Source: an uncultured bacterium (GTDB lineage: Bacteria; Patescibacteriota; Doudnabacteria; UBA920). From it: 64,000 bases of DNA. The stretch is from contig CAVVMJ010000004.1 in assembly GCA_963749445.1 (NCBI GenBank), positions 93,015 to 157,014 on the forward strand, in the 5' to 3' direction. Below, piece after piece: positions 1-64,000 of the stretch. The notes beneath the pieces were generated by a model that made no database searches, was not told the DNA's origin, and was given only the letters and a program-made list of their open reading frames with translations. Within the stretch, counting starts at the first letter, position 1. Each line of letters opens with the position of its first letter. A program made the translations under genes and the position numbers.

Positions 1-87
1 ATATTTTGTAGTCGCCTCATCAAAACCACAACTTACCGTGCAGCGATTTGTATATTTGTTTAGATTTGTATATTTGCGAACACTATC

Positions 88-1147
88 ATGAAAAACAAAA
101 TTTTTATTTTATTTATCGGCGTGTCCTTGTTGTCCGCCGGATGCAGCCTGTTTGGCGGCGGGCCGGTGGCCACGGGCGTGGCCAAAAGCGTTAACGGCGG
201 AACGGATTGGCAATTTAGCAATACTGTTAAAGCCCCGACTGCCGGGAGTTTGAGCCAGTCCAACATCGCCAAATTGGCGTTTGATCCGCAGAACCGCCAG
301 ATAGTTTACGCTGGAAGTGTAACCGACGGCTTATACAAGTCCGACGATTCCGGTGCCAGCTGGAGCCGGATTTTGTCCAAAATTTCCGTTTACGATTTTA
401 TGGTTAGTCCCGCCGACAGCAAGACCATTTATCGTGGCCGGGATTTTTAACGGCCAGGGCAAGGTTTTAAAAACCGCGGACGGCGGCGCCAGCTGGCAGG
501 AAATTTACAACCAGACGGGCTCGGAAAACGCGGTGAGAGCCATTGATTTGAACCCCGCGGCCGTGACGCAGATGATAATCGGCACAACTTCCGGCGACCT
601 CATTAAGAGTTCCGACGGCGGCCTGAGCTGGCAGCTCGCAAACAGTTTTAACGACCAAATTAACGGCGTGTTCTGGCGCAGCGGCGGCGTGTACGTGCTT
701 TTGCAAAATAAGGGTTTTTACCGCGGTTCAAGCGCGGCGGACAACTTTCAGGCCATTACCACGTCTTTAACCGGAAGCGCCGGGCAGTATAATTTGTATA
801 ACGCCGTGGCTTATGTTTTTAACCAAGCTTATGTTGATCCCGTATCGTCCAGCCTGCTTTACGTTACCACGAGCCATGGCTTGAATAAAAGCACGGACGG
901 CGGCGTAACCTGGGCCGCTGTGGCTTTGCCGACCCAGGCCAGCAACATGAGCCCGCAACCAATAACCGTTGCCCAGACCAGTAGCAATATCGTTTTTACC
1001 AGCATAGGCCCGGTAATTTACAAATCCACCAACGCAGGCAGCACCTGGCAGACCCAGACCATTGCCACCAACGGCTACATCAATTATATTTTAATAGATC
1101 CGGTTTTGCCGCAAATAGATTACGCCGGCGTGTATGTGGCGCAATAA
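88..1147 (+). CDS. BNR/Asp-box (Ycf48-like) repeat lipoprotein, apparently frameshifted near 430-436 (ORFs 88..450 and 353..1147 belong together)
   Basis: Lipoprotein signal MKNKIFILFIGVSLLSAGC; repeated S-x-D-G-G-x-(S/T)-W Asp-box motifs (GGTDWQ, DSGASWS, DGGASWQ, DGGLSWQ, DGGVTWA, AGSTWQ) continue across the frame break; removing one base near 'atttatCgtggcc' restores KTIYVAGIFNGQG. Confidence 0.6.
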
Positions 1148-1240
1148 TTTTGAAATTAACAAATTAAATAAAATTAAGTAAAATTGATCCGAACAATTTT
1201 ATTTAATTTTAAAATTTTAATTAATTTTATTTAATATACA

Positions 1241-1798
1241 ATGATTGACCAAATCATCAGCAAACATCAGGAAGAATTTAACAAAGTTATGGACCATTTT
1301 GGCCATGAACTTAACAGCGTGCGCACGGGCCGCGCCAATCCGGCGCTACTCTCCACTGTTATGGTTGAAAGCTATGGCAGCAGGATGCCCATTGAGCATC
1401 TGGCTTCGGTTTCCGTAACCGATGCCAAAACTTTAACCATCAGCCCGTGGGACAAATCCCAGCTCGGCGCCATAGATAAGGCCATTCAAATGGCGAATTT
1501 GGGCTTTAACCCTTCCAACGACGGCAACGTCATCCGCATCACTCTTCCGGCCATGTCCGAGGAGCGCCGCAAAGAAATGGTTAAAATGATCGGGCAAATG
1601 GGCGAGCAGGCGCGCATCGGCGTGCGCAACGTGCGCGAAACCATCATGAAAGAATTTAAAAAAGCCGAAAGCGACGGTAAAATTAGTAAAGACGATTTAA
1701 CCCACGGCCAGAAGAAACTGCAGGAATCGATTGATAAATTAAACGAAGAGATTAAGAAACTATCCGAAGTCAAAGAAAAAGAAGTGATGACGGTATAA
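1241..1798 (+). CDS. frr: ribosome recycling factor
   Basis: 185 aa; full-length RRF-like sequence (..VRTGRANPALL..VESYGS..PWDKS..RITLPAMSEERRKEMVK..). Confidence 0.93.
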   Translation: MIDQIISKHQEEFNKVMDHFGHELNSVRTGRANPALLSTVMVESYGSRMPIEHLASVSVTDAKTLTISPWDKSQLGAIDKAIQMANLGFNPSNDGNVIRITLPAMSEERRKEMVKMIGQMGEQARIGVRNVRETIMKEFKKAESDGKISKDDLTHGQKKLQESIDKLNEEIKKLSEVKEKEVMTV

Positions 1799-1907
1799 TT
1801 AGCGAATAGTGATTAGGGAATAGAGAATAGGATAAAACAGATTTACCATGCTGGAATTTTTCGGCCGATGATTATCACGAGCTTGAAAATATCCGGGATC
1901 CAGATAT

Positions 1908-3173
1908 ATGCTTGCCACGATACTTATTTTTATAATAATCCTTGGCGTTCTCATATTCGTCCACGAATTTGGGCATTTTGTGGTGGCCAAAAAAAGCGGG
2001 ATGAAGGTGGATGAGTTTGGGTTTGGGTTCCCGCCCAGGATGTTTGGGATTTATCAGGTTGACGGAAAATGGCGGTGGGTGTGGGGGCATAAAAATCCAT
2101 CGGCGACTCCAACCACCCCGTCCCGACTACGTCGGGACACCCCTCCTCAGCAAGGAGGGGAAGCTCCGCGGTTATCCCAGCAAAACTTCGGAGACTCTTC
2201 CCCTGATAAGGGGGAGTACCTCGCGAAGCGAGGGGAGGGGGTTGGAGATGAAACGGTTTACTCCATCAACTGGATTCCGCTAGGCGGGTTTGTGAAAATC
2301 CGCGGCGAGAATAATGAAAACGAGGATGACCCGCGTTCTTTTATCAACCGGCCGTTTTGGCCGCGGCTGGCTACTTTAGTGGCCGGCGTGTTTATGAATT
2401 TTGTGCTGGCTTGGGTGTTGATGTCAATCGGCGCGGGGATTGGCCTGCCCGCGGCCATCAGCAGTCCCAATGATTTGCCGGCCCACGCGCGTTTGGTTAA
2501 TCCCCAAATCGCCATCTTGGAGGTAATGCCCAATGCTCCGGCGGCCAAAGCCGGGCTAATGTCCGGCGATGTTATTTTGGATATAAATCACCAGCCTTTT
2601 GCCAGCGGCGAGGACATGAGTAATTATGTAAAAACGCACGCCGGCCAGAGTTTTTTATTTGACGTGGACCGCGACGGACAAAAATTATCCGTCAGCGTCC
2701 AGTCAATCGCCAATCCCGGCCCCAACCAGGGTCCAACCGGAATACAGTTAGCCAGCGTGGGCAAGCTGGTGTTCCCTTGGTATTTGGCGCCGTGGGAAGG
2801 GTTAAAGGTTTTGTATATTCAAACTTCCAGTTTCCTTTCGGGTTTGGGCCAGTTGATTACCGGTAAAGTGAGCGTTAGCAATTTAGGCGGCCCGGTAAAA
2901 ATCGCGCAAATAACCGGCCAGGTCCGGGCCATGGGTTTTGATTACCTGCTCCAGTTTGCCGCGTTTTTAAGCATTAATTTAGCGATTTTGAACATCCTGC
3001 CATTCCCGGCGCTAGACGGCGGCCGCGTGCTGTTTTTGATAATTGAAAAAGTCCGCCGCAAGCGCAATAATCAGGTCGTTGAACAATGGGTCAACACCAT
3101 CGGCTTCGCGCTTTTGATTTTGCTGATGGTCTTTGTTACGGCGCATGATGTTTTCAATATTTTTCACAAGTAA
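1908..3173 (+). CDS. rseP: RseP-like site-2 protease (M50 zinc metalloprotease with PDZ) carrying an in-frame palindromic repeat insertion
   Basis: HEFGHFVVAKK HExxH motif at N-term TM helix, PDZ-like segment (ILEVMPNAPAAKAGLMSGDVILDIN), C-terminal LDGG motif; residues ~TPTTPSRLRRDTPPQQGGEAPRL..SPDKGEYLAKRGEGVGD encoded by repeat element at 2109..2245. Confidence 0.85.
   Translation: MLATILIFIIILGVLIFVHEFGHFVVAKKSGMKVDEFGFGFPPRMFGIYQVDGKWRWVWGHKNPSATPTTPSRLRRDTPPQQGGEAPRLSQQNFGDSSPDKGEYLAKRGEGVGDETVYSINWIPLGGFVKIRGENNENEDDPRSFINRPFWPRLATLVAGVFMNFVLAWVLMSIGAGIGLPAAISSPNDLPAHARLVNPQIAILEVMPNAPAAKAGLMSGDVILDINHQPFASGEDMSNYVKTHAGQSFLFDVDRDGQKLSVSVQSIANPGPNQGPTGIQLASVGKLVFPWYLAPWEGLKVLYIQTSSFLSGLGQLITGKVSVSNLGGPVKIAQITGQVRAMGFDYLLQFAAFLSINLAILNILPFPALDGGRVLFLIIEKVRRKRNNQVVEQWVNTIGFALLILLMVFVTAHDVFNIFHK
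2109..2245 (+). repeat. RPE-like modular palindromic element, in-frame copy inside rseP
   Basis: ccaaccaccccgtc..gtcgggacacccctcctcagcaaggaggggaagctccgcg..ctcttcccctgataagggggagtacctcgcgaagcgaggggagggggttgg; nested hairpins and terminal inverted repeat ccaaccaccc/gggggttgg; highly similar to 28275..28407. Confidence 0.85.
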
Positions 3174-3185
3174 ACAGTAAGTGTT

Positions 3186-3802
3186 CCATCCCGACCGACG
3201 AGTGCAGCCGACCCGTTCGGCAATACTCAGGGTCGCCCTGAGCGAAGTCGAATGGGCGAGGAGTGGAGGGATCTGTTAAAATATATGCACTACTATGTAT
3301 ATATTATGTCCAGCTTAAGCGGAGTCTTATATATCGGATTTACTTCGGATTTAAGGAAAAGGGTATTTGAACATAAGAATGATATCGTTGAAGGATTTAC
3401 CAAGAAGTATAGGTGCCACAAACTAGTGTATTACGAGGCTGGTGAAAGTTTTGAAGGAGTGCTGGAACGTGAAAAGCAATTAAAGAAGTGGAGACGTGAT
3501 AAAAAAATTTGGCTGATCGAGAAAATTAATCCCACTTGGAAAGATTTAACCCCTGAGCTGGGAGTATAAAAATAATAAATAACAGATCCCTCCACTCCCC
3601 CTCGACTCGTTCCGATAAAGTCCGGATCTCACTCGGGGTCGGTCGGGATGGAAAGCCCCGTATTCCATTCCGAGCGAGCGGCAACAATAAGCAAATCGCG
3701 AGCCGAGGAATCTGTCAGACAAGATTACTTTATCAATTAAATTAATAGATCCCTCCACTCCGGCTGGCTTGGTATTGCGATGACAGCCGTCGGTCGGAAT
3801 GG
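3186..3802 (+). mobile_element. GIY-YIG nuclease cassette bounded by nested inverted repeats
   Basis: Perfect 18-bp IR GGAGTGGAGGGATCTGTT (3260-3277) / AACAGATCCCTCCACTCC (3581-3598) flank the ORF; outer IR ccatcccgaccgac (3186-3200) / gtcggtcgggatgg (3638-3651); extra partial copies at 3746-3761 and 3788-3802. Confidence 0.6.
3285..3569 (+). CDS. small GIY-YIG family nuclease (ORF track start 3252; likely start MHYYVYIM at 3285)
   Basis: YYVYIMSSLSGVLYIGFTSDLRKRVFEHKN...KLVYYE...REKQLKKW = GIY-YIG motif block. Confidence 0.75.
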   Translation: MHYYVYIMSSLSGVLYIGFTSDLRKRVFEHKNDIVEGFTKKYRCHKLVYYEAGESFEGVLEREKQLKKWRRDKKIWLIEKINPTWKDLTPELGV

Positions 3803-5061
3803 AGAAAATGATTATGAAACAATCACAATATTTCCTTAAAACATCAAAAACAACTCCAGCGGATGATCTTTCCATCAATGCCAAACTGCTGGAACAGGGC
3901 GGGTTTGTGCATAAGGAAATGGCCGGGGTGTACAGTTTTTTGCCTTTGGGCTGGCGGGTTTTATCCAAGATAGAAAACATCGTGCGCGAGGAAATGGATA
4001 AAATCGGCGGGCAGGAAATGCTGATGTCAGCGCTGCATCCCAAGGAAAACTGGGTTAAAACCGGAAGGTGGACCGCGCTGGACGTGTTGTTTAAGTTAAA
4101 ATCCCAGCATGGCAACGAATACGCGCTCGGCCCAACTCATGAGGAAATTGTTACGCCCGTGGCTTTACCCATTATCAGCTCCTATAAAGATTTGCCCCTT
4201 GCTGTTTATCACATCCAAACCAAATTCCGCGACGAGCCGCGCGCCAAGAGCGGACTTTTGCGCGGCCGCGAATTCCGGATGAAAGATTTGTACAGCTTCC
4301 ACGCCTCGGAGGAGGATTTGAATCAGTATTACGATAAAATCACGATCCCGGCTTACCAAAAAATTTACCAACGTCTCGGGCTGGACGCGCTGCTCACCGA
4401 AGCTTCGGGCGGTACGTTTTCCAAATTTTCCCACGAGTTCCAGGTGGAAACACAAAACGGCGAAGACACCATTTACATTTGCCAAAAATGCCGCTTGGCC
4501 AAAAACAAGGAAGTTTATCAGGAAGGCATTGAGTGCACCAACTGCGGGCCCACGACCTGGAAAGAAGCCATGGCTTCGGAAGTTGGCAACATCTTTAAAC
4601 TGCAACAGAAATATTCCTCGGCGTTTAACCTAAAATTCACCAATGCCGAAGGCAAGCAGGAATTGGTTTTGATGGGCTGTTACGGTTTGGGCACCACGCG
4701 CGTAATGGGCGTGATTGTGGAAAAATTCCACGATGATAAGGGCATTATTTGGCCGAAGGCGGTGACGCCGTTTCAGGTTCATTTATTAGATATCGCCCGT
4801 AGCGGGCGGATAGTATCCGCCCCTACGGAAGCGGATAAGATTTATCGGCAATTGCTTGATGCCGGGGTTGAAGTCCTGTATGATGACAGGGACCAGAGCG
4901 CCGGAGCAAAGTTTGCGGACTCGGATTTAATCGGCATTCCCACACGGATTGTCGTCAGCCCAAAAACTTTGGCCCAGCAATCGGTGGAACTAAAAAAGCG
5001 GTCATCCGATGAACATCAGTTAATCAAAATTTCCGGATTGCCGGCCGAATTATCCAAATAG
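3799..5061 (+). CDS. proS: prolyl-tRNA synthetase, short bacterial-type form lacking the INS editing domain, with a Cys4 insert
   Basis: N-term QSQYFLKTSKTTPADDLSINAKLLEQGGFV, class II motifs, C-terminal anticodon-binding domain; CQKCRLAK..CTNCGP insert where the editing domain normally sits. Confidence 0.88.
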   Translation: MEKMIMKQSQYFLKTSKTTPADDLSINAKLLEQGGFVHKEMAGVYSFLPLGWRVLSKIENIVREEMDKIGGQEMLMSALHPKENWVKTGRWTALDVLFKLKSQHGNEYALGPTHEEIVTPVALPIISSYKDLPLAVYHIQTKFRDEPRAKSGLLRGREFRMKDLYSFHASEEDLNQYYDKITIPAYQKIYQRLGLDALLTEASGGTFSKFSHEFQVETQNGEDTIYICQKCRLAKNKEVYQEGIECTNCGPTTWKEAMASEVGNIFKLQQKYSSAFNLKFTNAEGKQELVLMGCYGLGTTRVMGVIVEKFHDDKGIIWPKAVTPFQVHLLDIARSGRIVSAPTEADKIYRQLLDAGVEVLYDDRDQSAGAKFADSDLIGIPTRIVVSPKTLAQQSVELKKRSSDEHQLIKISGLPAELSK

Positions 5062-5135
5062 CGTAAAATAAAAATCAAAATTTAAAATTCCAAATCCGGC
5101 ATCAAACCATTGGGATTTTATTTTGTGATTTATAT

Positions 5136-5300
5136 AAGTGTCATCCCGGAATTTTCAGTTTCGGTATAATCAAGCCTGAAAATATCCGGGATCCAGTATC
5201 GGGACTTGACACGATAATTTCTTGTTCTGGATACCGGATATTTTTGACTTACTGATGTTATCCCCAAAGTCAAAAATTCCGGTATGACAAGAGAAAAGGC
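5136..5300. repeat. two tandem copies of the CCGGAATTTTT...AAAAATATCCGGGATCCAG hairpin-repeat family
   Basis: gtgtcatcccggaattttcag..ctgaaaatatccgggatccag and ccggatatttttgac..gtcaaaaattccggtatgacaag; related copies at 1846-1900, 15466-15532, 29286-29360, 50648-50815. Confidence 0.7.
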
Positions 5301-5330
5301 GCATGGACAGTCTGTAACGACAAAATAAAT

Positions 5331-6383
5331 ATGTTCAGAAAATTTTATCAGCGGTTTTCCAAAGACATTGCCATAGATCTCGGCACGGCCAATACCCTGG
5401 TTTACGTCAAGGGCAAGGGGATTGTGATTAACGAGCCGAGCGTGGTGGCGGTGAACCAGCGCACTAAACAAATTTTGGCTATCGGCTCGGAGGCGCGCAA
5501 AATGGTTGGGCGTACGCCGCCGCACATTGTAGCCACCCGGCCGCTGGTGGACGGCGTCATCAGCGATTTTGAAGTTACGGAAAGCATGCTGCGCTATTTT
5601 ATAGACAAAGTCCACGCGCAGACTTACACTTTTTTGCGGCGGCCGCGCGTGGTCATTGGCATCCCGAGCGGCGTGACCGAGGTGGAAAAGCGCGCCGTGG
5701 TGGACGCGGCCTTAAACGCCGGCGCCAGCGAGGCTTATTTGATAGAAGAGCCCATGGCCGCGGCCATCGGCGCCAGGCTGCCGGTGCAGGAAGCCATGGG
5801 CTGCATGATTGTGGACATCGGCGGCGGCACGGCGGAAATCGCGGTGATTTCCCTGGGCGGCATTGTGGTGTCCAAATCTTTGCGCATCGCCGGCGACGAA
5901 ATGGATCAGAACATCGTCCAGTACGCGCGGGAAAATTTTAACCTGCTTTTGGGCGAGCGCACAGCCGAACAGGTCAAAATCAACATCGGCAGCGCTTACG
6001 AGTTGAGCGAGCCGCTGTATACGCAAATGCGCGGCAGGGATCTGGTGTCCGGCTTGCCCAAGGAAGTGACCATTTCCGACACCCAGGTGCGGGAAGCCAT
6101 CATGCCCAGTCTGCGCACCATTGTCAATAACATCAAAAATGTCATAGAAGAAATTCCGCCCGAACTGATTTCGGACATTTTGGATAAAGGAATAATTTTG
6201 GCCGGCGGCGGCGCGTTGCTGAAGGGTTTGGACAAACTGGTGGGCGAAACCACCAAGATGCCGATTGTGGTGGCCGAAGATCCGCTGACCTGCGTGGTGC
6301 GCGGCGCGGGCATTGTGGTGGAAGATTTGGAAATCCTGCGGGACGTGCTGCTGCCGACGGATCTTGGGAAGATACTCAGGTAA
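5331..6383 (+). CDS. mreB: rod-shape determining protein MreB
   Basis: IAIDLGTANTLVYVKGKGIVINEPSVVAV...; actin-fold motifs; followed by mreC/mreD/mrdA. Confidence 0.95.
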   Translation: MFRKFYQRFSKDIAIDLGTANTLVYVKGKGIVINEPSVVAVNQRTKQILAIGSEARKMVGRTPPHIVATRPLVDGVISDFEVTESMLRYFIDKVHAQTYTFLRRPRVVIGIPSGVTEVEKRAVVDAALNAGASEAYLIEEPMAAAIGARLPVQEAMGCMIVDIGGGTAEIAVISLGGIVVSKSLRIAGDEMDQNIVQYARENFNLLLGERTAEQVKINIGSAYELSEPLYTQMRGRDLVSGLPKEVTISDTQVREAIMPSLRTIVNNIKNVIEEIPPELISDILDKGIILAGGGALLKGLDKLVGETTKMPIVVAEDPLTCVVRGAGIVVEDLEILRDVLLPTDLGKILR

Positions 6384-6384
6384 C

Positions 6385-6520
6385 CCAAAATGGTAATAAG
6401 TTGTAGGTTTTGGCAACCGGTACGGTTATAAATAAGTAGGGAGTAAGGCTCTGCCTAACTACAATTGACCTACAACCATACTGGCCGCCACACCTTACAA
6501 CTTATTACTATCAATCAACA
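6385..6520. repeat. large hairpin repeat, GGCGGCCAGTAC family (copy a)
   Basis: long imperfect inverted repeat around ...tactggccgccacacc...; related copies at 8010-8218, 16540-16655, 31222-31345, 36487-36605, each immediately downstream of a gene. Confidence 0.65.
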
Positions 6521-7320
6521 TGAGATTCATATACACCAAAACTTTTTTAGCCTTTGCCGCCTGTCTGGTGTTGGTGGCATTTTTGGTTTTTTTGCAGGCC
6601 AAAGGCTGGCTTTATCCCATAAGCGAGGCATTTTTGCAGGCGCCCCGGCCGGTTTACGCCATAACCCGCGGTATAGCCCGTCCGGTAAAAGGTTTTTTTG
6701 CCTCTATTTATTCCTTGCGCCAAATTGCCAAAGACAATTCGCAGCTGAAGCAGCAGGTGATGGCGCTGTCCCAGCAGGTGGCCGATTACGATCAACAAAA
6801 ACGGGAAAATGAGGCGCTGCGGCAGGAGCTGGGTTTCGTGAGTTCAGCCAAGTTTTCTTTGGTTCCCTGCGCCGTTTTGTCGGCTAACCCCGCCGGCCTG
6901 GCCAATACGCTGGTGCTCGGTTGCGGTTCGAATCAGGGCGTTATGGCCGGCCAGGCGGTGCTGTCGCAAGGGTATTTGGTGGCAAAAATCGTTTACGCCG
7001 ACAGGGGCGGCAGCACGGCGCTGCTCGCCACAGACTCCAAATTTACGGCGGATGCCCAGTTGAGCAAGACCGGCACGGCTGGGCTGGTTACGGGCTCTTA
7101 CGGCTCGGGGCTGCTGCTTGACCGCCTGTCGCAAAGCGATCAGGCTGAGAAAGGCTGGATGGTCGTGACCGCGGGCATCAACAATTTGGTGCCCAAGGGG
7201 ATTTTAATCGGCCAGGTGGACCAAATAGTTTCTTCCGCCAACGATTTGTTTAAAAAAGCCACCGTCTTGACGCCGATTGATTTTAACAATCTGAACTTTG
7301 TTTTCGTAGCAAAACCCTAG
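6520..7320 (+). CDS. mreC: rod-shape determining protein MreC
   Basis: N-terminal TM, coiled coil (LKQQVMALSQQVADYDQQKRENEALRQELGF), beta-rich C-term; operon context. Confidence 0.85.
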   Translation: MRFIYTKTFLAFAACLVLVAFLVFLQAKGWLYPISEAFLQAPRPVYAITRGIARPVKGFFASIYSLRQIAKDNSQLKQQVMALSQQVADYDQQKRENEALRQELGFVSSAKFSLVPCAVLSANPAGLANTLVLGCGSNQGVMAGQAVLSQGYLVAKIVYADRGGSTALLATDSKFTADAQLSKTGTAGLVTGSYGSGLLLDRLSQSDQAEKGWMVVTAGINNLVPKGILIGQVDQIVSSANDLFKKATVLTPIDFNNLNFVFVAKP

Positions 7321-7340
7321 ACCGCTGACCCGTTTGGCAA

Positions 7341-7372
7341 TGCTCAGGGTCACCTTGAGCAAAGCCGAAAGG
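7341..7372. repeat. CTCAGGGTCACCCTGAG palindrome-family copy
   Basis: gctcagggtcaccttgagc; other copies 3220-3250, 37521-37556, 49551-49600; often followed by 'gaatggacgctgaa' and short CAGCGACCAATCAGCG-type direct repeats. Confidence 0.6.
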
Positions 7373-7474
7373 TGAATGGACGCTGAATTTAACACCAACG
7401 CTGATTGGACGCTGAAGCGTCAAGTTCAGCTCAGCGACCAATCAGCGTACCCATCAGCGACCAATCAGCGGTAT

Positions 7475-8008
7475 ATGAAATACTTTGTATACATCTTGCT
7501 ATTAATCGTGCTCTGCGGCCTTCAGGCCGGGCTGGCGCAGGTTGTAAATATCCGCGGCCAAACCCCGCAGCTTTTGTTTTTATTGGTGTTTGTCTGGTCT
7601 TTGGACAAAAACGACCGGGATTATTTGTTTCTGACTTTGGGCGCCGGGCTGTTTTTGGATTTTTATTCCGGCGTCCCGGTGGGCAGCATAACCTTGCCGC
7701 TTTTGGCAATCAGCCTGCTGCTGCATCAACTGGTGGAAAATTTTTTGGCTTTGGAGCTCAGCCCGAAATTGTTGGCGGCTTTGCTGCTGCCGGCCCAGGC
7801 CGTGTTTTATGTACTGTATTTTTTTTGTTTGCGGTGGCTTCCCGGCTCGCGCCTGCCGGTTTTAATTCCCGGGCTGCGGTTTTTGGCCGGTAACTTTGTC
7901 ATCGCGTTCGCCTATAATTTGCTGTTTTTGTATCCCGTATTTTTATTGGTTGAATTTGTGAGGTCATTCATTCATCGCCATTTTGAGCGCGAATACAAAA
8001 TCCAGTAA
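7475..8008 (+). CDS. mreD: rod-shape determining protein MreD (likely start MKYFVYILL; ORF track start 7376 runs through repeats)
   Basis: polytopic hydrophobic protein immediately after mreC, before PBP2. Confidence 0.7.
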   Translation: MKYFVYILLLIVLCGLQAGLAQVVNIRGQTPQLLFLLVFVWSLDKNDRDYLFLTLGAGLFLDFYSGVPVGSITLPLLAISLLLHQLVENFLALELSPKLLAALLLPAQAVFYVLYFFCLRWLPGSRLPVLIPGLRFLAGNFVIAFAYNLLFLYPVFLLVEFVRSFIHRHFEREYKIQ

Positions 8009-8009
8009 A

Positions 8010-8218
8010 TCCTATTAATGGTAGCAAGGTATAGGGTGTGGCGGCCAGTACAGAAATAAGTAGCAAGGTATAAGGTGTGGCGTCCGGTGTGGTTGTAAGG
8101 AATAGGTTTTAGGTAACATATACCTTAAAACCTACTACTGCACCGGGCGCCAAAACTAATACCCTATTACCATTCCCCGTACCGGCCGCCATAACTTATA
8201 CCCTATTACATATTCTTC
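8010..8218. repeat. large hairpin repeat, GGCGGCCAGTAC family (copy b, duplicated arms)
   Basis: ggtgtggcggccagtacag...gtaccggccgccataactta. Confidence 0.65.
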
Positions 8219-8219
8219 A

Positions 8220-10166
8220 ATGCGTGATCCCTTCAAAGTTTACACTTCCTTAAGTAATCAAAAAAACCGGCGGCCGTTGGATTGGGACGAGTCGGCGGCG
8301 GATACCCAGTCCGGCGTGGATGACGTTTACGACAGCGACCGTCGCCCGCCTACCCTGCGCGCCCTGGCGGTTTTTGCCGCCCTGGCGTTTGTTTGCCTGG
8401 GGATGCGGATTTTTTATTTGCAGATTGTCCGCGGCCACGAGTTTCGGCTGTTGTCGGAAAACAACCGGATCCGAAGCCAAGTTGTGTTGGCCCCCCGCGG
8501 CAAAATTTTGGACAGAAGCGGACAGGTCTTGGCCCAAAACACGGCCAGCTTTAATTTGGTGGCCATCGCGTTTGATTTGCCTAAAATCGGGTTAAGCCAG
8601 GAAGTTACCGCCTTGGCTGCCGAATTCGGCTTGGACGCCGGCGACGTGCTGGATAAAATCAGTGCGGTGCCGAAAAATTCCATTGAGCCCATAGTTATCA
8701 AACAAAACGTCAGCCGGGACCAGAGCCTGTTGTTTGAAACCGAGTCCAGCCGGTTTTTGGGATTTTCCGTGGAAGAAATTCCGGTGCGGGATTACGCGGA
8801 TGCGCCGGCTTTTTCCCACGTTTTGGGTTATACCGGACTGCTTAGTCCGGGCGATTTGGTCGGGTTGGACCAAAATGCCTACGCCAGCGAAGACTATATA
8901 GGCAAGCTCGGCATTGAACAGCAGTATGAAAAATATCTCCACGGGCAAAACGGCCAGGATTTGGTGGAGGTTGACGCCACGGGCAAGCTGCTGGATGTCT
9001 TGGGGGAGAACCCGCCCGTTCCCGGCAATACGCTAATTTTGAATATTGACAAGGATTTGCAGGCCCAACTTTACGCGGCGCTGCAGGCCAATGTTGGTTC
9101 GCAGCGCGGCGCTGCTGTGGCCATTAATCCTAAAAACGGGCAGGTGCTGGCTTTGGTGAGCAGTCCGGGTTTTAACAATGATTTATTTGCTCCCGGCATC
9201 AGCCAGGCCGATTATCAGGCATTATTGAATGATAAAAATCAGCCGTTATTCAACCGCGCCATAGCCGGCACTTATCCGCCCGGGTCAACTTCCAAACCCA
9301 TGACCGCCACTGCCGGACTGCAGGAAGGGGTCATTACCGACAGTACTGTAATTTACGATAACGGCGTCATCACCGTGCCCAATCAGTTCGGCGGCGTGGC
9401 ATACGATTTCCACGGGTGGAAGCCCGGCGGCCTCGGGCCAATGACAGTGCGCAGCGCGATTGCCATGAGTTCCGACATCTTTTTTTATGAAGTAGCCGGC
9501 GGCAGCCCCAACGGCTCCCTGGCGGGTTTGGGCGCGGACCGCTTGGCCGAGTACTTCCGCAAATTCGGTTTGGGCAAACCGTTGGGCATTGACATCCAAG
9601 GCGAAAAGGGCGGGCTGGTGCCGGATCCGGCCTGGAAAATGAGTTATTACAATAACGACCCGCTCTTGGGCAAATGGTATTTGGGCGATACCTACCATAT
9701 GGGCATCGGCCAGGGCGATGTTTTGGTCACGCCGCTGCAGGCCGCGGAATGGACCGCCATTGTGGCCAACGGCGGCACGGGCTACGTGCCGGAAATCGCG
9801 CAAAAAGTGATGGATGAAAACGGCAAAGTTTTGTGGCAAAACCAGCCTAAAGTTTTGGTGTCCAATATTGCTTCGGCGGCCAATATGAAAATCGTACAGG
9901 AAGGCATGCGCCAGACCGTAACCGCGGGCACGGCCAAAGCGTTGATGTCTTTGCCGATAAGTTCAGCCGGCAAAACCGGCACTTCGCAGTTTGACGATTC
10001 CAATCCGGCCAAGACCCACGCCTGGTTTACGGTTTACGCGCCATACGAAGACCCGCAAATCGTGATTACGGTTTTGGTGGAGGCCGGCGGCGAAGGCAAC
10101 GCCGCGGCCGAACCCATCGTCAAAAACGCCTTGCAGTGGTGGGCGACAAATAGGTATAAGAAATAA
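8220..10166 (+). CDS. mrdA: penicillin-binding protein 2 (elongasome transpeptidase)
   Basis: STSKP (SxxK), SSD, KTGT motifs; N-terminal TM; follows mreBCD. Confidence 0.9.
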   Translation: MRDPFKVYTSLSNQKNRRPLDWDESAADTQSGVDDVYDSDRRPPTLRALAVFAALAFVCLGMRIFYLQIVRGHEFRLLSENNRIRSQVVLAPRGKILDRSGQVLAQNTASFNLVAIAFDLPKIGLSQEVTALAAEFGLDAGDVLDKISAVPKNSIEPIVIKQNVSRDQSLLFETESSRFLGFSVEEIPVRDYADAPAFSHVLGYTGLLSPGDLVGLDQNAYASEDYIGKLGIEQQYEKYLHGQNGQDLVEVDATGKLLDVLGENPPVPGNTLILNIDKDLQAQLYAALQANVGSQRGAAVAINPKNGQVLALVSSPGFNNDLFAPGISQADYQALLNDKNQPLFNRAIAGTYPPGSTSKPMTATAGLQEGVITDSTVIYDNGVITVPNQFGGVAYDFHGWKPGGLGPMTVRSAIAMSSDIFFYEVAGGSPNGSLAGLGADRLAEYFRKFGLGKPLGIDIQGEKGGLVPDPAWKMSYYNNDPLLGKWYLGDTYHMGIGQGDVLVTPLQAAEWTAIVANGGTGYVPEIAQKVMDENGKVLWQNQPKVLVSNIASAANMKIVQEGMRQTVTAGTAKALMSLPISSAGKTGTSQFDDSNPAKTHAWFTVYAPYEDPQIVITVLVEAGGEGNAAAEPIVKNALQWWATNRYKK

Positions 10167-10715
10167 ATGTCTCCACATATGAAACTAATTTTAATTGACG
10201 GCGGCCCGGCATCAGGCAAAAATACTCTAGGAGAATTATTATCTGATAAGCTTCGCAAGCTTGGAGGCAGGGCCGTGCTTTTGGATTTAGACGCGTATGT
10301 TGAAAAATTTAATCCCAAATGGATATGGGACAACGAGCAGGAAAAAGACAAAGACCAATTCCAAGCAAGGGTTGATATCTCTAAAGATATTGATAAATAT
10401 CTTTTAGGAGATTTTATTATTGTCGTAATTGGAGAAAGCTTTTTATCAAAAGATGACGTTATTCGTTTTGTGAAAAAATTAAAAGTAGCGTCTCCAGTCT
10501 ATCTATACCATCTAAGTGCCCCTTTTTTTCTAAGGGTGCAAAGACTGTATCAAAGAGGCCCTCATTCGTTGATTGATTTAGAAAAAGACCAAAAGGATCG
10601 TGATGCAGTCAGTCAATGGCCAGGGTACGTTTATGAGAACATCCATTCCCCGGAAGTAGACGCATCCAGATTACTATCGCTGATTCAAGAAGGCAACGGC
10701 TTACTAAATTTTTAG
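10167..10715 (+). CDS. P-loop kinase-like protein (zeta-toxin/chloramphenicol-phosphotransferase-like fold?)
   Basis: Walker A LIDGGPASGKNTLGEL; ~180 aa; AT-rich relative to flanks. Confidence 0.4.
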   Translation: MSPHMKLILIDGGPASGKNTLGELLSDKLRKLGGRAVLLDLDAYVEKFNPKWIWDNEQEKDKDQFQARVDISKDIDKYLLGDFIIVVIGESFLSKDDVIRFVKKLKVASPVYLYHLSAPFFLRVQRLYQRGPHSLIDLEKDQKDRDAVSQWPGYVYENIHSPEVDASRLLSLIQEGNGLLNF

Positions 10716-10747
10716 CCGGTTGGAAGTTTTTTTGTATTTTGGTTTTT

Positions 10748-10776
10748 TTGACATTTATTTGCTTATAATTTAGAAT
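10748..10776 (+). promoter_or_regulatory. sigma70-like promoter for vapB (TTGACA-17-TAGAAT)
   Basis: TTGACA at 10748-10753, 17-nt spacer, TAGAAT at 10771-10776, ATG at 10783. Confidence 0.5.
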
Positions 10777-10782
10777 ATCAGT

Positions 10783-11040
10783 ATGAAGCATCCAATTGTC
10801 ACTAAAATTAAAAACGGCAAGATTGCCTTGCCCAGGGAGTTTTTGAAGGACTGGAAGGAAGGCCAGGTGCTTTTTACCGAGTCTCCGGGCGGGTTTTTTA
10901 TTAAATCCATTACTCCGCCTTCTTTGAGTTCAATCGCGAAAAAATTAAGCAAAGCCGCGGCAAAGGCCAAAATTACTCCCAAGGATGTCCGGGAAGCCGT
11001 TTTATGGGCGAGAAAAAAGGTTTATGAGGGCCGTTCTTGA
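10783..11040 (+). CDS. vapB: AbrB/SpoVT-domain antitoxin (VapB/MazE-like)
   Basis: KIKNGKIALPREFLKDW swapped-hairpin motif; overlaps downstream PIN gene. Confidence 0.6.
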   Translation: MKHPIVTKIKNGKIALPREFLKDWKEGQVLFTESPGGFFIKSITPPSLSSIAKKLSKAAAKAKITPKDVREAVLWARKKVYEGRS

Positions 11041-11437
11041 CACAAATGTTTTAATCTCAGCTTTTTTGTTTGAAAAGCGGCTGGGTAAAATAGTCAGGCT
11101 CATAGAACAAGGAGTTATCATTCCTTGTTTTGTTGTATATACGTTTCAGGAATTCCAGAGTGTTTTGGGTTATGAAAAATTTAAACCCGTGGTAAAAGCA
11201 TCCGGCATTGACGTTGGGGAAATTATCCGTCAAATGCAAGACCGGGGAATAATTTTGAATGACCCAAAAATTGTCCCCAATGTGACTCCGGACACGCCGG
11301 ATAATTACGTCTTGGCCGCGGCAAAACTGTCGGAAGCCCAGTTTATAGTGACGGGTGACAAGCTATTATTGTCTTTGAAAAATTTTGAAGGTATTTCGAT
11401 TATAACGCCGCAGGAGTTTTTGCAAAAATTCAGATAA
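11024..11437 (+). CDS. vapC: PIN-domain toxin VapC (likely start MRAVLDTNVLI; ORF track start 10985)
   Basis: AVLDTNVLISAF PIN N-terminal acidic motif, ...IVTGDKLL; 17-nt overlap with vapB. Confidence 0.7.
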   Translation: MRAVLDTNVLISAFLFEKRLGKIVRLIEQGVIIPCFVVYTFQEFQSVLGYEKFKPVVKASGIDVGEIIRQMQDRGIILNDPKIVPNVTPDTPDNYVLAAAKLSEAQFIVTGDKLLLSLKNFEGISIITPQEFLQKFR

Positions 11438-11449
11438 CCAAAATAAAAC

Positions 11450-12283
11450 ATGATTATTGATGGCAAGAAAATTGCGTCCGCGATATTATTAGATTTGAAA
11501 CAAAAAGTCGGCCAATTGCCTTTCCAGCCGGTGTTTTGCGATGTGCTGGTGGGGGATAATAAGGTTTCGGCCAGTTATGTAAGGATGAAAGCCAAGGCCG
11601 CGGAAAGAATCGGGATTAAATTCCGCGCGGCGAATTTTTCGGCAGGTGTCGGCGTGCAGGATCTCATCGCGGAAATCAAATCCATCAGCCAAGAACCCAA
11701 CATGTGCGGCTTGATTGTGCAATTGCCGTTACCGAAAAATTTGCCGCGGCAGGAGATTTTGGATGCCATAAAGCCAGAAATTGACGTTGACTGCATGGGC
11801 AGCAAGAATTTGGCGGATTTTTATCGGGGAAATATCCGTTTTGCGCCGCCCACGGCCGTGGCCATAATGGCAATTTTGGAAAGTTTGGGCGTTGATTTAT
11901 CGGCAAAAAGGTTTTTGGTCGTCGGCCAGGGAGAATTAGTCGGCAAACCGGTGACTTTTTTGTTAAAGAAAAAAGGTTATAATACAGATATCGCGGACAT
12001 CAATACCGAGAATACCGATGAGCTTTTAAAATCAGCGGATGTAGTAATTTCCGCCACCGGCAAAGCGGGACTTATCACCGGCGAAAAAATCAAAAAAAGT
12101 TCTATTATTATTGATGCGGGCAGTTCTGAATCAAACGGCGGCATTGTCGGGGACGCGGATTTTGGCAGCGTTTCATCGGTGGTATCTTATTTATCGCCGG
12201 TCCCAGGCGGCGTCGGGCCGGTGACGGTGGCGATGCTGTTAGGTAACGTTGTAAAATCTGCAAAAAATAAACTAGTCATCTAA
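11450..12283 (+). CDS. folD: methylenetetrahydrofolate dehydrogenase/cyclohydrolase
   Basis: MIIDGKKIASAILLDLKQKV..., Rossmann VVGQGELVGKP, ..PVPGGVGPVTVAMLL. Confidence 0.9.
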   Translation: MIIDGKKIASAILLDLKQKVGQLPFQPVFCDVLVGDNKVSASYVRMKAKAAERIGIKFRAANFSAGVGVQDLIAEIKSISQEPNMCGLIVQLPLPKNLPRQEILDAIKPEIDVDCMGSKNLADFYRGNIRFAPPTAVAIMAILESLGVDLSAKRFLVVGQGELVGKPVTFLLKKKGYNTDIADINTENTDELLKSADVVISATGKAGLITGEKIKKSSIIIDAGSSESNGGIVGDADFGSVSSVVSYLSPVPGGVGPVTVAMLLGNVVKSAKNKLVI

Positions 12284-12368
12284 CAGTAACCGATTTCGGA
12301 AAATCGGATAAATCAGAAAAATCGGAAGCTCCGATTTATCCGACCTCCGACCTCCGACCTTCCGAACC

Positions 12369-13223
12369 ATGTCCAACTTTTTTATCCATCTTAACATCCT
12401 CCTCAACCGTTTTTTGATGTTTTTGGGCGTGCGCCGGCAGGGTGAGCGGTGGGGAATAGTTTATGACAGCGTCAGCAAAGAGCCGCTGGATCCGGTAATC
12501 GTCTGGCTGGTTGACGCCAAAACCGGCAAGCTCACGCAGACTTCGGTGACAGATTTGTCGGGTCGGTATAATTTTTTGGCCTACCCGGGCAAGTTTAAAA
12601 TTTTGGTCAGGAAAAGCAACTACAACTTTCCGTCGGCGTTGTCGGCCGGCGACCACGACGAAATTTACCGCAACCTTTACCACGGAGAATTTTTTGAGCT
12701 TTCGGGCGACAGCGATGTTATTCCGTTTAACATCCCCATGGATCCGGCCAGAGACGATTGGAACCAAACGGCCAAAAAGCCACTAATGTCTTTTTCGCCC
12801 TATGCCGAAAATTTGCTTGATCACCTGGCCTCGGTTCTGTTTTGGTTTGTTTTGGCGCTGGCCTTGGTGGCTTGGTATTTTAGGCCATCGTCCATAGTTT
12901 ACGGCTTTTTGATTTTTTACGCCGCGGTTTTTGTGCTGGCGCTGTTTTTGCCCAGGCCCCGCTGGTGGGGCAGGGTGTGGTTTAAGAAAACCGGCAACCC
13001 GGCATCCGGAGATGTCTTAGAACTTAGCTATGCCAAAATGCCCGAGGTCATTGTGGCTAAGGCCAATATTTACGAGGACGGCAAGTTTTTTTTGCGTTTG
13101 GACCCGGGCAAGTACATCTTGGAAATTAAAAACTATCCGCCCGAAGGAGGGGCCGCGGTTTTGTACAGGCGAACTTTGCGGGTTGGTTTGGAGCAGGTGG
13201 TGAATCGGGAGTTTGCAATTTAA
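12369..13223 (+). CDS. hypothetical membrane protein with CarboxypepD_reg-like beta-sandwich segments
   Basis: two TM helices flanked by beta-rich segments (..LSGRYNFLAYPGKFKILV.., ..GKFFLRLDPGKYILEI..). Confidence 0.35.
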   Translation: MSNFFIHLNILLNRFLMFLGVRRQGERWGIVYDSVSKEPLDPVIVWLVDAKTGKLTQTSVTDLSGRYNFLAYPGKFKILVRKSNYNFPSALSAGDHDEIYRNLYHGEFFELSGDSDVIPFNIPMDPARDDWNQTAKKPLMSFSPYAENLLDHLASVLFWFVLALALVAWYFRPSSIVYGFLIFYAAVFVLALFLPRPRWWGRVWFKKTGNPASGDVLELSYAKMPEVIVAKANIYEDGKFFLRLDPGKYILEIKNYPPEGGAAVLYRRTLRVGLEQVVNREFAI

Positions 13224-13249
13224 GGGATTTTTGCTATAATTAATTCATC

Positions 13250-13648
13250 ATGTCACAAAGAAAGAAAATCCTCTTGGTGGAAGACGATAACGCTTTACGC
13301 GCCACGCTTCGCGACCGGCTGCAGGGAGCGTATGAAATTTTTGAAGCCCCGGACGGCGAACTGGCGGTTTCCCAATGCGTTGACCACCGGCCGGACTTAA
13401 TTCTCCTGGATTTGCTGCTGCCCAGGCTGGACGGCTTTAAGGTTTTGGAGCGGATTAGGGCTTATCCCGACGCCAATGTGGCCAAAACGCCGGTGATTGT
13501 GTTGAGCAACCTTTGGAGCCAAAAGGACATATTGCAGGTCCAGGGCCTCAAAGTTAACGAATACTTTGTCAAAGCCCACACCAAAGTGGAAGATGTCGTG
13601 GTTCGTATCCGCGCGGTTTTCAAAAACAGCCCGGTTGGGCGGGTTTGA
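13250..13648 (+). CDS. stand-alone response-regulator receiver domain protein (paralog 1 of 3)
   Basis: KILLVEDD...D(LILLD)...PVIVLSNL...YFVK; CheY-like, no output domain. Confidence 0.85.
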   Translation: MSQRKKILLVEDDNALRATLRDRLQGAYEIFEAPDGELAVSQCVDHRPDLILLDLLLPRLDGFKVLERIRAYPDANVAKTPVIVLSNLWSQKDILQVQGLKVNEYFVKAHTKVEDVVVRIRAVFKNSPVGRV

Positions 13649-13948
13649 CCCAGCACCACTTTTCACCAATTGAATTTGTTGGATATCTTTAATTGGGGTG
13701 ATAGCTTTACCCCTCTGCCATCGACACTAGAGAAAAGTGGTGCTGGGTTGACAGGTTTTTTAGCATTTGGTATGATAAGCATACAAAAGGCCTGCAGGGC
13801 CTTTTAAAAACGGCAAACTTTTATTTAAAAATATAGCTGCCGTCCCGAGTCCTTGAATTTTAGGACGAGGGATCCCTTAAAAAATAGCGAATAGAGAATA
13901 GGATAAGGCACTTGTCTCTAAGCACTAAGCACTATATCACCAAACTAA

Positions 13949-14125
13949 ATGTTCCAATTCCTCATTGAAGTCAAAAACGAACTGGCCAAAGTGGTTTGGC
14001 CGACGCGGGCGGAAACCGCCAAATACACGGTTATTGTGATTGTGTTCAGCATAGCCGTGGCCGCGATTTTGGGGGCGTTTGACTACGGGTTGCTGCGGCT
14101 GTTTGCCATTATAGTTACCAAATAA
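13949..14125 (+). CDS. secE: preprotein translocase subunit SecE (58 aa, absent from ORF track)
   Basis: MFQFLIEVKNELAKVVWPTRAETAKYTVIVIVFSIAVAAILGAFDYGLLRLFAIIVTK; EVK.EL.KV.WPTR.ET motif; lies upstream of nusG-rplK-rplA. Confidence 0.75.
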   Translation: MFQFLIEVKNELAKVVWPTRAETAKYTVIVIVFSIAVAAILGAFDYGLLRLFAIIVTK

Positions 14126-14233
14126 TTCATCCGCCACTAATTTTTGTCGGAAATTCAGCAGCTTATAAAATTAGTAATCAATTTTTTGATTTTTCAGATG
14201 CCTGTTTTATCATCAAAAATTAGAGGCGGATAA

Positions 14234-14770
14234 ATGTTACCTCCCGGACACTTTGCCGGCGGCTATTTGGCAGCCGAAGCACTTTTACATATTACCAAGG
14301 CGGATTTGTCATCGGCTCAGGCTAATCAGTTGTTGTGGTGGGGCGCATTTTTTGCTTTTGCCCCCGATTTGGATACTTTTGCTAGCTTCATCAAAGAGCG
14401 CGCCTGGTTCGTTAAAAATCCCGCCAATAATCATCGCAAATTTGTCAGCCACGCGCCCTTGTTATGGCTTTTAGCCGGGTTGTTGGTTTATTTTTTTTCC
14501 GCCGATATATATTGGAAAAATGTCGGTTTACTGCTTTGGCTGGGCAGCTGGACCCACTTTTTGCTGGACTCCATTGAGTACGGAATTATGTGGCTGTGGC
14601 CGTTTAGCAATCGGATATTTGCCTTAAAAAACCGTGAACGCGAGTTCAATATCCAATCTCCAACTTTCCTTGTTTACTGGTGGAATTTTGTAAAATCATA
14701 TACTCGTACACTAACTTTTTATATTGAGTTATTGATAGTAGTTATAGCCTTGATTGTCTGCGTCCGTTAA
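14234..14770 (+). CDS. membrane-bound metal-dependent hydrolase-like protein (YdjM/DUF457-like)
   Basis: hydrophobic, conserved His (GSWTHFLLD); inserted between secE and nusG. Confidence 0.4.
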   Translation: MLPPGHFAGGYLAAEALLHITKADLSSAQANQLLWWGAFFAFAPDLDTFASFIKERAWFVKNPANNHRKFVSHAPLLWLLAGLLVYFFSADIYWKNVGLLLWLGSWTHFLLDSIEYGIMWLWPFSNRIFALKNREREFNIQSPTFLVYWWNFVKSYTRTLTFYIELLIVVIALIVCVR

Positions 14771-14810
14771 ATCTTTCAATCATTTAATCTTTCAATCTTT
14801 CAATTAATCT

Positions 14811-15356
14811 ATGGCCAGACAACAAGTCACCGGCGAGCGCCACTGGTACGTGCTCCACACTTACAGCGGCTACGAAGACAGCGTCGCCTACAATTTAAAG
14901 CAGAGAATCGAGTCCATGAATATGCAGGACAAGATTTTTGAGGCGATGGTGCCCAAAGAAAAAAAGATCAAGATTAAGGACGGCAAGCGCGTTACGGTTG
15001 AGGAAAAGATTTTTCCGGGCTATGTTTTGGTGGATATGATTGTCACCGACGATTCCTGGTATGTTGTCCGCAATACGCCCAATGTGACGGGTTTTGTGGG
15101 CAGCGGCACTATTCCGAGCCCGATTGACGATGAAGAGTTGGTGTATTTGAAAAAGCGCATGGGCGCGGACGAGCCCAAGTTCAAAGTGGAATTTTTGGTG
15201 GGCGACTTGGTTAAAATCCAGGACGGCCCGTTTAAGGATTACGAAGGCAAAGTCGGCTCGCTGGATGAGCAGCACGGCAAAGTCAAAGTTATGGTCACCA
15301 TCTTCGGCCGCGAAACGCCGGTGGAGTTGGATTTTTTGCAGGTTAAGAAGATATAG
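14811..15356 (+). CDS. nusG: transcription termination/antitermination factor NusG
   Basis: HWYVLHTYSGYEDSVAYNLKQRI...KIFPGYVLV...KOW region GDLVKIQDGPFKDYEGKV. Confidence 0.95.
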   Translation: MARQQVTGERHWYVLHTYSGYEDSVAYNLKQRIESMNMQDKIFEAMVPKEKKIKIKDGKRVTVEEKIFPGYVLVDMIVTDDSWYVVRNTPNVTGFVGSGTIPSPIDDEELVYLKKRMGADEPKFKVEFLVGDLVKIQDGPFKDYEGKVGSLDEQHGKVKVMVTIFGRETPVELDFLQVKKI

Positions 15357-15362
15357 AAGTAT

Positions 15363-15451
15363 GTGAAATCGCGAGTGCAGCCGAAGCGATCCCGCTAATA
15401 CCGTATAGTGTAAGGGATTGCTTCGGTCGGATGCACTCCCTCGCAATTTCC
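15363..15451. repeat. GAAATTGCGAG...CTCGCAATTTC nested-hairpin repeat family copy
   Basis: gtgaaatcgcgagtgcagccgaagcgatccc...ggattgcttcggtcggatgcactccctcgcaatttcc; other copies 16007-16083, 30193-30292, 44252-44336. Confidence 0.7.
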
Positions 15452-15535
15452 GATAATTTGTGTCCATCCCGGAATTTTTTGTGCCGATGGATAGCACAAG
15501 CCGCAAAAAATACCCGGGATCCAGAAAGTAATCGT

Positions 15536-15853
15536 ATGACAAAAAAAATTCTAGGCTGGATCATCTTTCTCGCAATATATATAATGGGGTACTATTATAT
15601 ATATTCACAAGGTTTAAGTGGGCCGAATTGCAAAGGGGCAGCTATCTGTTTTGATGTCTTTACGCCCGCGGCCAGTTTAATTGTCAAAGAGCTGTATTTG
15701 TTTTTGTGGCTTATATTATTCCCGATTTTTGCTCTCTCGTGGGTTTCGGTTAAAAGGAAATTCGGAGATAGAAAATGGACAAAAATTCTTGATTGGATAA
15801 TGATTGTAATCGGAATTTTGTTTATAGTTTATACAGCGTGGATGCATTTTTAA
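15536..15853 (+). CDS. small hypothetical membrane protein (start MTKKILGWIIFL)
   Basis: three hydrophobic helices; AT-rich; ORF track start 15431 lies in repeat DNA. Confidence 0.3.
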   Translation: MTKKILGWIIFLAIYIMGYYYIYSQGLSGPNCKGAAICFDVFTPAASLIVKELYLFLWLILFPIFALSWVSVKRKFGDRKWTKILDWIMIVIGILFIVYTAWMHF

Positions 15854-16006
15854 TTATTTTATCCCTAATTCATGACTCGCGCTTCTCGAATTATGAATAA
15901 AGAATAAAATTAAGTATATACCAAAGTATATACTTCGGTATATACTTTTAGAAAGGAATGGTTGGTTCCGATATTTATCGGGATCTCGATCGCACTAAAA
16001 AGTTTT

Positions 16007-16083
16007 GTGAAATTGCGAGTGCAGCCGAAGCAATCCCCTTAAATAATGAGATTGCTTCGTCGGATGCACTCCTCGCAATTTCC
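16007..16083. repeat. GAAATTGCGAG hairpin-repeat family copy
   Basis: gtgaaattgcgagtgcagccgaagcaatcccc..gattgcttcgtcggatgcactcctcgcaatttcc. Confidence 0.7.
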
Positions 16084-16112
16084 AGAGCAGCGGTCTACCA
16101 TCATAAAAATAT

Positions 16113-16538
16113 ATGGCTAAGAAAGTTAAGGTTCAGCTAAAATTACAGTTACCGGCCGGAAAGGCCACGCCGGCGCCGCCGGTGGGCACGGCTTTGGGCC
16201 CGCACGGCATTAATTTGGGCGCGTTTGTTAAGGATTTTAACGACAAGACCGCGGCAATGGGGGATACTATCGTGCCTATAGTTATGACGATCTACGAAGA
16301 TCGCAGTTTTTCGTTTATCTTAAAAACCCCGCCGGCTTCCAATTTGATTATGAAGGCCATCGGCCTGGCAAAAGGGTCCGCGAATCCATTAACGACAAAG
16401 GTCGGCAAGATCACCGCCAAGCAAGTGCGGGAGATTGCGGAAAAGAAAATGCCGGATCTAAACGCCAACGATATGGCCGCGGCGGAAAAAATTATCCGCG
16501 GCACCGCTAGGTCAATGGGGGTGGAAGTTATTGATTAG
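16113..16538 (+). CDS. rplK: 50S ribosomal protein L11
   Basis: [43 protein letters not shown]... Confidence 0.95.
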
Positions 16539-16539
16539 T

Positions 16540-16655
16540 AGTAGGTTATAAGGTATAGCGGCCAGTACAGTAATAAGGTATGGGTTTTAAGTGGCCTTAT
16601 TACCAATGCCTTACAACTAAACCGGCCGCCATAACCTATAACCATTAACCTAAAA
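16540..16655. repeat. large hairpin repeat, GGCGGCCAGTAC family (copy c)
   Basis: ttataaggtatagcggccagtac...aaccggccgccataacctataa. Confidence 0.7.
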
Positions 16656-16658
16656 TTT

Positions 16659-17426
16659 ATGGACATCCTTTGGTTAGTCGTCGTCATCTTCGTCTTCTTT
16701 ATCCTGCCGGCGTTCCGCATTATCCAGCAGTACCAAAAAGGCGTGGTGTTTAGGTTTGGAAAAATTGTGGGGCTGCGCGGCCCGGGGCTGACTATGGTCA
16801 TACCGTACATTGACAAAGTCAGGAAAGTGGATTTGCGCACCATTACTCTGCCCATACCGGCGCAGCAAATTATCACCAAGGACAACGTTTCCCTGAACGT
16901 CTCGGCCGTGGCTTATTACCAGGTCACGGACGCGGTTAAGAGCATTGTGGCCATAGAAAATGTTATGTCGGCCATTAACCAAATCGCGCAAACCACAATG
17001 CGCAACATTGTCGGCAAGTTCCAGCTGGATGAAATTTTGAGCGAGCGCGACACAATTAACCAGGAAATCCGCAGCGTGCTGGACGAACGCACTGAGCCGT
17101 GGGGTGTAGTGGTCTCTGTTGTGGAAATTAAAGACATTGAACTGCCGGAAAATATGCAGCGCGCCATGGCCAAACAGGCCGAAGCCGAACGCGAAAAGCG
17201 CGCCAAGATAATCGCGGCCGAAGGCGAATTTTTATCGGTCCAAAAATTGGCCGACGCCGCCGACGTCATTTCGGCGCACCCGATTGCACTGCAGCTGCGC
17301 AACCTCCAGACGATGGCTGAAATATCCGTAGAAAAAAATTCCACCATCATCTTCCCCGCGCAGTTTATGGGCACGCTTTCGGATATTAAAAAATTCATAG
17401 CGGACGAAAGCGCAAAAACGATTTAG
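16659..17426 (+). CDS. SPFH/band-7 (stomatin/QmcA-like) membrane protein
   Basis: N-terminal TM then IIQQYQKGVVFRFGKIVGLRGPGLTMVIPYIDKV...; C-terminal coiled coil; inserted between rplK and rplA. Confidence 0.8.
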   Translation: MDILWLVVVIFVFFILPAFRIIQQYQKGVVFRFGKIVGLRGPGLTMVIPYIDKVRKVDLRTITLPIPAQQIITKDNVSLNVSAVAYYQVTDAVKSIVAIENVMSAINQIAQTTMRNIVGKFQLDEILSERDTINQEIRSVLDERTEPWGVVVSVVEIKDIELPENMQRAMAKQAEAEREKRAKIIAAEGEFLSVQKLADAADVISAHPIALQLRNLQTMAEISVEKNSTIIFPAQFMGTLSDIKKFIADESAKTI

Positions 17427-17433
17427 CTGAAGC

Positions 17434-17531
17434 TTGATGGGCATCTTCGTGTTTCTACGACCGCTTACGATGGTTATCAGTTAACGATAAATTGAAGTTG
17501 GTGGTTGTTTTGGCAAGAAGATGCCCATCAA
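17434..17531. mobile_element. MITE-like 99-bp element, copy 1 (TIR TTGATGGGCATCTTCGTG)
   Basis: ttgatgggcatcttcgtg...cttgccaa motifs...aagatgcccatcaa; intergenic between SPFH gene and rplA leader. Confidence 0.85.
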
Positions 17532-17664
17532 CATAAAGTGTTAAATTATTTTAATTAATTTGTGGGACCTGTTTTAAGTGTAGCGCGCCGATTCATCGGC
17601 TGCAGCCCAATAAATTGGGCACACTACATAGCACGGGGCTTGCACCACGAAAGGAAAGTTTACG

Positions 17665-18345
17665 ATGAAAATCGCAAAAAGGGTCAAAGCCAACAATGAG
17701 TTGGTGGACAAGGAAAAGCTATACACGGCCGAAGAAGCCATTGAGCTGGCCAAAAAAACCGCGAATACCAAGTTTGTCGGGTCAATGGAAGTTCATGTCC
17801 GTTTGATGATCGATGCCAAAAAAACCGACCAGTCCATCCGCGGCATGGCAAACTTGCCGCACGGCACGGGCAAGAGCAAAAAAGTGGCGGCGTTTGTATC
17901 GGAAGCCAAGGAAAAGGAAGCCAAGGATGCCGGCGCCACTATAGTCGGGGGTGAGGAGCTAATCAAAAAAATCAAGGAATCGGAAAAGACGGACTTTGAT
18001 ATTGCCGTAGCAGAACCCTCTATAATGCCAAAATTGGCCCAAATCGCCAAGATTTTAGGACCCCGCGGCCTTATGCCCAACCCTAAAACCGGCACTGTCT
18101 CAGCCGATATTGGCAAGGTTATCCGCGAAATCGCGGGCGGTAAGGTGGATTTTAAGAACGATGACAGCGGCAATATCCACCAAATCATCGGCAAGAGCAA
18201 TTTTGACTCGGCCAAGCTTTTGGAGAATTTCCAGGCGTTCATCAAGGCCGTGCAATCGGCCAAGCCCGCGGCGGTTAAAGGGCAGTATATTGCTTCCGTG
18301 TCGCTAAATGCCACGATGGGACCGGGGATAAAAATAAAGATTTAA
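17665..18345 (+). CDS. rplA: 50S ribosomal protein L1
   Basis: MKIAKRVKANNELVDKEKLYTAEEAIELAKK...HGTGKSKKVAAF... Confidence 0.95.
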   Translation: MKIAKRVKANNELVDKEKLYTAEEAIELAKKTANTKFVGSMEVHVRLMIDAKKTDQSIRGMANLPHGTGKSKKVAAFVSEAKEKEAKDAGATIVGGEELIKKIKESEKTDFDIAVAEPSIMPKLAQIAKILGPRGLMPNPKTGTVSADIGKVIREIAGGKVDFKNDDSGNIHQIIGKSNFDSAKLLENFQAFIKAVQSAKPAAVKGQYIASVSLNATMGPGIKIKI

Positions 18346-18432
18346 AAGATTGACATGATTGAACAAGATTGACAAGAATGGTATGCTAATCTTGTCAATC
18401 TTTTAATTCATTTAAATCTTGTCAATTTCTTC

Positions 18433-18867
18433 ATGTACGACGATTCAAGCAAAAAAATTTTGGTGATTGAGGACGATTTGGACTACCGCAAATCCCTATA
18501 TGATTTGCTCGGCCACGAATTCAGTTTTATTGCGGCCGATGACGGCGAGCAGGGGATAGAGCGTCTGTTGGTGCACCGGCCGGATTTGGTAATTTTGGAT
18601 TTGTTGTTGCCCAAAATTGACGGCTTTGAAATTTTAAAAAGGATCCGCGAATACCCGGACGAAGGCATTAAAAAAACTCCGGTCATCGTATTAAGCAATT
18701 TGGCGGGTAACGAAGATTTTGTCAAGGCGCAGAATTGGAAAGTGGAGGCTTATTTTGTCAAATCCCATACCGAACTGGCTGAAGTCAAAGCAAAAGTCAA
18801 AGAGGTGGTCTATCAGGGCACCGGCGGTCCCAAAGAAGAGGTCATGGATTTTCGGGATATAGCGTGA
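18433..18867 (+). CDS. stand-alone response-regulator receiver domain protein (paralog 2 of 3)
   Basis: KILVIEDD..DLVILD..PVIVLSNL..YFVK. Confidence 0.85.
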   Translation: MYDDSSKKILVIEDDLDYRKSLYDLLGHEFSFIAADDGEQGIERLLVHRPDLVILDLLLPKIDGFEILKRIREYPDEGIKKTPVIVLSNLAGNEDFVKAQNWKVEAYFVKSHTELAEVKAKVKEVVYQGTGGPKEEVMDFRDIA

Positions 18868-18962
18868 GCGGAGCGAACAACAATATTTTTCTCCCCCTCT
18901 GGGGGAGATGGCCGCAGGCCAGAGAGGGTGTTTCTGGCAGGGGGGTTAAAAGTTTAAAAAAT

Positions 18963-18990
18963 GGCGGCCTTCGGCCGCCGTTTTGTTTTA
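18963..18990 (+). terminator. rho-independent terminator after receiver gene
   Basis: ggcggccttcggccgcc followed by gttttgtttt. Confidence 0.6.
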
Positions 18991-19194
18991 TTATTAATTT
19001 TTTGACGGCCGTCAAAAAATTAATAATTTGATTTACGTCTGCAAAAATTGATAGGTTATTTTTTTATTGGAGAAAGGATGGCAAAAAAGTTATCAAATTT
19101 TGAGGGGTGGAGGTGGGGGAGTTGACAGCGCAACTTCCCCCACCGTGTCGGCGATCGGCCGCGCGGGTGCGCGACGGATGCCGAAAATTACGCG

Positions 19195-19422
19195 CTAGTG
19201 AGGGATCGCGGGCTCAGAGGCGCTGTCCCTTAGCAGTGTGGCGACCTCACCGTTTTCGGGACGAAGTCCCTTGAAGCGTCTCCCGTCATCGTGCCGAACC
19301 TCCAAGTAGTAAGAGGGGCTCGACGCAAGGGGTCCCGTGAAGCTAAGGATGGTCACTCCGTCGACCCTAATCCCGACCCTGATTTCGGGAATTCTGACCG
19401 TAAGTGTTTCCTGCACGTACAT
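19195..19422 (-). CDS. small hypothetical protein in a GC-rich island (start MYVQETL with SD caggaggg)
   Basis: strong SD 5 nt before ATG; composition visibly more GC-rich than surrounding genome; no recognisable motifs. Confidence 0.3.
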   Translation of the reverse strand: MYVQETLTVRIPEIRVGIRVDGVTILSFTGPLASSPSYYLEVRHDDGRRFKGLRPENGEVATLLRDSASEPAIPH

Positions 19423-19510
19423 TGTGCCCTCCTGGGCGTTATGAAATTCGGCCGCAACTTCCGGCCGCAAAGATAATAATTACATAAACTATCATCTTTT
19501 CGACCACAAG

Positions 19511-19546
19511 ACAAAATCAAAAACCCCGGGCCGCGAGGCCCGGGGT
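19511..19546 (-). terminator. rho-independent terminator (minus strand)
   Basis: ccccgggcctcgcggcccgggg stem followed on minus strand by tttttgatttt. Confidence 0.6.
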
Positions 19547-19742
19547 TTGGAGTTTGAATCAACTTATATCAAAACTCTTCCCATGCCAAGCGGCGCCGGA
19601 GTAATAATAATGATTATGCTGTTGGAAGAATGTATTCTGCGCATTTGTGGTATTATAGCAGGGCAAAAATTTTTGTCAAATGAAGAAGCGGGCCAATGCT
19701 TCTTCTCCGTTGAAGCCTGGCCCGCCGTCGCTTTCCCTCCGG

Positions 19743-19946
19743 CTATCCACTACCCCCTTCTTGTTTTGGAATCATAACCGAATATTCTTCGACGCTGACA
19801 CGTTCATGCCCATCGGGCGTCTTGTTTATACGACGGTATATCAACGTCGTATGTGTTGCAGAGTTTCCAATTTGGAAAACCCTGCCTTTTGTCCCGTCGG
19901 GTAATTTCACCTCGACGATTCTTTTTCCGTCTCGGATGAGTTTCAT
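19743..19946 (-). CDS. small hypothetical protein (start MKLIRDGK, SD ggaggg)
   Basis: 67 aa, SD 6 nt upstream of ATG; terminator downstream. Confidence 0.35.
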   Translation of the reverse strand: MKLIRDGKRIVEVKLPDGTKGRVFQIGNSATHTTLIYRRINKTPDGHERVSVEEYSVMIPKQEGGSG

Positions 19947-20215
19947 TTTACCCTCCGAATTGGCCGTAAAAATTATGGCTAATTCGCAAGGTAAAACAAA
20001 AACCACCCATTGCGGTGGTGTGAGCAAAATGTAAGTTTTTTGTACTTTTTACATCTTGTTTATCCCAACCGCAAAGGCGACCATCTTAGTGGTCTTGGTC
20101 TTCTTGGTTGTGGCAAAAGCAAAATGCATATATTAAAATTTTATCAGCAGATTGTAATTTTGTCAAATGGGGACAAATGTAGTAGAATATCTTTGTGTCA
20201 ATTGTTAATCGTTAA

Positions 20216-20803
20216 TTGTCAATTGTTATGATATTATCAGACCGCGACATCAAAAAAGCCATTAAAGCCGGGCGCGTACAAATTACGCCAAAGCCTGATT
20301 TTAAGGTCCAGTTGGGACCCTGTTCCATTGACCTTCATTTAGGCGACAGGTTCGCGGTGTTTAAGCATTCCAGCAAAGCGTACGTGGATTTGAACAACCC
20401 GCTGACAATTAACAGCATCATGAGCGAAATCGTGGTGCCCAAGGGCGAGGCTTTTATAATGCAGCCCGGGGATTTTGCTTTGGCCACCACGGTGGAGAAT
20501 TTAAAGTTGGCAGATGACATAGTGGGTAAAATTGAGGGACGCAGTAGCCTTGGCCGGTTGGGGATAATTGTGCACGGCACGGCTTCCATATTTGATCCGG
20601 GATGGGACGGCAAGCCCACAATGGAGCTCGGCAATTTGGGCGTGATGCCCGTGGCTTTGTATCCGGGAATGCGCGTCTGCGCCTTTACTTTTGAGGAACT
20701 TTCGAGTCCCGCGGAAAACCCGTTTAATAAAAACCGGGCGCACAATATCTACAACAAACAAAAAGACGCCAGGCCGAAGATTACCAAGCGGACAATATTC
20801 TAA
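20216..20803 (+). CDS. dcd: dCTP deaminase
   Basis: MILSDRDIKKAI..GPCSIDLHLG...EGRSSLGRLGI.. typical Dcd/dUTPase-fold motifs. Confidence 0.9.
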   Translation: MSIVMILSDRDIKKAIKAGRVQITPKPDFKVQLGPCSIDLHLGDRFAVFKHSSKAYVDLNNPLTINSIMSEIVVPKGEAFIMQPGDFALATTVENLKLADDIVGKIEGRSSLGRLGIIVHGTASIFDPGWDGKPTMELGNLGVMPVALYPGMRVCAFTFEELSSPAENPFNKNRAHNIYNKQKDARPKITKRTIF

Positions 20804-20839
20804 TGCCGTTGATTAGTCACTGACGGGTCTGAAAATTTG

Positions 20840-20938
20840 TTGATGGGCATCTTCGTGGTTCCATAAACGCTAACTGATGATTATCGGCTAACTATAAATA
20901 ACGGCCGAAGATTGTTTTGGCAAGGAGATGCCCATCAA
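20840..20938. mobile_element. MITE-like 99-bp element, copy 2
   Basis: ttgatgggcatcttcgtggttccataaacg...ggcaaggagatgcccatcaa. Confidence 0.85.
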
Positions 20939-20970
20939 TCTTAAAACGTACGTCCTTCGTAAATATTTGG

Positions 20971-21456
20971 TTATCTTTCTAACTCCAAAAATGTGTATTT
21001 CAAGCCCTCATATTTGCCTTCCTGCCGGAAGGTGATTTTTTTGAATTGGTCAAGATAAGGCGGGAAAAAAGTGTCGGCCTCGTATTCTTTATCCACAAGC
21101 GTGATGTAAAGTTTGTCCGCGCGCGGCAAAAATTGGGCGTAGATGGAGCCGCCGCCGATAATGAATATCTCATCCGGTTCATTTTTTTTGGCCTCAATAA
21201 TCGCCTCATCCAAAGAATGAACCACAGTGCATCCATCGGCTTTGTAGTTTGCGTCTTTCGCGATAACAATATTGGTACGGTGGGGGAGCGGACGGCCCAA
21301 AGATTCAAAGGTTTTACTGCCCATAATAATGGCGTGGCCGTTCGTCAGCTCCTTAAAGCGTTTTAAATCTTCGGGAATATGCCAGAGCAACCGGTTATTT
21401 TTGCCGATGGCCAAATTTTTCGCCACCGCCCCGATCATGCTGATTTTTGGTTGCAT
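20971..21456 (-). CDS. folA: dihydrofolate reductase
   Basis: ISMIGAVAKNLAIGKNNRLLWHIPEDLKRFKELT..IIMGSKTFESLGRPLP.R.NIV. Confidence 0.9.
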   Translation of the reverse strand: MQPKISMIGAVAKNLAIGKNNRLLWHIPEDLKRFKELTNGHAIIMGSKTFESLGRPLPHRTNIVIAKDANYKADGCTVVHSLDEAIIEAKKNEPDEIFIIGGGSIYAQFLPRADKLYITLVDKEYEADTFFPPYLDQFKKITFRQEGKYEGLKYTFLELER

Positions 21457-21502
21457 TATTTTTTCTTGTCTAATATCATTTCCGGCCGGAAATGATATTA
21501 GA

Positions 21503-21928
21503 CTAAATAATTCCCGCTAATTTTTTTTCCACGGCATCCATAACTTCGTCCATGGATTGATAGCGGATCAGACTAAATAACGGGCTGTTAATACCCAAAA
21601 CAAAGCGGCTGACATTGGCGCTTTTATGCGCCACGCCCAAAACCGGTCGGTGGCTGTTTAAAGCAGTGGCAATTTCAAAGCCCAGGCCGATGGAAGGGTG
21701 GCTGCAATCCGCGACCATCAAATCGCAGTTTTTTGCTCCGGCGGAGTTATGCTCAAACACATCTTGGTTAGTGCCGTTTTCCGGTTCCCGAAAATCTATA
21801 ATCGAATATTTTTGCCCAAGAGTCTTTTTTAGCTTTTCGATTTCGTCCTTGTATTCCTGCGGCGCATGGGTGAGCCCGCAGCCGACGTATATTGTTTTTC
21901 CGCCTTTGGCGGGCGTAATCTTAGTCAT
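21503..21928 (-). CDS. nucleoside 2-deoxyribosyltransferase-like (Rossmann) protein
   Basis: IYVGCGLTHAP...DLMVADCSHPSIGLGFEIA pattern resembling NDT/flavodoxin-like nucleoside-processing family. Confidence 0.4.
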   Translation of the reverse strand: MTKITPAKGGKTIYVGCGLTHAPQEYKDEIEKLKKTLGQKYSIIDFREPENGTNQDVFEHNSAGAKNCDLMVADCSHPSIGLGFEIATALNSHRPVLGVAHKSANVSRFVLGINSPLFSLIRYQSMDEVMDAVEKKLAGII

Positions 21929-21961
21929 GGTTGATGGTTAATTTTTAGGTTGTGATTTGAG

Positions 21962-22060
21962 TTGATGGGCACCTTCGCTGTTCCACAATCGCTGATTGAT
22001 TGTTGTCGGATAGTGTAGGATTGAGATCGAAGATTGTGTTGGCAAGAAGGTGCCCATCAA
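21962..22060. mobile_element. MITE-like 99-bp element, copy 3 (slightly diverged TIRs)
   Basis: ttgatgggcaccttcgctgttccacaatcg...ggcaagaaggtgcccatcaa. Confidence 0.8.
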
Positions 22061-22066
22061 TCTTGA

Positions 22067-22399
22067 TTAATTAATAATCGTATGCTTGGGCAAAGCGGCC
22101 AAAACGGCAAAAATAATCAGCGTAAAAATTAGCAGCCAGCCTAAGGTGCAAAGGAAAAGTTTGATGCCTTCGGATTTTTTGCCATCCATATACCAAAGCA
22201 CGGGACGGCCTAAAACTAAGGAGCCGACTATGGCGGCGGACAGGACAAACAATGAAAGTATGGCAACGCCGGCGACAATCCCGTTGCCCGGCCCGAACCA
22301 GCGGTTTCCGTTGTTCATTATTAGGGCGACAAGGGCAATGTATGCTACGGTCCCTAAAGCGTGCAAAAATCCAAGAAGAGCGAGTTTTTTATTAGTCAT
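22067..22399 (-). CDS. hypothetical small membrane protein
   Basis: three predicted TM helices. Confidence 0.4.
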   Translation of the reverse strand: MTNKKLALLGFLHALGTVAYIALVALIMNNGNRWFGPGNGIVAGVAILSLFVLSAAIVGSLVLGRPVLWYMDGKKSEGIKLFLCTLGWLLIFTLIIFAVLAALPKHTIIN

Positions 22400-22461
22400 G
22401 ATTTTAGGATTATTTGATCAGTTTTGGTCAAATCCTACTATCCACTGTAAGATGATAGAAT

Positions 22462-22899
22462 TCAGCCTAAATTAATTTGCTTGATGAATGCCAGTGCGGA
22501 CATAATGGCGTTTTTGACATTGGGGAGGAGGTTTAAATTGTCTAATTTATTCAGATCCACCCATTCTGGCGTTGTTTCATTTTTTGCAGTAAGAGTGCCG
22601 GAATATTTGGAACACAAAAAGATTTCCATGGAAGCAAGCTTGGTTCCGTTCTTGAAAGTGATTACCGCTTCGTAATAGTTATTTGGGAATGGATGTAAAT
22701 CTTCCGTAGTCGTAAGTAATCCTGTCTCTTCCTTAAGCTCTCTAACGGCGGCATCAATAGCTTTTTCTCCGGGTTCCAGCCTGCCGCAGGGCAAGCCGTA
22801 AGTGTCATTTAGGTGTTCCGCTTCTTGCCCGTGTTTGACCAATAATACTTCGCTGTTTTTAAAGATTATCACCCCGGCTCCAATTTTTTCGGGTTTCAT
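22462..22899 (-). CDS. NUDIX hydrolase (start MKPEKIG; ORF-track N-term overlaps thyA)
   Basis: Nudix box GRLEPGEKAIDAAVRELKEETGL. Confidence 0.8.
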   Translation of the reverse strand: MKPEKIGAGVIIFKNSEVLLVKHGQEAEHLNDTYGLPCGRLEPGEKAIDAAVRELKEETGLLTTTEDLHPFPNNYYEAVITFKNGTKLASMEIFLCSKYSGTLTAKNETTPEWVDLNKLDNLNLLPNVKNAIMSALAFIKQINLG

Positions 22900-22948
22900 A
22901 TGTTTGCAATCTCCCATACTCCAGCGTATGGGAGATACGGAAAAATTG

Positions 22949-23941
22949 TTAGGATTTTTTTTGCACGAATTTTTTCCAGGAATCGGTGGCAAGCCCGCCG
23001 GTCGGGGAGAGTTCGGCTTTAATCGGCGGGTGCGCGTCATAGCCTTCAATTCTGGCGTGTTCGGGCTTGAAGTCGTCAATTTCCTTAACGGAAGGGTCAA
23101 GGATTAATTTTGGGAAAGCCTTGGGTTCGCGTTTAAGTTGTTCCTTAACAGCGTCAAAATGGTTTTCGTAAATATGGGCGTCGCCGAAAGTATGGATAAA
23201 CTCGCCGGGTTTATTGCCGGTAACCTGGGCCAAAATTACGGCTAAGAGCGCATAGCTGGCAATGTTAAACGGCACGCCCAAAAACATATCGGCGGTGCGC
23301 TGGTAGAGCTGCAGGCTAAGTTTGCCGTTTTTGACATTACATTGCCACATATTGTGGCAAATGGGGAACCGGCACGCTTCTTCGGGCAGGGCCATTTTAT
23401 ATAAATACTCGGGATTCCAGACGCTGACTAAGGTATTGTGCGCATCGGGATCATCACGCAGTTCGTTGACGAGCCACTGGACCTGATCCACCGTGCGCCC
23501 GTTTTTCCCCGGCCACCTGCGCCACATTTCTCCGTAAATATGCTTGAGCTCGCCGTGCTGTTTGGCAAATTCCGCATCCGCGGCAATCTTGGCTATAAAT
23601 TTATCCTTGGTCATTTCGGGCTCCTGTCCTTTTTCCATTTTTTCCCGATAGATTTTGTAAGGATAGTCATCCCAAATATGGACCCCGTTGTCAACCAAAT
23701 ATTTGATATTAGACTGGCCGGACAGAAACCAAAAGAGTTCTTGCAAAACGCCTTTCCAAAAAACTTTTTTTGTCGTCAATAGCGGGAAGCTTTCACTTAA
23801 GTCAAACCTAATCTGCTGGCCGAAAATACTGTAGGTAATAACCCCAGTGCCTTTGTCGGTTTGCTTAACGCCATTGTCTAAAATGTCTTGCAGAAGATTA
23901 AGGTATTGGTATTCGGGATGTTTGTCTTTCATAAATCTCAA
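22949..23941 (-). CDS. thyA: thymidylate synthase (ThyA family, long form with insert; dUMP-specific Asn retained)
   Basis: ..FPLLTTKKVFWKGVLQELFWFLSGQSN..PICHNMWQ (catalytic Cys)..LQLYQRTADMFLGVPFNIASYALL. Confidence 0.85.
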   Translation of the reverse strand: MRFMKDKHPEYQYLNLLQDILDNGVKQTDKGTGVITYSIFGQQIRFDLSESFPLLTTKKVFWKGVLQELFWFLSGQSNIKYLVDNGVHIWDDYPYKIYREKMEKGQEPEMTKDKFIAKIAADAEFAKQHGELKHIYGEMWRRWPGKNGRTVDQVQWLVNELRDDPDAHNTLVSVWNPEYLYKMALPEEACRFPICHNMWQCNVKNGKLSLQLYQRTADMFLGVPFNIASYALLAVILAQVTGNKPGEFIHTFGDAHIYENHFDAVKEQLKREPKAFPKLILDPSVKEIDDFKPEHARIEGYDAHPPIKAELSPTGGLATDSWKKFVQKKS

Positions 23942-23972
23942 ATTAGTTTAAATAGGTAAATTAAGGATAATT

Positions 23973-24109
23973 GCGGAGCCTCTCCTCCTATTTATAGGAG
24001 GAGTACCCTGCGTCAGCAGGGGGAGGTGGTATTAATACTTGCCGATTAGTACCACCTCGTCCCGCTTCGCGGGACACCCCTCCTATGCAAGGAGGGGAAT
24101 GCTCCGCGG
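23973..24109. repeat. RPE-like modular palindromic element, intergenic copy (modules in swapped order)
   Basis: gcggagcctctcctcctatttataggaggagtac...gtcccgcttcgcgggacacccctcctatgcaaggaggggaatgctccgcgg. Confidence 0.8.
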
Positions 24110-24136
24110 TTATTCTTAATAAAAAAGTACGGTCTT

Positions 24137-24820
24137 TTATTCAATGTTAAATATTTTCTCTGTGCCGTAGTAATCCTGCCAATTTTTGTTGTAATAGTCA
24201 AACATCCGCGCTAACCTATCCTGAGGCAATTCATCGAGGTTTAGCTCTTCCATCAGCCGACGCAATAGAGCCTTGGTTTCGTCAGCTTTATTTTTATCAT
24301 CTACCACCATTTCAAATTCCGACAAGTAGCCGTAGCCCGCGTTTTTGTCGATACTCACATTGGCGTTTTTATACTTGAACTCCTGCCGTTCCCGAGACCA
24401 TTTGGCTTGGTATTTGAATCCCGATTTCAGAACTAGCTTATCTAATTCTTCGATTGAGATGTTGGCTTTTGATTCCCATTCTAGGCGCGCGGTGCCGTTG
24501 GAACTTGTTGTATCGTCGACGGACGCTTTAATTACAAGTATGACTTTCCCATCAGCCCATCTCGTTCGCACGGAAAAATCCTTAGCTTTGTCCGCGAGTT
24601 CCTTGAATTTTGTCAGCTGATCTTTTTCAACGACATCTTTGGTATTTTCATAAAGCCGGTTTAAATTCCCGTCAACAAAATAATGGTTCAGCTGTTTATG
24701 CGAGCCGATTTCCACTAGTTTTGGGTCTGCCGCGCGCATTTTTCGCCTTAACTCATCGGTCTTTTCCTTACCCCCGAGCAAGCTCTTTATCTCAATTTCA
24801 AAATTATGATTTGTACTCAT
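24137..24820 (-). CDS. CYTH-domain protein (triphosphate tunnel metalloenzyme family)
   Basis: N-terminal EIEIKSLL (ExExK signature). Confidence 0.7.
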   Translation of the reverse strand: MSTNHNFEIEIKSLLGGKEKTDELRRKMRAADPKLVEIGSHKQLNHYFVDGNLNRLYENTKDVVEKDQLTKFKELADKAKDFSVRTRWADGKVILVIKASVDDTTSSNGTARLEWESKANISIEELDKLVLKSGFKYQAKWSRERQEFKYKNANVSIDKNAGYGYLSEFEMVVDDKNKADETKALLRRLMEELNLDELPQDRLARMFDYYNKNWQDYYGTEKIFNIE

Positions 24821-24843
24821 TTATTTTTGTCAATTTTGTTCAA

Positions 24844-25452
24844 TTATGTCAATTTTGTCATTTTTTTTAAATCTCCCTCTACAAACCGGTTGCGGGCAAA
24901 GCGGTACCAGTCAACGGGATCGGATTTTTTTATGGCTTTCCAGAGTTTTTTGGCCGATTTGGTATAAAACCGCGAATAAATGATTTTGCGGTTGTCGTCC
25001 CATGCCTTCATGTGCAGTTTGCCCGCGGCTTTTTGTTCCTGGATTTCAAAATCCACGTCCAGCCAGTCTGCGTCTTTGACAATTTTTGCTTCAATAGTTT
25101 TGCGTTCCTCGTATTCGCGCCACAGGGAAACCATTTCTTTTTCCAGCAAAGTGTTTTTAAAAATATCCTTGATTGCCTTTAGCTCATCGCGTTTGGTGTA
25201 TTGCCTGGAAATGTAATGCACGTCGCCGGTACGGCTTTCGGCTACGTCGTGGACCAACGCCATCTTCATTATTTTTGCCGTATTGCCTTTGCCCTCCATC
25301 TTATTTAAAATCAAGGCAATCCAAACTACCCGAAAATGATGGTCGGCCAAATTGGCAAAATCCGGCCCCAAAAACTGTTTCCAGGCGCGCTGGATAAAGC
25401 GCAAACAGCCGAGTTCGTATAAAAGTTCCAGGTCACGGTTATTTTTTGGCAT
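24844..25452 (-). CDS. HD-domain phosphohydrolase (YfbR-like 5'-deoxynucleotidase family)
   Basis: HFRVVWIAL...ALVHDVAESRTGD HD motif. Confidence 0.75.
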   Translation of the reverse strand: MPKNNRDLELLYELGCLRFIQRAWKQFLGPDFANLADHHFRVVWIALILNKMEGKGNTAKIMKMALVHDVAESRTGDVHYISRQYTKRDELKAIKDIFKNTLLEKEMVSLWREYEERKTIEAKIVKDADWLDVDFEIQEQKAAGKLHMKAWDDNRKIIYSRFYTKSAKKLWKAIKKSDPVDWYRFARNRFVEGDLKKMTKLT

Positions 25453-25500
25453 GTTTTGATTATAGCAAAATAAACCCCAAAATGCTATAATTTTAAGGCT

Positions 25501-26064
25501 ATGAAAAGCCCTCAAAAACAAGAGAAAATGATTATCGGCCTGGTCGGGGAAAAGCTGGCTGGCAAGGATACCTTGGCCAATTTTTTAGTGCAAAAATACG
25601 GGGCGTACCACGCGCGGTTTACCCATTTATTGGACGAGATTTTGAATATTTTGGATTTGCCGATTTCCCGCCGCAACGAAATAGATTTAGGCCTTGACCT
25701 GCGTAAAATTTTCGGCGAACGGGTTTTGGGCACAGCGCTTATCGGCCGTGTCCAAAAATCCAACGCGCCTATGGCGGTTATAAACGGTATTAGAATGGAC
25801 GAGATGGAAGTAGTCAAAAAAATCGGTGCGACAATTATTTACGTGACCGCTTCGCCGCAAATCCGCTATGAGCGTTATATGCAGCGGCACGAAAAAGTTG
25901 ATGACGGCAAAATGACTTTTGTAGAATTTTTGGAGCAGGAAAAAGAGCGAACCGAAATCGGCATTCCGGAACTGGGCGCTACGGCGGATTTTAAGATTGT
26001 GAATGAGGGGAGCGTGGAGGAGTTATATAAGCGAGTCGAAGAAATTCTAGAAAAGTTGACCTAA
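25501..26064 (+). CDS. deoxynucleoside monophosphate kinase-like P-loop kinase (T4 gp1-like pattern)
   Basis: IIGLVGEKLAGKDTLANFL resembles the G.K.SGKDT.A.F N-terminus of phage dNMP kinases. Confidence 0.5.
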   Translation: MKSPQKQEKMIIGLVGEKLAGKDTLANFLVQKYGAYHARFTHLLDEILNILDLPISRRNEIDLGLDLRKIFGERVLGTALIGRVQKSNAPMAVINGIRMDEMEVVKKIGATIIYVTASPQIRYERYMQRHEKVDDGKMTFVEFLEQEKERTEIGIPELGATADFKIVNEGSVEELYKRVEEILEKLT

Positions 26065-26213
26065 ATTGTCGTTAATCGGTGTACGGCGGCGCTGCGGGTA
26101 TCGGTAAGCGTCAAGCGGTTTACGGCCGCAAGCCGTGTGCCACCGGACGATACGCGCGGCGCTGACGATAAACGAATTACGATTCGGGTATTGGAATTTA
26201 TTTAGAATAATTT

Positions 26214-26930
26214 ATGAAACTTCCATTCGGAAAAAACAGAAAAGTTGGACTAATCAACCGCGGGCGATTAATCGTGCTGGACGGCATTGACGGCAGCGGC
26301 AAAAGCACGCAGCTAAAGATGCTTGATGATGAGCTAAAATTTATCGGCTACAAAACTGAGGTCATCCACTTTCCCCAGCACGGCAGTCGCTCTGCTGCCA
26401 TGGTTGACGATTATTTGGCCGGCAAGTTCGGTTCGGTGAATCCTTACGCCGCCTCGGCGTTTTACGCCGTGGACCGGTTTGAGGCCGGCCCGCGCATTGA
26501 AGCCTGGCTAAAAGAGGGCAAAGTGGTGCTGTCCGACCGTTACGTTACGGCCAATGCCGCGCACCAGGGCGGAAAAATCGTCGACCATTTTGAACGTTTA
26601 AAGTTTTTCAAGTGGCTGGATAATCTGGAATACACGGTGTTCGGCATCCCCAAACCCGACCTTAACATTATTTTAAATGTGCCTGCCGAGGCTGCCATCC
26701 AACTGCTAAAATTGCGCGCCGAAGACGCTCATCACGTAGACAAAATGCACGAACCTAACAAACAGCATCTGGTTAACAGCTATAACGCTTTTGTGGAAAT
26801 TTCGCGGCTGTTTCCCAACACTAAATTAATTGAATGCGTGCAGAATAACGAACTTCTGCCACCCGAGCAAATCCACAACAAAGTTTGGGATTTTGTCAGA
26901 AGAATAGCATTAAAGGATTTTAAGGCATAA
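26214..26930 (+). CDS. tmk: thymidylate kinase
   Basis: LIVLDGIDGSGKSTQ P-loop, DRY-like ..SDRYV.., lid region. Confidence 0.8.
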   Translation: MKLPFGKNRKVGLINRGRLIVLDGIDGSGKSTQLKMLDDELKFIGYKTEVIHFPQHGSRSAAMVDDYLAGKFGSVNPYAASAFYAVDRFEAGPRIEAWLKEGKVVLSDRYVTANAAHQGGKIVDHFERLKFFKWLDNLEYTVFGIPKPDLNIILNVPAEAAIQLLKLRAEDAHHVDKMHEPNKQHLVNSYNAFVEISRLFPNTKLIECVQNNELLPPEQIHNKVWDFVRRIALKDFKA

Positions 26931-26931
26931 A

Positions 26932-27387
26932 ATGGGTGAATTTTATCAGAATCTGGAAACACCGCGACAACAGAAGTTAAGGGGTTATGTTGATTATTTT
27001 GCCGATGCGATGGAAGCGGAAGACAAGGTGCCGGCGAATCTTGTAAAAAGATCATCTCACGATGAGGATTTGTTTAAGGTACAGGATAATTTTTTTCTGG
27101 ACATACATTTGCAGTTAGTTGACATTATAAATCCGGTAAATGCCTTGATATTGGATCCCGGCCATCTTGATGAATTGAAAAAGGGCGTGGACGAGATTAT
27201 AGAGATGATCGCGGAAAGCCGAATTTTAGAACACGATTTGACAGCTGATGATAGTCTTGGCGAAGCCGGCGTTTTTAACAAAAAGCGGGAACTTAGACAA
27301 AACCAAGTATATATATTGAATGGCATTATACTGAAGACAATTCGTATTTTGGAAGCGGAAAGAAAAGCTGATTATGGCCCTCATTGA
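26932..27387 (+). CDS. hypothetical protein
   Basis: ATG overlaps tmk stop (taaaATG); no recognisable motif. Confidence 0.3.
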   Translation: MGEFYQNLETPRQQKLRGYVDYFADAMEAEDKVPANLVKRSSHDEDLFKVQDNFFLDIHLQLVDIINPVNALILDPGHLDELKKGVDEIIEMIAESRILEHDLTADDSLGEAGVFNKKRELRQNQVYILNGIILKTIRILEAERKADYGPH

Positions 27388-27525
27388 GTGGCTGACATAT
27401 TGGAATCTTAAATGATGGAGTATTTAGCAAGCCCTTTTCAAAAGGGCTTTTTTTGTGTATAATTTTTTTACCCTTTTTGCCCCTGCTCCGGGGGCGGGGA
27501 GGGTTCTGGCTACTTTCGGGCTGAT

Positions 27526-27963
27526 ATGTATAAACAGACCGGAAGTAAGCGTTACCTTGTAATGCTTTGGGTAGGTAAGCATGCTAATCATCGTTTTGAG
27601 GAGATGGGCAGAGCGCTCTGCGTTGCTCCGGAAGCGCTTGTGTCGCTTCTTCTCGAAAATATGGTGCGCAGGCTTAAAAAACAACCTGACATTCTGCCAT
27701 GGGTGTCAAAGTTGTTTTTAGAGATTGGAGAACCTCCGGTTCATCCGATCCACGCCGACCTGAAGCATGAGGTTTATTTTACCCTGATAGGGCATGCTCA
27801 TGACCGCCGGCTGGCAGTCAGTGATCTCGCCAGCAGACTCTTGGCGGTAGGGCTGCCGTTTTGGGATTACCAGCCGGCCATTGGTTTGACCGGCAGGGCT
27901 CAGCAGGAGGAATTGAAGCGCGGGATCAGAATCGATCTTGCGCTTGAGTTTGCCCAGCTTTGA
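27526..27963 (+). CDS. hypothetical protein (GC-richer segment)
   Basis: ORF only; no recognisable motif. Confidence 0.25.
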   Translation: MYKQTGSKRYLVMLWVGKHANHRFEEMGRALCVAPEALVSLLLENMVRRLKKQPDILPWVSKLFLEIGEPPVHPIHADLKHEVYFTLIGHAHDRRLAVSDLASRLLAVGLPFWDYQPAIGLTGRAQQEELKRGIRIDLALEFAQL

Positions 27964-28021
27964 GTGCAGAGGTTCGCGTAAGTTTGCCGCGGCCTCTTTT
28001 TTTTGTCATAATACCTATGAA

Positions 28022-29254
28022 ATGAACGAACTCATCAAGCGGCTGGAAAATCTCAAATCCGAAATCTCAAATCTGAAATCCCATTTGGATTTGCCCCAAA
28101 AGGAGCAGAGGATCTTGGAATTGGAAGACAAGATGCAGGTTCCAAATTTTTGGAATGATAATGAAAACGCCCAAAGAATATCAAAGGATTATAACCAGTT
28201 AAAGCTGTTTGTTGATTTTTGGAAAGATTTGGAAAAGGATATCCAGGAAACACTGGATTTGGTTAAAGACACTCCAACCACCCCGTCTGCTTTGCAGACA
28301 CCCCTCCTTGAAAAGGAGGGGAATGCTCCGCATGTATCCCCGAACAAACGCGGAGCCTCTCCCCCTGACAAGGGGGAGTACTCCGCGAAGCGGGGGGAGG
28401 GGGTTGGAGATATAAAAATATCCGATGCGGATTATCTTAGGCAACATACGGAACAGCTGGAGGAACAATACCGCAAAAACCGTTTTGTTGCGCTGCTTTC
28501 CAAAAAATACGACGACCACAACGCAATTTTTTCTCTGCACAGCGGCGCCGGGGGGCTTGACGCCCAGGATTGGGCGGAAATGCTCCTGCGGATGTTTTTA
28601 CGCTATTGTGAACGCCGGGGATTTATTACAGAAATTTTAGAATCAAACCGCGGAGCGGAAGGCGGCATTAAATCGGCTGTTGTGGAAGTTCACGGGCCGT
28701 ATGCTTACGGCTTGCTAAAAAGCGAGGCCGGCGTTCATCGGCTTGTCCGATTGTCGCCGTTTAATCCCGCGCACACCCGCGAAACCTCTTTCGCGCTTTT
28801 GGAAGTTTTGCCGCTTTTGGAAGATGTAGAAAAAATTGACATCGACCCCAAAGATTTAAAAATAGAAGCCAATACCGCCTCTGGCCACGGCGGGCAATCG
28901 GTCAATACCACTTATTCCGCCATCCGGATTACGCATATTCCCACCGGCCTTAAAGTCAGCATCCAAAACGAGCGCTCCCAGCACCAAAACCGCGAAATCG
29001 CCATGAAAATTTTGATGGCTAAGTTGAAAACTTTGGAAGAGGAAAAATTGCAACAGGAAAAACTGGAAATTCGTGGGGAATTTAAATCGGCCGAATGGGG
29101 AAACCAAATTCGCTCCTACGTTATCCATCCCTACAAACTGGTCAAAGACCACCGTACCGGTTTTGAAACCTCAGACCCGGATAGCGTTCTAAACGGTGAA
29201 CTGGACGAGTTTGTGGAAAGATATTTGGAAAAAACCGCGGTGACCGCTGAATAG
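28022..29254 (+). CDS. prfB: peptide chain release factor 2 (single uninterrupted ORF) with in-frame palindromic repeat insertion
   Basis: GGQ (SGHGGQSVNTT), SPF motif (RLSPF) = RF2; start MNELIKRLENL; residues TPTTPSALQTPLLEKEGNAPHVSPNKRGASPPDKGEYSAKRGEGVGD encoded by repeat 28275..28407. Confidence 0.9.
   Translation: MNELIKRLENLKSEISNLKSHLDLPQKEQRILELEDKMQVPNFWNDNENAQRISKDYNQLKLFVDFWKDLEKDIQETLDLVKDTPTTPSALQTPLLEKEGNAPHVSPNKRGASPPDKGEYSAKRGEGVGDIKISDADYLRQHTEQLEEQYRKNRFVALLSKKYDDHNAIFSLHSGAGGLDAQDWAEMLLRMFLRYCERRGFITEILESNRGAEGGIKSAVVEVHGPYAYGLLKSEAGVHRLVRLSPFNPAHTRETSFALLEVLPLLEDVEKIDIDPKDLKIEANTASGHGGQSVNTTYSAIRITHIPTGLKVSIQNERSQHQNREIAMKILMAKLKTLEEEKLQQEKLEIRGEFKSAEWGNQIRSYVIHPYKLVKDHRTGFETSDPDSVLNGELDEFVERYLEKTAVTAE
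28275..28407 (+). repeat. RPE-like modular palindromic element, in-frame copy inside prfB
   Basis: ccaaccaccccgtc..gacacccctccttgaaaaggaggggaatgctccgc..gcggagcctctccccctgacaagggggagtactccgcgaagcggggggagggggttgg. Confidence 0.85.
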
Positions 29255-29469
29255 ACGCTGATATGTACGCTGATCTGTCGCTGAAACCCAATGTGTCCAT
29301 CCCGGAATTTTTTGCGCTGATGATTATCATGGGTCGCAAAAAATATTCGGGATCCAGGCACACGTTTCTTTCCCTTTTGCCAATTTTTTGGTACAATGTA
29401 CTTATAAACATCGCTTTGAAATAAATACTGACCGGCTGATAAGCGTATCAGCTGATAAGCTTGTAAGCT

Positions 29470-30111
29470 ATGATCAAGTTTGAAAATGTCGGCAAGCATT
29501 ATGACGGCGTCAAGGCTTTGGATGGCATTGATTTGCGAATCCACCACGGCGAGTTTATTTCGCTGGTGGGCATGAGCGGCGCGGGAAAAACCACATTGCT
29601 GCGCCTGATTATCGGCGAAGAGCATTTGGATACTGGCAGGATTTTGATTGACGATATAGATATTACCAAAGTACCCAAGCGCGATTTGCCTTATTTGCGC
29701 CGAAAAATCGGCATGGTCTTCCAAGACATCAAGCTGTTGCCGCGCCGGACGGCTTTTGAAAACGTGGCTTTTGCTATGGAGGTCTGTGGGCACAAAAAGG
29801 AAAAAATCGCCCAAGACGTGCCGAAAATTTTGGATTTAGTCGGCCTTTTGCATAAAACCGACCATTTTCCTTACCAAATGTCCGGCGGGGAAAAACAGCG
29901 CACAGCCATTGCGCGCGCTTTAGCCCATAGGCCGGTGCTGCTTTTGGCTGACGAACCCACAGGCAATTTGGACGAGGTCAACTCCAACGAAGTTTTGGAT
30001 TTGTTGCTAAAGATTAACGAGCTGGGCACCACGGTTATTCTGGCCACCCACGCCTCGGATTTAGTCAACAGAATCAACAAGCGGGTGATTACCATGGAGG
30101 GGGGAGGATAA
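29470..30111 (+). CDS. ftsE: cell-division ABC ATPase FtsE
   Basis: MIKFENVGKHYDG..GMSGAGKTT..LSGGEKQR..LLLADEPTGNLD. Confidence 0.9.
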   Translation: MIKFENVGKHYDGVKALDGIDLRIHHGEFISLVGMSGAGKTTLLRLIIGEEHLDTGRILIDDIDITKVPKRDLPYLRRKIGMVFQDIKLLPRRTAFENVAFAMEVCGHKKEKIAQDVPKILDLVGLLHKTDHFPYQMSGGEKQRTAIARALAHRPVLLLADEPTGNLDEVNSNEVLDLLLKINELGTTVILATHASDLVNRINKRVITMEGGG

Positions 30112-30192
30112 TTAAGCAGCAGCAGACGGGTAAATACGAGTTATAACACAAGCGGCGCCAACGATTAACGAGTAACAAAATTTAAAATATCG

Positions 30193-30292
30193 GAAATTGC
30201 GAGCCCTAAGTGCACCCGAAGGGCGCGGCAATCCCTCTCTTTAATAGGATTGCTTCGTCGCCAGACAAAGCCCTGGCTCCTCGCAATTTCAC
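30193..30292. repeat. GAAATTGCGAG hairpin-repeat family copy (between ftsE and ftsX)
   Basis: ggaaattgcgagccctaagtgcacccgaagggcgcggcaatccc...ggattgcttcgtcgcc...ctcctcgcaatttcac. Confidence 0.7.
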
Positions 30293-30302
30293 TCCTTGAT
30301 TT

Positions 30303-31220
30303 ATGCTGGATTCCATCTCATTTTTGCGCGTCATAAAAACCGGCTTCACCAATTTTTGGCGCAACCTGTGGCTGTCGGCGGCCGCCACCATGGTTATGAC
30401 CGTAACCCTGGTGATTTTTGCCATTATGTTTTTGATGTTCGGCCTCACCAGCTACTCCATCAAGACCATCCAGAATACCGTGGACATCAGCGTTTACTTT
30501 AAAGTCGGTTTGGATGAAGGCCAGATTATGAAAATCAAAGGTGATTTGCAAAACGATTCGCGTATCAAAGACGTCGTTTACACTTCCCAGCAACAGGCGT
30601 TTGACCAGTTCAAGCAGCGCCACGCCGGCGATCCTTTAATTCAGGAGTCGCTCAACGAGCTCACGGAAAATCCTCTGCCCGCGACTTTGAACATCAAAAC
30701 TTATAATCTTTCCGACTATCCGGCCGTGTCGCAGGAATTGCAGGGTTCGGATTATAAAAATTTTATTGACAAAGTGAATTTTGAGGACAACCGTGCGGTC
30801 ATTGACCGTTTGGACAAAATTTTGCGCTTTATTACCACATTCGGCGTGGGACTGGTCGCGGTGTTTTCGCTGATCGCGATTTTGGTAATTTACAATACCA
30901 TCACCCTGACCATTTACAACCGCAAGGAAGAAGTGGAGATTATGCGGCTGGTGGGAGCGACTAACTGGTATATCCGCGGGCCGTTTTTGGTGGAAAGCTT
31001 GCTTTACGCCATCGGTTCCACCATTTTGACCGGCCTGGTATTTGCCCCGGTATTTAGCCAGGTTTTGCCGCGGATTGCCAATTACGTTAACCCGCAGCTC
31101 AACGTCCTGCATTCCAATTTTTTCAATTTTTGGTATTTGGAGCTTTTACTTTTGGTGATTTCCTTGTTGTTGGCCGTGATTTCCACCATGCTGGCAATCC
31201 GGAAGTATCTTAAAATATAG
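30303..31220 (+). CDS. ftsX: cell-division permease-like protein FtsX
   Basis: 4 TM helices, large periplasmic loop; follows ftsE. Confidence 0.85.
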   Translation: MLDSISFLRVIKTGFTNFWRNLWLSAAATMVMTVTLVIFAIMFLMFGLTSYSIKTIQNTVDISVYFKVGLDEGQIMKIKGDLQNDSRIKDVVYTSQQQAFDQFKQRHAGDPLIQESLNELTENPLPATLNIKTYNLSDYPAVSQELQGSDYKNFIDKVNFEDNRAVIDRLDKILRFITTFGVGLVAVFSLIAILVIYNTITLTIYNRKEEVEIMRLVGATNWYIRGPFLVESLLYAIGSTILTGLVFAPVFSQVLPRIANYVNPQLNVLHSNFFNFWYLELLLLVISLLLAVISTMLAIRKYLKI

Positions 31221-31221
31221 T

Positions 31222-31345
31222 TGTATAGTTGTAAGGTATAAGGCGTGGCGGCCGGTACGGTTATTGGGATATGGTCTTGGGTGACTTATGCCCTATTACT
31301 TATTACTACACTGGCCGCTATTCCTTATAACCTATGACTTTCAGG
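31222..31345. repeat. large hairpin repeat, GGCGGCCAGTAC family (copy d)
   Basis: ggcgtggcggccggtacgg...cactggccgctattcc. Confidence 0.65.
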
Positions 31346-31528
31346 GGAATTTGACAAACTTATAGCATCGGGTATACTAACAAAGAGCCCAAATAGCGAC
31401 TCTCGCGAACCGGGGCTTTTTTTGTTAGTAGTAATCCCAAATAAACAAATCAACACAAATATACAAATACTGGCAACCCGCAGCAATTTGTATATTTGTT
31501 TATATTTGTATATTTGCGAACACTACAT

Positions 31529-31974
31529 ATGAAGGTAATATTTATCAAGGATACACCGGGCCAGGGAAAAGGGGTGAAATCAAGGATGTCAGCGAAGGGT
31601 TTGCCCAGAATTTTTTGATACGCAAAGGCTTGGCTCAAGTCGCGACCGCCGATATCCAGGCCAAGATCGCCAAGGAAGCCAAAGAGGCGGAAAATAAGAA
31701 ATTAAAAGAAATTGGGAAATTGCAGGCTTTGAAATCGGAACTGGAAAAGCGTACCTTTACGGTTAAAGTCAAAGTCGGGGAAAAGGGCCAGATTTTCGGC
31801 AGCGTGCAGGAAAAGGATATTGCGGCCGCTGTGTCGGCTAAGCTTAATTATCCGCTGGAAAAGAACCAGATTAACATCGAAACTCCGATTAGGCAAACCG
31901 GCGAACATCAGGTCAAAGTAAAATTGGGCGGCGGTATTATTGCCGTGATCAAGATTAATGTGGAAGCGATGTAA
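31529..31974 (+). CDS. rplI: 50S ribosomal protein L9, apparent -1 frameshift in gggaaaagggg run (~31565-31575)
   Basis: frame A MKVIFIKDTPGQGK then frame B RGEIKDVSEGFAQNFLIRKGLAQ... matches L9 N-terminus across shift; ORF track shows only 31615..31974. Confidence 0.8.
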
Positions 31975-32054
31975 TCTTTCGCGGATACGCGGATATCACG
32001 GATAACACCGACCGCGAAATCCGCGCCATCTGCGTATCCGCGAACCAAACAATT

Positions 32055-33038
32055 ATGGATAACAACCTACCGCAAACTAATCTGCCAAGCAACAATCAGC
32101 TGCCGGAAAAACCCTCCATTTGGGTCACTAACCCGCACTTAAAAATGCTTTTGCTGGTTTTGATTTTTGTGTTTTTGGGTTGCGGGATTTTTTTGGTGGT
32201 ATTACAGCAATTGCAAATGAATTATCGGAAAACCATAAATGTTTCGGACTTGCCTAAACATCAGGTCAAACAAATTGTCTTGGCCGACGGCCGTCTGCAG
32301 GTGGACAACCCTAAAGAAGGGGACACAGTAGGCCAAACTTTTACTGTTTCCGGTTATGCGCAGGGGTGGTTTGAGGCCACGATCGCGGTAAAAGTTTTTG
32401 ACAACAACGAAAATCTACTTTACCAAAACAGTGTAATGGCTTCCGGGGACAATTACGGCCAGCCCGCGCCGTTTAACGGTAAGATAACTTTAACCGGTAC
32501 TTCAACCGCACCGGCCGGGAGGATTGAGTTTAATGATTATTCCCAAAAAGACGGGAATTTGGCATACCAGAAAGTCGTTCATATCAAGTTTGGTGATTAT
32601 AAGGCCATTGACACGACGGGGTGGAAAACCTATAAAAATGACCAGTATGGGTTTGAGTTACAGTACCCGCCAGATTGGAATTTTGAAATGATGCCCAGAT
32701 ACAATAAAGACGGTTCCGTTGCAGTCGGTTTATTTGATTTTGCTTTTACCCATCAGGGCGCTCTTGTCCGAATGTTGGTGTCGCCGTTGGGTGGTAGCGC
32801 ATACAGCCCGAGCCAACTTAAAAAAACTGAAAATTTAGACATGAATGGAAGCACAGTGAGAAAGAGTGAATTCGGAGATACAAATGGAACCTATGGCATT
32901 ATTGTTGATCAGTTTAACAACACGCAATACCCGCTTTTTGAAATTTGGTTCGGTCCGATTAATGCGAATGAGTATTTAAGTTTAAAAGATATTGCCCAAT
33001 TTGATCAAATGTTTTCAACTTTTAAATTTACCAAATAA
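32055..33038 (+). CDS. hypothetical membrane-anchored protein with Ig-like (Gmad2-like) beta domain
   Basis: single N-terminal TM; GDTVGQTFTVSGYAQGWFEATIAVKVFD beta-sandwich-like segment. Confidence 0.35.
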   Translation: MDNNLPQTNLPSNNQLPEKPSIWVTNPHLKMLLLVLIFVFLGCGIFLVVLQQLQMNYRKTINVSDLPKHQVKQIVLADGRLQVDNPKEGDTVGQTFTVSGYAQGWFEATIAVKVFDNNENLLYQNSVMASGDNYGQPAPFNGKITLTGTSTAPAGRIEFNDYSQKDGNLAYQKVVHIKFGDYKAIDTTGWKTYKNDQYGFELQYPPDWNFEMMPRYNKDGSVAVGLFDFAFTHQGALVRMLVSPLGGSAYSPSQLKKTENLDMNGSTVRKSEFGDTNGTYGIIVDQFNNTQYPLFEIWFGPINANEYLSLKDIAQFDQMFSTFKFTK

Positions 33039-33108
33039 TATTTAAGATTCCCGCTTTCGCGGGAATGACAAATTAAAAATTGAAAATTAAGAATTAAAAA
33101 ATTTATCT

Positions 33109-34806
33109 ATGTCCTACCACATCAAGGCTCGCAAGGCCAAAAAACTCAATACCAAATTTATTTTCGTGTCCGGCGGGGTTATATCCTCAGTCGGCAAGGG
33201 GATTACAGTGTCATCAATTGCCATGCTGCTGGAGTCGCGCGGTTATCGCGTGGCGCCGGTGAAGGCGGATATGTATTTAAACGTGGACGCCGGCACCATT
33301 CGCCCGCAGGAACACGGCGAAGTCTTTGTGACCAAAGACGGAGTGGAAACCGACCAGGACTTGGGGAATTACGAACGCATGATGAATACGGATTTGTCCA
33401 GTTCCAACTATATTACCAACGGCCAGGTTTACCAGACCATCATCCAAAAAGAGCGGAACTTTGAATACGCCGGCGAAGACGTGGAAATCGTGCCGCACGT
33501 GCCTGAGGAAATTATCCGCCGTTTGGAAAAAGCCGCGGTGGAGCGCCGTGCGGATTTTGTGATTGCGGAAATCGGCGGCACGGTAGGGGAGTACCAGAAT
33601 GTTTTGTATATGGAAGCCAATCGCATTATGAAATACCGTGACAACCGCGATGTTATTCACGTGCACGTCGGTTATTTGCCTACGCCGCCCAGTGTCGGGG
33701 AAATGAAGTCCAAGCCCGTGCAAACCTCGGTGAGGATTTTAAACGGCAGCGGCATTCAGCCGGATTTTTTGGTTTGCCGTGCCGAGAAACCGCTGGACGA
33801 CCGCCGCAAAGAGACTTTGGCCTGGGTGACCAGCGTGCCAGCCCAAAACATCATCAGCGCGCCGGACGTTGACACCATTTACCGCGTGCCCATGAATTTT
33901 GAACAGCAGCATTTGACCGACAAAATTCTGGCTAAATTCGGCATGAACCCGGGCAGGCATGATTTGGCCAAGTGGAAAAATTTGCTTAGCCGGGTGAGCC
34001 GCGTCAGCGCCGGCAGCAAAGAGGTCAACATTGCCGTGGTCGGCAAATATTATGAAACCGGCGCTTACAAACTGGCCGACGTTTACATTTCGGTGGTGGA
34101 AGCCATTAAGCACGCGTCCTGGAATAACGGCGTCAAGGCAAAACTGAGCTGGGTTTCCAGTTTGGATGTGGAAAAACAAGGCGCCAAAGCGGTGCTGGAA
34201 AAGTTTGACGGCATTGTGGTACCCGGGGGCTTTGGCACGCGCGGCACGGAGGGGATGATAGAAACCGTTCGTTATGCCCGCGAGAACAAAATTCCTTATC
34301 TCGGATTATGTTACGGCATGCAAATGGCCACCATCGAGTTTTCAAGAAATGTCGCCGGGCTCAAATCGGCAAACACCACCGAGGTTGATGACGACACCCC
34401 GCATCCGGTTATTCACATTATGCCGGATCAGGAAAAAAAGATGCTCAACCGCGAATACGGTGCGAGTATGCGTTTGGGCGGCTGGGACTGCGTAATTGCC
34501 AGAAACACCAAGACTGAAAAAGCGTATTTAGATGCAGGGCTTATAAAAAAATCGGGAATCGCTAAAATAAGCGAACGCCACCGCCACCGGTTTGAATTTA
34601 ACAACGCTTACCGCGAGCAACTGGTCAAAGCCGGTCTGGTTATATCCGGGACTACTCCCGACGGTAAGCTGGTGGAAATAGTTGAACTTAAAGATCACCC
34701 GTACTTTGTGGGCAGCCAATTCCACCCCGAATTCCAATCCCGCCCGCTCAGCCCGCATCCGCTGTTTGATGGCTTTGTTAAAGCTGCGGTGAAGATAAAG
34801 AAATAA
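33109..34806 (+). CDS. pyrG: CTP synthase
   Basis: KFIFVSGGVISSVGKGI..; GATase domain LGLCYGMQ..H..E. Confidence 0.95.
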   Translation: MSYHIKARKAKKLNTKFIFVSGGVISSVGKGITVSSIAMLLESRGYRVAPVKADMYLNVDAGTIRPQEHGEVFVTKDGVETDQDLGNYERMMNTDLSSSNYITNGQVYQTIIQKERNFEYAGEDVEIVPHVPEEIIRRLEKAAVERRADFVIAEIGGTVGEYQNVLYMEANRIMKYRDNRDVIHVHVGYLPTPPSVGEMKSKPVQTSVRILNGSGIQPDFLVCRAEKPLDDRRKETLAWVTSVPAQNIISAPDVDTIYRVPMNFEQQHLTDKILAKFGMNPGRHDLAKWKNLLSRVSRVSAGSKEVNIAVVGKYYETGAYKLADVYISVVEAIKHASWNNGVKAKLSWVSSLDVEKQGAKAVLEKFDGIVVPGGFGTRGTEGMIETVRYARENKIPYLGLCYGMQMATIEFSRNVAGLKSANTTEVDDDTPHPVIHIMPDQEKKMLNREYGASMRLGGWDCVIARNTKTEKAYLDAGLIKKSGIAKISERHRHRFEFNNAYREQLVKAGLVISGTTPDGKLVEIVELKDHPYFVGSQFHPEFQSRPLSPHPLFDGFVKAAVKIKK

Positions 34807-35179
34807 TCATGGCTGAATTTGAGAACGGTCCGCAAGAGGCAAAAATAGTGATCTTAATGAGATTAGGCGCGCGTTATTTCGACTTGGGCTTCTTGGAGAA
34901 TGTACGTCTAAAGCTCGAGAAATGGCAAATAAGTACCCTGATAATTGTCAGCATTGCATATTGTACCATATATTATCCGGAGGAGGCGCGGCGGCCGTTG
35001 AGCCGTCATTTTTAGATTTTCCAAATAATGAAATTGAGAAATTTTTAAGGGAAATGGCAACAAAACACGGTATTGCGAGCTGAAACAATGTAAAATTATA
35101 CAATTTAGCTTGACAGTTTTTTTATAGATGATATAATTTTAATGTCGATAAAATCCTACTTGTAGGAAATTCTACTTTT

Positions 35180-35425
35180 ATGGCAAGCCATCATCAGCTA
35201 AAAAAATTTTACGGCGCAACGACCCTGGGAGAAAAAGGCCAGGTGGTTATTCCCGTGGAAGCGCGCAAACTTATGAAACTCAAGGTGGGGGAGAAGCTGC
35301 TGGTTTTCGGCAAGGGCAATGATATGCTGGCTTTGGCTAAAGTTGGCCAAATCCACAAGTTTGCGGAAGAATTAAGCCAGCGGCTGGACAGCATTAAAAC
35401 GATTATCAAAAAGAGCGGGAAGTAA
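35180..35425 (+). CDS. AbrB/MazE-family (SpoVT/AbrB domain) small DNA-binding protein
   Basis: GQVVIPVEARKLMKLKVGEKLLVF. Confidence 0.55.
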   Translation: MASHHQLKKFYGATTLGEKGQVVIPVEARKLMKLKVGEKLLVFGKGNDMLALAKVGQIHKFAEELSQRLDSIKTIIKKSGK

Positions 35426-35434
35426 TTCAACCAG

Positions 35435-35533
35435 TTGATGGGCATCTTCTTGCCAACACAATCCTCGACCGTTGTTTGTCATTATTCGATGATTATCAGT
35501 TGGCGATTGTGGAACCACGAAGATGCCCATCAA
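35435..35533. mobile_element. MITE-like 99-bp element, copy 4 (opposite internal orientation)
   Basis: ttgatgggcatcttcttgccaacacaatcctcgacc...gtggaaccacgaagatgcccatcaa. Confidence 0.85.
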
Positions 35534-35669
35534 TCGAAAGTTAAAATTATGGACATTATCCAGGTAAAAAATCTTACCATCCGCCTTCGCTCCCGACTTC
35601 GCCAAGGCTTCGTCGGGTAAGAAAGCTTCGGCGGATCTCTGCCGGATTTTTAAAATTTTCCGATTTATT

Positions 35670-36485
35670 ATGACTATGAGCGATAACAATATTATTAAGG
35701 TTAGTAATCTTTCGAGGAAATTCGGGGATTTTAAGGCTGTGGATAACATTTCCTTTGAGGTCAAACAGGGTGAAATTTTCGCTTTTTTGGGGCCGAACGG
35801 AGCGGGAAAATCCACGACCATTAAAATGCTGACAACTTTGCTTAATCCGACTCGCGGCAGCATTGAGCTTAACGGTTTTAACCCCGTAAAAAACGCCAGC
35901 GCGGTGCGCAAGGCTTTTGGCATCGTCTTCCAGGACCCGAGCCTGGACGACGAGTTGACTGCCTGGGAGAACATGGAATTCCACGGCGTGCTTTACGGCG
36001 TGCCCAAAAAATTGCGCCGAGAAAGAATTGAACAACTGATGAATTTTGTGGAGCTGTGGGACCGCAAAGACAGTTTGGTCAAAGAATTTTCCGGCGGCAT
36101 GAAGCGCCGTTTGGAAATCGCCCGCGGGCTGCTCCACCATCCCAAAGTCTTGTTTTTGGACGAACCGACCATTGGGCTGGATCCGCAAACCCGGAACCAC
36201 ATGTGGAATTATTTGCTGGAGCTAAACAAATCCGAAGGCATAACGGTATTTTTTACCACCCACTATATGGAAGAGGCAAGCAAGATTGCCCAGCGGATTG
36301 CCATTATTGACCACGGCAAAATTGTGGCCACCGGCACCACGGAAGCCTTGCAGGCGCAAACCCAAACCGCTTCTTTGGAAGACGCGTTTTTAAAGCTGAC
36401 CGGCAATGTCATCCGCGACGAGGAAGCCAGCGCCACGGACCGCCTGCGCGCGCACCGGCAGTGGCGCGGCGGCGGCCGACGATAA
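35670..36485 (+). CDS. ABC transporter ATP-binding protein (ABC-2/DrrA-like)
   Basis: GPNGAGKSTT, LSGGMKRRL, LFLDEPTIGLDP. Confidence 0.9.
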   Translation: MTMSDNNIIKVSNLSRKFGDFKAVDNISFEVKQGEIFAFLGPNGAGKSTTIKMLTTLLNPTRGSIELNGFNPVKNASAVRKAFGIVFQDPSLDDELTAWENMEFHGVLYGVPKKLRRERIEQLMNFVELWDRKDSLVKEFSGGMKRRLEIARGLLHHPKVLFLDEPTIGLDPQTRNHMWNYLLELNKSEGITVFFTTHYMEEASKIAQRIAIIDHGKIVATGTTEALQAQTQTASLEDAFLKLTGNVIRDEEASATDRLRAHRQWRGGGRR

Positions 36486-36486
36486 G

Positions 36487-36605
36487 GTTTTGGTTGTAAG
36501 GTATGGCGGCCAGTATAGTAATAGGTTTTGGGTTGTAAGTAACTTATAACTTTTTACCTACAACTATACTGGCGGCCACAACTTAAAGCTTATTACTTTT
36601 TAAAA
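36487..36605. repeat. large hairpin repeat, GGCGGCCAGTAC family (copy e)
   Basis: gtatggcggccagtatagtaatagg...ctatactggcggccacaactt. Confidence 0.7.
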
Positions 36606-36607
36606 CC

Positions 36608-37354
36608 ATGAAAACCATCTACATAATGTGGCTTAGGGAACTGAAGCGCTATTTCCGTTCCAAATCTAGAATGATCGGGTCTTTGGGCCAGCCGATATTG
36701 TTTTTGCTGGCTTTAGGCTATGGGCTTGGCGCGACTTTCCAAAAAGCCGGCGAGGGTAATTATATTAATTTTTTGGCGCCCGGCGTGATTGGCATGAGCA
36801 TTATTTTTACCTCCATTTTTTCCGGCATTCAGGTAATTTGGGACCGTCAGTTCGGGTTTTTAAAAGAGACCATGGTTGCGCCGGTTTCGCGCTTTAACAT
36901 TATGATCGGCCGCACGCTTGGCGGCGCCACCATAGCGACGCTGCAGGGAATTATTGTGTTTTGCCTGGCTTTGGTTCCGGGTTTTCGGCCGTACAATTGG
37001 GCGCTGGTTTTTCCGCTGGTGTTGGTGATGCTGCTGGTCGGGACCATGTTTACGGCTTTGGGAACTGCCATTGCTTCTCAGCTGGAGGATATGCAGGGTT
37101 TTCAGCTGATTATGAATTTTTTGGTGATGCCGTTATTTTTCCTGTCCGGCGCTTTGTTTCCGCTTACGGGCTTGCCAAGCGCGCTGTTAATCGTAACTAA
37201 AGTTGACCCTTTGTCTTACGGCATTGACGCTTTTAGGATACTTCTTTCCCACGCCGGAACCTCCAGTTTGGGTTTGGACCTTTCCGTGCTTTTTGTAATT
37301 ACTTTGGTATTTTTATCAGTTGGCAGTTATTTGTTTTCCAAGATTGAAATTTAA
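36608..37354 (+). CDS. ABC-2 type transporter permease
   Basis: 6 TM helices, follows ABC ATPase. Confidence 0.8.
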   Translation: MKTIYIMWLRELKRYFRSKSRMIGSLGQPILFLLALGYGLGATFQKAGEGNYINFLAPGVIGMSIIFTSIFSGIQVIWDRQFGFLKETMVAPVSRFNIMIGRTLGGATIATLQGIIVFCLALVPGFRPYNWALVFPLVLVMLLVGTMFTALGTAIASQLEDMQGFQLIMNFLVMPLFFLSGALFPLTGLPSALLIVTKVDPLSYGIDAFRILLSHAGTSSLGLDLSVLFVITLVFLSVGSYLFSKIEI

Positions 37355-37591
37355 GGCCACCGGCCACCCTCGGAATATCGGCAAAACCGCGGAGCCTCTC
37401 TCCTTTTGAGGAGAGATGTCCCGCGCTTTGTTTAAGAATTATAATAGCCAAAGCGAGGGACAGAGAGGTTGCCTGGCTTGATTATTGCAACCTCTCCCTA
37501 GCCTCCCCTCACCACTTCGGCTTCGCTCAGGGTGACCCTGAGCCTTGCCGAAAGGGTCAAAAGGGGAGGGAGCTCCGCAGATAATCCAAAT

Positions 37592-37623
37592 AAAAAACTC
37601 TCCAAATCGGAGAGCTTTTTATT
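37592..37623. terminator. bidirectional rho-independent terminator (after permease on +, after rpmA on -)
   Basis: aaaaaactctccaaatcggagagcttttt. Confidence 0.65.
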
Positions 37624-37633
37624 ATCAGAAAAT

Positions 37634-37915
37634 TTATCTGGCCGCGACCACGTTGACAATTTTTGTCTTCCGCAAATTACCGTGGAAGCGTTTTGTCATC
37701 CGGTGCTGGAATTTAACCAAACCGTCCATCATGGAATACAGGGTGGAGTCGCCGCCGATTTTAACATTTTTGCCGGGCGTGTATTTGGTGCCTTTTTGGC
37801 GGACAATAATTTGGCCTTTTTTAACGGCCTGGTCGCCGAAAATTTTAACGCCTAAGCGCTTACTTACCGAATCGCGGCCTAAAGCTGTACTGCCGCCTGC
37901 TTTTTTATGAGCCAT
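37634..37915 (-). CDS. rpmA: 50S ribosomal protein L27
   Basis: [32 protein letters not shown]. Confidence 0.9.
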
Positions 37916-37988
37916 TGTTTACCTAGCATTTAGCATATAGCAATTAGCATTTAGCTTAACCGCTAACTGCTAACCGCTAGTTGCCGTA

Positions 37989-39332
37989 TTAAGATTTTTC
38001 AAAAATTATAATTTCCCTTGCCACAATCTGGTCTTTCCGGTCGTAAATTGCCGTGCCCCTGTCAGTTAATTTGAGAAAGGGGAGCTTGTGTGCTATTGCG
38101 GCCGGAATAATATCCATCAAATTATATCCTAAAGCCGCGGCAAAGTCAAGGCTTGGGAACATTTCGTAGGCGTCGCGGTTTTTGCGGTAAGCGGGCAGGC
38201 ACATCACAATTTTGCCTTGCTTCGGCAGGAATTTGGCAAATTCTTTGAAACTGGCTTTGTAAAGTTTTTCCAGTTCCTTAAAGTTTTTGGCGATTTCGTC
38301 AGTTTTTGGATATTGGCCGTAGAGCGGCCCGAGCGTGCCTTCGGTGACAATCGCGGCGATTTGGTTTTTGGATTTTTCAATTAAGCCGGCGACTTTAGCC
38401 GCGTCCGAAACCTCCACGCCGTATTTGCCCGGCGCGATTTTGTAGCGATTGCGGAACCATTCCAAATTTTGCTCACTGCCACGGATGGCGATTTTGTTGA
38501 TGTCGCTGCCTATCATCCGGTATCCTAAAAGCAGGCCTTCCTGGATAATGGTGCCAATGCCGCAGAACGGATCCAAAATTGTCTCGCCGGCTTTGGTGCC
38601 GGCCAGATTGAGCATTATCTGCGCCACTTTGGGCGGAATCATGCCTTGCTTTTCGTCACGGGCCGGGCGCTGGTAATCGCGGCGGCCGTAATCTTCAAAA
38701 TCCTGCACGCAAAGGGTCTTGGCCACGTGCACCGCGTTTTTGGAGGCCAGTAAACAAATCTCCGCGCCTTTTTGCAGTAGCAAATTTTTGGTAACCACCA
38801 CCGAGGCCAAAGACAGGGAATTAAATTCCGGCAAAACCAGGCGCACGCTTTCGCCCATGTCGGTAAGCGAATTTTTTATCATCATGCCCAGGCGCTTGGG
38901 TTCGGCGAAGATGTTGTTGAAAATTTTATCAGTGGCACCCGGGCGAGCTGGGGCGGGCCGTTTGGCCAAGTCCATATCCAACAAATAAACGCTGACGCCG
39001 AACTGGATTTTGCCTTTGTAGTTTTTAAAAAATTGTTTTTTGATGACGCTGGGCTTAAAGTAGTGACGGAGCGCGAAGTTTACCGAGTCCTGTTCGCGTT
39101 TTCTGACGCTGTCTGAAACCAGCAGAATTTTAATCACCCCGCCGAGTTTTTTTTGCAGCTTTTCGGTTTGCAGGGGAGTGTCAGTTTCAACCATCAAGAC
39201 TTCCGGCGAAGCCTCCAGCAGCTTAACCGGCGTTCCCGACAAGCCCAAAACCGGATCCGGCCTTTCCAATACTGCCAAAAGTTCAGCCACGGATAAAGTA
39301 TAAACCCTCCCTAAAACAAAAGCGTATTTCAT
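37989..39332 (-). CDS. THUMP-domain RNA (tRNA m2G-type, Trm11/TrmN-like) methyltransferase
   Basis: N-terminal THUMP-like region, SAM motif I ILDPFCGIGTIIQEG, motif IV-like region. Confidence 0.65.
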   Translation of the reverse strand: MKYAFVLGRVYTLSVAELLAVLERPDPVLGLSGTPVKLLEASPEVLMVETDTPLQTEKLQKKLGGVIKILLVSDSVRKREQDSVNFALRHYFKPSVIKKQFFKNYKGKIQFGVSVYLLDMDLAKRPAPARPGATDKIFNNIFAEPKRLGMMIKNSLTDMGESVRLVLPEFNSLSLASVVVTKNLLLQKGAEICLLASKNAVHVAKTLCVQDFEDYGRRDYQRPARDEKQGMIPPKVAQIMLNLAGTKAGETILDPFCGIGTIIQEGLLLGYRMIGSDINKIAIRGSEQNLEWFRNRYKIAPGKYGVEVSDAAKVAGLIEKSKNQIAAIVTEGTLGPLYGQYPKTDEIAKNFKELEKLYKASFKEFAKFLPKQGKIVMCLPAYRKNRDAYEMFPSLDFAAALGYNLMDIIPAAIAHKLPFLKLTDRGTAIYDRKDQIVAREIIIFEKS

Positions 39333-39379
39333 CTTAACAAATTTGTGTTATACTAAATTAAATGGTTTGGTCTGCGGTC

Positions 39380-39478
39380 TTGATGGGCATCTTCATGGTT
39401 CCACAAACCTCAATCAATAACTATCCGGTAATGATAAATAACGGTCGAGGGTTGTATTGGCATGAAGATGCCCATCAA
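39380..39478. mobile_element. MITE-like 99-bp element, copy 5
   Basis: ttgatgggcatcttcatggttccacaaacc...ggcatgaagatgcccatcaa. Confidence 0.85.
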
Positions 39479-39499
39479 GCGAGACAGAGTTTAATCAGA

Positions 39500-39901
39500 A
39501 TGTTCACTTACGTCGAAATCAAAAGCTGGCTTTCAGAAAAAGAAAATAAGCAGAAAATCATTTATGGTATCTGCTTTATTTTAGTGTTTATTATCGGTTT
39601 CGGCACCGGAAAGCTTAATCAGGATAGTTACGGGTTAACATCACAAAAGCAAGTTAATTATAGCACAAAATCAACATCAAATCCAGCTCCGGCCGCCGCT
39701 AGCAAGGCGGGGGACAACGCCACTTTGGTTAAAGGCACCAGCACGCCGGCCAGCTGTGTGATTAAGGGCAATATCAACTCCAAAGGTTATAAAATTTACC
39801 ACGTTCCCGGCGGCCAGTATTATAAAATCGTCAAACCCGAGCAGTGTTTTAATACGGAAGCCGAGGCTCAGGCCGCGGGATTTGTGAAGTCTTCTCGGTA
39901 A
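39500..39901 (+). CDS. small membrane-anchored protein with conserved Cys-containing C-terminal motif
   Basis: start MFTYVEIKS after MITE; TM helix; C-term CVIKGNINSKGYKIYHVPGGQYYKIVKPEQCFNTEAEAQAAGF. Confidence 0.35.
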   Translation: MFTYVEIKSWLSEKENKQKIIYGICFILVFIIGFGTGKLNQDSYGLTSQKQVNYSTKSTSNPAPAAASKAGDNATLVKGTSTPASCVIKGNINSKGYKIYHVPGGQYYKIVKPEQCFNTEAEAQAAGFVKSSR

Positions 39902-39934
39902 GATTGAGATTATGGAGTTATATTATATTTATGT

Positions 39935-40033
39935 TTGATGGGCATTTTCGTGGTTCCACAAACCGCAATTAATAATTATTGGATGACGATAAACAACGGT
40001 CGAGGATTGGGTTGACACGAAGATGCCCATCAA
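39935..40033. mobile_element. MITE-like 99-bp element, copy 6 (abuts the 5' end of the desulfurase gene)
   Basis: ttgatgggcattttcgtggttccacaaaccg...gacacgaagatgcccatcaa. Confidence 0.85.
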
Positions 40034-40065
40034 AGCTATGTATTTTTAAAATTCTTATAATCATT

Positions 40066-41307
40066 TTGCCTAAAGCGAAGAAATTAAAGAATTCAATTTA
40101 CCTTGATTACGCCGCGACCACGCCGGTTGACCCGGCGGTTTTAGATGCGATGCGGCCTTATTGGAGCAAGGCTTTTGGCAATCCCAGCAGCCTTTATAAA
40201 CAGGGGATGGAGGCAAAAAAGGCGGTTGATAATTCCCGAAAAACCATCGCGGATATTTTGGGAGCACGGCCATCGGAAATTATTTTTACCGCCGGCGGCA
40301 CGGAAAGCTGTAACCTCGCCATACTAGGAGTTGCCAATATGGCGAGACGAAAGAACACGAACAGAAAGACGAAAAAACACGAAAAATTTCATATCATCAC
40401 TTCTTCGATTGAGCACCATGCCGTGTTAAAACCAATTGAGGCACTGAAAGGGGAGGGGTATAAAATTACCATCCTTGATGTTGATTCTGACGGGCTGATA
40501 AATATCAGGGGTTTGGAAAAAGCAATTCGTCCGGAAACTGTTTTGGTTTCTATTATGTATGCCAACAATGAGATCGGAACAATAGAGCCAATCACGGAGA
40601 TAGGGAAGCGGATAGCACGGATTAATATCGATCGCAGAAAGAAAAATCATCCGCCAATCATTTTTCACACCGACGCGTGCCAGGCAGCCGGCAGTTTGGA
40701 TTTGAAAGTTAACCGGCTAAATGTGGACTTGATGTCAGTCAACGGCAGTAAAATTTATGGTCCAAAACAAAGCGGCTTTTTATTTGTTAGGAACGGGGTG
40801 AATTTAAAGCCATTGATTTACGGCGGCGGACAGGAGCGGAATTTGCGCAGCGGCACGGAAAACGTTGCGGGCATTGTCGGTTTAGCTAAAGCTTTGGCGT
40901 TGGCACAGAAAAATAGAAAAATAGAGAATAAGAGAATTAGTAGATTACAGTCCTATTTTATCGATGAGCTGACCAAAATCCAGGGGGTTCAACTAAATGG
41001 CCCTGTGGCTGGCAACCAAAGGCTGGCTAACAATCTTAACGTAACGATTAAAGGCGTGGAAGGCGAAGCCTTGATGTTGTATTTGGACGCTTATGGGATT
41101 GCGGTTTCCACGGGCAGCGCCTGCACTACCGGCCTGGCTGACCCATCCCATGCCCTGATGGCTATCGGATGTACTCCGGAGCAGGCCAAGAGCAGTATCC
41201 GGTTGACTATGGGCAAACAGACCACCAAAAGGCAGATTGATTATGTGTTAAAGGCTTTGTCGCCGTTAATAAAGCAGCTTCGGAAAACCAAAAACTTTTT
41301 ATTATAG
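40066..41307 (+). CDS. cysteine desulfurase (IscS/NifS family); probable TTG start just after MITE
   Basis: YLDYAATTP, PLP-Lys region SVNGSKIYGPK, catalytic Cys STGSACTTG; Lys-rich insert RRKNTNRKTKKHEK. Confidence 0.8.
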   Translation: MPKAKKLKNSIYLDYAATTPVDPAVLDAMRPYWSKAFGNPSSLYKQGMEAKKAVDNSRKTIADILGARPSEIIFTAGGTESCNLAILGVANMARRKNTNRKTKKHEKFHIITSSIEHHAVLKPIEALKGEGYKITILDVDSDGLINIRGLEKAIRPETVLVSIMYANNEIGTIEPITEIGKRIARINIDRRKKNHPPIIFHTDACQAAGSLDLKVNRLNVDLMSVNGSKIYGPKQSGFLFVRNGVNLKPLIYGGGQERNLRSGTENVAGIVGLAKALALAQKNRKIENKRISRLQSYFIDELTKIQGVQLNGPVAGNQRLANNLNVTIKGVEGEALMLYLDAYGIAVSTGSACTTGLADPSHALMAIGCTPEQAKSSIRLTMGKQTTKRQIDYVLKALSPLIKQLRKTKNFLL

Positions 41308-41575
41308 ACGTACGGTTAATTAAAAATATTGTTTTTGACAACATCGGGGGAGTGTAGCCTTAATAAAAAACCGTCCTTATAATCAAGGGCGGATTTTTTA
41401 TGAAAAAATTTTTACCAAAGCAAAATATTTTTGATTCAATAATCAGTAATTGGGCTATTTATTGGGGTATTAGGGAAAGACCGATAAATTGACTCAAGGG
41501 GATAGCCAAACAAAAATATCTATCACGTCGCGCAATGTATCTTCTGCGACGAGCAATATAAGAAAGTCCTATAAA

Positions 41576-42655
41576 TTAACGGATCGGGCCAAATTGTTGA
41601 TAGCAGCCTAAGACTTTAGGCGCGTAATTTCTACTTTCATTATAACCGGTATTTGGCACATTATGCGCGGTATCGTCGTACAGGCATTCCCACGCTCTCA
41701 TTGGATTAGTGCCATCACAACTGGTGCCTGTACAGTCAACGCTTTGCGCGCAAGCTTTTGTTCCGCCATTATAACCGGCGGCGATATTTAAAACTCCGCT
41801 GCAGCTTGACGAAAGGGTTTGAAGATATTGGGCTCCGAGGCAAATAACCTGGCTGGCGTTGCTTGGATTGGTAAGCCAGCCGGAATCGACAGTTACGTTG
41901 ATGCCGCAGGCCGATTTATAACTGGAGTTGTTAGCTGTATCAACTTGTAGCTGCATTAATCCGTAAGAATTAGCCCCGGAGGCCGCACCGGGCTTACAAG
42001 ACGATTCATTGACCATAATTGCTTTAATTAAGGAGGCCGCATCTACTCCGCTGATGGAAACTTTTTGTGCGGCAGCGGTGATAGCATTGTTATATTGATC
42101 ACAAGCGGAATTTGTACATGAGAGACCTGACGGCGCTTGGCAGATAGCGGCGTTTACCGTAGCCGCCCCTCCTGCCGCCGGCGCTCCTGTAGTCGGGGTT
42201 GTCACTCCCGGCGTCACTACTACGCTGGGCGGTTGGATGGATTGGAAGCGCAAGAGGTCGGGATTTAAAGCCCTAAGCAGGACATAGCCGCCAAACAGAA
42301 TGACCATGGCCGTTATGGAGCTGATAAACATGCTTTTAGCGTTGTCTATGGTTTCCTGGTTGCCATCTGATGCCATGTATCGGTACCCGGCGATGACAAT
42401 GAACAAAATCGCCACCACGCTGCCCGCGGCAATGGCGAAACGGTAAAGTTTGTTAATGCAGGTAAATAAATCCGTGCCGACCGTATTGGTGGGCGCGCAA
42501 AGATATTGCTCAATCTGGCTGGAAACGCCGGAATACACAGGCGGGTTGGTCACCGAAGGCGAATTTTGCGCGTAAGCCAAATTGATGTGTGCCAACAAAA
42601 GCTGTGTCGCAATCAGGATAATAAAGAAAGTTTTAATCTTTTGGCGTTTATTCAT
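41576..42655 (-). CDS. secreted fusion protein: N-terminal TrbC/VirB2-like pilin-type double-TM domain + C-terminal lytic transglycosylase (SLT) domain
   Basis: signal peptide, two adjacent hydrophobic helices (AIAAGSVVAILFIVIAGY / ITAMVILFGGYVLL), Thr/Pro-rich linker, SLT motifs ..IMVNESSCKPG..SYGLMQLQ.. Confidence 0.5.
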   Translation of the reverse strand: MNKRQKIKTFFIILIATQLLLAHINLAYAQNSPSVTNPPVYSGVSSQIEQYLCAPTNTVGTDLFTCINKLYRFAIAAGSVVAILFIVIAGYRYMASDGNQETIDNAKSMFISSITAMVILFGGYVLLRALNPDLLRFQSIQPPSVVVTPGVTTPTTGAPAAGGAATVNAAICQAPSGLSCTNSACDQYNNAITAAAQKVSISGVDAASLIKAIMVNESSCKPGAASGANSYGLMQLQVDTANNSSYKSACGINVTVDSGWLTNPSNASQVICLGAQYLQTLSSSCSGVLNIAAGYNGGTKACAQSVDCTGTSCDGTNPMRAWECLYDDTAHNVPNTGYNESRNYAPKVLGCYQQFGPIR

Positions 42656-42669
42656 TTTAGCGTGTTATG

Positions 42670-42768
42670 TTGATGGGCATCTTCGTGCCAATGCAACCCT
42701 CGACCATTGTTTATCGTCGGCCGATAATTACCGTCTGACGTTTGTGGAACCACGAAGATGCCCATCAA
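42670..42768. mobile_element. MITE-like 99-bp element, copy 7
   Basis: ttgatgggcatcttcgtgccaatgcaaccctcgacc...gtggaaccacgaagatgcccatcaa. Confidence 0.85.
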
Positions 42769-42785
42769 TCGTAAACCCTATTTAT

Positions 42786-44195
42786 TTATTGCGCTGGCAA
42801 AAAATCCAATGGGTTATAAGTATAGCCGTAAGGGATTTTATACGGGCCGTAAATTTTGGTGTAAGCTCCGGATTTAACCCCGAAACCATCAACATCGTAA
42901 ACCCCGAAGTGCGCGTGGTATCCCCTCTCCGGACCGTAAAGTTTGGCGGTGGTGTTGCCGGTGTTGCCCTCGTAACCAATAAGATCGCCTTGTTTGACGG
43001 ACTGACCCGGAGAGACTATAAAGCTGCGAAAGTGCGCGTAAAGGGTAATAATGTTAACTTGGCCGTTTGGGCCGCTGAGCGAATGTTTGATGGCGACCCA
43101 GTTGCCGAATTCCGTATCCGAGCGGTCTGTGTCATAAACCACACCGTCGGCCGCGGCGTAAACCGGCGAACCGGCCGGCCCGGCAACATCTATGCCGTTG
43201 TGAAAAGTATAGCCTAAAGCGGTAAAACCGGTGTTGCCGTACCCTTGGGTCAAAATGCCGTCAACCGGCCACTCCAGAAGCCCGGCTCCGGCCGGCGTGG
43301 CTTTGTTGCCGAGCTTGGCGCGGATTTGGTTGTCCAAATCGTTGACTTCTTTTTGCAAGTCAGCCGCGCTTTGCTTGCTGGAGACAAGAAGTTTTTGATA
43401 GTTACTTTCCAGCCCGCGGGTCTGGTTGAGCAGCTGCTGTTTTTGGTCGCGCTGTTCGGACAGCGAATCTTGGGTAATTTGCAGCTCGTTTTGTAATTCC
43501 TGCAGGGTTTTTAGTTGTGCCTTTAAGCTGTCTTGCGTGGACTGAAGCTGGGCCTTTAAGTCTTTGATTTTTTGCACCAGCTGGTAAATTTTGTCCTGGT
43601 AGTCCTTGGTGTACTGGATTTGGTCCAAAAAATCGGAAAGGTTGTCGCTGCCGATTGTGGTTTTCAGCCCGTATTCGGTGTCGTATTCGTTTAGCTCTAC
43701 GATGAGCGCGGACAGGATTTGCCGGTTTTGGGCGATTTCGTTATTTTTTTCTTCTATGGCCTGCTCTAGCTGCTGGATTTGCAAATTGACGTCGTCTTCT
43801 TGGGTTTGCTTGGCTTCTATTTCCAGCTGGGTGGAAGCGATTTGTTTGTCAAAAACCAGAATGGCGTTTCTGAGCGTGTCGGCGGATTTTTGCGTCGTTG
43901 CGATTTGCTGCTGGTACTGCTTAATTTGCCGGTTTATCTGGTCCAGCTTGATTTGGTTGGCGGATTTTTGGGCGTTTAAATCGTCAACGCTGGTGTCCGC
44001 TCTGACAACAGAAAAACTTAAAACCAGCGCCAAAATAAGGATGAAGGCGAATTTTGGTTTTACCCGCCTAAATTTGAAAGAGTTGATGGGAAAAATGCCG
44101 TGGCCGTTTTTGTTTGGTGCAAGGGCGTTTTTTCCATCACGGGAGATTTTTTCAAATTTTGGCGGGTTAATGTTGGTTTCTTTTCCATAAAGCAT
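42786..44195 (-). CDS. M23 (LytM) peptidase with long N-terminal coiled coil (EnvC-like)
   Basis: N-terminal TM, ~280 aa Q/L-rich coiled coil, C-terminal HNGIDV...LYAH (HxxxD / HxH M23 motifs). Confidence 0.8.
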   Translation of the reverse strand: MLYGKETNINPPKFEKISRDGKNALAPNKNGHGIFPINSFKFRRVKPKFAFILILALVLSFSVVRADTSVDDLNAQKSANQIKLDQINRQIKQYQQQIATTQKSADTLRNAILVFDKQIASTQLEIEAKQTQEDDVNLQIQQLEQAIEEKNNEIAQNRQILSALIVELNEYDTEYGLKTTIGSDNLSDFLDQIQYTKDYQDKIYQLVQKIKDLKAQLQSTQDSLKAQLKTLQELQNELQITQDSLSEQRDQKQQLLNQTRGLESNYQKLLVSSKQSAADLQKEVNDLDNQIRAKLGNKATPAGAGLLEWPVDGILTQGYGNTGFTALGYTFHNGIDVAGPAGSPVYAAADGVVYDTDRSDTEFGNWVAIKHSLSGPNGQVNIITLYAHFRSFIVSPGQSVKQGDLIGYEGNTGNTTAKLYGPERGYHAHFGVYDVDGFGVKSGAYTKIYGPYKIPYGYTYNPLDFLPAQ

Positions 44196-44251
44196 CGGTT
44201 AAATTATACTACAATTTTGGGGTTTTGGCAATTTTGGGCTTAATTGTATCA

Positions 44252-44336
44252 GAAATTGCGAGCCCCGATGCAGAGGGGCGCGGCAATCCCGTAAAATGTC
44301 GGGATTGCTTCGTCGGATGCACTCCTCGCAATTTCC
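44252..44336. repeat. GAAATTGCGAG hairpin-repeat family copy
   Basis: gaaattgcgagccccgatgcagaggggcgcggcaatccc...gggattgcttcgtcggatgcactcctcgcaatttcc. Confidence 0.7.
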
Positions 44337-44343
44337 GGATATT

Positions 44344-45888
44344 TTAAGACAATTTTTTTATGGCGCATTTTATCCGGCTCAAAATTTCCGGCTTGCCTGG
44401 TCCAATTGCTAAAGTCGCGGCCACCTCAAACGGCCCCGGGCTTTTGTCCGCTCCAGTCAAAGCGACCCTTAGCGGCCACAGGACTGAACCATTGTCAAAA
44501 TTATTATCCAATATAAATTTTTTGATTTGCGTTTCCAGATTTTCGCGGCTGAAATCCGTCATCAAGTTAAATAAATCGGATAATTCCTGCAAAGCCTGTT
44601 TGGTTTTTTCTTTATTCGATTTTTTCCAGACGAGTAGCCCGGCGTCGTAATCAGGCGCCGCAAAAAAGTAGCGCGTCCTCTCCCCTATCTCGGAAAGTTT
44701 TTTGAGGCGTTCTTTTTCCAACGTTGTTATGGCAGTTAGGTAATTTTTTCCAGACGTATTTTTAACGGCCGTTAAAAATACGTCTGTTTTGCCGATTGTT
44801 AAATCGTTTTGCCAATAGGGAATAAGCCGGTCAGTTAACTCTTCTATCGGCATTTGGCGGACGTAATGGCTGTTTACCCAATCCAGTTTGTTAATGTCAA
44901 AAATCGCGGGAGATTTGTTGATTTTTGCCAAATCAAAATCGCCGATCAATTCTTTCATCGACGGATAAAATTCTTTTTCGGTTTTTGGGTTCCAGCCCAA
45001 AAACGCCACAAAATTTATCAGTGCTTCTTTTAAATAGCCTTTAGCCAAAAAATCTTCCACCAATACGTCACCCTGGCGTTTGCTTAATTTGGTTTTATCC
45101 GGATTGACGATTAACGGCAAGTGCGCGAACTGCGTCGGCTCCCAGCCGAGCGCCTGGTAAATCAGCAAATGCTTGGGTGTGGACGGAATCCATTCCTCGC
45201 CGCGGATCACGTGGCTGATTTGCATATAATGGTCGTCCACAACCACGGCCAAATGATAGGTTGGGAAGCCGTCGGATTTAATGATGACCTGATCATCCAA
45301 AATTTTGTGTTCATAGGTAATGTCGCCATAAACAATATCGTGAACCACAGTTTGGCCTTCCAGTGGGATGGCAAAACGGATTACCGGATTTTTACCCGCG
45401 GCCTTGAATTCCTCAAGTTGTTTTTTTACTTCGTCGGCTTTTAAATTCCGGCAGTGCCGGTCGTACATCGGCGGTTTTTTTAAAGCCGTTTGTTCCTTGC
45501 GCAAATCTTCCAGCCTTTGCTCGCTGCAAAAACAATAATAGGCTTTGCCTTTGGCGATTAATTCCTGCGCGTGCCGCTGATATTTATCAAGCCGTTTGGA
45601 TTGCAGATATGGCCCAAATTTACCCCTCTCCCCTACTCCGTCGTTATTTTGTAAATAAAAACCTTCATCAAATTCCACGCCCAAGGTTTTCATCACGCCT
45701 AATAAATTTTCCAGCGCGCCTTCCACTAACCGATTCTGGTCGGTATCTTCAATCCTTAAAATATTAACGCCGTTGTTGTGGCGCGCGAAAAGATACGCGA
45801 ACAGCGCGGTGCGCAAACTGCCAATGTGAACAAACCCCGTGGGGCTGGGCGCGAACCGCGTGCGTATTGCGGAATTTTTATCAGTCAT
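44344..45888 (-). CDS. gltX: glutamyl-tRNA synthetase
   Basis: IRTRFAPSPTGFVHIGSLRTALF (HIGH), KLSKR (KMSKS). Confidence 0.95.
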   Translation of the reverse strand: MTDKNSAIRTRFAPSPTGFVHIGSLRTALFAYLFARHNNGVNILRIEDTDQNRLVEGALENLLGVMKTLGVEFDEGFYLQNNDGVGERGKFGPYLQSKRLDKYQRHAQELIAKGKAYYCFCSEQRLEDLRKEQTALKKPPMYDRHCRNLKADEVKKQLEEFKAAGKNPVIRFAIPLEGQTVVHDIVYGDITYEHKILDDQVIIKSDGFPTYHLAVVVDDHYMQISHVIRGEEWIPSTPKHLLIYQALGWEPTQFAHLPLIVNPDKTKLSKRQGDVLVEDFLAKGYLKEALINFVAFLGWNPKTEKEFYPSMKELIGDFDLAKINKSPAIFDINKLDWVNSHYVRQMPIEELTDRLIPYWQNDLTIGKTDVFLTAVKNTSGKNYLTAITTLEKERLKKLSEIGERTRYFFAAPDYDAGLLVWKKSNKEKTKQALQELSDLFNLMTDFSRENLETQIKKFILDNNFDNGSVLWPLRVALTGADKSPGPFEVAATLAIGPGKPEILSRIKCAIKKLS

Positions 45889-45929
45889 ATTCGTCGTATA
45901 AGTCTTATTTGTCCTATTATTTTACCATT

Positions 45930-47378
45930 TTAAGCCAAATCTTTCAAATCATCCATGACTATTTTTGTCAGGCTGGCTCTTTCGGAATGGATAGCTTTGT
46001 CCAGTTGGTCGACCGGAACCCATCGAAAACCCATAAACTCGTGATGATCAACATAAACTTTGTCATCCGCGCCTAAAAATTTAAAATAGGCAATATTTTG
46101 AACCTGCCCGATGTTTTTATGCCTGCGGTTGTGCCAAAATTTACGCGCGGCGTTATTCCAAATGTAAGTGTTGGTATGCGGGGAGATTTTGATAAATTCT
46201 AAATTTTTTATTCCGGTTTCTTCCAGGGCTTCTCTTTTTGCCGCTTGTATTAGATTTTCTGTGCCGTCTATTCCTCCTTGCGGCAACTGCCAGTAATTTG
46301 CTCTCTTTAAATTTTCTTTTGTCGTCATAACATCGACGTGGAAATTTTTGGGGTCGCGCTGGCAAACCAGGACTTCATTTTTTTTATTAAGAATGGCTAT
46401 CGCGATGTTCGGCCTTAAGGGCAGGTTCGCAAAAACTTTATAGTGCCACAGGGCGGATGCCAGGCCGAAAGTCGCGTTAATAATTCTGGGCAGGCGCTTG
46501 GGCTGGGTGAACAGGCGCCAGAGCCATTCCAGGCCCGTTCGGCGCAAAAAACGCGGCGGCTGGGGCTGTTTGCCGGCGATGTAGTCAAATGTTCCGCCCA
46601 GGCCGACAACCAGTTTTATGGGCAAATCCGGCAAGTTTTTGGCAATCCACTTTTCCTGCCTGATTGGACCGAAGGCCACAAACAAGAGGTCAGGCGCCGC
46701 CTTTTTTATGTCCTCGATAATGGTCGGGTTATCAGGGTTTTTGTTTGACCACCCGGCCACCTTGAGTTTACTAGCTGATTTGCTTATTAGCTTATCAGCT
46801 GCTAATTTTGGTGTGTCGCCGAATCCGCCTAAAAGGTAAACTGATAAATTATTATCAACAGCCAGTTTTGCCAAATCCCAAACCAAATCTGCGCCGGGGA
46901 TTTTTTCTTTCATACCACCTCCCCCGCCTGCGGCGGGTACTCCTCCTATGATAGGAGGAGAGCTCCGCGTGTCATCCGAGGATAGCTGCGGAGCGTCCCC
47001 TCCTAAAGTAGGAGGGGTGGCCGCGTTAGCGGACGGGGTGGTATTGTAAATAAATTTTGGATAAAAAACTATCGCCGCCAAACTGTATTTAATTTGCCAC
47101 GCTGCCTGCAGAATTTTTCCCCAGTAGGATTTGGCGGTAAGAGGAATTGATAAATATCGGGCGGCCCAAAACAAACCAATGCCGTCGGGCACGGCAATGT
47201 CAGCGGAATTTAAAATTTGCATCACTTCCGGGTCCAGCAACGCGGCGCGTAAAAACTCGGAGTACGGCGTGATTAGCCAGGTTTTTTGCCCGTTTTTTAT
47301 CTGCTGGCGTAAGCGTTCAAGCAATTCGGCTTTCGTCAGCGCGTCAATTTTCAATCCCGCGATGTCGATTTTGTCCAT
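45930..47378 (-). CDS. WecB/TagA/CpsF-family glycosyltransferase fused to C-terminal NUDIX hydrolase, with in-frame repeat insertion (start MDKIDIAGL; ORF track extends to 47750)
   Basis: TagA-like LITPYSEFLRAALLDPEVMQILNSADIAVPDGIGLFWAAR; Nudix box GGIDGTENLIQAAKREALEETGI; residues ATPPTLGGDAPQLSSDDTRSSPPIIGGVPAAGGGGG encoded by repeat 46915..47042. Confidence 0.6.
   Translation of the reverse strand: MDKIDIAGLKIDALTKAELLERLRQQIKNGQKTWLITPYSEFLRAALLDPEVMQILNSADIAVPDGIGLFWAARYLSIPLTAKSYWGKILQAAWQIKYSLAAIVFYPKFIYNTTPSANAATPPTLGGDAPQLSSDDTRSSPPIIGGVPAAGGGGGMKEKIPGADLVWDLAKLAVDNNLSVYLLGGFGDTPKLAADKLISKSASKLKVAGWSNKNPDNPTIIEDIKKAAPDLLFVAFGPIRQEKWIAKNLPDLPIKLVVGLGGTFDYIAGKQPQPPRFLRRTGLEWLWRLFTQPKRLPRIINATFGLASALWHYKVFANLPLRPNIAIAILNKKNEVLVCQRDPKNFHVDVMTTKENLKRANYWQLPQGGIDGTENLIQAAKREALEETGIKNLEFIKISPHTNTYIWNNAARKFWHNRRHKNIGQVQNIAYFKFLGADDKVYVDHHEFMGFRWVPVDQLDKAIHSERASLTKIVMDDLKDLA
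46915..47042 (-). repeat. RPE-like modular palindromic element, in-frame copy inside tagA-NUDIX gene
   Basis: reverse complement reads ccaccccgtccgctaacgcggccacccctcctactttaggaggggacgctccgc...cgcggagctctcctcctatcataggaggagtac...gcgggggaggtgg; same translation frame as copies in rseP/prfB. Confidence 0.8.
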
Positions 47379-47431
47379 AATTGAATTATATCCTATTTTA
47401 GCCTGATTTGATAGCATTTTTTTGATCTTTC

Positions 47432-47725
47432 GTGTATAATCCCAATATGGAATCCATAGGAAAAATCGCCAAATTTCCATCAGCAAAACCAAAAAAAGAC
47501 GTCCATCTCCACTCACCGGCCCACCTTTTGGCCGATGAATTATGCCACAAGCTGAATGACAAAAAACATTTTGGTTTTTATTTAAAGATGGCGACTTTGT
47601 ACGATCACAATTGGCTGCGCGGTTTGGCCGGGCAGGTGCTGGAAGGCAAAAATGTGGCCACGCCCGGAAGGTTGTTTGCGTATTTGATAAAGAAGCATAA
47701 CCAAGAGTCAAGAAGCAAGAATTAA
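47432..47725 (+). CDS. hypothetical small protein
   Basis: ORF only. Confidence 0.25.
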   Translation: MYNPNMESIGKIAKFPSAKPKKDVHLHSPAHLLADELCHKLNDKKHFGFYLKMATLYDHNWLRGLAGQVLEGKNVATPGRLFAYLIKKHNQESRSKN

Positions 47726-47730
47726 GAGTC

Positions 47731-48207
47731 ATGATATTACCTATTCTCACTTATCCCAATGAAGTTTTAAGGAAGCCGACCGAGCCGGTGAGCTTTCCTT
47801 TGTCTAAAGATATTATCAAGCTGACCCAGGACATGATAGACACGGTGCGCAAGGCTGAAGGCATCGGCTTGGCCGCGCCGCAGGTCGGCCGGAGCGTCAA
47901 AGTGATTATCATTAACCTGGAAAAAAACGGCGTGCCGATTTTTCCGCTTTACAACGCGCGCGTAATGTCAAAGGGTTTTAAAAAGGTGGAAGTTGAGGAA
48001 GGCTGTCTGTCCATTCCCGGAGTTTACGGTATGGTCAAGCGGCCAAAAAAAGTCAAAATCCAGGCGCAAAATATGGAAGGCAAAAAAATTACTTTTACCG
48101 ACGACGGCTGGATTTCCCGAGTCTGCCAGCATGAAATTGACCACATCGACGGCATACTCATCATCAATTTGATAAAAAAATACACCCAGGGCGAGGAAAA
48201 AGTTTAG
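47731..48207 (+). CDS. def: peptide deformylase
   Basis: GIGLAAPQVG, EGCLSIPG, QHEIDHIDG. Confidence 0.9.
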   Translation: MILPILTYPNEVLRKPTEPVSFPLSKDIIKLTQDMIDTVRKAEGIGLAAPQVGRSVKVIIINLEKNGVPIFPLYNARVMSKGFKKVEVEEGCLSIPGVYGMVKRPKKVKIQAQNMEGKKITFTDDGWISRVCQHEIDHIDGILIINLIKKYTQGEEKV

Positions 48208-48328
48208 GAGTGGAAGAAACAGAAGCTCTTGTAACAATTGTGTTTCAATTTTATTTCTATCTTATTTCAACTTTATATCCGAAATACAATAGAAATAAAT
48301 GGAAATACAATAGAAATAAATTGTTCAG

Positions 48329-48865
48329 ATGAAATTCATAAAGGATTTATTAATTTTTGAAATCCAGACCACGGGACAGGATGTGGACAAAGACAACGTT
48401 ATCCAACTGGCGGCGATTTTGCTGGACAAAGACAATTTATTGGAAAAGAACAATTATAATTCCTACATCCGTGTCAGTTTTTTGGACAGCGTGATTAACG
48501 AGCACAGCAAACTCCTGCATTGCGATTATGAAAGTTTAAAGCGCAGCCCGAAAGTTTATGACGCAATAAAGCAATTTCATAATAAATTCGGCACCAATCT
48601 TTTACTCGCTGCCAATAACTTAAACAAACTTTTATTTTTAAAAGCCGGTTTTAAAAAAGCCGCGGTGCCGTTTGATTACGACCCGCATATTCTGGAATTA
48701 TGGACGCTCGGTTACGTCTATACCCTAAATTACGGATTAAAAAAGATGCCGACTTTTACCACGTTTATGGATTATTTTAAGCTCAAGCAAAAGCGGCCTT
48801 GGGACGCCATGGAACAAGTCAGGCTGGAAGCGGAGGTGTTTAGGAAGATAATTAAGGAAGTTTAA
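48329..48865 (+). CDS. DEDDh 3'-5' exonuclease-like paralog with degenerate catalytic residues
   Basis: aligns with downstream paralog but DxE -> FEIQ and H...D -> WDAMEQ. Confidence 0.5.
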   Translation: MKFIKDLLIFEIQTTGQDVDKDNVIQLAAILLDKDNLLEKNNYNSYIRVSFLDSVINEHSKLLHCDYESLKRSPKVYDAIKQFHNKFGTNLLLAANNLNKLLFLKAGFKKAAVPFDYDPHILELWTLGYVYTLNYGLKKMPTFTTFMDYFKLKQKRPWDAMEQVRLEAEVFRKIIKEV

Positions 48866-48935
48866 AAAGTTCTCAGTTCTCAGTTCTCAGTTATCAGTTA
48901 TCAGTACTCAGTTATCAGTACTCAGTGCTCTGCTG
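48866..48935. repeat. tandem heptamer-like repeats (CTCAGTT/ATCAGTT/ACTCAGT)
   Basis: ctcagttctcagttctcagttatcagttatcagtactcagttatcagtactcagtgctc. Confidence 0.7.
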
Positions 48936-48969
48936 TGTACTGTGAACTGATAATTAAGCAATACAACCC

Positions 48970-49536
48970 ATGGATTTTCACAAAGACATCCTGCTCATAG
49001 ACACCGAATTTTCCGGGTTTGACGTGCCTAAAAAACACGATTTGCTGCAAATCGCGGCCGTGCTTTTGGATAAAAAAACCTTAAAAGAAAAAAAGTCTTT
49101 TAATATTTATATCAAACCGGCCAAATGGAAAACCCGCGACCAGGAATCAATGGCCGTAAATAAAATTACTTTTGATATGGTTAAAGGCGCGCCGCCGCTG
49201 AAAAAGGCCATTAGGAAATTTAACCGCGCGTTTCCGCACAACGTCACCCAGGCTTTTTATGTCGGGTACAACGACAAAAGGATTTTATTGGACGCTTATA
49301 AAAGAGCGGGGCTAAAGTGGCCGTTTGATTACCATTATTTTGATTTGTGGGGATTGTTTTATGCCGTGCTGGCCAAAAATAATCGGTTAACATCCAAAAA
49401 AGATTTTGCCGGGTTTGGTTTGGAAAGTTTGATAAAAATGATGAATATTAAGATAGATAAAAACCAGATGCACGACGCGTTGGTTGACTGCAGGTTGGAG
49501 GCGGAAATATTGAGGAGAGTAATAGCCGCTGAATAA
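48970..49536 (+). CDS. DEDDh 3'-5' exonuclease (DnaQ/RNase T-like)
   Basis: Exo I LLIDTEFSG, Exo II YVGYNDKRILL.. , Exo III HDALVDCRLEAEIL. Confidence 0.7.
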   Translation: MDFHKDILLIDTEFSGFDVPKKHDLLQIAAVLLDKKTLKEKKSFNIYIKPAKWKTRDQESMAVNKITFDMVKGAPPLKKAIRKFNRAFPHNVTQAFYVGYNDKRILLDAYKRAGLKWPFDYHYFDLWGLFYAVLAKNNRLTSKKDFAGFGLESLIKMMNIKIDKNQMHDALVDCRLEAEILRRVIAAE

Positions 49537-49667
49537 ACGCTGACCCATTCGACGATGCTCAGGGTCACCCCGAGTATCGTCGAGGGAAGACGGGTACGCT
49601 GAATGGACGCTGAAAAGCGCGATTCAGCGACAAATCAGCGTAGTAATCAGCGACAAATCAGCGGGAT

Positions 49668-50590
49668 ATGAAAATTATATTTTTCGGCACGGCGAACGTG
49701 GCGCTGCCGATTTTGGAAAATTGAATAAGCAACATCAAGTTTTGGCCGTGGTCACCAATCCCGATGCCGCGGTCGGCCGGTCGCAAAGTCTAGAGGAAAC
49801 GCCAGTTTCGGCTTTGACTAGGGATTTAAAATTGCCCACATTTAAGCCGGAAACGGTTAAAGACAACCAGGAATTCATCGGCCAGCTAAAAAATCTCGGA
49901 GCGGATGTGTTTGTGGTCGTGGCTTTCGGCACCATTATGCCGGCGGAAGTCATAAATATGCCACCGTTAAAAACCATAAACGTGCATTTTTCGGCGCTGC
50001 CCAAATACCGCGGGCCGTCCCCCATCCAGTCCGCTTTGCTCAACGGCGACAAGCAAACCGGCACCACAATTTTTATTTTGGATGAACAAATTGACCACGG
50101 GCCGCTGCTGGCCCAAAAAATCGCGGACATTGAACCCGATGACAATTATTTTACGTTATCGGACCGGCTCGCCCACGTGTCCGCGGATTTATTGATGGAA
50201 ACATTGTCCGATTATCAGCCGGGCAAAATAACTCCCCTGCCCCAGGATGAATCGCAGTCATCGTATACTAAAATTATTACCAAGCAGGCCGGAAAAATTG
50301 ACTGGACCCAATCAGCCACTCAAATTTACAACCAGCTGCGGGCTTTTTACATTTGGCCAGGGATTTGGACAACGTGGAAGGGCAAGAAAATTAAAATTCT
50401 TGATATTCATCCGACGGGAAGTTCGTCGGATGCCGGAAATCCCGGCACAGTACTGCCAGGAGGCAGGGTTTTGTGCGGCGGCAACACCATCCTTCAAATC
50501 AAAACGCTCCAACCGGAGGGCCGGAGCGAGATGGATATTGACAGTTTTTTGAATGGGTACCGGGATTTTGTTGGGAGCAAACTGGAATAG
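49668..50590 (+). CDS. fmt: methionyl-tRNA formyltransferase, apparent -1 frameshift at ggaaaattg (~49716-49722)
   Basis: frame A MKIIFFGTANVALPILE then frame B (L)NKQHQVLAVVTNPDAAVGRS...HFSALPKYRGPSPIQSALLNGD; joined matches Fmt N-terminus. Confidence 0.85.
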
Positions 50591-50647
50591 CCTAATTGAA
50601 AGATTTAAAGATTGAAAATTGAAAGACTGCGGAAATTAAGGATTTTT

Positions 50648-50815
50648 TAAAATTTTATTGGTGTCATCCCGGAATTTTTCGCGTACCGGATTATTATCGG
50701 CCGCGAAAAATATCCGGGACTCAGTATACGGTATCTGGATTCCAGATATTTTTGATATTTTTGGTTGCCGATGATTTTCCAATTTTAACCAAAAATTCCG
50801 GAATGACACAAGGGC
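50648..50815. repeat. CCGGAATTTTT hairpin-repeat family, composite copy
   Basis: gtgtcatcccggaatttttcgcg...cgcgaaaaatatccgggactcag...ccaaaaattccggaatgacacaag. Confidence 0.7.
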
Positions 50816-50824
50816 GGATTTTTT

Positions 50825-51616
50825 TTATTTAAGGTATTTCTGTTTGTTTATCAAGTGCTCGTCGTAAGTCCCGGCAAACACAGCCTGGCCGGTTTTGGGG
50901 TCGGTCAAAAAGTAAAAGTAATTGCTGGCGGTCGGATACAGGGCAGCCATAATGGAAGACAGTGAAGGGTCGCAAATCGGCCCGGGCGGCAGGCCAAGAT
51001 TGTTGTAGGTGTTGTAATCCGGCAGGCTTTGTTGTTGGCTAAAGGCTACGGTAGCGTCGCTCTGTAGAGGCATTTTGGCGTTGAGTCGGTTATAAAAAAC
51101 CCCCGAGATCATCGCGCGGTCTTCGGTTTTGCCTGACTCTTTTTCTATGATTGAGGCCAGCGTAACAATTTGGTAGGCCGTCATTTTTTGCTTGGCCGCC
51201 TGCTGTTGCATATCAGCCGTAAACTTTACGCTAAAGTTATCCACCATTTTTTTAATGATTTCACTGGCCTGAAGGCTTTCATCGGTCTGGTAAACTGCCA
51301 CGCGGTAAGTGTCCGGAAACAAGAAGCCTTCCAAACCGGCGGTTTTTGGCTTGGACGACAGGATTGGGTAAGCGGAGACATCAAACTTTCCAGCAGCGTT
51401 TAAAAAATCGCTTCTTTTTAACAGGCCCTTTTGTTCCAGGTAATCGGCGATTTGCGCGTTAGTCCAGCCCTCGATAATCGTTATTTGCGTTTCCGGCGCT
51501 TTGGCTTCTTGCCGCTGTTGCCTGAGGTTTTGCCTGTATCGGAAAAGGCCGTAGCCAATGAGGCTACCGCCAACAATCAGAAATATAAAAACGGTAATGG
51601 CGATTTTTTTAATCAT
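50825..51616 (-). CDS. mltG: endolytic murein transglycosylase MltG/YceG
   Basis: N-terminal TM; YceG-like core (..GLEGFLFPDTY.., ..LASIIEKES..). Confidence 0.85.
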   Translation of the reverse strand: MIKKIAITVFIFLIVGGSLIGYGLFRYRQNLRQQRQEAKAPETQITIIEGWTNAQIADYLEQKGLLKRSDFLNAAGKFDVSAYPILSSKPKTAGLEGFLFPDTYRVAVYQTDESLQASEIIKKMVDNFSVKFTADMQQQAAKQKMTAYQIVTLASIIEKESGKTEDRAMISGVFYNRLNAKMPLQSDATVAFSQQQSLPDYNTYNNLGLPPGPICDPSLSSIMAALYPTASNYFYFLTDPKTGQAVFAGTYDEHLINKQKYLK

Positions 51617-52053
51617 TCCCCGATAATCTTAAGTCGCACTTCGCGCGTTCGGCCGCCGTCGGTTTCCACAAAGAAGATGCTTTGCCTGCCGCCGAGCACC
51701 AGCTGGGCTTTTTCCACAATCAGGCTTTCCGACGAGCCGAGCAAAAAAGCCTTAACATGCGCGTGGCCGTTGGAGCGCTCGTTGGGCGCCACGTTTTGGC
51801 GCACTTCAAACAGGTCGTGGCTGTAGCTGATATCCAGCGGCACCAGGCGGTACAGGGTTTTCATGATGTCCTGCATCAGCAGAGGCTCGTTGTGGTTAAG
51901 GCGCACCGCGGCTGTGGTGTGCGGGCAAAAGATTACCGCGATCCCCTCTTTGACGCCCGATTCAATCACCGCGGTTTGGACATAGGAGGTAATATCCACC
52001 AGTTCAAATTGCTTTTTGGTTTCCAGATTGAGTTTTTTAGAGTAGGTTTTCAT
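51613..52053 (-). CDS. yjbQ: YjbQ/UPF0047 family protein
   Basis: ..IFCPHTTAAV..NE...D...H..HV.. conserved pattern. Confidence 0.7.
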   Translation of the reverse strand: MKTYSKKLNLETKKQFELVDITSYVQTAVIESGVKEGIAVIFCPHTTAAVRLNHNEPLLMQDIMKTLYRLVPLDISYSHDLFEVRQNVAPNERSNGHAHVKAFLLGSSESLIVEKAQLVLGGRQSIFFVETDGGRTREVRLKIIGE

Positions 52054-52181
52054 AGGGTTTTGATTTATTTTTAAACGATTTTATTTAGCCAAATTGCGAT
52101 ATTCATCACCATTGATGATCTGAAACAATTTTTTTGCGAGCCAGACATTTCACTTTAAAGCGTTGGGTTAATTATAGCACA

Positions 52182-53835
52182 TTAAGGTTTGGCGGCGGGA
52201 ATATTTTGGTTTTGCGCCAAATCCAGCAAAGTGGTTTTGGTGAGGTTGGTATGGATGGGGACGGTAAAGATGAATTTTGAGCCTCTTCCCTCCCCCGTGC
52301 TTTCAGCCCAGATTTTGCCTTTGTGCTGCCCAATTACTATTTTGGCCACGTAAAGGCCGAGTCCCAGTCCGGCGCTTTGGTTAATTGACCCCTTGCCGCG
52401 GGTGTATTTTTCAAAAATCAGCCCCTGTTCTTCGCGCGCAATGCCCTTGCCGGTGTCGGCAACTTCAAAACGCAAATCATTGCCGTCTTGCCGCAGCTGA
52501 ATGCGGATAGTGCCTTTTTTGGTGTATTTAATCGCGTTATCAATTAAATTATTCATAACCTGCCGCAGTTTTTCCTTGTCCGCCATAATTTTGGGTAAAT
52601 GGTTTACGGGCGGCTGGTAAACAAGTTCCAGATGTTTTTCCTGGGCAATCGGCTGGAGCTGTTCCAAAGTAATATTTGCCAGTTCGGCCACGTCGGTTTC
52701 CTCAAACAAAAATTCCATTTTGCCGCGCTCAATGCGCGAAACGTTAAGCATATCGTCAATTAAGGAAATCAGCGAATTGTTGGTGCGGAAAGTTTTTTCT
52801 ATAATCTCCTTGGTTTTCCGCCTCCAGCTTGCCGTAATCTCCGGCCAAAATCGCGGCCAAATACCACTTAACCGTGGCCGGCGGGGTGCGCAGCTGATGC
52901 GAGGCGATGGAAATAAACTCCGCCCGCGCCTGGTCCAGGATTTTAAGCTGCTCGTTGGCGGCTTCCAATTGTTTGGTCAAAATTTGCAATTGCTCTCTTT
53001 GTCTTACCTCAATAAGTACGCTTTTGATCAAGAATATGCTGAATATTAAAATGAGAAGGCCGATAATGCTTTGCAGTATCAAATTTGTGAGGTCTTTTGC
53101 CAAAAGTATTTGCCACAAGCTGGTGAATAATAGGAAGAAAGAAGCGATTTCCGTAGCAATAACTTTTATATTTAACAATTTATGCCTCAGAATCGCATAT
53201 GAAGTCGCGATAATGGTGGGCATAACGTAGAATGGCGAATAGATGGTGAGGGATGAGTTATTAAATAGTACTATAGCCAGATAGAGGAAGGATAAGATAA
53301 AGGTGTACGTTAGAGTCAGGCCGATTGAAATCGATCTCCACTGTTTTTTTTCCAGTCCAACGGAAGCTATGTATTTTTTGATCATCAGGTAAAAAGTCAA
53401 CAGGGAAGCGCTAAGAATGGAGAAGCCGTAGTAAGGCATCAGTATTCCCGTTTGCGGCAACGGAATATTATTAACAACGCCCACCGTTTTAAAAATAAAA
53501 GGCGTCAACGGCAGGATTGTTAGTGAACCGCCCCAGACCAAAAGCAGTAAGAGATCTCTTTTTTTGACAATAAATTCCTGTTTTGGAAAATTATAGACAA
53601 AGAGAAAAAATGAAAAAATAGTCGGTATGGCAAAAACCATTACCAAGCGGATCCATTGCAAAGATTCCATTGGATTTATTGTCAGGGCCAAATAATTGCA
53701 AATGAGCCAGCCGCAGTTGGACAGCGAGTGAATCAAAAATAAAACATTGGTTTTACTGCTGGTATCGTGCAAGTAAACCAAAAAACCTAAATAGACAATA
53801 ATGAATGCCGACAGGCAGGTTAAAAAAAGATTCAT
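52182..53835 (-). CDS. sensor histidine kinase (7TM sensor + HisKA + HATPase), apparent frameshift near 52780-52790 splitting ORFs 52756..53835 and 52182..52751
   Basis: H-box SIASHQLRTP; after shift ..NNSLISLIDDMLNVSRIERGKMEF.. X-box; N/G1/G2 boxes (NLIDNAIKYT, DTGKGI, GLGLGL). Confidence 0.75.
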
Positions 53836-53836
53836 T

Positions 53837-54982
53837 CTATTTTTTCCGTTTAATTTGGCGAAGCGGTTGGCGTGTTGTTTTTTTGACTAGCCAAGTTTTT
53901 GTAGCGGCTTGTGTTAGGACAGTTGGCTCCAGACTGTATCGGCCGCTTGGGATTTTTGTTCCCAAAAGTATATGCCTGGTTAAATAGGCCAAAACCGCAC
54001 CGCTTAGGCTGGCTGCAGACCCCAATTGTGGCCAAGCGAATAGCGTTTTGCCGATTTCACGCAATGACTCCTGCACGCGCGGAGGCATATTTTCCTGCCC
54101 GATGATCCTTGTGACCAGTTTGATGACTTCTTGCGGTTTATAATGTGTGAATTCTTCCATGGTAAAATCTCCGAGCAGCCCATTAAAAATTTTTAAGTTT
54201 TGATCTAAGTCATAGCGTTCAATATCCACTATCCCCCATTCCCCAACATCGGTGGCCATAAGAAGTGCGGTTTTAGATTGTCTGGCTTTGAGACGCAGCC
54301 GGATTTTCATCTCCAGGCTGTCTACTTGGTCAATTAGAAGGTCAGATGCCGGAATTTTGTCGGCTTTGTCGCCATCGACAAACTCATCCAGGTTACTGTG
54401 GGTTAGTCCTTCCGGGTAAATAAAAATATTGGTGTACGGATCAATCTCGGCAATTTTTCTGGCAAAATAAAGTGCTTTATTAGTTCCGATGGAGGAAAAA
54501 CCCGCGGGTAAACGGTTAAGGTTAGAGCCAGATATTTCGTCGAAATCGGCCAATTTGATATTTTTTGCTCCGCCAGTCAGCGCAATAGAAAGGGCGGCGT
54601 GGCTGCCGACGCTCAATCCGGCAATGGCCACGGTGCTATTATAAAATTTTTGCTGCTCTGCGCTCAGGATCATATTTTTGTTGCGTGCGGTGCGGATTTC
54701 CTGATGCAAATCCGGTTCCAGATAATGGACAAGAGTTTGCTTCCAGTCAAAGTAAAACCAGACGCCGCACTCTCCCAGTTTTTTACCTTTTTTGTGATTG
54801 TCTATAAATTTCGCTAAGCTTGTCTCATGCCCTTTTTTAAACCGGTATTTGGGGTTTCTGATAAAAAATAATTCTTCCAGCAAATTTTGGTAATAATCAT
54901 GAATAAGACGAACCGGGTATTTCCTTCGGAAGTCCCGTAATTTTTTTTTAGTCGGGTCAAATGTAATTAATTTAAATTTCAT
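53837..54982 (-). CDS. ThiF/MoeB/E1-like adenylyltransferase-family protein with N- and C-terminal extensions (start MKFKLITFD, ATGA-coupled to upstream gene)
   Basis: Rossmann VAIAGLSVGSHAALSIALTGGAKNIKLADFDEISGSNLNRL. Confidence 0.7.
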   Translation of the reverse strand: MKFKLITFDPTKKKLRDFRRKYPVRLIHDYYQNLLEELFFIRNPKYRFKKGHETSLAKFIDNHKKGKKLGECGVWFYFDWKQTLVHYLEPDLHQEIRTARNKNMILSAEQQKFYNSTVAIAGLSVGSHAALSIALTGGAKNIKLADFDEISGSNLNRLPAGFSSIGTNKALYFARKIAEIDPYTNIFIYPEGLTHSNLDEFVDGDKADKIPASDLLIDQVDSLEMKIRLRLKARQSKTALLMATDVGEWGIVDIERYDLDQNLKIFNGLLGDFTMEEFTHYKPQEVIKLVTRIIGQENMPPRVQESLREIGKTLFAWPQLGSAASLSGAVLAYLTRHILLGTKIPSGRYSLEPTVLTQAATKTWLVKKTTRQPLRQIKRKK

Positions 54983-54984
54983 GG

Positions 54985-56496
54985 TCAGATTTTGGCTGGC
55001 GTTGCCTGTTTTTGCAACCATTTTTGTTTGCTCCCGCTTTTAAAATATTTTTCGTGATTGTAGTCCCAAAAAATTAAGCGCGGCCTGGTTCGTTGGATTA
55101 AAAGATGCTTGGTCAGTTCTCTATATTCAGAATTGTTCTCTAAGAGGTTATTTACTATGGCATGCTCTGTGGATTCTTGTAGTTTTAAAGTGCTACCATG
55201 GCTGGGTTTTAATTCTAAATTAATTTCAAATTGTTGGTTTTGTTTGCGGTCGTAGACCACCGCCATGCTGAATTTGCCGGTGAGGTATTTTAAGAGCTTT
55301 TTATTTTCTAAGGCTTGCTTGATGGTTTGGGGGTAAATTTGGAGGCCATAAAAGCTTACCGAGAAATCATTTCGTTCGTATAAGGAAACGAGAGGGAGGC
55401 TTTCCAGTTTAATATGTTTTGCCTCTGCTTCTTTTGCCAGATTTATGCCGAAAGCCGCAAATATTTTTTTAACCCGTTCTAAATCCATCACGTTGCCTGT
55501 ATCCCCTATCTGATAGCGGATCAGCGGCGTGGCGCTGTCTGCGGTCAGAAACAATTCCCCGTTCTCCTCCTCAAAAGCAGCAAACAGCGGGTTAAATTGA
55601 CCTAAAGTGGGAACCTTGGCTCCATGCTTGAAGATTTTTTGAAAAATATTGGGGTATTTAAGTGCCAAACGTTTAATGAGCATGCATGTCGGGGTTTCCC
55701 AAGCGATTACGCCGGCTTCGCTGCATCCGTACATATTTCCAGTATCACGATAAGGATCTCTCATGCCAATTTCGGCGGCGAGGTAGTCGCGGAAGTTTTC
55801 GGTAAATGTTTCCCCGCCAAACAGCAAGCGCAGGTGCATTTTTTTAAGATTAATGTTTTGCTGTTTTGCCTCGTCGATAACGTCTTTAATAAACGGTGGG
55901 TAGCCGACTAAAATTACGGAATCGTATAAAGGGGCGAGTTTTGTGAAGCTTTTAAAAATTTCAATTTTGTTTATGCCCGTAGGGATGATACTAACAATAC
56001 AACCGCGCTCTCCCGCCAGAGTGACAGCATCATATGTAAGAACACCGGCTAGCCATAAGCCTAACCCGTAGGCGTCTATAAACAAGGTTTTGGTGTTGGG
56101 TTTACCCAGCTTTAAAAAATACTCAATCCACGTGGAATACTGCCGGGCTAGATTATTGCTGCGGTAAAAATATACTGGCATTCCGGTGGAACCTGAGGTC
56201 GCGCATAACGACAGTCCTTTAGTTTTAAAAATGTTCGGCCATGTCATCTCGTGAAGGGGAAAGATGCGAAAATAGTTATTTTTATTCATCGCCGGCAATC
56301 CTTTAAAATCTTGGTATGATTTTATTTTTTTTGGATTGATTTTGTGCTGCTTGAGAAATTTTCGGTAGGCTGGCACGTTTTGGGCGGCATGCTGGAAAAG
56401 CTTTAGGCTGATACTTTGTTGCTGTTTTTGCCAGAAATTGCAGCTTTTGATGCCGTAAAACTTAAATAATTGTTTAGTATTCAATTTTGGGTTCAT
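54985..56496 (-). CDS. PaaK/LuxE/F390-synthetase-like adenylate-forming enzyme
   Basis: ATSGSTGMPVYF (P-loop-like AMP-binding motif of PaaK family), ..YGCSEAG.. Confidence 0.6.
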   Translation of the reverse strand: MNPKLNTKQLFKFYGIKSCNFWQKQQQSISLKLFQHAAQNVPAYRKFLKQHKINPKKIKSYQDFKGLPAMNKNNYFRIFPLHEMTWPNIFKTKGLSLCATSGSTGMPVYFYRSNNLARQYSTWIEYFLKLGKPNTKTLFIDAYGLGLWLAGVLTYDAVTLAGERGCIVSIIPTGINKIEIFKSFTKLAPLYDSVILVGYPPFIKDVIDEAKQQNINLKKMHLRLLFGGETFTENFRDYLAAEIGMRDPYRDTGNMYGCSEAGVIAWETPTCMLIKRLALKYPNIFQKIFKHGAKVPTLGQFNPLFAAFEEENGELFLTADSATPLIRYQIGDTGNVMDLERVKKIFAAFGINLAKEAEAKHIKLESLPLVSLYERNDFSVSFYGLQIYPQTIKQALENKKLLKYLTGKFSMAVVYDRKQNQQFEINLELKPSHGSTLKLQESTEHAIVNNLLENNSEYRELTKHLLIQRTRPRLIFWDYNHEKYFKSGSKQKWLQKQATPAKI

Positions 56497-56507
56497 AGAG
56501 GCGACGG

Positions 56508-57524
56508 CTAGTTAAAAATTATTTGTGTCAAGGGTAAGCGCGGCGCAAACGGCGGGATTTTTTCGCAATATCCTAAACGGAAAAAAAGTTGAGGCCTCTC
56601 ATTGATATTCAGCAGTTGTTGCAGCCTGCGGAAATGGTTGCCAATTTCAATTGGCGCTGCCAGCAACGCGAGTCGCAAATTTTGGATTTCCGTTTCCACC
56701 GCCATTTTTTCAAAAATATCCCCGCACCGGAGCCACGCGGCGGCGTTGTCTTCAGGCGTGCTTAAAACCATAAAAGCTTGTGAGGCATAAAGCATGTCGC
56801 CGGCCATTTTGGACTGGCTGCCGCCCAAAGGTAGATGTTTAATAGCCCAAGGCATAAAAAAAGAAAACACCCAAGGAATGCCGATATTGTAGCCTGGCAT
56901 GCCGTCCGTGTATTTTTTCAAGCTGGGTTTGATCCAACGCGACAATTCATCAATGAACGCTTTATCCTTAAAGGCATCTGTTGTGGCTTGTTCCGCGATT
57001 GTTTGCGCGATCTGTTTTTGTTTCGCGTCGACGATGGCATCGGCACGGACATCTTGTCCAGCAATATCGATAATTTTTTGTAGGGTTTGTTCGGCGATGG
57101 GGCGATTGTCATATTTGAACCGGTTGCAGCGGCGGGTTAAAATAGCTTTAAGCCGGATTGCGTCATAACGGGAAGGCGTTAGATTGGTAAAGGAGACTAC
57201 GGCGATGGGGATATCACTGGAAGCAGGCTGAGGTTTTAAGTTGTATTGGTAATTTAAGCCCAGGGCATCCGAAGCTATTATCACGTTGGCTAGTGCGGCT
57301 CCGAGACTGATATAAAACTCCCGCCCTGTCGGATCGGAAGCGGCTAGTTTTCTGGTCCAGTTCGCCCAAAGTTCAATAGTTTGGCCGGCGCACTTAAAAA
57401 GCCAAGGTTGAGTGTTATGGCTGGAAGGCGCGAGTGTCGCTAAAAATGTCAAATAACGAAGCTTTTCTATATCTGGCAGTCCAGCAAAGTGCTCTAATGC
57501 TATATAGTTTGTTCGCGTATACAT
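56508..57524 (-). CDS. nitroreductase-family protein (tandem nitroreductase fold; SagB/Acg-like)
   Basis: LAPSSHNTQPW motif, 338 aa consistent with double nitroreductase domain. Confidence 0.55.
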   Translation of the reverse strand: MYTRTNYIALEHFAGLPDIEKLRYLTFLATLAPSSHNTQPWLFKCAGQTIELWANWTRKLAASDPTGREFYISLGAALANVIIASDALGLNYQYNLKPQPASSDIPIAVVSFTNLTPSRYDAIRLKAILTRRCNRFKYDNRPIAEQTLQKIIDIAGQDVRADAIVDAKQKQIAQTIAEQATTDAFKDKAFIDELSRWIKPSLKKYTDGMPGYNIGIPWVFSFFMPWAIKHLPLGGSQSKMAGDMLYASQAFMVLSTPEDNAAAWLRCGDIFEKMAVETEIQNLRLALLAAPIEIGNHFRRLQQLLNINERPQLFFRLGYCEKIPPFAPRLPLTQIIFN

Positions 57525-57616
57525 TTATTTTTATTTTTTTATCTTTTTGGAAGGGTTTCCCCTTTATTATAGCATAAAAATAGAATATATGCTATAATCT
57601 GCCAGAGGGGAGAAAC

Positions 57617-58021
57617 ATGCCAGAATTGAAACAAAAGAAAATTTTAGTGGTGGAGGACGATTCGGCTATGCGGGAGATTGTTACCCACAAGCTTATCTCC
57701 CACGGTTTTGCCGTTAACCAGGCGGAAGACGGCCGGCAGGCCTTGGAGGTTTTTATCGCGGAAAAGCCGGATTTGGTTTTGCTGGATTTGCTGTTGCCGG
57801 AACTTGACGGTTTTCACGTGCTGCAAGCTATCCGGAACAATCCCGATTTGGCTTTGGCCAAGACGGCCGTGATTGTGCTAAGCAACCTGTGGAGTAACAA
57901 GGATATTTTGAGCGTTCAGGCATTGCATGCCGACGCGTTTATGGTCAAGGCTTATTTTACGACTGAAGAGATTTTGGCCAAGGTCAATGAGATTTTGCTT
58001 TTGCACGAAAAAACCGGTTGA
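57617..58021 (+). CDS. stand-alone response-regulator receiver domain protein (paralog 3 of 3), divergent from HK operon
   Basis: KILVVEDD..DLVLLD..AVIVLSNL.. Confidence 0.85.
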   Translation: MPELKQKKILVVEDDSAMREIVTHKLISHGFAVNQAEDGRQALEVFIAEKPDLVLLDLLLPELDGFHVLQAIRNNPDLALAKTAVIVLSNLWSNKDILSVQALHADAFMVKAYFTTEEILAKVNEILLLHEKTG

Positions 58022-58027
58022 CGGTTG

Positions 58028-58126
58028 TTGATGGGCACCTTCGTGCCAATACATCACTCGACCGTTATTTATCACTAACCGATAATTATCAGTTGGATTT
58101 TGTGGAACCGCGAAGGCGCCCATCAA
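58028..58126. mobile_element. MITE-like 99-bp element, copy 8 (diverged right TIR)
   Basis: ttgatgggcaccttcgtgccaatacatcactcgacc...gtggaaccgcgaaggcgcccatcaa. Confidence 0.8.
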
Positions 58127-58365
58127 ACTCTAGGGACTGCTGCACTAACCTGTTGGTAAAGTTAATCGATAAACGGCAAAATTATCGATAAACGCTAATG
58201 TTTACCGGCGCTTGATGATTAACTGATTAGCATAAAAGCAAAACTGATTTCATAAACGAAATTAGTAACGAAAAAATACACAAAATCGCCTGTAGCTACA
58301 GGCGATTTTGATTTATCCACCAACAGATATATGCACCAGTCCCAAACTCTAAATTCATCCATCCA

Positions 58366-58398
58366 AATCAAAAACCCTCCGAACGCCGGAGGGTTTTT
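58366..58398. terminator. bidirectional rho-independent terminator downstream of hup
   Basis: aaaaaccctccgaacgccggagggttttt. Confidence 0.7.
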
Positions 58399-58408
58399 AA
58401 AATTGCGA

Positions 58409-58681
58409 TTACAGGATGCTGTCTTTGGCGGCTTTGGCTACGCGGAATTTTACCACGGTCTTGGCGGCAATCTGGATGCTTTCGCCGGTCGCGGGGTTTC
58501 TGCCCATTCTGGCGGCGCGGTGCTTCTTTTGCAGTTTGCCCAAACCCGGAATGGTGAATTCGCCGGACTTTTTGGTTTCGGCGTAGGCGATGCCCACTAA
58601 CGCGTCCAGCATTTCGCCGGCTTGTTTGCGGGTCACGCCGAGCTTGTCGGCCAGGGCCTGCAAAGTCTCTGACTTGGTCAT
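58409..58681 (-). CDS. hup: DNA-binding protein HU
   Basis: ..GEFTIPGLGKL....RMGRNPATGE.I.I....V.F. Confidence 0.9.
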   Translation of the reverse strand: MTKSETLQALADKLGVTRKQAGEMLDALVGIAYAETKKSGEFTIPGLGKLQKKHRAARMGRNPATGESIQIAAKTVVKFRVAKAAKDSIL

Positions 58682-58958
58682 GGATTTTGTGTCCTTTTTC
58701 TCTTTTCCCTCCCCTCCGTGCCCGTCTCGCTCTCGGCGAGCCGAGGCGGAGGGAGGGATAAAGAGGGGTAAAAGATTTAATGATTTTTTAACTATGGTAA
58801 GTTTAGCAAAAAGGCCAATAAAATCAAGGATTTTTTGCCAATGTCAAGGGTTTTAAAGGGGTTTTTAGAGTTTTATGTAGATGAATTTTTAAATTAAGGC
58901 TTATTTATAAGGAAATAATTTTTAAGCAACCTCTAGGTTTTTTTTAAATATCCACAGA

Positions 58959-60005
58959 TTAAGGTAACAGCAGCATGCCGTCCCCAAAGGAGAAGAAACG
59001 GAGGCGGCAATTGATGGCGCGTTGATACAAATCAAGAATAGTTTTTCGACCAGCAAAAGCGGAGACCATCATCAGGAGACTCGATTTGGGTACGTGAAAG
59101 TTGGTAATGAGGCCGTTAATGAATTTGAATTTGTAGCCTTCCCGGATGAAGAGGTCGGTGTTGCCCGTCAGTTTACTCAGATGATTATCGGCTGCGGCGG
59201 ATTCAAGCGTGCGCGCGACCGTGGTGCCCACGGCAATAATGGGGCGGCCTTGGGCTTTGGCAAAATTGAGGAAGGTGGCGGTTTCGCGGTCGATGGAATA
59301 AAATTCCTGATGAAGTTTGCCGGTTTTAAGATTATCCTCGCGTAGAGGCGCAAATGTCCCGAGGCCGACATCCAACCGTACGAATTTTACGCCAATCCTC
59401 TGTTTGAGCAAATTATTCATCAGGCGTTTGGTAAAATGCAAAGATGCGGTTGGCGCGGCCACGGACAGGCCGATTTTGGCAAAGATTGATTGGTATTGCT
59501 CCCGTTTTTGTTTTTCGGTCAGCGGAGAATTCTTGATGTATGGCGGCAACGGCGTGTAGCCGTATTTTTTGATGATATCCGGCAACTGTGATAAAGAAAA
59601 AGAGGGTTTTAAGAAATAAAATTGGCCAGCTTTTTTTACGACTCGCAGCGTCGGTTTCTTAAACTCACGGCCGTGAATAAAGCAAAGCAGAGTTTTGGGG
59701 GTGAGTTTCCTATTAGTCAAAACTTTGATCAAGTTTTTATCACGCGAAATATAAAGTAGCTCCACTTTGCCCCCGGTCGGTTTTTGCGTGATTAAGCGCG
59801 CGGGCCAGACTTTGGTGTGGTTAAAGACCAAGACGGTATTGTTGGGCAGATATTTGCCTAGATTGGAAAATCGATCAAACCTGATTTTTTTTGATCGGCG
59901 ATTATAAATCAAAAGCCGCGCGTTGTCGCGGGGTTTGGCCGGTGATTGGGCGATTAGTTCCGGCGGCAGGTAATAGTTGTATTTTTTTAGGAATTTGTCG
60001 AGCAT
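58959..60005 (-). CDS. queA: S-adenosylmethionine:tRNA ribosyltransferase-isomerase
   Basis: YNYYLPPELIAQSPAKPRDNARLL...LLYI.., full-length QueA. Confidence 0.9.
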   Translation of the reverse strand: MLDKFLKKYNYYLPPELIAQSPAKPRDNARLLIYNRRSKKIRFDRFSNLGKYLPNNTVLVFNHTKVWPARLITQKPTGGKVELLYISRDKNLIKVLTNRKLTPKTLLCFIHGREFKKPTLRVVKKAGQFYFLKPSFSLSQLPDIIKKYGYTPLPPYIKNSPLTEKQKREQYQSIFAKIGLSVAAPTASLHFTKRLMNNLLKQRIGVKFVRLDVGLGTFAPLREDNLKTGKLHQEFYSIDRETATFLNFAKAQGRPIIAVGTTVARTLESAAADNHLSKLTGNTDLFIREGYKFKFINGLITNFHVPKSSLLMMVSAFAGRKTILDLYQRAINCRLRFFSFGDGMLLLP

Positions 60006-60021
60006 TTATTATAGTTGTTAG

Positions 60022-60121
60022 TTGATGGGCATCTTCGTGCGGCTATAACAGTTAGCGGATGGTTATCAATTGGCGTATCCATCATCACAAACTAAACTAT
60101 AACCTCGAAGATGCCCATCAA
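60022..60121. mobile_element. MITE-like 99-bp element, copy 9
   Basis: ttgatgggcatcttcgtgcggctataac...cctcgaagatgcccatcaa. Confidence 0.85.
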
Positions 60122-60990
60122 GCTATAATATGTATCACCTCAACCAGGCCCCAAACGGCCAGGCCAATAAACACCAGCGTGCCCAAAAATGATACCCATG
60201 CGTTGCGTACCGCGGCCGTGGTTTTGGCCGGGCTGACGAACAGGGCGATGTTCAGCGCGGTGTGCGCGGCCAAAACGCCCACGGAAAAACCAAAAACGTT
60301 GACTATGGAAAACAAGGGCACATAACCGGCAAAGTCATCCAAACCCAGTAAGAACGGAACGGTAAAAGCAAACCACAATAGATTTTTCCAGGGCAGGCTT
60401 TCATCAGCTTTAAGTTTTTTCCCAAGGTCGGGAAGAATTTTGGAAGTCAGCGGCCGGGTGATTTTTAAAATGACGGATAAAAATCCATCAAGCGTCAAAT
60501 ATACCGCGCGCTTTACTCCCCCGCTTGCTTCCCAGCTCACAAAATGTTCCAGCCCGCCGTAAGCCAACTCAAACAAAACCAGCGCCGCCACAAAAATCAT
60601 AATTGCCAAAAGCCAGTGGATTTGCCTGAAAAATATCCACAGAACCAAAATCAAAATTGTGCCCAAAGTGTTGCCCAAAGCCGTGCCGATTTCAATGGCA
60701 ATCCGGTTTTTCCAGCCGGAATTGGCCGACATCAGCCGCCCCATAAAAATGGCAAAATCCACGGAGGTTTTCAGGTAAATAATCGCGCCGACCAAAACAT
60801 CGCTCCAGCGCAAAACTGGAGAGATATTTCCTGCAGCAGGCAAAAGATTCAGGCCTTTGACCGTCAGCCACAGCAGCGCCGATAGGCAGGCCAAAACGAC
60901 CAGAGTTAAAGCTAGCGGAATGATTTGTTCCACAACCAGGCCGGGTTTTTTTATCAGGGACATACAATCAGTAATTGAGTAACCAATCAA
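60118..60990 (-). CDS. integral membrane protein (TerC/DUF475-like, two repeat halves)
   Basis: 8+ TM helices; repeated D-F-A motifs (SVDFAIFMG / LDDFAGYV). Confidence 0.4.
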   Translation of the reverse strand: MIGYSITDCMSLIKKPGLVVEQIIPLALTLVVLACLSALLWLTVKGLNLLPAAGNISPVLRWSDVLVGAIIYLKTSVDFAIFMGRLMSANSGWKNRIAIEIGTALGNTLGTILILVLWIFFRQIHWLLAIMIFVAALVLFELAYGGLEHFVSWEASGGVKRAVYLTLDGFLSVILKITRPLTSKILPDLGKKLKADESLPWKNLLWFAFTVPFLLGLDDFAGYVPLFSIVNVFGFSVGVLAAHTALNIALFVSPAKTTAAVRNAWVSFLGTLVFIGLAVWGLVEVIHIIA

Positions 60991-61711
60991 ATTTCCACTC
61001 CCAACCGTGTTTATAGCCGCCTTTTAGAAACATTTTTGAAAGAATTTTCAGCAATTGCTGTTGGGTTTTAATGTCTCCCTGTTTGGCTATTTTTGTTATC
61101 ATTTTGATAAATTTCGCTTGGGAAATAGGAATTTTTTTTAGAGGCTCGCGTTTTAACTCCCATTTTAGGTATTTATAATAAGGTTTAAGCCGCCCGTGCC
61201 AGGCAAATACCGCGTTTAGCATCGGCTGGATGGATTCGTTACCTTCCAGCCTGGAAGCCAGCAAATCTCCGTCGCGATGGGTTTTTATAGAGCGGTATAC
61301 CTGGTTAATGTAGTGATCTATGCTGTCTTTTATAAATTGTTTTTTATATTTTGCCGGAAGAGAACCTTTTTCGTCAACAATTTTTTGTATCTTACCCGTT
61401 TTGTCTAAAGGCGCTTTTAATCTTGCAAAATTGTATCTGTCCCAAGCATAATTTCCTCCCCATGATGCATAGTTTTTAAAAGCATTCAATTCCATTACAA
61501 AGAGATCAAAGTCAAGCTTGCGGAATCTGAGGAGACTCTTTACGATTTTTTTTGGGGTTTTATTCTTTACCACAAGGAATACATCGTAATCAGAGTGTTT
61601 TGTAACTTTACCTTTCCCTCTTGAGCCGGTTAAAATTATCCCAATAACGTAAGGATTTGATTTTGCCTCGTTTAAAAGATTCTTATAGTGTTTGTCTAAA
61701 TTAACAGGCAT
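60968..61711 (-). CDS. polymerase-beta superfamily nucleotidyltransferase (KNTase/ANT/Lnu-like)
   Basis: GS-x10-DYD motif: GIILTGSRGKGKVTKHSDYDVFLVV; helical C-terminal domain. Confidence 0.55.
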   Translation of the reverse strand: MPVNLDKHYKNLLNEAKSNPYVIGIILTGSRGKGKVTKHSDYDVFLVVKNKTPKKIVKSLLRFRKLDFDLFVMELNAFKNYASWGGNYAWDRYNFARLKAPLDKTGKIQKIVDEKGSLPAKYKKQFIKDSIDHYINQVYRSIKTHRDGDLLASRLEGNESIQPMLNAVFAWHGRLKPYYKYLKWELKREPLKKIPISQAKFIKMITKIAKQGDIKTQQQLLKILSKMFLKGGYKHGWEWKFDWLLNY

Positions 61712-61715
61712 AAAA

Positions 61716-63005
61716 TTAGGTCAAATATTTTTTATTTTTTAATTTTTCGGGTAGATAAGAATCTTTGTCGTATTTTCCGTAATCTTTGCCGTAGTCCAGT
61801 TTTTCCATTAATTTGGTGACGGGGTTGCGGATTTTTAAGGGCACGGGGAGATTGCCTTCTTTTTTGACGTCGGCCAGCGCGGCCATGTAAGCGTTATAAG
61901 CGCTGCGGTCTTTCTTGCATAGTGAAAGATACGCGACGCCTTGGGCGAGATTTTCCCGGCATTCGGGGTAGCCGATGGTTTCGCAGGCGCGGAATACGGC
62001 ATTGGCCACTACCAAAGCGGTAGGCTGCGCGAGCCCAATATCTTCCGAAGCGAATACTACCATCCGGCGCGCAATGAATAACGGATCCTCTCCGGCTTCT
62101 ACCATCCGCGCCAAATAATAGAGGGCGGCATCGGGCTGCGAAGCGCGCATGCTTTTTATAAAAGCGGAAATGACGTTATAGTGTTCCTCTCCGGCTTTGT
62201 CGTAGCGCAGGAATTTGGATTGCAGGGTATCTTTAAGGGATTGTAAAGTTATTTTACCGTAAAGTTTTTTGGTGTTTTCAATCATACTAATGGCTTGGCG
62301 CGCGTCGCCATTGGACATTTGCACCAGCCACGATTTTGCGTCAGAACTGATTGCCGAGGGTTCCCCTCGGCTTCGGGTTTTCTTAGTCCGAGGGGAACCC
62401 TCGGTCGCCAACATTGCTTGATCGATTATCTTTCCAATATCCTCATCTCTTAATTCTTCCAGCACAAACACGCGGCAGCGGGAAAGCAGCGGAGCGATGA
62501 CTTCGAAGGATGGGTTTTCGGTGGTTGCGCCTATCAGATATAATTTTCCGGTTTCCACGGAAGGTAGTAAAAAGTCCTGCTGGGCTTTGTTGAAACGGTG
62601 AATCTCATCGAGGAATAATATTTTGGGTTTTTGTGTCCCCTTCTCCCCTGGCGAGGGGAGATGTCGCGAATGCATCTGAGCGACAGAGAGGTCGAACGGC
62701 TGTTGCCCGCCAGATTCTTGATTTTTATCAAAGGAGTCTTTTTTCGAGTCGTTCTCCACAATTTTTTTAATGTCGTCTTTGCTGGCGCTGACTGCGGACA
62801 GCTCAAAATATTCCGCGTTGAGGGCTTTGGCATATATCCGCGCCAAAGTGGTCTTTCCCACCCCGGGCGGCCCCCAAAAAATAAAACTGAACAAATGTTT
62901 TTGCTCAATGGCAATCCTTAAAGGCTTGCCCGGGCCGACCAGATGCTCTTGGCCGACAAAGTCCTTTAAGGACGTGGGGCGGATTTTATTGGCTAATGGT
63001 TCCAT
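61716..63005 (-). CDS. rarA: replication-associated recombination protein A (MgsA/RarA AAA+ ATPase) with two in-frame palindromic insertions
   Basis: Walker [10 protein letters not shown], Walker [12 protein letters not shown], sensor regions; extra segments encoded by palindromes at 62340-62405 and 62630-62705. Confidence 0.9.
62340..62405. repeat. palindromic insertion inside rarA (in frame)
   Basis: cgagggttcccctcggcttcgggttttcttagtccgaggggaaccctcggtcg; encodes [18 protein letters not shown]. Confidence 0.6.
62630..62705. repeat. degenerate RPE-like palindrome inside rarA (in frame)
   Basis: ccccttctcccctggcgaggggagatgtcgcg; encodes ..[14 protein letters not shown].. Confidence 0.6.
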
Positions 63006-63061
63006 ATGCCGCTGATCTGACGCGGATCAGCTACGCGGATTAAACGCTGATAAAAGTGCGA

Positions 63062-64000
63062 TTATTTTTTATTATACTCCCCCACCCGGTAAAGTTCCAG
63101 ATATTGGCCGGAGAACAATTTTTGGGAATTTTGTGAAAATTGCTGCGAGGGCGCGTACATTTGGAACAGCTGCGCGGGAACAATCAGCAAGTATGGCTCC
63201 GCGGGAGTCGTGCCGGGCAGTTGCGCGATTTGTTTGCCGGCGTAAAAAGGTAGGGTTTCGTTCCATGTCCATAAATAGCTATAGGACTTTTGCTCCGGTG
63301 GCGCCGCGGCAATATCCTGGCCGATAATTTTTTCTTCATCGGCCACAAAAATATCCTCGGCCATGCCGGCGCGATAATAAAAACATTGCCAAATAACGTT
63401 TGCGGCCCCGGCCAAAAATAGCAGAAGTAAAAATCCCAAAAAGATTTTTTTTACCCAGCTTTTTTGCAGACTCTTGTACATCAAACCAAAAACAATTGCT
63501 AAAAATATCGAAAAATAAGGATAAAGCGGTTCTAGGTAATAAAACAGTTTGGTTTTGGCAATGGCAAAGACCGTAAAAATAAACGCGGCCAAAGCCAGCA
63601 TGGCAAAACCCGCCCGAAACAACTGGCTGTTTTTTTCGCGGGTTGCAAAAGCCGCCGCCGCAAACCAAATTGCCGCTAAAACAAACACGGCCATCCACGG
63701 TTCCACCAGCAAAAATAAGAATCTGATATAGTTCCAAACCGTAATATTGCCTCCCAAAATCGGCGAGGCAAAACGCTGGAGTACGTGATAAAACAAATAA
63801 TCATGCCAAAATTGCAGGCCAAACCGCGCGCTTTCGTACCAGTGCCAAGGGACAATAATCGCGCCTGCTAAAATTAGGCCGCCCCAAAAAAAGCGGTTTT
63901 TGAGCCAACCCCAGTTTTTGTAGATTAAACTTAGTATCAATATCAGCGGCAAGGGAAACAAGCCGACCAGGTTTTTGGTCAGGGCGGACAGACCCAGGGT
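63062..64000 (-). CDS. GT39/ArnT-like membrane glycosyltransferase, C-terminal portion (N-terminus runs off window end)
   Basis: polytopic, aromatic-rich TM helices; ORF remains open to position 64000. Confidence 0.45.
   Translation of the reverse strand, partial: TLGLSALTKNLVGLFPLPLILILSLIYKNWGWLKNRFFWGGLILAGAIIVPWHWYESARFGLQFWHDYLFYHVLQRFASPILGGNITVWNYIRFLFLLVEPWMAVFVLAAIWFAAAAFATREKNSQLFRAGFAMLALAAFIFTVFAIAKTKLFYYLEPLYPYFSIFLAIVFGLMYKSLQKSWVKKIFLGFLLLLFLAGAANVIWQCFYYRAGMAEDIFVADEEKIIGQDIAAAPPEQKSYSYLWTWNETLPFYAGKQIAQLPGTTPAEPYLLIVPAQLFQMYAPSQQFSQNSQKLFSGQYLELYRVGEYNKK

Follow-up and report, generated by a model that had tools for sequence, protein, structure and literature searches.

The question raised by this locus is whether a compact set of genes for deoxynucleotide metabolism on a Patescibacteria (CPR) chromosome serves ordinary thymidylate synthesis or a phage-like pathway of base modification. 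A sequence-only reading of the window, i.e. of the whole 64-kb stretch of DNA analysed here, had described ten contiguous genes. The ORF check found all ten at the coordinates it had given, Pfam and NCBIfam backed the domain calls, and the motifs it had quoted (FNIASY, PICH and the GKDT P-loop) are in the sequence. Its view of a coherent module for dUMP/dTMP synthesis and dNTP housekeeping in a reduced (CPR) genome stands; the phage or base-modification flavour it had sensed does not, on the grounds of GC content, absence of tRNA genes, flanking genes and phage distribution given below. Two peculiarities escaped it: the thymidylate synthase (TS) ThyA has a remodelled phosphate site and C-terminus, and thyA is paired almost without exception with a gene for a CYTH protein, or triphosphate-tunnel metalloenzyme (TTM).

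An operon runs on the minus strand in the order HD, CYTH, thyA, NUDIX, membrane ORF, DNPH1-like gene and folA; dcd is convergent with it and the kinase-tmk pair divergent. The block sits between rplA and prfB (rplK/rplA upstream, prfB/ftsE/ftsX downstream), and rplA or prfB also flank the cluster in L005, L011, L012, L014 and L017. The order seen in the window, with tmk and the kinase upstream of CYTH-thyA, recurs in L005 and about ten metagenome loci, most of which also have HD, folA and dcd; the core of deaminase, CYTH, thyA and folA was found in dozens of loci. The block is thus conserved in relatives, and since they repeat the gene set the clustering is not due to chance. The GC content of the block (0.44-0.45, against 0.42-0.54 for the window) reveals no compositional anomaly. 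Together with the same chromosomal position in relatives, this marks the block as housekeeping rather than phage-derived: it is very probably a housekeeping TS locus, neither phage nor base modification. The fuller reading, that of a vertically inherited thymidylate-synthesis and dNTP-housekeeping locus of the CPR chromosome including the CYTH role and the rebuilt ThyA discussed below, is favoured with more reserve.

The alternative is a phage-like base-modification module, in which ThyA would hydroxymethylate dUMP and a dNMP kinase would phosphorylate the modified nucleotide. The conserved place between rplA and prfB and the unremarkable composition argue against it, as does the lack of any tRNA gene in the 64-kb window. 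CYTH had no match in 50,697 GenBank phage records, and 2.9 million IMG/VR contigs yielded a single, distant one; in favour of the module, one IMG/VR phage contig (L080) has a CYTH homologue and a CPR-type TS. Taken with the ThyA and kinase results below, these data leave a phage module extremely improbable.

The thyA gene (22949..23932, minus strand; PF00303, 334 bits; NF002496, 362.6 bits against a cutoff of 325) codes for a long-form TS of a CPR-specific clade. The protein has the same fold as canonical ThyA (E. coli, and the long-form L. casei and E. faecalis TS, PDB 3uwl), with 43-48% identity (47% to the solved E. faecalis TS), and shares with them the catalytic residues, the long L. casei-type insert and the pairing with DHFR. 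Residues C146, H147, E58, W80, Y94, R166, D169, N177, H207 and Y209 are invariant in the 121 family members on which the column statistics are based, and position 167 is Ser or Thr in 120 of them. Asn177 and the catalytic Cys being present, the earlier claim that the enzyme is uracil-directed was upheld. Whether it methylates or hydroxymethylates had been left undecided, and this is now largely settled for reductive methylation. Pyrimidine hydroxymethylases belong to the same superfamily, and one of them, the SPO1 dUMP hydroxymethylase gp29, also keeps Asn177. In neighbour-joining (NJ) trees, built without support values, the CPR clade nevertheless falls inside TS proper, with SPO1 gp29 and the T4 dCMP hydroxymethylase gp42 as distant outgroups; both of these retain R126 and neither is linked to DHFR. 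Of 76 CPR loci, 62 have folA no more than 10 kb from thyA, and the operons of L015, L025, L036 and 16 of the 39 CYTH-anchored loci also include glyA and folD. A pyrimidine hydroxymethylase releases THF, not DHF, and so has no need of DHFR; folA, with glyA and folD in relatives, is needed only if the product is dihydrofolate, which favours reductive methylation. The tree position and the folate genes both count against the phage module. On these grounds ThyA probably makes dTMP from dUMP, a claim we hold with good confidence.

The phosphate site of this enzyme departs from that of canonical TS, in which R126' and R127' are normally donated by the partner subunit. Among the 121 family members, R126' is replaced by His in all, R127' by Asn in 119, R21 by Lys in 98 and W83 by Tyr in 119; the window protein has K, Y, H and N at positions 21, 83, 126 and 127. 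Ahead of the catalytic Cys the clade has a seven-residue insertion with the RFPICH motif, which never varies. Where the free terminal carboxylate of canonical TS shuts the active site, the CPR protein carries an extension of about 17 aa, conserved in the clade according to the column statistics. The AF2 model has a pLDDT of 83.7; confidence drops in the insertion and in the tail. Of the 150 nearest TS cluster representatives, 128 retain all three Arg; R127-only variants also occur among them, but loss of R126 is confined to the CPR clade, bar one aberrant sequence and fragments. A natural precedent is the Vibrio parahaemolyticus (VAAP-clade) TS, where R127' is Gly: it still turns over dUMP, though with a raised Km, and was presented by its authors as the first natural loss of a phosphate-binding Arg; L. 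casei TS also tolerates mutation at position 127' (PMC6005164). The VAAP-clade enzyme, however, has lost R127' only, whereas the CPR clade has lost R126' and R127', usually R21, and has in addition the insertion and the C-terminal extension. The CPR protein is a true TS, but both the phosphate clamp and the C-terminal lid have been rebuilt across its clade, the invariant Arg of the seven-residue insertion likely replacing the lost partner-subunit arginines.

So many changes might also mean that the enzyme has abandoned dUMP and methylates dUDP, dUTP, deoxyuridine or another uracil compound through an altered pocket. The clade-wide replacement of R21, R126' and R127', the changed lid and the constant presence of a triphosphate-binding neighbour all fit such a shift. 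Against it, R166 is invariant, Ser/Thr167 nearly so, and the 3'-OH ligands H207 and Y209 are kept; Lys or His stand at lost Arg positions, and the ThyA group with the RFPICH insertion (group A) gains an invariant Arg. The alternative partners of thyA (Dcd/Dut, MazG) are from families that, where characterised, release nucleoside monophosphates, tmk is kept in the cluster, and the R127'Gly Vibrio TS works on dUMP. A change of substrate is therefore very unlikely.

The strongest result of the analysis is the pairing of thyA with CYTH (24137..24820, minus strand; 38.6 bits against a cutoff of 23.2; EIEIK motif intact). Its fold is complete, and the ExExK motif and every basic and acidic residue of the tunnel are in place. 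CYTH and thyA are co-directional in 77 of 77 loci. CYTH lies upstream of thyA in 76 of them; the two are direct neighbours in 39 and stand one gene apart in 30. In the 39 CYTH-anchored metagenome loci, thyA is no more than 5 kb away in 38, and 37 carry a deaminase for dCTP or dCMP. The literature searched mentions no such fixed place upstream of thyA for any TTM. Among thyA-anchored species genomes, the slot is occupied by CYTH in 25 loci (among them L001, a Logan contig with the same sequence as the window), by a 179-aa DCD/dUTPase-family gene in six and by MazG in one, and none of these loci has CYTH together with a Dcd/Dut-family or MazG gene in the slot; these are raw counts, taking no account of phylogeny. 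The three alternatives are interleaved in the ThyA tree, and where a window-type Dcd lies within about 3 kb of thyA, one of CYTH, Dut-family or MazG is alongside in almost every locus. The 64-kb window itself holds no second Dcd/Dut or MazG gene.

Sharing one slot to the exclusion of two NTP pyrophosphohydrolase families points to catalytic equivalence. In sister lineages the place between cytosine deaminase and thyA is held by dUTPases (trimeric Dut, bifunctional Dcd:Dut, MazG-type/dimeric all-alpha), and characterised Dcd/Dut and MazG family members release nucleoside monophosphates. There is no sequence or fold relationship between these enzymes and CYTH, the likeness being one of proposed reaction, drawn from context. 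We tentatively suggest that CYTH may act on dUTP to supply or safeguard dUMP, as what gene context would make a non-orthologous dUTPase substitute. The class IV cyclase-like proteins to which it is nearest in structure split the alpha-beta bond and set PPi free, which speaks for this role. Many prokaryotes are without any known dUTPase, and new ones have been anticipated (PMC5122711). Several points weigh against this suggestion. In L012, L107, L108 and L120 the deaminase that accompanies CYTH acts on dCMP, so that dUTP is bypassed. Those TTM NTPases and triphosphatases that have been characterised take off the gamma-phosphate and would turn dUTP into unusable dUDP; we know of no TTM/CYTH enzyme that hydrolyses a dNTP to dNMP and PPi. 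The operon NUDIX could also be the dUTP hydrolase instead. Two co-occurrences, of CYTH with a short, motif-poor dUTPase-fold ORF in L097 and with MazG-like genes in phage L080, were likewise counted against a dUTPase substitute.

CYTH might instead be tied to ThyA in another capacity: as a signalling nucleotidyl cyclase, an inorganic triphosphatase/pyrophosphatase, or a partner or regulator of ThyA. In structure it comes closest to class IV adenylyl cyclase-like proteins (PH1012, Y. pestis AC-IV and PH1819), which share ExExK and the tunnel residues at 14-22% identity, and the label 'adenylate cyclase class IV' is attached to the family in some sources. The product of a class IV-type cyclase would be a signalling nucleotide that reports dNTP status. 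However, CYTH scores 32.7 bits against the cyaB equivalog cutoff of 57.95. It differs from the cyclase-like subgroup in having an additional helical insert and, at the C-terminus, a conserved stretch of about 30 extra residues. That C-terminal extension, which is helical, could be an interaction surface, CYTH was seen only with group A ThyA, and it still adjoins thyA where dCMP deaminase replaces dcd, all of which would suit a ThyA partner. But group A ThyA also occurs with a Dut-family or MazG gene and no adjoining CYTH (L003, L011, L015, L020 and L025), so that CYTH is not required as a ThyA subunit, and the C-terminal tail of ThyA differs among CYTH-bearing loci. The mutual exclusivity described above also disfavours a role other than that of a dUTPase, and we regard such a role as rather unlikely.

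With CYTH as a dUTPase substitute, the pathway would run as follows. Dcd, by family assignment, would deaminate dCTP to dUTP; CYTH may convert dUTP to dUMP and PPi, the role of the Dcd/Dut-family or MazG gene in the sister-lineage slot; ThyA, on the strength of its family, residues and folA link, would turn dUMP and methylene-THF into dTMP and DHF; FolA would regenerate THF and Tmk phosphorylate dTMP. The HD nucleotidase, NUDIX, DNPH1-like protein and UPF0200-type kinase would be variable accessories that trim or recycle the (d)NMP and dNTP pools. What is unusual within such a housekeeping cluster is a TS with a rebuilt phosphate pocket next to a near-constant CYTH neighbour.

The dCTP deaminase gene dcd (20216/20228..20803, plus strand; PF22769, 153.7 bits; TIGR02274, 187.4 bits against a cutoff of 92.8) has its likely true start at the ATG at 20228, and its orthologues (56-82% identity) adjoin CYTH/thyA in relatives. 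The dihydrofolate reductase gene folA (20971..21456, minus strand), last of the operon, matches DHFR_1 (PF00186) over its full length with 191 bits. The thymidylate kinase gene tmk (26214..26930, plus strand; PF02223, 81 bits) is under both NCBIfam dTMP-kinase cutoffs (NF005923, 110 bits against 193) and adjoins the kinase or CYTH in many relatives.

That P-loop nucleotide kinase (25501..26064, plus strand) had been called T4-gp1-like. It has the GKDT P-loop and matches PHROG 139 'dNMP kinase' (7e-18), but the T4 gp1 likeness (E 1e-4) stops at the P-loop: the family model PF21448 is matched over residues 11-48 and T4 gp1 itself over residues 11-38, which again disfavours a phage module. Although T4 gp1 and UPF0200 kinases both share the GKD(T/S) Walker A motif with it, the closest solved relative is the archaeal UPF0200 protein SSO1041 (PDB 3lw7 / 3h0k), matched over its full length (E 4e-14), and the kinase was placed in the UPF0200/'dNMP kinase-like' group; PRK08356 gives 92 bits, below its cutoff of 189. 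The phage side can claim, besides PHROG 139, a likeness to a few Bacillus-phage kinases; the search hit 15 phage records, with kinases at 26-29% identity. The substrate is probably a pyrimidine dNMP, as far as sequence can tell.

Among the accessories, the HD phosphohydrolase (24844..25452, minus strand; HD_3 PF13023, 93 bits; YfbR-like, 34.9), first gene of the operon and called at 202 aa on the identical Logan contig, resembles HDDC2/YfbR-like 5'-(deoxy)nucleotidases, its PDB relatives including HDDC2, YGL101W and YfbR. The MutT-like NUDIX hydrolase (22462..~22917, minus strand; PF00293, 61.3 bits; MutT TIGR00586, 53.6 bits, below the cutoff of 97.9) is a predicted dNTP pyrophosphohydrolase. 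Its start was taken at Met62 of the long ORF; the overlap with thyA described earlier arises only with the longest, TTG-start ORF and is hereby corrected. In L005 and L029, too, thyA is directly followed by a NUDIX gene. The small protein at 21503..21928 (minus strand), formerly read as deoxyribosyltransferase-like, does belong to the NDT/DNPH1 superfamily (PF05014, 27.7 bits, just under the gathering score of 28.8), but among solved structures DNPH1/Rcl, not a transferase, come closest (E 8e-4, the alignment covering the SxGxGxE catalytic-Glu segment); the protein is possibly a dNMP N-glycosidase, and its gene is present in three related loci only. The 110-aa hydrophobic ORF (22067..22399, minus strand), a predicted membrane protein, is lineage-specific, with no Pfam, NCBIfam or PHROG match and no tblastn match in 75 related loci.

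A hairpin-rich repeat element (23975..24115, minus strand), which stands outside the pathway, is inserted between CYTH and thyA, where relatives have about 5 nt. Five hairpins, enclosed by a terminal stem, make up the element (MFE -80 kcal/mol, z = -9.1), and related CCTCCT...AGGAGG hairpins are found at four other places in the window (6 matches versus 0 expected).

The ten ORFs that the sequence-only reading had named in the block at 20216-26930 are all present and carry the domains attributed to them (Pfam/NCBIfam), and the gene calls were confirmed by an identical 5-kb Logan contig. Seven of the genes form a minus-strand operon running from 25452 to 20971, in the order HD phosphohydrolase (HD_3/YfbR-like), CYTH, thyA (long form), NUDIX hydrolase (domain supported by a profile match), a 110-aa hydrophobic membrane ORF without family, an NDT-like gene and folA (191 bits). 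Judging from coordinates and strands, dcd (TIGR02274, 187 bits) is convergent to this operon and the kinase-tmk pair divergent from it. The block is flanked by rplK/rplA and a response regulator upstream and by prfB/ftsE/ftsX downstream; the same genes are flanked by rplA or prfB in the related loci L005, L011, L012, L014 and L017.

The nearest thyA loci in a species-dereplicated genome collection were all from Patescibacteria/CPR MAGs (labelled Minisyncoccia, Paceibacterota, Parcubacteria, Doudnabacteria and similar, some labels being evidently wrong). The thyA-anchored set comprised 75 genome loci, tabulated as 76 with the Logan contig identical to the window (L001): folA lies at most 10 kb from thyA in 62 of the 76, and a dCTP-deaminase-family gene was within reach in 34 and CYTH in 25. 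A CYTH-anchored set of 80 metagenome loci contained 39 with at least 1.5 kb on both sides; within 5 kb, 38 of these 39 have thyA, 37 folA and 37 a cytosine-nucleotide deaminase. The order seen in the window, with tmk and the kinase upstream of CYTH and thyA, is shared by L005 and about 10 metagenome loci, most of which also have HD, folA and dcd; the membrane ORF and the NDT-like gene are sporadic among relatives. Lack of conservation, which the sequence-only reading had named as counting against it, was thus not observed in either set. The block is an ordinary, conserved chromosomal housekeeping thymidylate operon of a CPR bacterium, not a mobile island.

The thyA product (22949-23932, minus strand) scored above the curated cutoffs (PF00303, 333.9 bits versus 24.3; TIGR03284, 361.5 versus 108.35; NF002496, 362.6 versus 325) and is 43-48% identical to the solved thymidylate synthases (TS) of E. 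faecalis, L. casei and human. A weak tblastn match of ThyA at 52452-52586 was discarded as spurious, being a histidine-kinase ATPase domain. All 121 members of the clade, the window included, share C146, H147, E58, W80, Y94, R166, D169, N177, H207 and Y209 (E. coli numbering); the uracil-specifying Asn and the catalytic Cys noticed from the sequence thus hold throughout, and the Asp177 of dCMP enzymes was found in none of the 121. In a neighbor-joining (NJ) tree with canonical TS, the CPR sequences form one clade within TS proper, with the dUMP hydroxymethylase SPO1 gp29 and the dCMP hydroxymethylase T4 gp42 as distant, long-branch outgroups.

Methylation by TS oxidises the folate to dihydrofolate (DHF) and so requires DHFR, while hydroxymethylases release THF. 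The window thyA shares its operon with folA, glyA and folD adjoin in L015, L025, L036 and many other loci, and these three loci have operons combining thyA, folA, glyA and folD, with or without dcd. Since the DHF produced by TS needs DHFR, this fixed linkage favours reductive methylation. Judged by genomic context only, ThyA would yield DHF and be coupled to DHFR and the folate cycle; hydroxymethylation of dUMP, which the sequence-only reading had kept as an option, finds no support in the tree or in the folA/glyA/folD linkage. The window itself has no glyA homologue in its 64 kb, though the gene adjoins thyA in many relatives; a folD gene (methylene-THF dehydrogenase/cyclohydrolase) lies at 11450-12283, 9 kb upstream of the block.

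Few enzymes have been studied as thoroughly as TS, in which the four arginines that bind the phosphate, and the C-terminal carboxylate, are regarded as near-universal. This carboxylate, free and shortly after the IKAP motif, closes the active site in one network with R21 and W83; the partner subunit donates R126' and R127'. The window enzyme keeps R166 alone among the arginines that bind the dUMP phosphate (R21, R126', R127' and R166), the others being K, H and N. We aligned it to E. coli ThyA together with its clade at 62% identity or more (group A): R126' is H in 121 of 121, R127' is N and W83 is Y in 119 of 121 each, and R21 is K in 98 of 121, a position where the register is ambiguous by one residue, yet most members are without Arg. 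Directly before the catalytic Cys, group A has a seven-residue insertion containing an invariant Arg (RFPICH), four residues from that Cys. At the other end, canonical TS finishes on A-P-V-A-V/I, about three residues after IKAP, whereas the window ThyA runs on past this motif with ELSPTGGLATDSWKKFVQKKS, part of a conserved group A extension (ELxPTGGLxTDSWKxF...). The sister group B, from Gottesmanbacteria and similar lineages (50-58% identity), has H or F at 21, K at 126 and H at 127; its insertion is of comparable size and its chain ends in ...VVGGF. As R21, W83 and the carboxylate share a network and R126' and R127' are both partner-donated, the changes are coordinated rather than scattered. 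AF2 models ThyA with a pLDDT of 83.7, less confidently at the insertion, the tail and the strands of the dimer interface.

How unusual this is was judged against the 150 nearest 50%-identity cluster representatives among 4,284 TS-like clusters. R21, R126 and R127 are all kept in 128 of the 150. R127 alone is lost in a few, three of them with Gly, of Vibrio type, and R126 is lost only in the clade with the insertion and GG tail, save for one aberrant sequence and fragments. Intermediates exist at the three positions: the cluster representative P0248 combines R, R and K with the insertion and an end in GGF; P0278 reads R, T and R. In 2018 a Vibrio TS in which only R127' is replaced (by Gly) was reported as the first natural case of a lost phosphate-binding Arg; it is active with a raised Km (PMC6005164, where the roles of TS residues are tabulated). 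Our literature search found no paper on the CPR form. Strong sequence evidence thus points to a CPR-wide, apparently undescribed TS clade in which phosphate site and C-terminal lid have been rebuilt. dUMP is probably still the substrate, given that R166 and Ser/Thr167 are kept, that His or Lys stands at lost positions and that the new Arg lies four residues away from the Cys. A large bacterial radiation with two to three of the arginines replaced and the lid rebuilt is a natural experiment in the construction of an active site, and is of relevance to TS-targeted inhibitors and to automated annotation.

The CYTH gene (24137-24820, minus strand), which belongs to the triphosphate tunnel metalloenzymes (TTM), lies 5' of thyA. 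In the 77 loci having both genes, the two are always co-directional, with CYTH upstream in 76; no gene intervenes in 39 of them, and in 30 a single one, a dcd paralogue, stands between the pair. L138, a CYTH locus, is an exception without thyA in its vicinity. The protein matches PF01928 (38.6 bits versus a gathering threshold of 23.2) and stays below the cutoff of the cyaB equivalog TIGR00318 (32.7 bits versus 57.95, partial match). It fits the TTM fold, with a β-barrel tunnel lined by basic and acidic residues in a confident AF2 model (pLDDT 92), and bears the ExExK motif (EIEIK) at its N-terminus: E8, E10 and K12 are invariant in 50 homologues, as are R85, R87, K98, R112, E114, E116, K140, R143, R145, D158, E168 and E170. 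A C-terminal extension of about 30 residues is also conserved. Database searching detects 3,037 members of the family (about 225 aa), of which the top 120 are 61-100% identical, the named ones among them being almost all Patescibacteria; identities among the closest members and the loci examined range from 50 to 85%. The idea that the long ThyA tail is strictly tied to CYTH, as a docking peptide, was rejected, since L003 and L011 bear the tail but no CYTH in the neighbourhood, and the CYTH-bearing L019-L024 end in other tails.

A simple pattern emerges when the slot between the deaminase and thyA is considered. In the thyA-anchored loci it is occupied by CYTH in 25, by a 179-aa protein of the DCD/dUTPase superfamily in six (L003, L011, L015, L020, L029 and L075) and by a MazG-family pyrophosphohydrolase in one (L025). 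The 179-aa protein matches Pfam DCD (95 bits), dUTPase (32 bits) and the archaeal-dUTPase model PRK02253 (71 bits), and its best PDB match is 4xjc, a dCTP deaminase of 177 residues, which we take to be the Bacillus halodurans enzyme that acts as both dCTP deaminase and dUTPase. In L025 the MazG-like protein drew no match in a PDB sequence search but clears the Pfam MazG model. No thyA-anchored locus has CYTH together with either alternative (zero overlap of 25 and 7 among 33 loci; naive hypergeometric ~2e-6, phylogeny ignored), and none of the 39 CYTH-anchored loci has a 179-aa, 157-aa or MazG gene; a caveat is L097, where CYTH occurs with a 121-aa ORF of dUTPase fold whose canonical motifs are apparently absent by eye. 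In the ThyA tree (NJ, no support values) the lineages bearing Dut or MazG are scattered among those bearing CYTH, which suggests several independent swaps of the slot gene. Three tandem Dcd/Dut paralogues (about 200, 157 and 179 aa) lie directly upstream of thyA in L029 (8219-9982) and L075 (8174-9963), two lineages without CYTH whose thyA is group-B-like.

Dut, Dcd:Dut and MazG-type enzymes all produce dUMP and PPi. The simplest reading is that CYTH, found in the same slot, does their job: it would turn dUTP into dUMP and PPi, thereby feeding ThyA and holding dUTP low. The resemblance would be of function and not of homology, as a Pfam search gave no match of CYTH to PF00692 or PF03819, hence no homology to trimeric Dut, dimeric or MazG dUTPases; on this context we place the chance that CYTH is a dUTP hydrolase just short of even. 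Class IV cyclases cut the α-β bond with PPi as the leaving group, so the structural kinship of CYTH with them fits the release of a nucleoside monophosphate better than removal of the γ-phosphate, an analogy that is only suggestive. To our knowledge, no characterised TTM hydrolyses dNTPs to dNMPs, and in the literature searched nothing relevant ties CYTH/TTM to dUTP, thymidylate synthase or CPR. The 64-kb window contains no Dcd/Dut gene besides dcd, and no MazG gene. Many prokaryotes were found by survey to be without any known dUTPase family, and unrecognised ones were anticipated (PMC5122711).

Other assignments have to be weighed. CYTH stays beside thyA in loci with a dCMP deaminase (L012, L107, L108 and L120), which counts against the dUTP model and would be expected if the two proteins were functionally coupled in some other way; that Dut-family and MazG genes take CYTH's slot in thyA-anchored loci, and never accompany it, speaks for the hydrolase, and we consider another coupling rather unlikely. 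The co-operonic NUDIX protein is an alternative candidate for the dUTP hydrolase, or Dcd itself might be bifunctional, combining dCTP deaminase and dUTPase; we found no reliable published determinant of mono- versus bifunctional Dcd in the literature searched. Returning to CYTH as the hydrolase, its association with thyA is strong, and we infer a candidate new type of dUTPase, apparently undescribed. The fuller proposal is more tentative, and we would sooner doubt it than hold it: a TTM-fold dUTPase class, swapped repeatedly with Dcd/Dut and MazG, would combine with a ThyA having an in-cis loop Arg in place of the trans Arg pair to form a distinct CPR pathway from dCTP to dTMP. A CYTH gene fixed upstream of thyA and exclusive with Dut and MazG makes a concrete candidate for a missing dUTPase, and one that is cheap to test. 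If true, it would extend TTM chemistry to α-β hydrolysis of dNTPs. For CPR biology, the result indicates that the reduced genomes keep a complete, though distinctive, route from dCTP to dTMP.

A few oddities were met among the deaminase-bearing loci. L012 encodes at 11505-12341 a 278-aa fusion of a cytidylyltransferase-like N-terminal part and a dCMP-deaminase-like C-terminal part, between folA and CYTH, as well as a standalone dCMP deaminase upstream of thyA. L072, from a Bacteroidales MAG (CALCHR010000151.1), has at 3826-4596 a TS-family protein with Asp for Asn at 177, the dCMP-specifying change; a gene resembling dCMP deaminases lies about 1.3 kb away. The TS-family gene, perhaps part of a prophage, may encode a dCMP methylase or hydroxymethylase.

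A phage origin of the block, or a role in base modification of the phage type that the sequence-only reading had brought up, was rejected on several grounds. The GC content is unremarkable (0.44-0.45, against 0.42-0.54 across the window), no tRNA gene is present in the 64-kb window, the rplA/prfB flanks are conserved in relatives, ThyA sits inside TS in the tree, and CYTH is nearly absent from phages, with no match in 50,697 GenBank phage records and one in IMG/VR. Nor does the kinase deserve the label 'T4 gp1-like': its match to PF21448 covers residues 11-48 only (of a 232-position model) and that to PDB 1dek residues 11-38, i.e. the P-loop. Its best solved relative is the archaeal UPF0200 protein SSO1041 (E 4e-14, full length). 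It also matches PHROG 139 'dNMP kinase' over its full length, and 15 phages, chiefly of Bacillus, have kinases that share 26-29% identity with it; 'dNMP-kinase-like' is a fair label.

The IMG/VR match, L080, is a 111-kb phage contig (UViG_3300041964_000014) with its notable genes at 200-10600. It carries a CYTH homologue (5908-6615, 38% identical) and a TS of CPR type that has K126 and S127, shares the insertion and ends in ...LVGGY. The two ORFs of this TS (9356-10045 and 10310-10600) stand about 265 nt apart, an intron-like interruption that recalls the td intron of T4; an intein-containing RNR and MazG-like, DUF1599 and NUDIX genes are also present. It is an independent co-occurrence of CYTH with a variant TS, and shows that phages can borrow the module, without the window locus being thereby phage-derived.

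The kinase, NDT-like, HD, NUDIX and membrane genes are variable accessories. The NDT-like protein falls just under the PF05014 gathering threshold (27.7 versus 28.8 bits), and its nearest solved proteins are the DNPH1/Rcl dNMP N-hydrolases (E 8e-4, a weak match), nearer than the transferases. The HD protein groups with the HDDC2/YfbR 5'-nucleotidases.

Between the response regulator and dcd lies a gene-poor stretch of 1.35 kb (18868-20215) containing hairpins that resemble terminators and, on the minus strand, two small ORFs (19195-19470, 91 aa; 19743-20027, 94 aa); it gave no Pfam or Rfam match and nothing above chance in a sensitive search. Rfam likewise returned nothing above chance for the 64 kb as a whole, and when the block was scanned for promoters and terminators the signals were at shuffle level. 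A hairpin-rich repeat of about 130-140 nt, made of four to five GC-rich hairpins of the CCCCTCCT...AGGAGGGG type, is present at 23975-24115, ~2100-2230, 28270-28410 and 46905-47045; CCTCCT-N(3-9)-AGGAGG occurs six times in the window versus 0 expected. The copy at 23975-24115, between CYTH and thyA, is closed by a terminal stem (MFE -80 kcal/mol, z -9.1), and relatives have about 5 nt at this site. The copy at 28270-28410 lies in frame inside prfB (release factor 2; ORF 27938-29254), whose PCRF domain it would lengthen by about 45 residues (…TPLLEKEGNAPHVSPNKRGASPPDKGEYSAKRGEGV…; Pfam match over residues 29-259, for a model of 194 positions).

Follow-up and report, generated by a model that had tools for sequence, protein, structure and literature searches.

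The rplI gene shown here, which encodes ribosomal protein bL9, cannot be read in a single frame, and three further genes in the same stretch of DNA are interrupted as well. The question is whether these interruptions belong to the organism, as signals for recoding or as lesions of genes that are being lost, or whether they belong to the assembly. The window, i.e., the whole stretch of 64,000 nucleotides that was analyzed, lies on a 198,939-bp contig of a Patescibacteria metagenome-assembled genome (MAG). It has a G+C content of 46.5% and no ambiguous bases. The nearest loci in a scan of genome contigs are those of unclassified or Candidatus Doudnabacteria MAGs (Patescibacteria) and are at most 71% identical. 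Four frameshifted genes had been reported in the preliminary description, and a frame break is indeed visible at all four loci: a gene for a BNR/Ycf48-like lipoprotein, rplI, fmt (methionyl-tRNA formyltransferase), and a gene for a sensor histidine kinase. Repair of one base per gene gives proteins of 352, 148, 307 and 550 aa, respectively, in which Pfam matches continue uninterrupted across every junction. Each gene carries a single lesion, and both halves keep full homology. The rplI, fmt and kinase sites are A/T runs, as the description had said of three of the four, and the BNR site is not a homopolymer. The density of breaks is about four per 64 kb. We think it likely that all four are single-base sequencing or assembly errors and not biology. 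The coordinates are collected in Table 1.

Table 1. Interrupted genes, break sites, control sites, a neighboring gene and repeated sequences in the 64,000-nucleotide window.
Feature	Position	Strand	Remarks
BNR/Ycf48-like lipoprotein gene	88..1147	+	Start ATG 88; split into 120-aa and 237-aa pieces
Extra base T432 or C433 in TA[T]CGTG	432..433	+	Causes the BNR frameshift; non-homopolymer
rplI (ribosomal protein bL9)	31529..31974	+	Start ATG 31529; broken after codon 14
A4 run inside G3-A4-G4 (31564-31574), rplI	31567..31570	+	One more A restores ...GQGKRGEIKD...
def (peptide deformylase)	47731..48207	+	Intact; deformylase motifs EGCLS and HEIDH in translation
fmt (methionyl-tRNA formyltransferase)	49668..50590	+	Start ATG 49668; broken after codon 17
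A4 run in fmt	49717..49720	+	A5 in Logan L003 and in closest relative, which keeps frame; intact version is that of Logan
C4 run in fmt, control site	50240..50243	+	C3 in Logan breaks its fmt; window intact
A6 run in yceG/mltG, control site	51094..51099		A5 in Logan; window intact
Sensor histidine kinase gene (7TM-HisKA-HATPase)	52182..53835	-	Split inside HisKA domain; pieces 52756..53835 and 52182..52751
T4 run in kinase gene (A4 on coding strand)	52814..52817		T3 in Logan L003, one 550-aa frame; intact version is that of Logan
46-nt motif GCAGCRATTTGTATATTTGTTTAKATTTGTATATTTGCGAACACTA	40-85, 31480-31525		Inverted copy at 31428-31468
Paired CAGCGACNNATCAGCG boxes, 23 nt apart	7432-7470, 49625-49663		
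Further CAGCGACNNATCAGCG boxes	7399-7414		
Further CAGCGACNNATCAGCG boxes	29268-29283	-	
~140-nt element in rseP	2106-2249		
~140-nt element in prfB	28271-28411		
~140-nt element in 606-aa ORF 45930-47750	46901-47042	-	
~140-nt element, partial copy	23973-24115		Intergenic
~100-nt palindromic elements	17430-17531, 20836-20944, 21958-22060, 35431-35539, 39376-39484, 39931-40039, 42666-42774, 58024-58132, 60018-60067		Nine sites, mostly intergenic

No fifth frameshift was found in the window. Between 24.1 and 41.3 kb, where the syntenic relative L044 (17.5 kb) could be compared, its proteins each map in a single frame, with L9 as the exception. A screen with the ORFs of all fetched relatives, which covered 31 kb of the window, flagged the BNR gene only. 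Other overlapping ORF pairs on the same strand have ordinary start codons or belong to separate Pfam families, and ftsE is intact. Six split-gene candidates (19445/19714, 20971/21503, 22462/22949, 27463/27917, 53837/54985 and 60118/60968) proved to be either ordinary neighboring genes or non-genes. A codon-usage frame plot was too noisy for locating frameshifts.

A second assembly of this DNA is available in the Logan contigs of the public run ERR10755942. Judged from the sequences, these contigs are of the same organism as the window. Three of them, L001 (window 29892-33070), L004 (37521-44281) and L005 (2144-7458), are 100% identical to it over 15,255 bp. All discordances fall within a fourth, the 4-kb contig L003 (4,067 bp, window 48876-52944), and the other 15 kb agree perfectly. 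L003 differs from the window by one base in the length of four homopolymers and by no substitution. Indel heterogeneity, which the preliminary description had named as the sign of sequencing error, is thus what the two assemblies display, with 4 indels and 0 substitutions over the 4.07 kb compared. Every one of the four sites is in frame in one assembly and out of frame in the other, and each assembly has two of the intact versions. The window is broken in fmt and the kinase gene; Logan is broken elsewhere in fmt and in yceG/mltG, a minus-strand gene of 263 aa that is intact in the window and split into 189 + 82 aa in Logan. Since errors do not repair genes, both assemblies must hold errors, and homopolymer lengths are noisy in the underlying data. 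Discordance that is confined to indels, is free of substitutions and breaks other genes in each assembly reads as technical noise, not as strain divergence.

The two fmt sequences illustrate this point. The window reads GAAAATTG where L003 reads GAAAAATTG, and a 0-frame stop (TGA, 49722-24) follows just past the A4 run. With one A added, the 307-aa product has the Pfam domains Formyl_trans_N at 1-179 and Formyl_trans_C at 204-299. The closest relative, L006, has CTGGAAAAATTGAAC, read as CTG GAA AAA TTG AAC, i.e., an A5 run, and fmt is intact in relatives L006-L008 with a match over residues 1-307. The intact def gene lies 1.5 kb upstream in the same orientation, separated from fmt by a single gene (48329-48865), and its presence is consistent with a formylation pathway that is in use. 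For the kinase, the motif gcggaaaaccaagg is the reverse complement of 52808-52821, and removal of one T gives the 550-aa protein with an unbroken Pfam HisKA match at 303-371. This shift had been placed near 52785; it is present in the sequence, and the position was about 30 nt off. No kinase orthologues were found in the fetched loci of relatives. The intact length in Logan demonstrates an artefact in fmt and in the kinase gene.

The same four differences could also be taken as an indel polymorphism within the population, in which alleles of fmt, yceG and the kinase gene coexist and the assemblers chose differently among them. The different pair of broken genes in each assembly would fit such a reading. 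However, 4 indels with 0 substitutions in 4 kb, and no difference of any kind in another 15 kb, are unlike diverging strains, and each of the four differences is in a homopolymer. Neither haplotype would, moreover, have a working fmt despite the intact def. Coexisting alleles are a very improbable explanation.

It is probable that the window assembly and the Logan assembly share reads. An exact contig look-up of the frr, rseP and def ORFs returned no record, and the frr and rseP proteins came from NCBI/ENA only. The left end of L001 (29892, GGGG-AAAAA) and the right end of L003 (52944, T4) are at homopolymers, as would fit length variants left unresolved in the reads. Several of the examined Logan contig ends lie in or beside short repeat elements. 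We suspect that the window assembly is of long-read origin, on the basis of the 199-kb contig and the indel-only discordance. As general context, MAG pipelines that use long reads only admit residual indel errors (PMC12313526).

The rplI break presents a different picture. The 0-frame reaches a stop at 31616-18, and the other 119 codons continue in the -1 frame to the end at 31974. With one A added, the gene encodes MKVIFIKDTPGQGKRGEIKD... (148 aa), with Pfam L9_N at 1-43 and L9_C at 65-147. A search at E<=1e-10 gave 1088 L9 homologues, and the best 120 of these, at up to 81% identity, are full-length proteins of 147-194 aa that carry both L9 domains. The sole exception among these 120 is the 114-aa fragment P0011, which comes from the same genome. 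The GKRG motif at the repaired junction is also present in homologues P0007, P0008 and P0010. At the DNA level, relatives L044 and L045 read CAG GGC AAA AAA GGG GAA and relative L046 reads CAA GGG AGA AAA GGC GAA, all in frame. The comparison with orthologous loci that had been proposed earlier thus finds intact genes in relatives for rplI, as it does for fmt and BNR. The protein collection held no intact L9 from the same organism, and the A4 run is identical in Logan contig L001. Since the two assemblies probably share reads, this agreement makes A4 the majority call only and is not proof that it is true. None of the four errors that can be demonstrated is common to both assemblies, so an rplI error, if shared, would be of a different, systematic kind. 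The purine block G3-A5-G4 would be a plausible place for such a miscall.

The break in the BNR gene is of yet another kind. Its 0-frame ends at a stop at 448-450, and the homologous reading goes on in the +1 frame to 1147. The extra base was placed by alignment to six intact homologues of about 350 aa, and also to the DNA of relative L047, which is 78% identical, comes from another sample and was reached via frr. The relative has ATTTA-CGTC where the window has ATTTATCGTG; in codons, ATT TAC GTC corresponds to ATT TAT C GTG. Homologues read K-T-I-Y-V/A-A/S-G-I at this junction. The repaired protein aligns end to end with the ~350-aa homologues, and its Pfam Sortilin-Vps10/PSII_BNR match (82-196) spans the junction. 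Among the matches listed, nearly all homologues are about 350 aa long and at most 66% identical, and the only 100%-identical entry is the 237-aa fragment from the same genome. Logan gave neither a fragment nor an intact copy of BNR, whether the two repaired versions were looked up exactly or a short junction peptide was used as the query. The earlier idea of homopolymer miscalls thus holds for fmt and the kinase gene, both intact in Logan, and it does not extend in the same way to rplI, where both assemblies have A4, or to BNR, which is non-homopolymer and absent from Logan. For rplI and BNR we infer that the breaks are artefacts too.

These features leave some room for real lesions at two of the sites. 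In that case, rplI and/or BNR would carry genuine and very recent frameshifts, fixed or dominant in the population as incipient losses, and the fmt and kinase breaks would still be errors. The presence of A4 in both assemblies favors this, as do the lack of an intact rplI or BNR allele of the organism in any collection and the BNR insertion, which is atypical of homopolymer error. The rplI gene had been called essential and indispensable, and these words are too strong. The bL9 protein is non-essential in E. coli (PMC4399890) and is naturally missing in several Patescibacteria classes (PMC10943839, PMC10221324), which also makes a real loss easier to accept. On the other hand, the rplI ORF is otherwise perfectly conserved, with about 80% identity to intact homologues and all domains intact, and relatives within the clade keep L9 (best 120 of 1088 homologues). 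The data set itself yields one-base indel errors at about such a density, and agreement between assemblies that probably come from the same reads is not independent. Signs of decay, namely multiple disabling lesions or relaxed constraint, were not seen in the four genes; each has one lesion and full-length domains once repaired. Real decay, which the preliminary description had offered as an alternative, therefore shrinks to a minor possibility for rplI and BNR and does not apply to the fmt and kinase breaks, which Logan does not reproduce. Genuine lesions in rplI and/or BNR appear unlikely, although they deserve more weight than coexisting alleles.

The other alternatives offered earlier were programmed frameshifting and transcriptional slippage. 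Under this reading, rplI would be expressed through -1 ribosomal frameshifting on G_GGA_AAA, and the other genes through frameshifting or slippage. In the rplI 0-frame, G_GGA_AAA (31566-31572) formally matches X_XXY_YYZ in full, but such a heptamer results automatically when one A is lost from GGG-AAAAA, and the window has 18 copies of GGGAAAA. A -1 shift would yield GKRG, as in homologues, yet no shift is needed in the listed homologues. The need for a frameshift is not conserved either among the best 120 L9 homologues or in the relatives' DNA, which is in frame. When the 79-121 nt that follow the rplI and fmt sites were folded, no stimulatory RNA structure stood out, and stability did not exceed that of shuffled sequences (z +0.23 to +0.88). 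The other genes fit even less well: fmt is without an X_XXY_YYZ heptamer (G_GAA_AAT), and BNR and the kinase gene would need +1 shifts and have no known shift-prone motif at their breaks. Transcriptional slippage needs a homopolymer of about 8 nt or more. The breaks have no long A/T tract (A4, A4, T4 and nothing at BNR), and A/T runs of 3-4 nt are too short for it. Moreover, the fmt and kinase breaks are missing from the second assembly. In view of the lack of conservation and of a stimulatory structure, and of runs no longer than 3-4 bases, we regard recoding as extremely improbable.

A special form of recoding can be imagined for rplI, in which the break would be real and expressed by -1 frameshifting on the heptamer within an L9-sensing feedback loop. 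In E. coli, frameshifting rises on loss of L9 (PMC4399890, PMC6815119), which makes such a loop conceivable because ribosomes without bL9 slip more readily. Low L9 would then cause more frameshifting and thereby more L9, a mirror image of the autoregulation of RF2 by prfB. We give this loop almost no credence.

We therefore return to errors in the assembly as the preferred explanation of all four breaks. An indel-prone metagenome assembly would have left single-base consensus errors at four sites. At rplI, a systematic miscall in G3-A5-G4 would have been passed to both assemblies by their common reads. The real BNR, rplI, fmt and kinase genes would be intact in the organism, and no special decoding would be needed. 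Points against this explanation are the A4 run that both assemblies have in rplI, the BNR insertion outside any homopolymer, and the confinement of all discordances to L003. The contig, with an indel error in about every 16 kb, should then be flagged for quality. Without polishing, this MAG would be an untrustworthy source of gene calls, of pseudogene counts and of inferences of a "missing essential gene", and rplI, fmt, the kinase gene and BNR would best be annotated as intact or low-quality and not as pseudogenes. A genuine rplI lesion would add one small observation on the continuing loss of bL9 in Patescibacteria.

Several repeated sequences lie upstream of the genes discussed here. The 46-nt motif has just two copies in the window (0 expected), which end 2-3 nt before the ATG of the BNR lipoprotein gene and of rplI. 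The two genes probably share it as a promoter or operator and would then have very short leaders. They are also two of the four frameshifted genes; the naive chance of this is about 0.003, the comparison is post hoc, and no mechanism is seen. The paired CAGCGACNNATCAGCG boxes end 4-5 nt before the starts of fmt and of a gene at about 7476, with 6 matches in the window against 0.01 expected. The boxes also occur upstream of rplI in relative L044, and as a promoter or operator motif they may be common to the clade. Upstream of many genes the DNA is AT-rich, with no obvious Shine-Dalgarno sequence.

Other repeats are found within genes and between them. A GC-rich hairpin element of about 140 nt (CCCCTCCT...AGGAGGGG, CCCCTGAyAAGGGGGAG, CTCGCGAAGCGAG) stands in frame within three unrelated protein genes. 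It keeps a constant orientation relative to the host gene and adds about 45 residues, e.g., ...TPPQQGGEAPRLSQQNFGDSSPDKGEYLAKRGEGVGD... DNA identity between copies is 70-80% (about 79% for rseP vs prfB). Relatives are without the insert: RF2 has 363 aa in L044 and 410 aa here, and the RseP of L047 is uninterrupted. The element recalls the Rickettsia palindromic elements that are inserted into ORFs. A palindromic family of about 100 nt (TTGATGGGCATCTTCGTG ... CACGAAGATGCCCATCAA) occupies nine sites, and there are more short repeat families, including GTAGCAAGGTATAAGGTGTGGCGGCCAGTAC, GACCCGTTCGGCAATGCTCAGGGTCACCCTGAGC, TGTCATCCCGGAATTTTT...AAAAATACCCGGGAT and GCAATCCC...GGGATTGCTTCGTCGGATGCACTCCTCGCAATTTCC. 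The repeat load of the window is unusually high for a small genome. A tRNA scan and an Rfam search at the gathering score gave no matches in the whole 64 kb.

Several known systems can be compared with the four breaks. Like -1 frameshifting in dnaX and IS elements, rplI has an X_XXY_YYZ heptamer exactly at the break; unlike these, it has no stem-loop or pseudoknot stimulator and no conservation, and the other three sites are without a slippery motif. The +1 frameshift of prfB in RF2 autoregulation is the case of a translation-factor gene that truly needs frameshifting, but the BNR and kinase breaks have nothing like CUU_UGA_C. In this window, prfB itself (ATG 28023 to 29254; RF2, with PCRF and RF-1 domains) forms one ORF and lacks the programmed +1 site that is usual for this gene. 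Rescue by slippage in endosymbionts likewise concerns breaks in A/T runs of presumably needed genes, but the tracts here are 3-4 nt and not about 9 or more. The loss of bL9 in Microgenomatia and Saccharimonadia, which are of the same phylum, indicates that this protein can be lost. The gene is absent there, whereas here rplI is complete except for one base, and close relatives have it intact. Spurious split genes also arise from residual homopolymer and indel consensus errors of long-read or flow-based (meta)genome assembly. The present case differs from typical errors of this kind in that the runs are short (3-6 nt), the BNR site is non-homopolymer and the rplI break is common to both assemblies. 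It shares with them single-base indels, one per gene, in ORFs that are otherwise intact and have intact orthologues, as well as the same irreproducibility at two sites and a second assembly with similar errors of its own.

Follow-up and report, generated by a model that had tools for sequence, protein, structure and literature searches.

What does a single protein chain do with a pilin-like pair of membrane helices at one end and a peptidoglycan-cutting domain at the other? The question is raised by an ORF in a 64,000-nucleotide (64-kb) stretch of DNA from an uncultured Doudnabacteria bacterium, which we refer to as the window. A sequence-only reading had described the product as a secreted protein with a signal peptide, two closely spaced hydrophobic helices reminiscent of TrbC/VirB2 pilins, a Thr/Pro/Gly-rich linker and a Cys-rich SLT domain. 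The same reading had called the combination unusual and suggested a role in a T4SS-like apparatus. A 100% identical protein, P0001, is present in public collections, where it is encoded on a 198,939-bp contig.

Each of the described parts was recovered. The order in the 359-aa chain is a Sec-type signal peptide, a two-helix hairpin of the Pfam family T4SS_pilin (PF18895), a disordered T/P/G/A-rich linker and an SLT head with 12 Cys residues. Hydropathy analysis gave three hydrophobic segments, with centres at aa 15-20 (the signal h-region), 78-87 (TM1) and 117-121 (TM2). The signal peptide has the n-region KRQKIK and a predicted cleavage site, AYA/Q, of which A29 is invariant in the 12 closest homologues and nearly so in 120. 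The linker agrees in composition with the earlier description (T6 P5 G4 A7 V5 among the 37 residues of aa 135-171) and is disordered in the AlphaFold2 (AF2) model. Because the matches to PF18895 and to SLT (PF01464) both exceed curated thresholds, we regard the fusion as confirmed at the sequence level, and its domain matches as not due to chance. Coordinates of these and neighboring features are collected in Table 1.

Table 1. Features of the pilin-module/transglycosylase locus in the window
Feature	Position	Strand	Basis or remarks
Pilin-module/lytic transglycosylase fusion ORF	41576..42655	-	359 aa + stop, ATG start; coordinates exactly as in the sequence-only reading
Signal peptide, aa 1-29 (MNKRQKIKTFFIILIATQLLLAHINLAYA, then Q)	42569..42655	-	Hydropathy peak aa 15-20; A29 conservation; predicted cleavage
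VirB2-like pilin module, aa 30-140	42236..42568	-	Cys53/Cys66 pair, helix 61-94 (TM1), loop motif SDGNQETIDNAK, helix 100-130 (TM2), NPDL motif
Pfam T4SS_pilin PF18895 match, aa 63-121	42293..42469	-	Pfam scan
Flexible T/P/G/A-rich linker, about aa 135-170	42146..42253	-	pLDDT below 50 at aa 135-163; composition
Cys-rich family-1 lytic transglycosylase head, aa 171-359	41579..42145	-	PF01464, pLDDT above 90, Foldseek, phmmer
Codon of predicted catalytic Glu217 (N-E-S motif)	42005..42007	-	Codon read; conservation; MltE alignment
Upstream partner: signal/anchor, about 230 aa of Q/L-rich coiled coil, Peptidase_M23 with HNGID and HAH	42786..44195	-	PF01551, NCBIfam, PDB match
Promoter-like site TTGCCA-17-TATAAT, 11/12	44203..44231	-	Just upstream of M23 gene; consensus match only
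Terminator-like hairpin, T-runs on both sides	41371..41392	.	Between convergent pilin-SLT and Aminotran_5 genes; consensus match only
MltG/YceG	50825..51616	-	Second transglycosylase gene in window
FtsE/FtsX	29470..31220

The relation of the hairpin to pilins was judged mainly from HMM searches. The full protein scores 34.5 bits against PF18895 (gathering cut-off 26.6; E=2.2e-8) and the module alone 37.2 bits, and all 15 module sequences match this family. The TrbC/VirB2 model PF04956 stays below threshold on the query (16.1 bits, cut-off 27.9; E=0.013), and 8 of the 15 match it, again below threshold. Among 136 wider relatives of the module, 129 match PF18895 at E<=0.01 (best 2.9e-71) and 24 match TrbC/VirB2 (best E=1.5e-13); a third model, for the Mbov_0395 pilin-like conjugal protein, gave E=5.6e-4. 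AF2 predicts two helices both in the full model (Table 1) and in a module-only model (32-65 and 71-105). The sequence-only reading had asked whether the N-terminus might be a single anchor without a pilin-like fold; two helices and a PF18895 match were found instead.

We considered whether the resemblance might be spurious, that is, whether a generic two-helix anchor matches PF18895 through its hydrophobic composition and the protein is an ordinary anchored SLT enzyme. Helical hairpins are generic, the query's own TrbC match is sub-threshold, and a profile of the 15 N-modules searched against all PDB sequences recovered no pilin, only chance-level matches (Na/Ca exchanger, E=0.12). Foldseek of the module-only model against the PDB returned nothing at E<=0.001, its top match being the Aeropyrum pernix conjugation pilin 8dfu (TM 0.51/0.64, rmsd 3.1 A; non-significant E=2.4). 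We nevertheless find this explanation very improbable: the query exceeds the PF18895 cut-off, nearly all relatives match that model, and the independent TrbC and Mbov_0395 models point the same way. The conserved motifs are, moreover, specific and non-hydrophobic: a Cys pair that is invariant before TM1, GNQE..KAK and NPDL. The module also aligns with short pilins encoded in arrays of a second clade (described below), with which it has a G(Y/I)RYM...AK loop motif in common. Judged from these comparisons, the assignment of the double-helix module to the Patescibacteria VirB2-like pilin family PF18895 is correct. The protein resembles these pilins in its signal peptide, two-helix hairpin and short conserved loop, as well as in the HMM score and the alignment just mentioned. 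It differs from them in size, since the stand-alone subunits have about 100-150 aa whereas this chain of 359 aa carries a linker and an enzymatic head.

The head is a predicted family-1 lytic transglycosylase. PF01464 matches aa 207-305 with 50.9 bits (cut-off 21.3; E=1.4e-13), and the head contains the motifs N-E217-S-S-C-K-P, Y-G-L-M-Q-L-Q (G232-L-M-Q) and A-A-G-Y-N-G-G (from A293), the first two of which the sequence-only reading had already picked out. AF2 models it with high confidence (Table 1), and the predicted fold is that of Slt, MltC and MltE (top Foldseek matches 5ohu, 4c5f and 4hjy; E 2-4e-4, probability 1.0). A phmmer search against the PDB found MltE at 4e-5, with NES of the head aligned to IES of the E. 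coli enzyme. E217 is invariant or nearly so (invariant in A3, at least 90% across 44 sequences), and nine of the 12 Cys residues likewise reach 90% or more in 44 homologues. By these sequence and model comparisons, the C-terminus is an SLT domain for which catalysis is plausible.

E. coli MltE/EmtA, MltC and Slt70, the best sequence and fold matches, in which NES, GLMQ and YNGG have their counterparts, are enzymes of diderms, either lipoproteins of the outer membrane or soluble in the periplasm. MltG/YceG is, like the pilin-SLT protein, a glycan-strand cutter tethered to the cytoplasmic membrane, but the two families are unrelated, and the anchor of MltG/YceG is a single TM segment. Because a separate YceG gene is present in the window, the pilin-SLT protein would be an additional enzyme and not a replacement for YceG. 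In contrast to the E. coli enzymes, the head described here has 12 Cys residues and a two-helix tether to the cytoplasmic membrane, in a lineage described as monoderm (PMC12857230). From the Cys content of the head, the invariant Cys pair before TM1 and the reported enrichment of MdbA-like disulfide oxidoreductases in CPR (PMC6744442), we infer that the head and the Cys-pair region are extracytoplasmic. The hairpin would then lie N-out/loop-in/C-out; the positive-inside rule gives no confirmation of this topology, because the inter-helix loop is net acidic.

The fusion proved less unusual than had been thought. Both domains occur together in 31 of 120 homologues, and at least 376 clusters (50% identity) carry the N-module at E<=1e-10; among the best 150 of these, nearly all sequences are long (280-900 aa). 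We surveyed the heads of the 136 module relatives, a set that excluded the query and 13 homologues, 14 sequences in which the head had been identified before. The recognized heads are almost exclusively wall hydrolases: SLT (10), SLT_3 (7), M15 (5), M23 (5), M15_4 (4), C39_2 (4), Amidase_2 (2), VanY (2), Glucosaminidase (2) and CHAP (1). For 'LAS-a', the largest cluster of non-SLT heads, a profile search of the PDB gave no matches. We assign it as M15-like because of its HxxGxxxD...HxH motifs, sub-threshold Pfam matches in five independent clusters, and significant M15, M15_4 and VanY matches in other module relatives. The glucosaminidase-like head is likewise sub-threshold (Pfam 2.2e-4, MltC 0.016). 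A large branch of this pilin family is thus systematically fused to wall hydrolases, and where PF18895 matches are counted as pilus subunits, the number of pilins is overestimated. In the searchable literature on PF18895, T4SS_pilin and pilin-hydrolase fusions we found no account of such an architecture.

Gene order was compared across 40 species-representative Doudnabacteria-type loci and loci on the encoding contigs. The conserved order is WecG/NUDIX, GluRS, a coiled-coil M23 peptidase and the pilin-module gene or genes, followed by NifS-like, ArfC and methyltransferase genes. In all 40 species, the gene after the M23 peptidase keeps the pilin-like module while its C-terminal head varies among SLT, SLT_3, M15-like, glucosaminidase-like and C39-like domains, and the head types are scattered over a GluRS tree. 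Where module genes form tandem pairs, one head is glycan-cutting and the other peptide-cutting (11/11), and single-chain versions with both a peptidase and an SLT domain also occur. In Doudnabacteria-type bacteria, then, the fusions keep to one conserved locus next to the gene of an EnvC-like peptidase, and this modular exchange of heads with paired glycan and peptide cutting amounts to a natural experiment in wall-hydrolase domain shuffling. The M23 partner at this housekeeping locus, and the replacement of the SLT head in sister species, had been overlooked in the sequence-only reading. An origin as a prophage or holin-endolysin cassette was rejected, the locus being a syntenic part of the core genome across 40 species with no phage genes.

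The M23 gene lies directly upstream of the pilin-module gene in 38 of the 38 loci that have upstream DNA. Its product matches PF01551 (E=1.6e-22) and an NCBIfam M23 model, has SMC-like coiled-coil matches at aa 67-291, and aligns almost end to end with the PDB chain 8tzk_E (aa 37-359, spanning coiled coil and M23), which we take to be EnvC from a Vibrio FtsEX-EnvC complex. An export signal, a long coiled coil and a C-terminal M23/LytM domain give it an EnvC-like architecture, and the genes for FtsE (an ABC ATPase) and FtsX lie at a distance of 11 kb, with gene order conserved across relatives. Further coiled-coil hydrolases under FtsEX control are PcsB, CwlO and RipC; we know of no FtsEX-controlled system in which pairing with a pilin-anchored second hydrolase is a feature. 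Unlike EnvC, the partner retains the HxxxD and HxH metal ligands, HxH being kept in six orthologues as well, and because of these ligands we predict that it is probably an active enzyme and not a degenerate activator. Its translation probably begins 25-40 codons further downstream than 44195.

The only strong promoter-like site in the window, by consensus match, is upstream of the M23 gene, and the same kind of matching found neither a promoter-like nor a terminator-like site in the 130-bp gap between the M23 and pilin-SLT genes. The corresponding gap is mostly -24 to +30 bp in relatives; because that of the window exceeds most of these, co-transcription is uncertain. On the minus strand, the stem of the terminator-like hairpin downstream contains a C-A mismatch.

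The explanation that we favor, tentatively and at a little under even likelihood, is that the protein is a family-1 lytic transglycosylase, extracytoplasmic and tethered to the membrane, that opens peptidoglycan together with the M23 peptidase, probably in the wall of its producer. After cleavage of the Sec signal peptide, the VirB2-type hairpin would be inserted in the membrane in the orientation given above, and the linker of roughly 35 residues would keep the disulfide-rich head just outside the membrane, where it could cut MurNAc-GlcNAc bonds through Glu217. The upstream EnvC-like endopeptidase, forming a two-gene unit with it, would cut peptide cross-links, so that the two together may open the sacculus locally. 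The hairpin, a homologue of the Patescibacteria VirB2-like pilins, would serve as a carrier, an anchor or a docking module. In the producer's wall this activity may split the septum and release daughter cells, possibly under the control of FtsEX, or make openings for surface structures. A purely passive anchor is at odds with the short inter-helix loop being the best-conserved part of the module (G98, E101, A106, K107), which suggests a specific partner.

That closely related species differ by tandem duplications and repeated replacement of the head fits host-interaction or conflict genes better than a core autolysin, and this raises a second possibility: that the surface-tethered hydrolase and its M23 partner attack host peptidoglycan where an epibiont touches its host, for attachment or feeding, with head swaps tracking host wall chemistry. 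Such fast change at an otherwise static locus, the stabilization of the extracellular head by disulfides on a flexible linker, and the presence elsewhere in the window of the housekeeping transglycosylase MltG/YceG are all consistent with a weapon of this kind, and Patescibacteria lytic transglycosylases and hydrolases have been proposed to damage host envelopes (PMC11665869, PMC8080830). We consider it unlikely. The linker is by our estimate too short for the head to pass the producer's wall; the locus is present in every species examined, at a core-genome site by division and translation genes that suits a housekeeping function; there is no immunity-like gene or toxin-like context; and the lifestyle of the lineage is not established. 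Whichever wall is the target, the producer's or a host's, these genes are cloneable candidates for peptidoglycan opening by ultrasmall bacteria.

The proposal of a T4SS-like apparatus found no direct support in the Doudnabacteria-type clade, because the window and the surroundings of the homologues are free of T4SS and type IV pilus genes. Some 50 ORFs of the window were scanned; they have housekeeping or regulatory functions and include MreBCD/PBP2 beside the FtsE/FtsX and MltG/YceG genes already mentioned. No type IV pilus genes were found among them or within 10 kb of the homologues examined; VirB4, VirD4, VirB6 and VirB3 were absent from the window and from within 10 kb in about 45 loci; and no short pilin gene or pilin array was seen in the window or within 10 kb of the Doudnabacteria-type loci. 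In this the protein differs from the Patescibacteria VirB2-like pilins, as its gene is present in single copy in 64 kb, outside any array and away from virB4, and is always paired with an M23 gene. Judged from this clade, the hairpin looks like a general carrier for wall-opening enzymes and not part of a secretion-system locus.

Other observations keep a T4SS connection in view, and part of the original suggestion therefore stands. Against the own-wall reading, the module is truly related to the pilins of T4SS-linked arrays, and a distant fusion lies in pilin operons: on four contigs of the second clade, a pilin-SLT fusion opens a tightly packed operon in which 3-4 further PF18895 genes follow. 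Table S1 of PMC12102498 lists at least one VirB4-positive genome from the GTDB class Doudnabacteria. Published accounts of Patescibacteria pilin arrays include PMC12102498 and, on Southlakia epibionticum, PMC10633639. In the sole species tested genetically, both the T4SS genes and the arrays of VirB2-like pilins were essential, with a role called 'completely unknown' (PMC11665869); Patescibacteria pili would be the first to be put forward for a T4SS in a monoderm (PMC12857230). VirB1 is lacking from most VirB2-positive genomes, where other glycosidases may take its place, and in Gram-positive T4SS hydrolases a glycosidase is typically joined to a peptidase (PMC12102498).

On this basis the protein could be a VirB1 surrogate on a VirB2 scaffold, sent to the site of T4SS assembly or built into the base, tip or length of a pilus, where it would clear peptidoglycan. 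Its module passes PF18895, relatives reach TrbC/VirB2 with high significance, the loop motif is held in common with short array pilins, and the best fold match of the module, although non-significant, is a conjugative pilin. The tandem glycan/peptide pairs recall the glycosidase-peptidase combination, and VirB1-type transglycosylases and Gram-positive T4SS hydrolases such as pIP501 TraG (PMC12102498) share with the present system the GH23/SLT domain and the pairing of glycosidase and peptidase. The present system departs from them in its pilin-type hairpin anchor, in having its peptidase on a second chain, the coiled-coil M23 protein, and in a locus without T4SS genes. We rate the surrogate as somewhat unlikely, though ahead of the host-directed weapon, since the core T4SS genes are missing from the loci searched, the constant neighbor is an EnvC-like M23 peptidase amid translation and division genes, and a head of 190 residues per subunit is hardly compatible with tight pilus packing. 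If correct, it would explain why most Patescibacteria with VirB2-like pilins show no recognizable VirB1; the 'missing VirB1' may hide within VirB2-like proteins.

A bolder variant, which we regard as more doubtful than either of these, is that VirB2-like modules are a display scaffold. Chains with a fused head would assemble among themselves, or together with short pilins, to give a pilus or an oligomer close to the membrane that bears interchangeable peptidoglycan hydrolases. The wall opened by such a 'lytic pilus' or drill would be that of the producer, that of the host or both. The absence of VirB1 from Patescibacteria T4SSs would then be explained, as would, in part, the essential, hyper-variable pilin arrays, and many of the 'pilins' counted in Patescibacteria genomes would be enzyme carriers. 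In the second clade, where fusion and short pilins lie in one operon, one record is labelled Paceibacterota.

The pilin-SLT gene encodes a protein with three hydrophobic segments by Kyte-Doolittle hydropathy, centred at aa 15-20, 78-87 and 117-121, the first being the core of a signal peptide, with KRQKIK before it and AYA/Q after it. Pfam searches placed T4SS_pilin (PF18895) at aa 63-121 (34.5 bits; cut-off 26.6) and SLT (PF01464) at aa 207-305 (50.9 bits; cut-off 21.3), while TrbC/VirB2 stayed below threshold (16.1 bits; cut-off 27.9). NCBIfam gave weak matches to MltC and EmtA, and a sub-threshold match to a pilin-like conjugal-transfer family. A linker rich in T, P, G, A and V (aa 135-171) precedes the C-terminal enzymatic domain, or head, in which 12 of the protein's 14 cysteines lie, along with the motifs NE217SS, YGLMQLQ and AAGYNGG; E217 does not vary among the 12 closest homologues, and its conservation across 44 is 90% or higher. 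Every element of the sequence-only reading (signal peptide, paired hydrophobic helices, linker, Cys-rich SLT head) was thus found, with both Pfam domains above their curated thresholds. By the criteria applied, the protein is a member of both PF18895 and the SLT family, and it lacks the stand-alone size and T4SS context of a functional VirB2 pilin. Public collections hold a 100% identical copy on a 198,939-bp contig.

In the AlphaFold2 model (44-homologue alignment, mean pLDDT 81.8), helices 61-94 and 100-130 form a hairpin (pLDDT 84-89), the linker is disordered over aa 135-163 (pLDDT <50) and the head, aa 170-359, is modelled with confidence (pLDDT >90). Foldseek matched the head to Slt (5ohu), MltC (4c5f) and MltE (4hjy) in the PDB (E 2-4e-4, probability 1.0), and phmmer against the PDB aligned its NES motif to the IES of MltE. 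For the N-terminal hairpin part, hereafter the module, a separate model (pLDDT 70.9) had as its top PDB match the Aeropyrum pernix conjugation pilin 8dfu (TM 0.51/0.64, E=2.4), and a module sequence profile found no solved pilin in the PDB. The predicted fold is therefore compatible with a VirB2-type pilin, without being diagnostic of one.

The roughly 50 ORFs scanned over the 64-kb window include genes for translation and RNA (RRF, ProRS, NusG, L11, L1, RF2, GluRS, Def, two RNase T, Fmt, QueA), for shape, wall and division (MreB/C/D, PBP2, FtsE/FtsX, YceG/MltG) and for nucleotides and cofactors (FolD, a nucleotide-salvage block, CTP synthase), as well as RseP, an ABC-2 exporter, a methyltransferase, a NifS-like enzyme, WecG-NUDIX, two-component proteins and MgsA. 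None encodes VirB4, VirD4, VirB6 or a type IV pilus component. The earlier proposal of a secretion- or attachment-type apparatus is thus partly supported: the pilin module and SLT domain do lie in one chain, and the window offers no direct support for a T4SS context. An HMM of the module found no second copy in any frame of the window. The product of the upstream M23 gene aligns nearly end to end to PDB chain 8tzk_E, which we take to be EnvC of a Vibrio FtsEX-EnvC complex. By consensus matching, the minus strand has a single strong promoter-like site, upstream of the M23 gene; the 130 bp that separate the M23 and pilin-SLT genes contain no terminator-like site, and a hairpin with T-runs lies 3' of the pilin-SLT gene.

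Coordinates of features in the window and in homologous loci (L numbers, own coordinates)
Feature	Sequence	Position	Strand	Remarks
Pilin-SLT gene	window	41576-42655	minus	ATG start; 359 aa
M23 gene, directly upstream	window	42786-44195	minus	export signal, Q/L-rich coiled coil, M23 domain with HNGID and HAH
YceG/MltG-type lytic transglycosylase	window	50825-51616	minus	E=2e-62
WecG/TagA glycosyltransferase-NUDIX hydrolase fusion	window	45930-47750	minus	606-aa ORF
'ArfC' protein	window	39362-39901	plus	179 aa; downstream of locus
ORF weakly matching 'ArfC'	window	35375-35992	minus
ORF weakly matching 'ArfC'	window	57881-58129	minus
Oxidoreductase/ligase/ThiF-family cluster	window	52182-57524	minus
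Nucleotide-salvage/dTMP block	window	20216-26930
Serial-head protein	L014	8496-10001
Serial-head protein	L005	9980-11728
Serial-head protein	L013	4375-5949
Serial-head protein	L047	7641-9131
Second-clade operon	L006	8700-14842		overlapping stops/starts
Second-clade operon	L048	8700-14315		overlapping stops/starts
Second-clade operon	L049	8686-14564		overlapping stops/starts

Among 120 homologues, 31 have both domains, 76 the module only and 13 the SLT head only; the module-only group has about 145 aa in common with the query at 35-65% identity, mostly 40-57%. Scanning one genome per species yielded 40 loci (labelled Doudnabacteria, Patescibacteria or 'uncultured Saccharibacteria'), in which we assigned gene content and heads with HMMs built in this analysis. 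The conserved gene order is WecG/NUDIX, GluRS, coiled-coil M23, pilin-module gene(s), NifS-like, ArfC, methyltransferase, and the module lies in the gene immediately after M23 in all 38 loci having upstream DNA, usually with a gap of -24 to +30 bp. An SLT head is present in only 10 of the 40. Other heads form an HxxGxxxD...HxH group of motif clusters, with sub-threshold M15/VanY/Hedgehog matches, and glucosaminidase-like, SLT_3-like and Peptidase_C39_2 clusters. Wherever two module genes occur in tandem (11 of 11 loci), a glycan-cutting type is combined with a peptide-cutting type, and three proteins join a peptidase-type middle domain and SLT in one chain. A neighbour-joining tree of GluRS does not group the loci by head type: the window (SLT), for example, is sister to L041 (SLT_3-like), and L012 (SLT) to L040 (M15-like cluster). 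The locus being orthologous, the head must have been exchanged repeatedly, with the module and the neighbouring M23 gene left in place. In some longer module proteins two heads follow one another, either two M15-like domains or an M15-like domain and SLT, so that the glycan-plus-peptide pairing of the tandem genes also exists within a single chain.

When only the module was used as phmmer query against a set of 1.84 billion representative proteins, 7,706 matched at E<=1e-3, of which 376 reached E<=1e-10; the best 150 are nearly all 280-900 aa with the module N-terminal. In a Pfam census of 136 of the best relatives, which left out the query and 11 further SLT homologues among others of known head, 129 matched PF18895 and 24 matched TrbC (best E=1.5e-13). 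The heads were SLT (10, beyond those excluded beforehand), SLT_3 (7), Peptidase_M15 (5; 5.8e-29), Peptidase_M23 (5), M15_4 (4; 1.5e-20), C39_2 (4), Amidase_2 (2; 1.9e-19), VanY (2), Glucosaminidase (2), CHAP (1) and GDSL lipase (2). Essentially all heads that Pfam recognises are cell-wall hydrolases, though in many members it recognises none. That some M15 matches are significant backs our inferred M15-like assignment of the HxxGxxxD...HxH clusters. Module relatives P0139, P0172, P0173 and P0208 carry 5-8 tandem hairpin copies per chain (555-820 aa, 'poly-pilin'), and probably account for the top PF18895 score in the census (E=2.9e-71).

A second clade of distant pilin-SLT fusions (P0039, P0078, P0090, P0100) occurs on four contigs, the single taxon label being Paceibacterota (L006). 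Here each fusion heads a conserved, tightly packed operon, with the order SBP_bac_1, pilin-SLT, an uncharacterised protein (about 230 aa), one long PF18895 protein and three short PF18895/TrbC-like proteins (105-190 aa). GyrA and LeuRS flank the operon, and no VirB4 was found inside 10 kb of it. The 230-aa protein ends in a TM segment and a Pro-rich tail, and the long PF18895 protein has a Cys-rich tail. The query hairpin can be aligned to the short pilins, with a common loop motif G(Y/I)RYM...(N/K)AK, which makes the module a true relative of array pilins and not a look-alike. A spurious pilin match, to which the E value of the 8dfu match might point, is unlikely.

The most economical reading is that the pilin-SLT protein is a lytic transglycosylase tethered to the cytoplasmic membrane and acting with the EnvC-like M23 endopeptidase, as suggested by the M23 gene being invariably next to it, a housekeeping neighbourhood that includes FtsEX, the shortness of the linker and the complementary glycan-plus-peptide logic of the heads. 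The two enzymes would open peptidoglycan near the producer's membrane, and the pilin-type hairpin would be a conserved carrier or docking module; we infer the topology, co-transcription, target wall and any polymerisation. Against a purely housekeeping role speak the rapid head turnover, a strongly conserved inter-helix loop, suggesting a specific partner, and the pilin-array context of the second clade, and the same observations keep two other explanations credible. One is a T4SS-associated VirB1 surrogate: a survey of Patescibacteria T4SS genes using PF18895 (PMC12102498) found VirB2-like pilins in 1,948 assemblies, in arrays of 2-11 genes, with VirB1 missing from most such genomes and other glycosidases as possible substitutes; the window itself has no T4SS gene, and Table S1 of the survey lists one VirB4-positive genome of GTDB class Doudnabacteria. 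Southlakia epibionticum is reported to require both its pilin array and its T4SS (PMC10633639, PMC12857230). The other explanation is a host-directed wall breacher, in line with proposals of transglycosylases and hydrolases aimed at the host (PMC11665869, PMC8080830); the short linker and FtsEX neighbourhood favour the tethered enzyme. The only fusion discussed in the survey is VirB3-VirB4, and we found no description of pilin-hydrolase fusions in the searchable literature, although database annotation does show the domain pair of this wall hydrolase, which is anchored by a pilin module and whose heads are exchangeable.

Several other features of the window deserve mention. The YceG/MltG-type gene is separate from the pilin-SLT gene, giving this genome at least two membrane-associated transglycosylases within 10 kb. 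The WecG/TagA-NUDIX fusion is kept in all related loci; its upstream GTG start is probably wrong, since the ORF is some 120-180 aa longer than its orthologues (424-486 aa). The 'ArfC' protein, syntenic in nearly all relatives, bears the precomputed label PF27542 and had no match in the Pfam copy searched; the two ORFs in the table are weak paralogous matches to short segments of it. In the oxidoreductase cluster, the Acg-family FMN oxidoreductase is Rv3131-like (E=2e-65), the adenylating ligase is PaaK-like and gave no Pfam match, and the ThiF-family protein is Rv1355c-like (E=1e-90), an unusual set for a reduced genome; the cluster adjoins a histidine kinase apparently split into 7TM and HATPase_c parts. 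The compact nucleotide-salvage/dTMP block comprises dCTP deaminase, DHFR, nucleoside deoxyribosyltransferase-like, ThyA, CYTH, HD-domain 5'-nucleotidase-like, dNMP kinase-like and thymidylate kinase genes.
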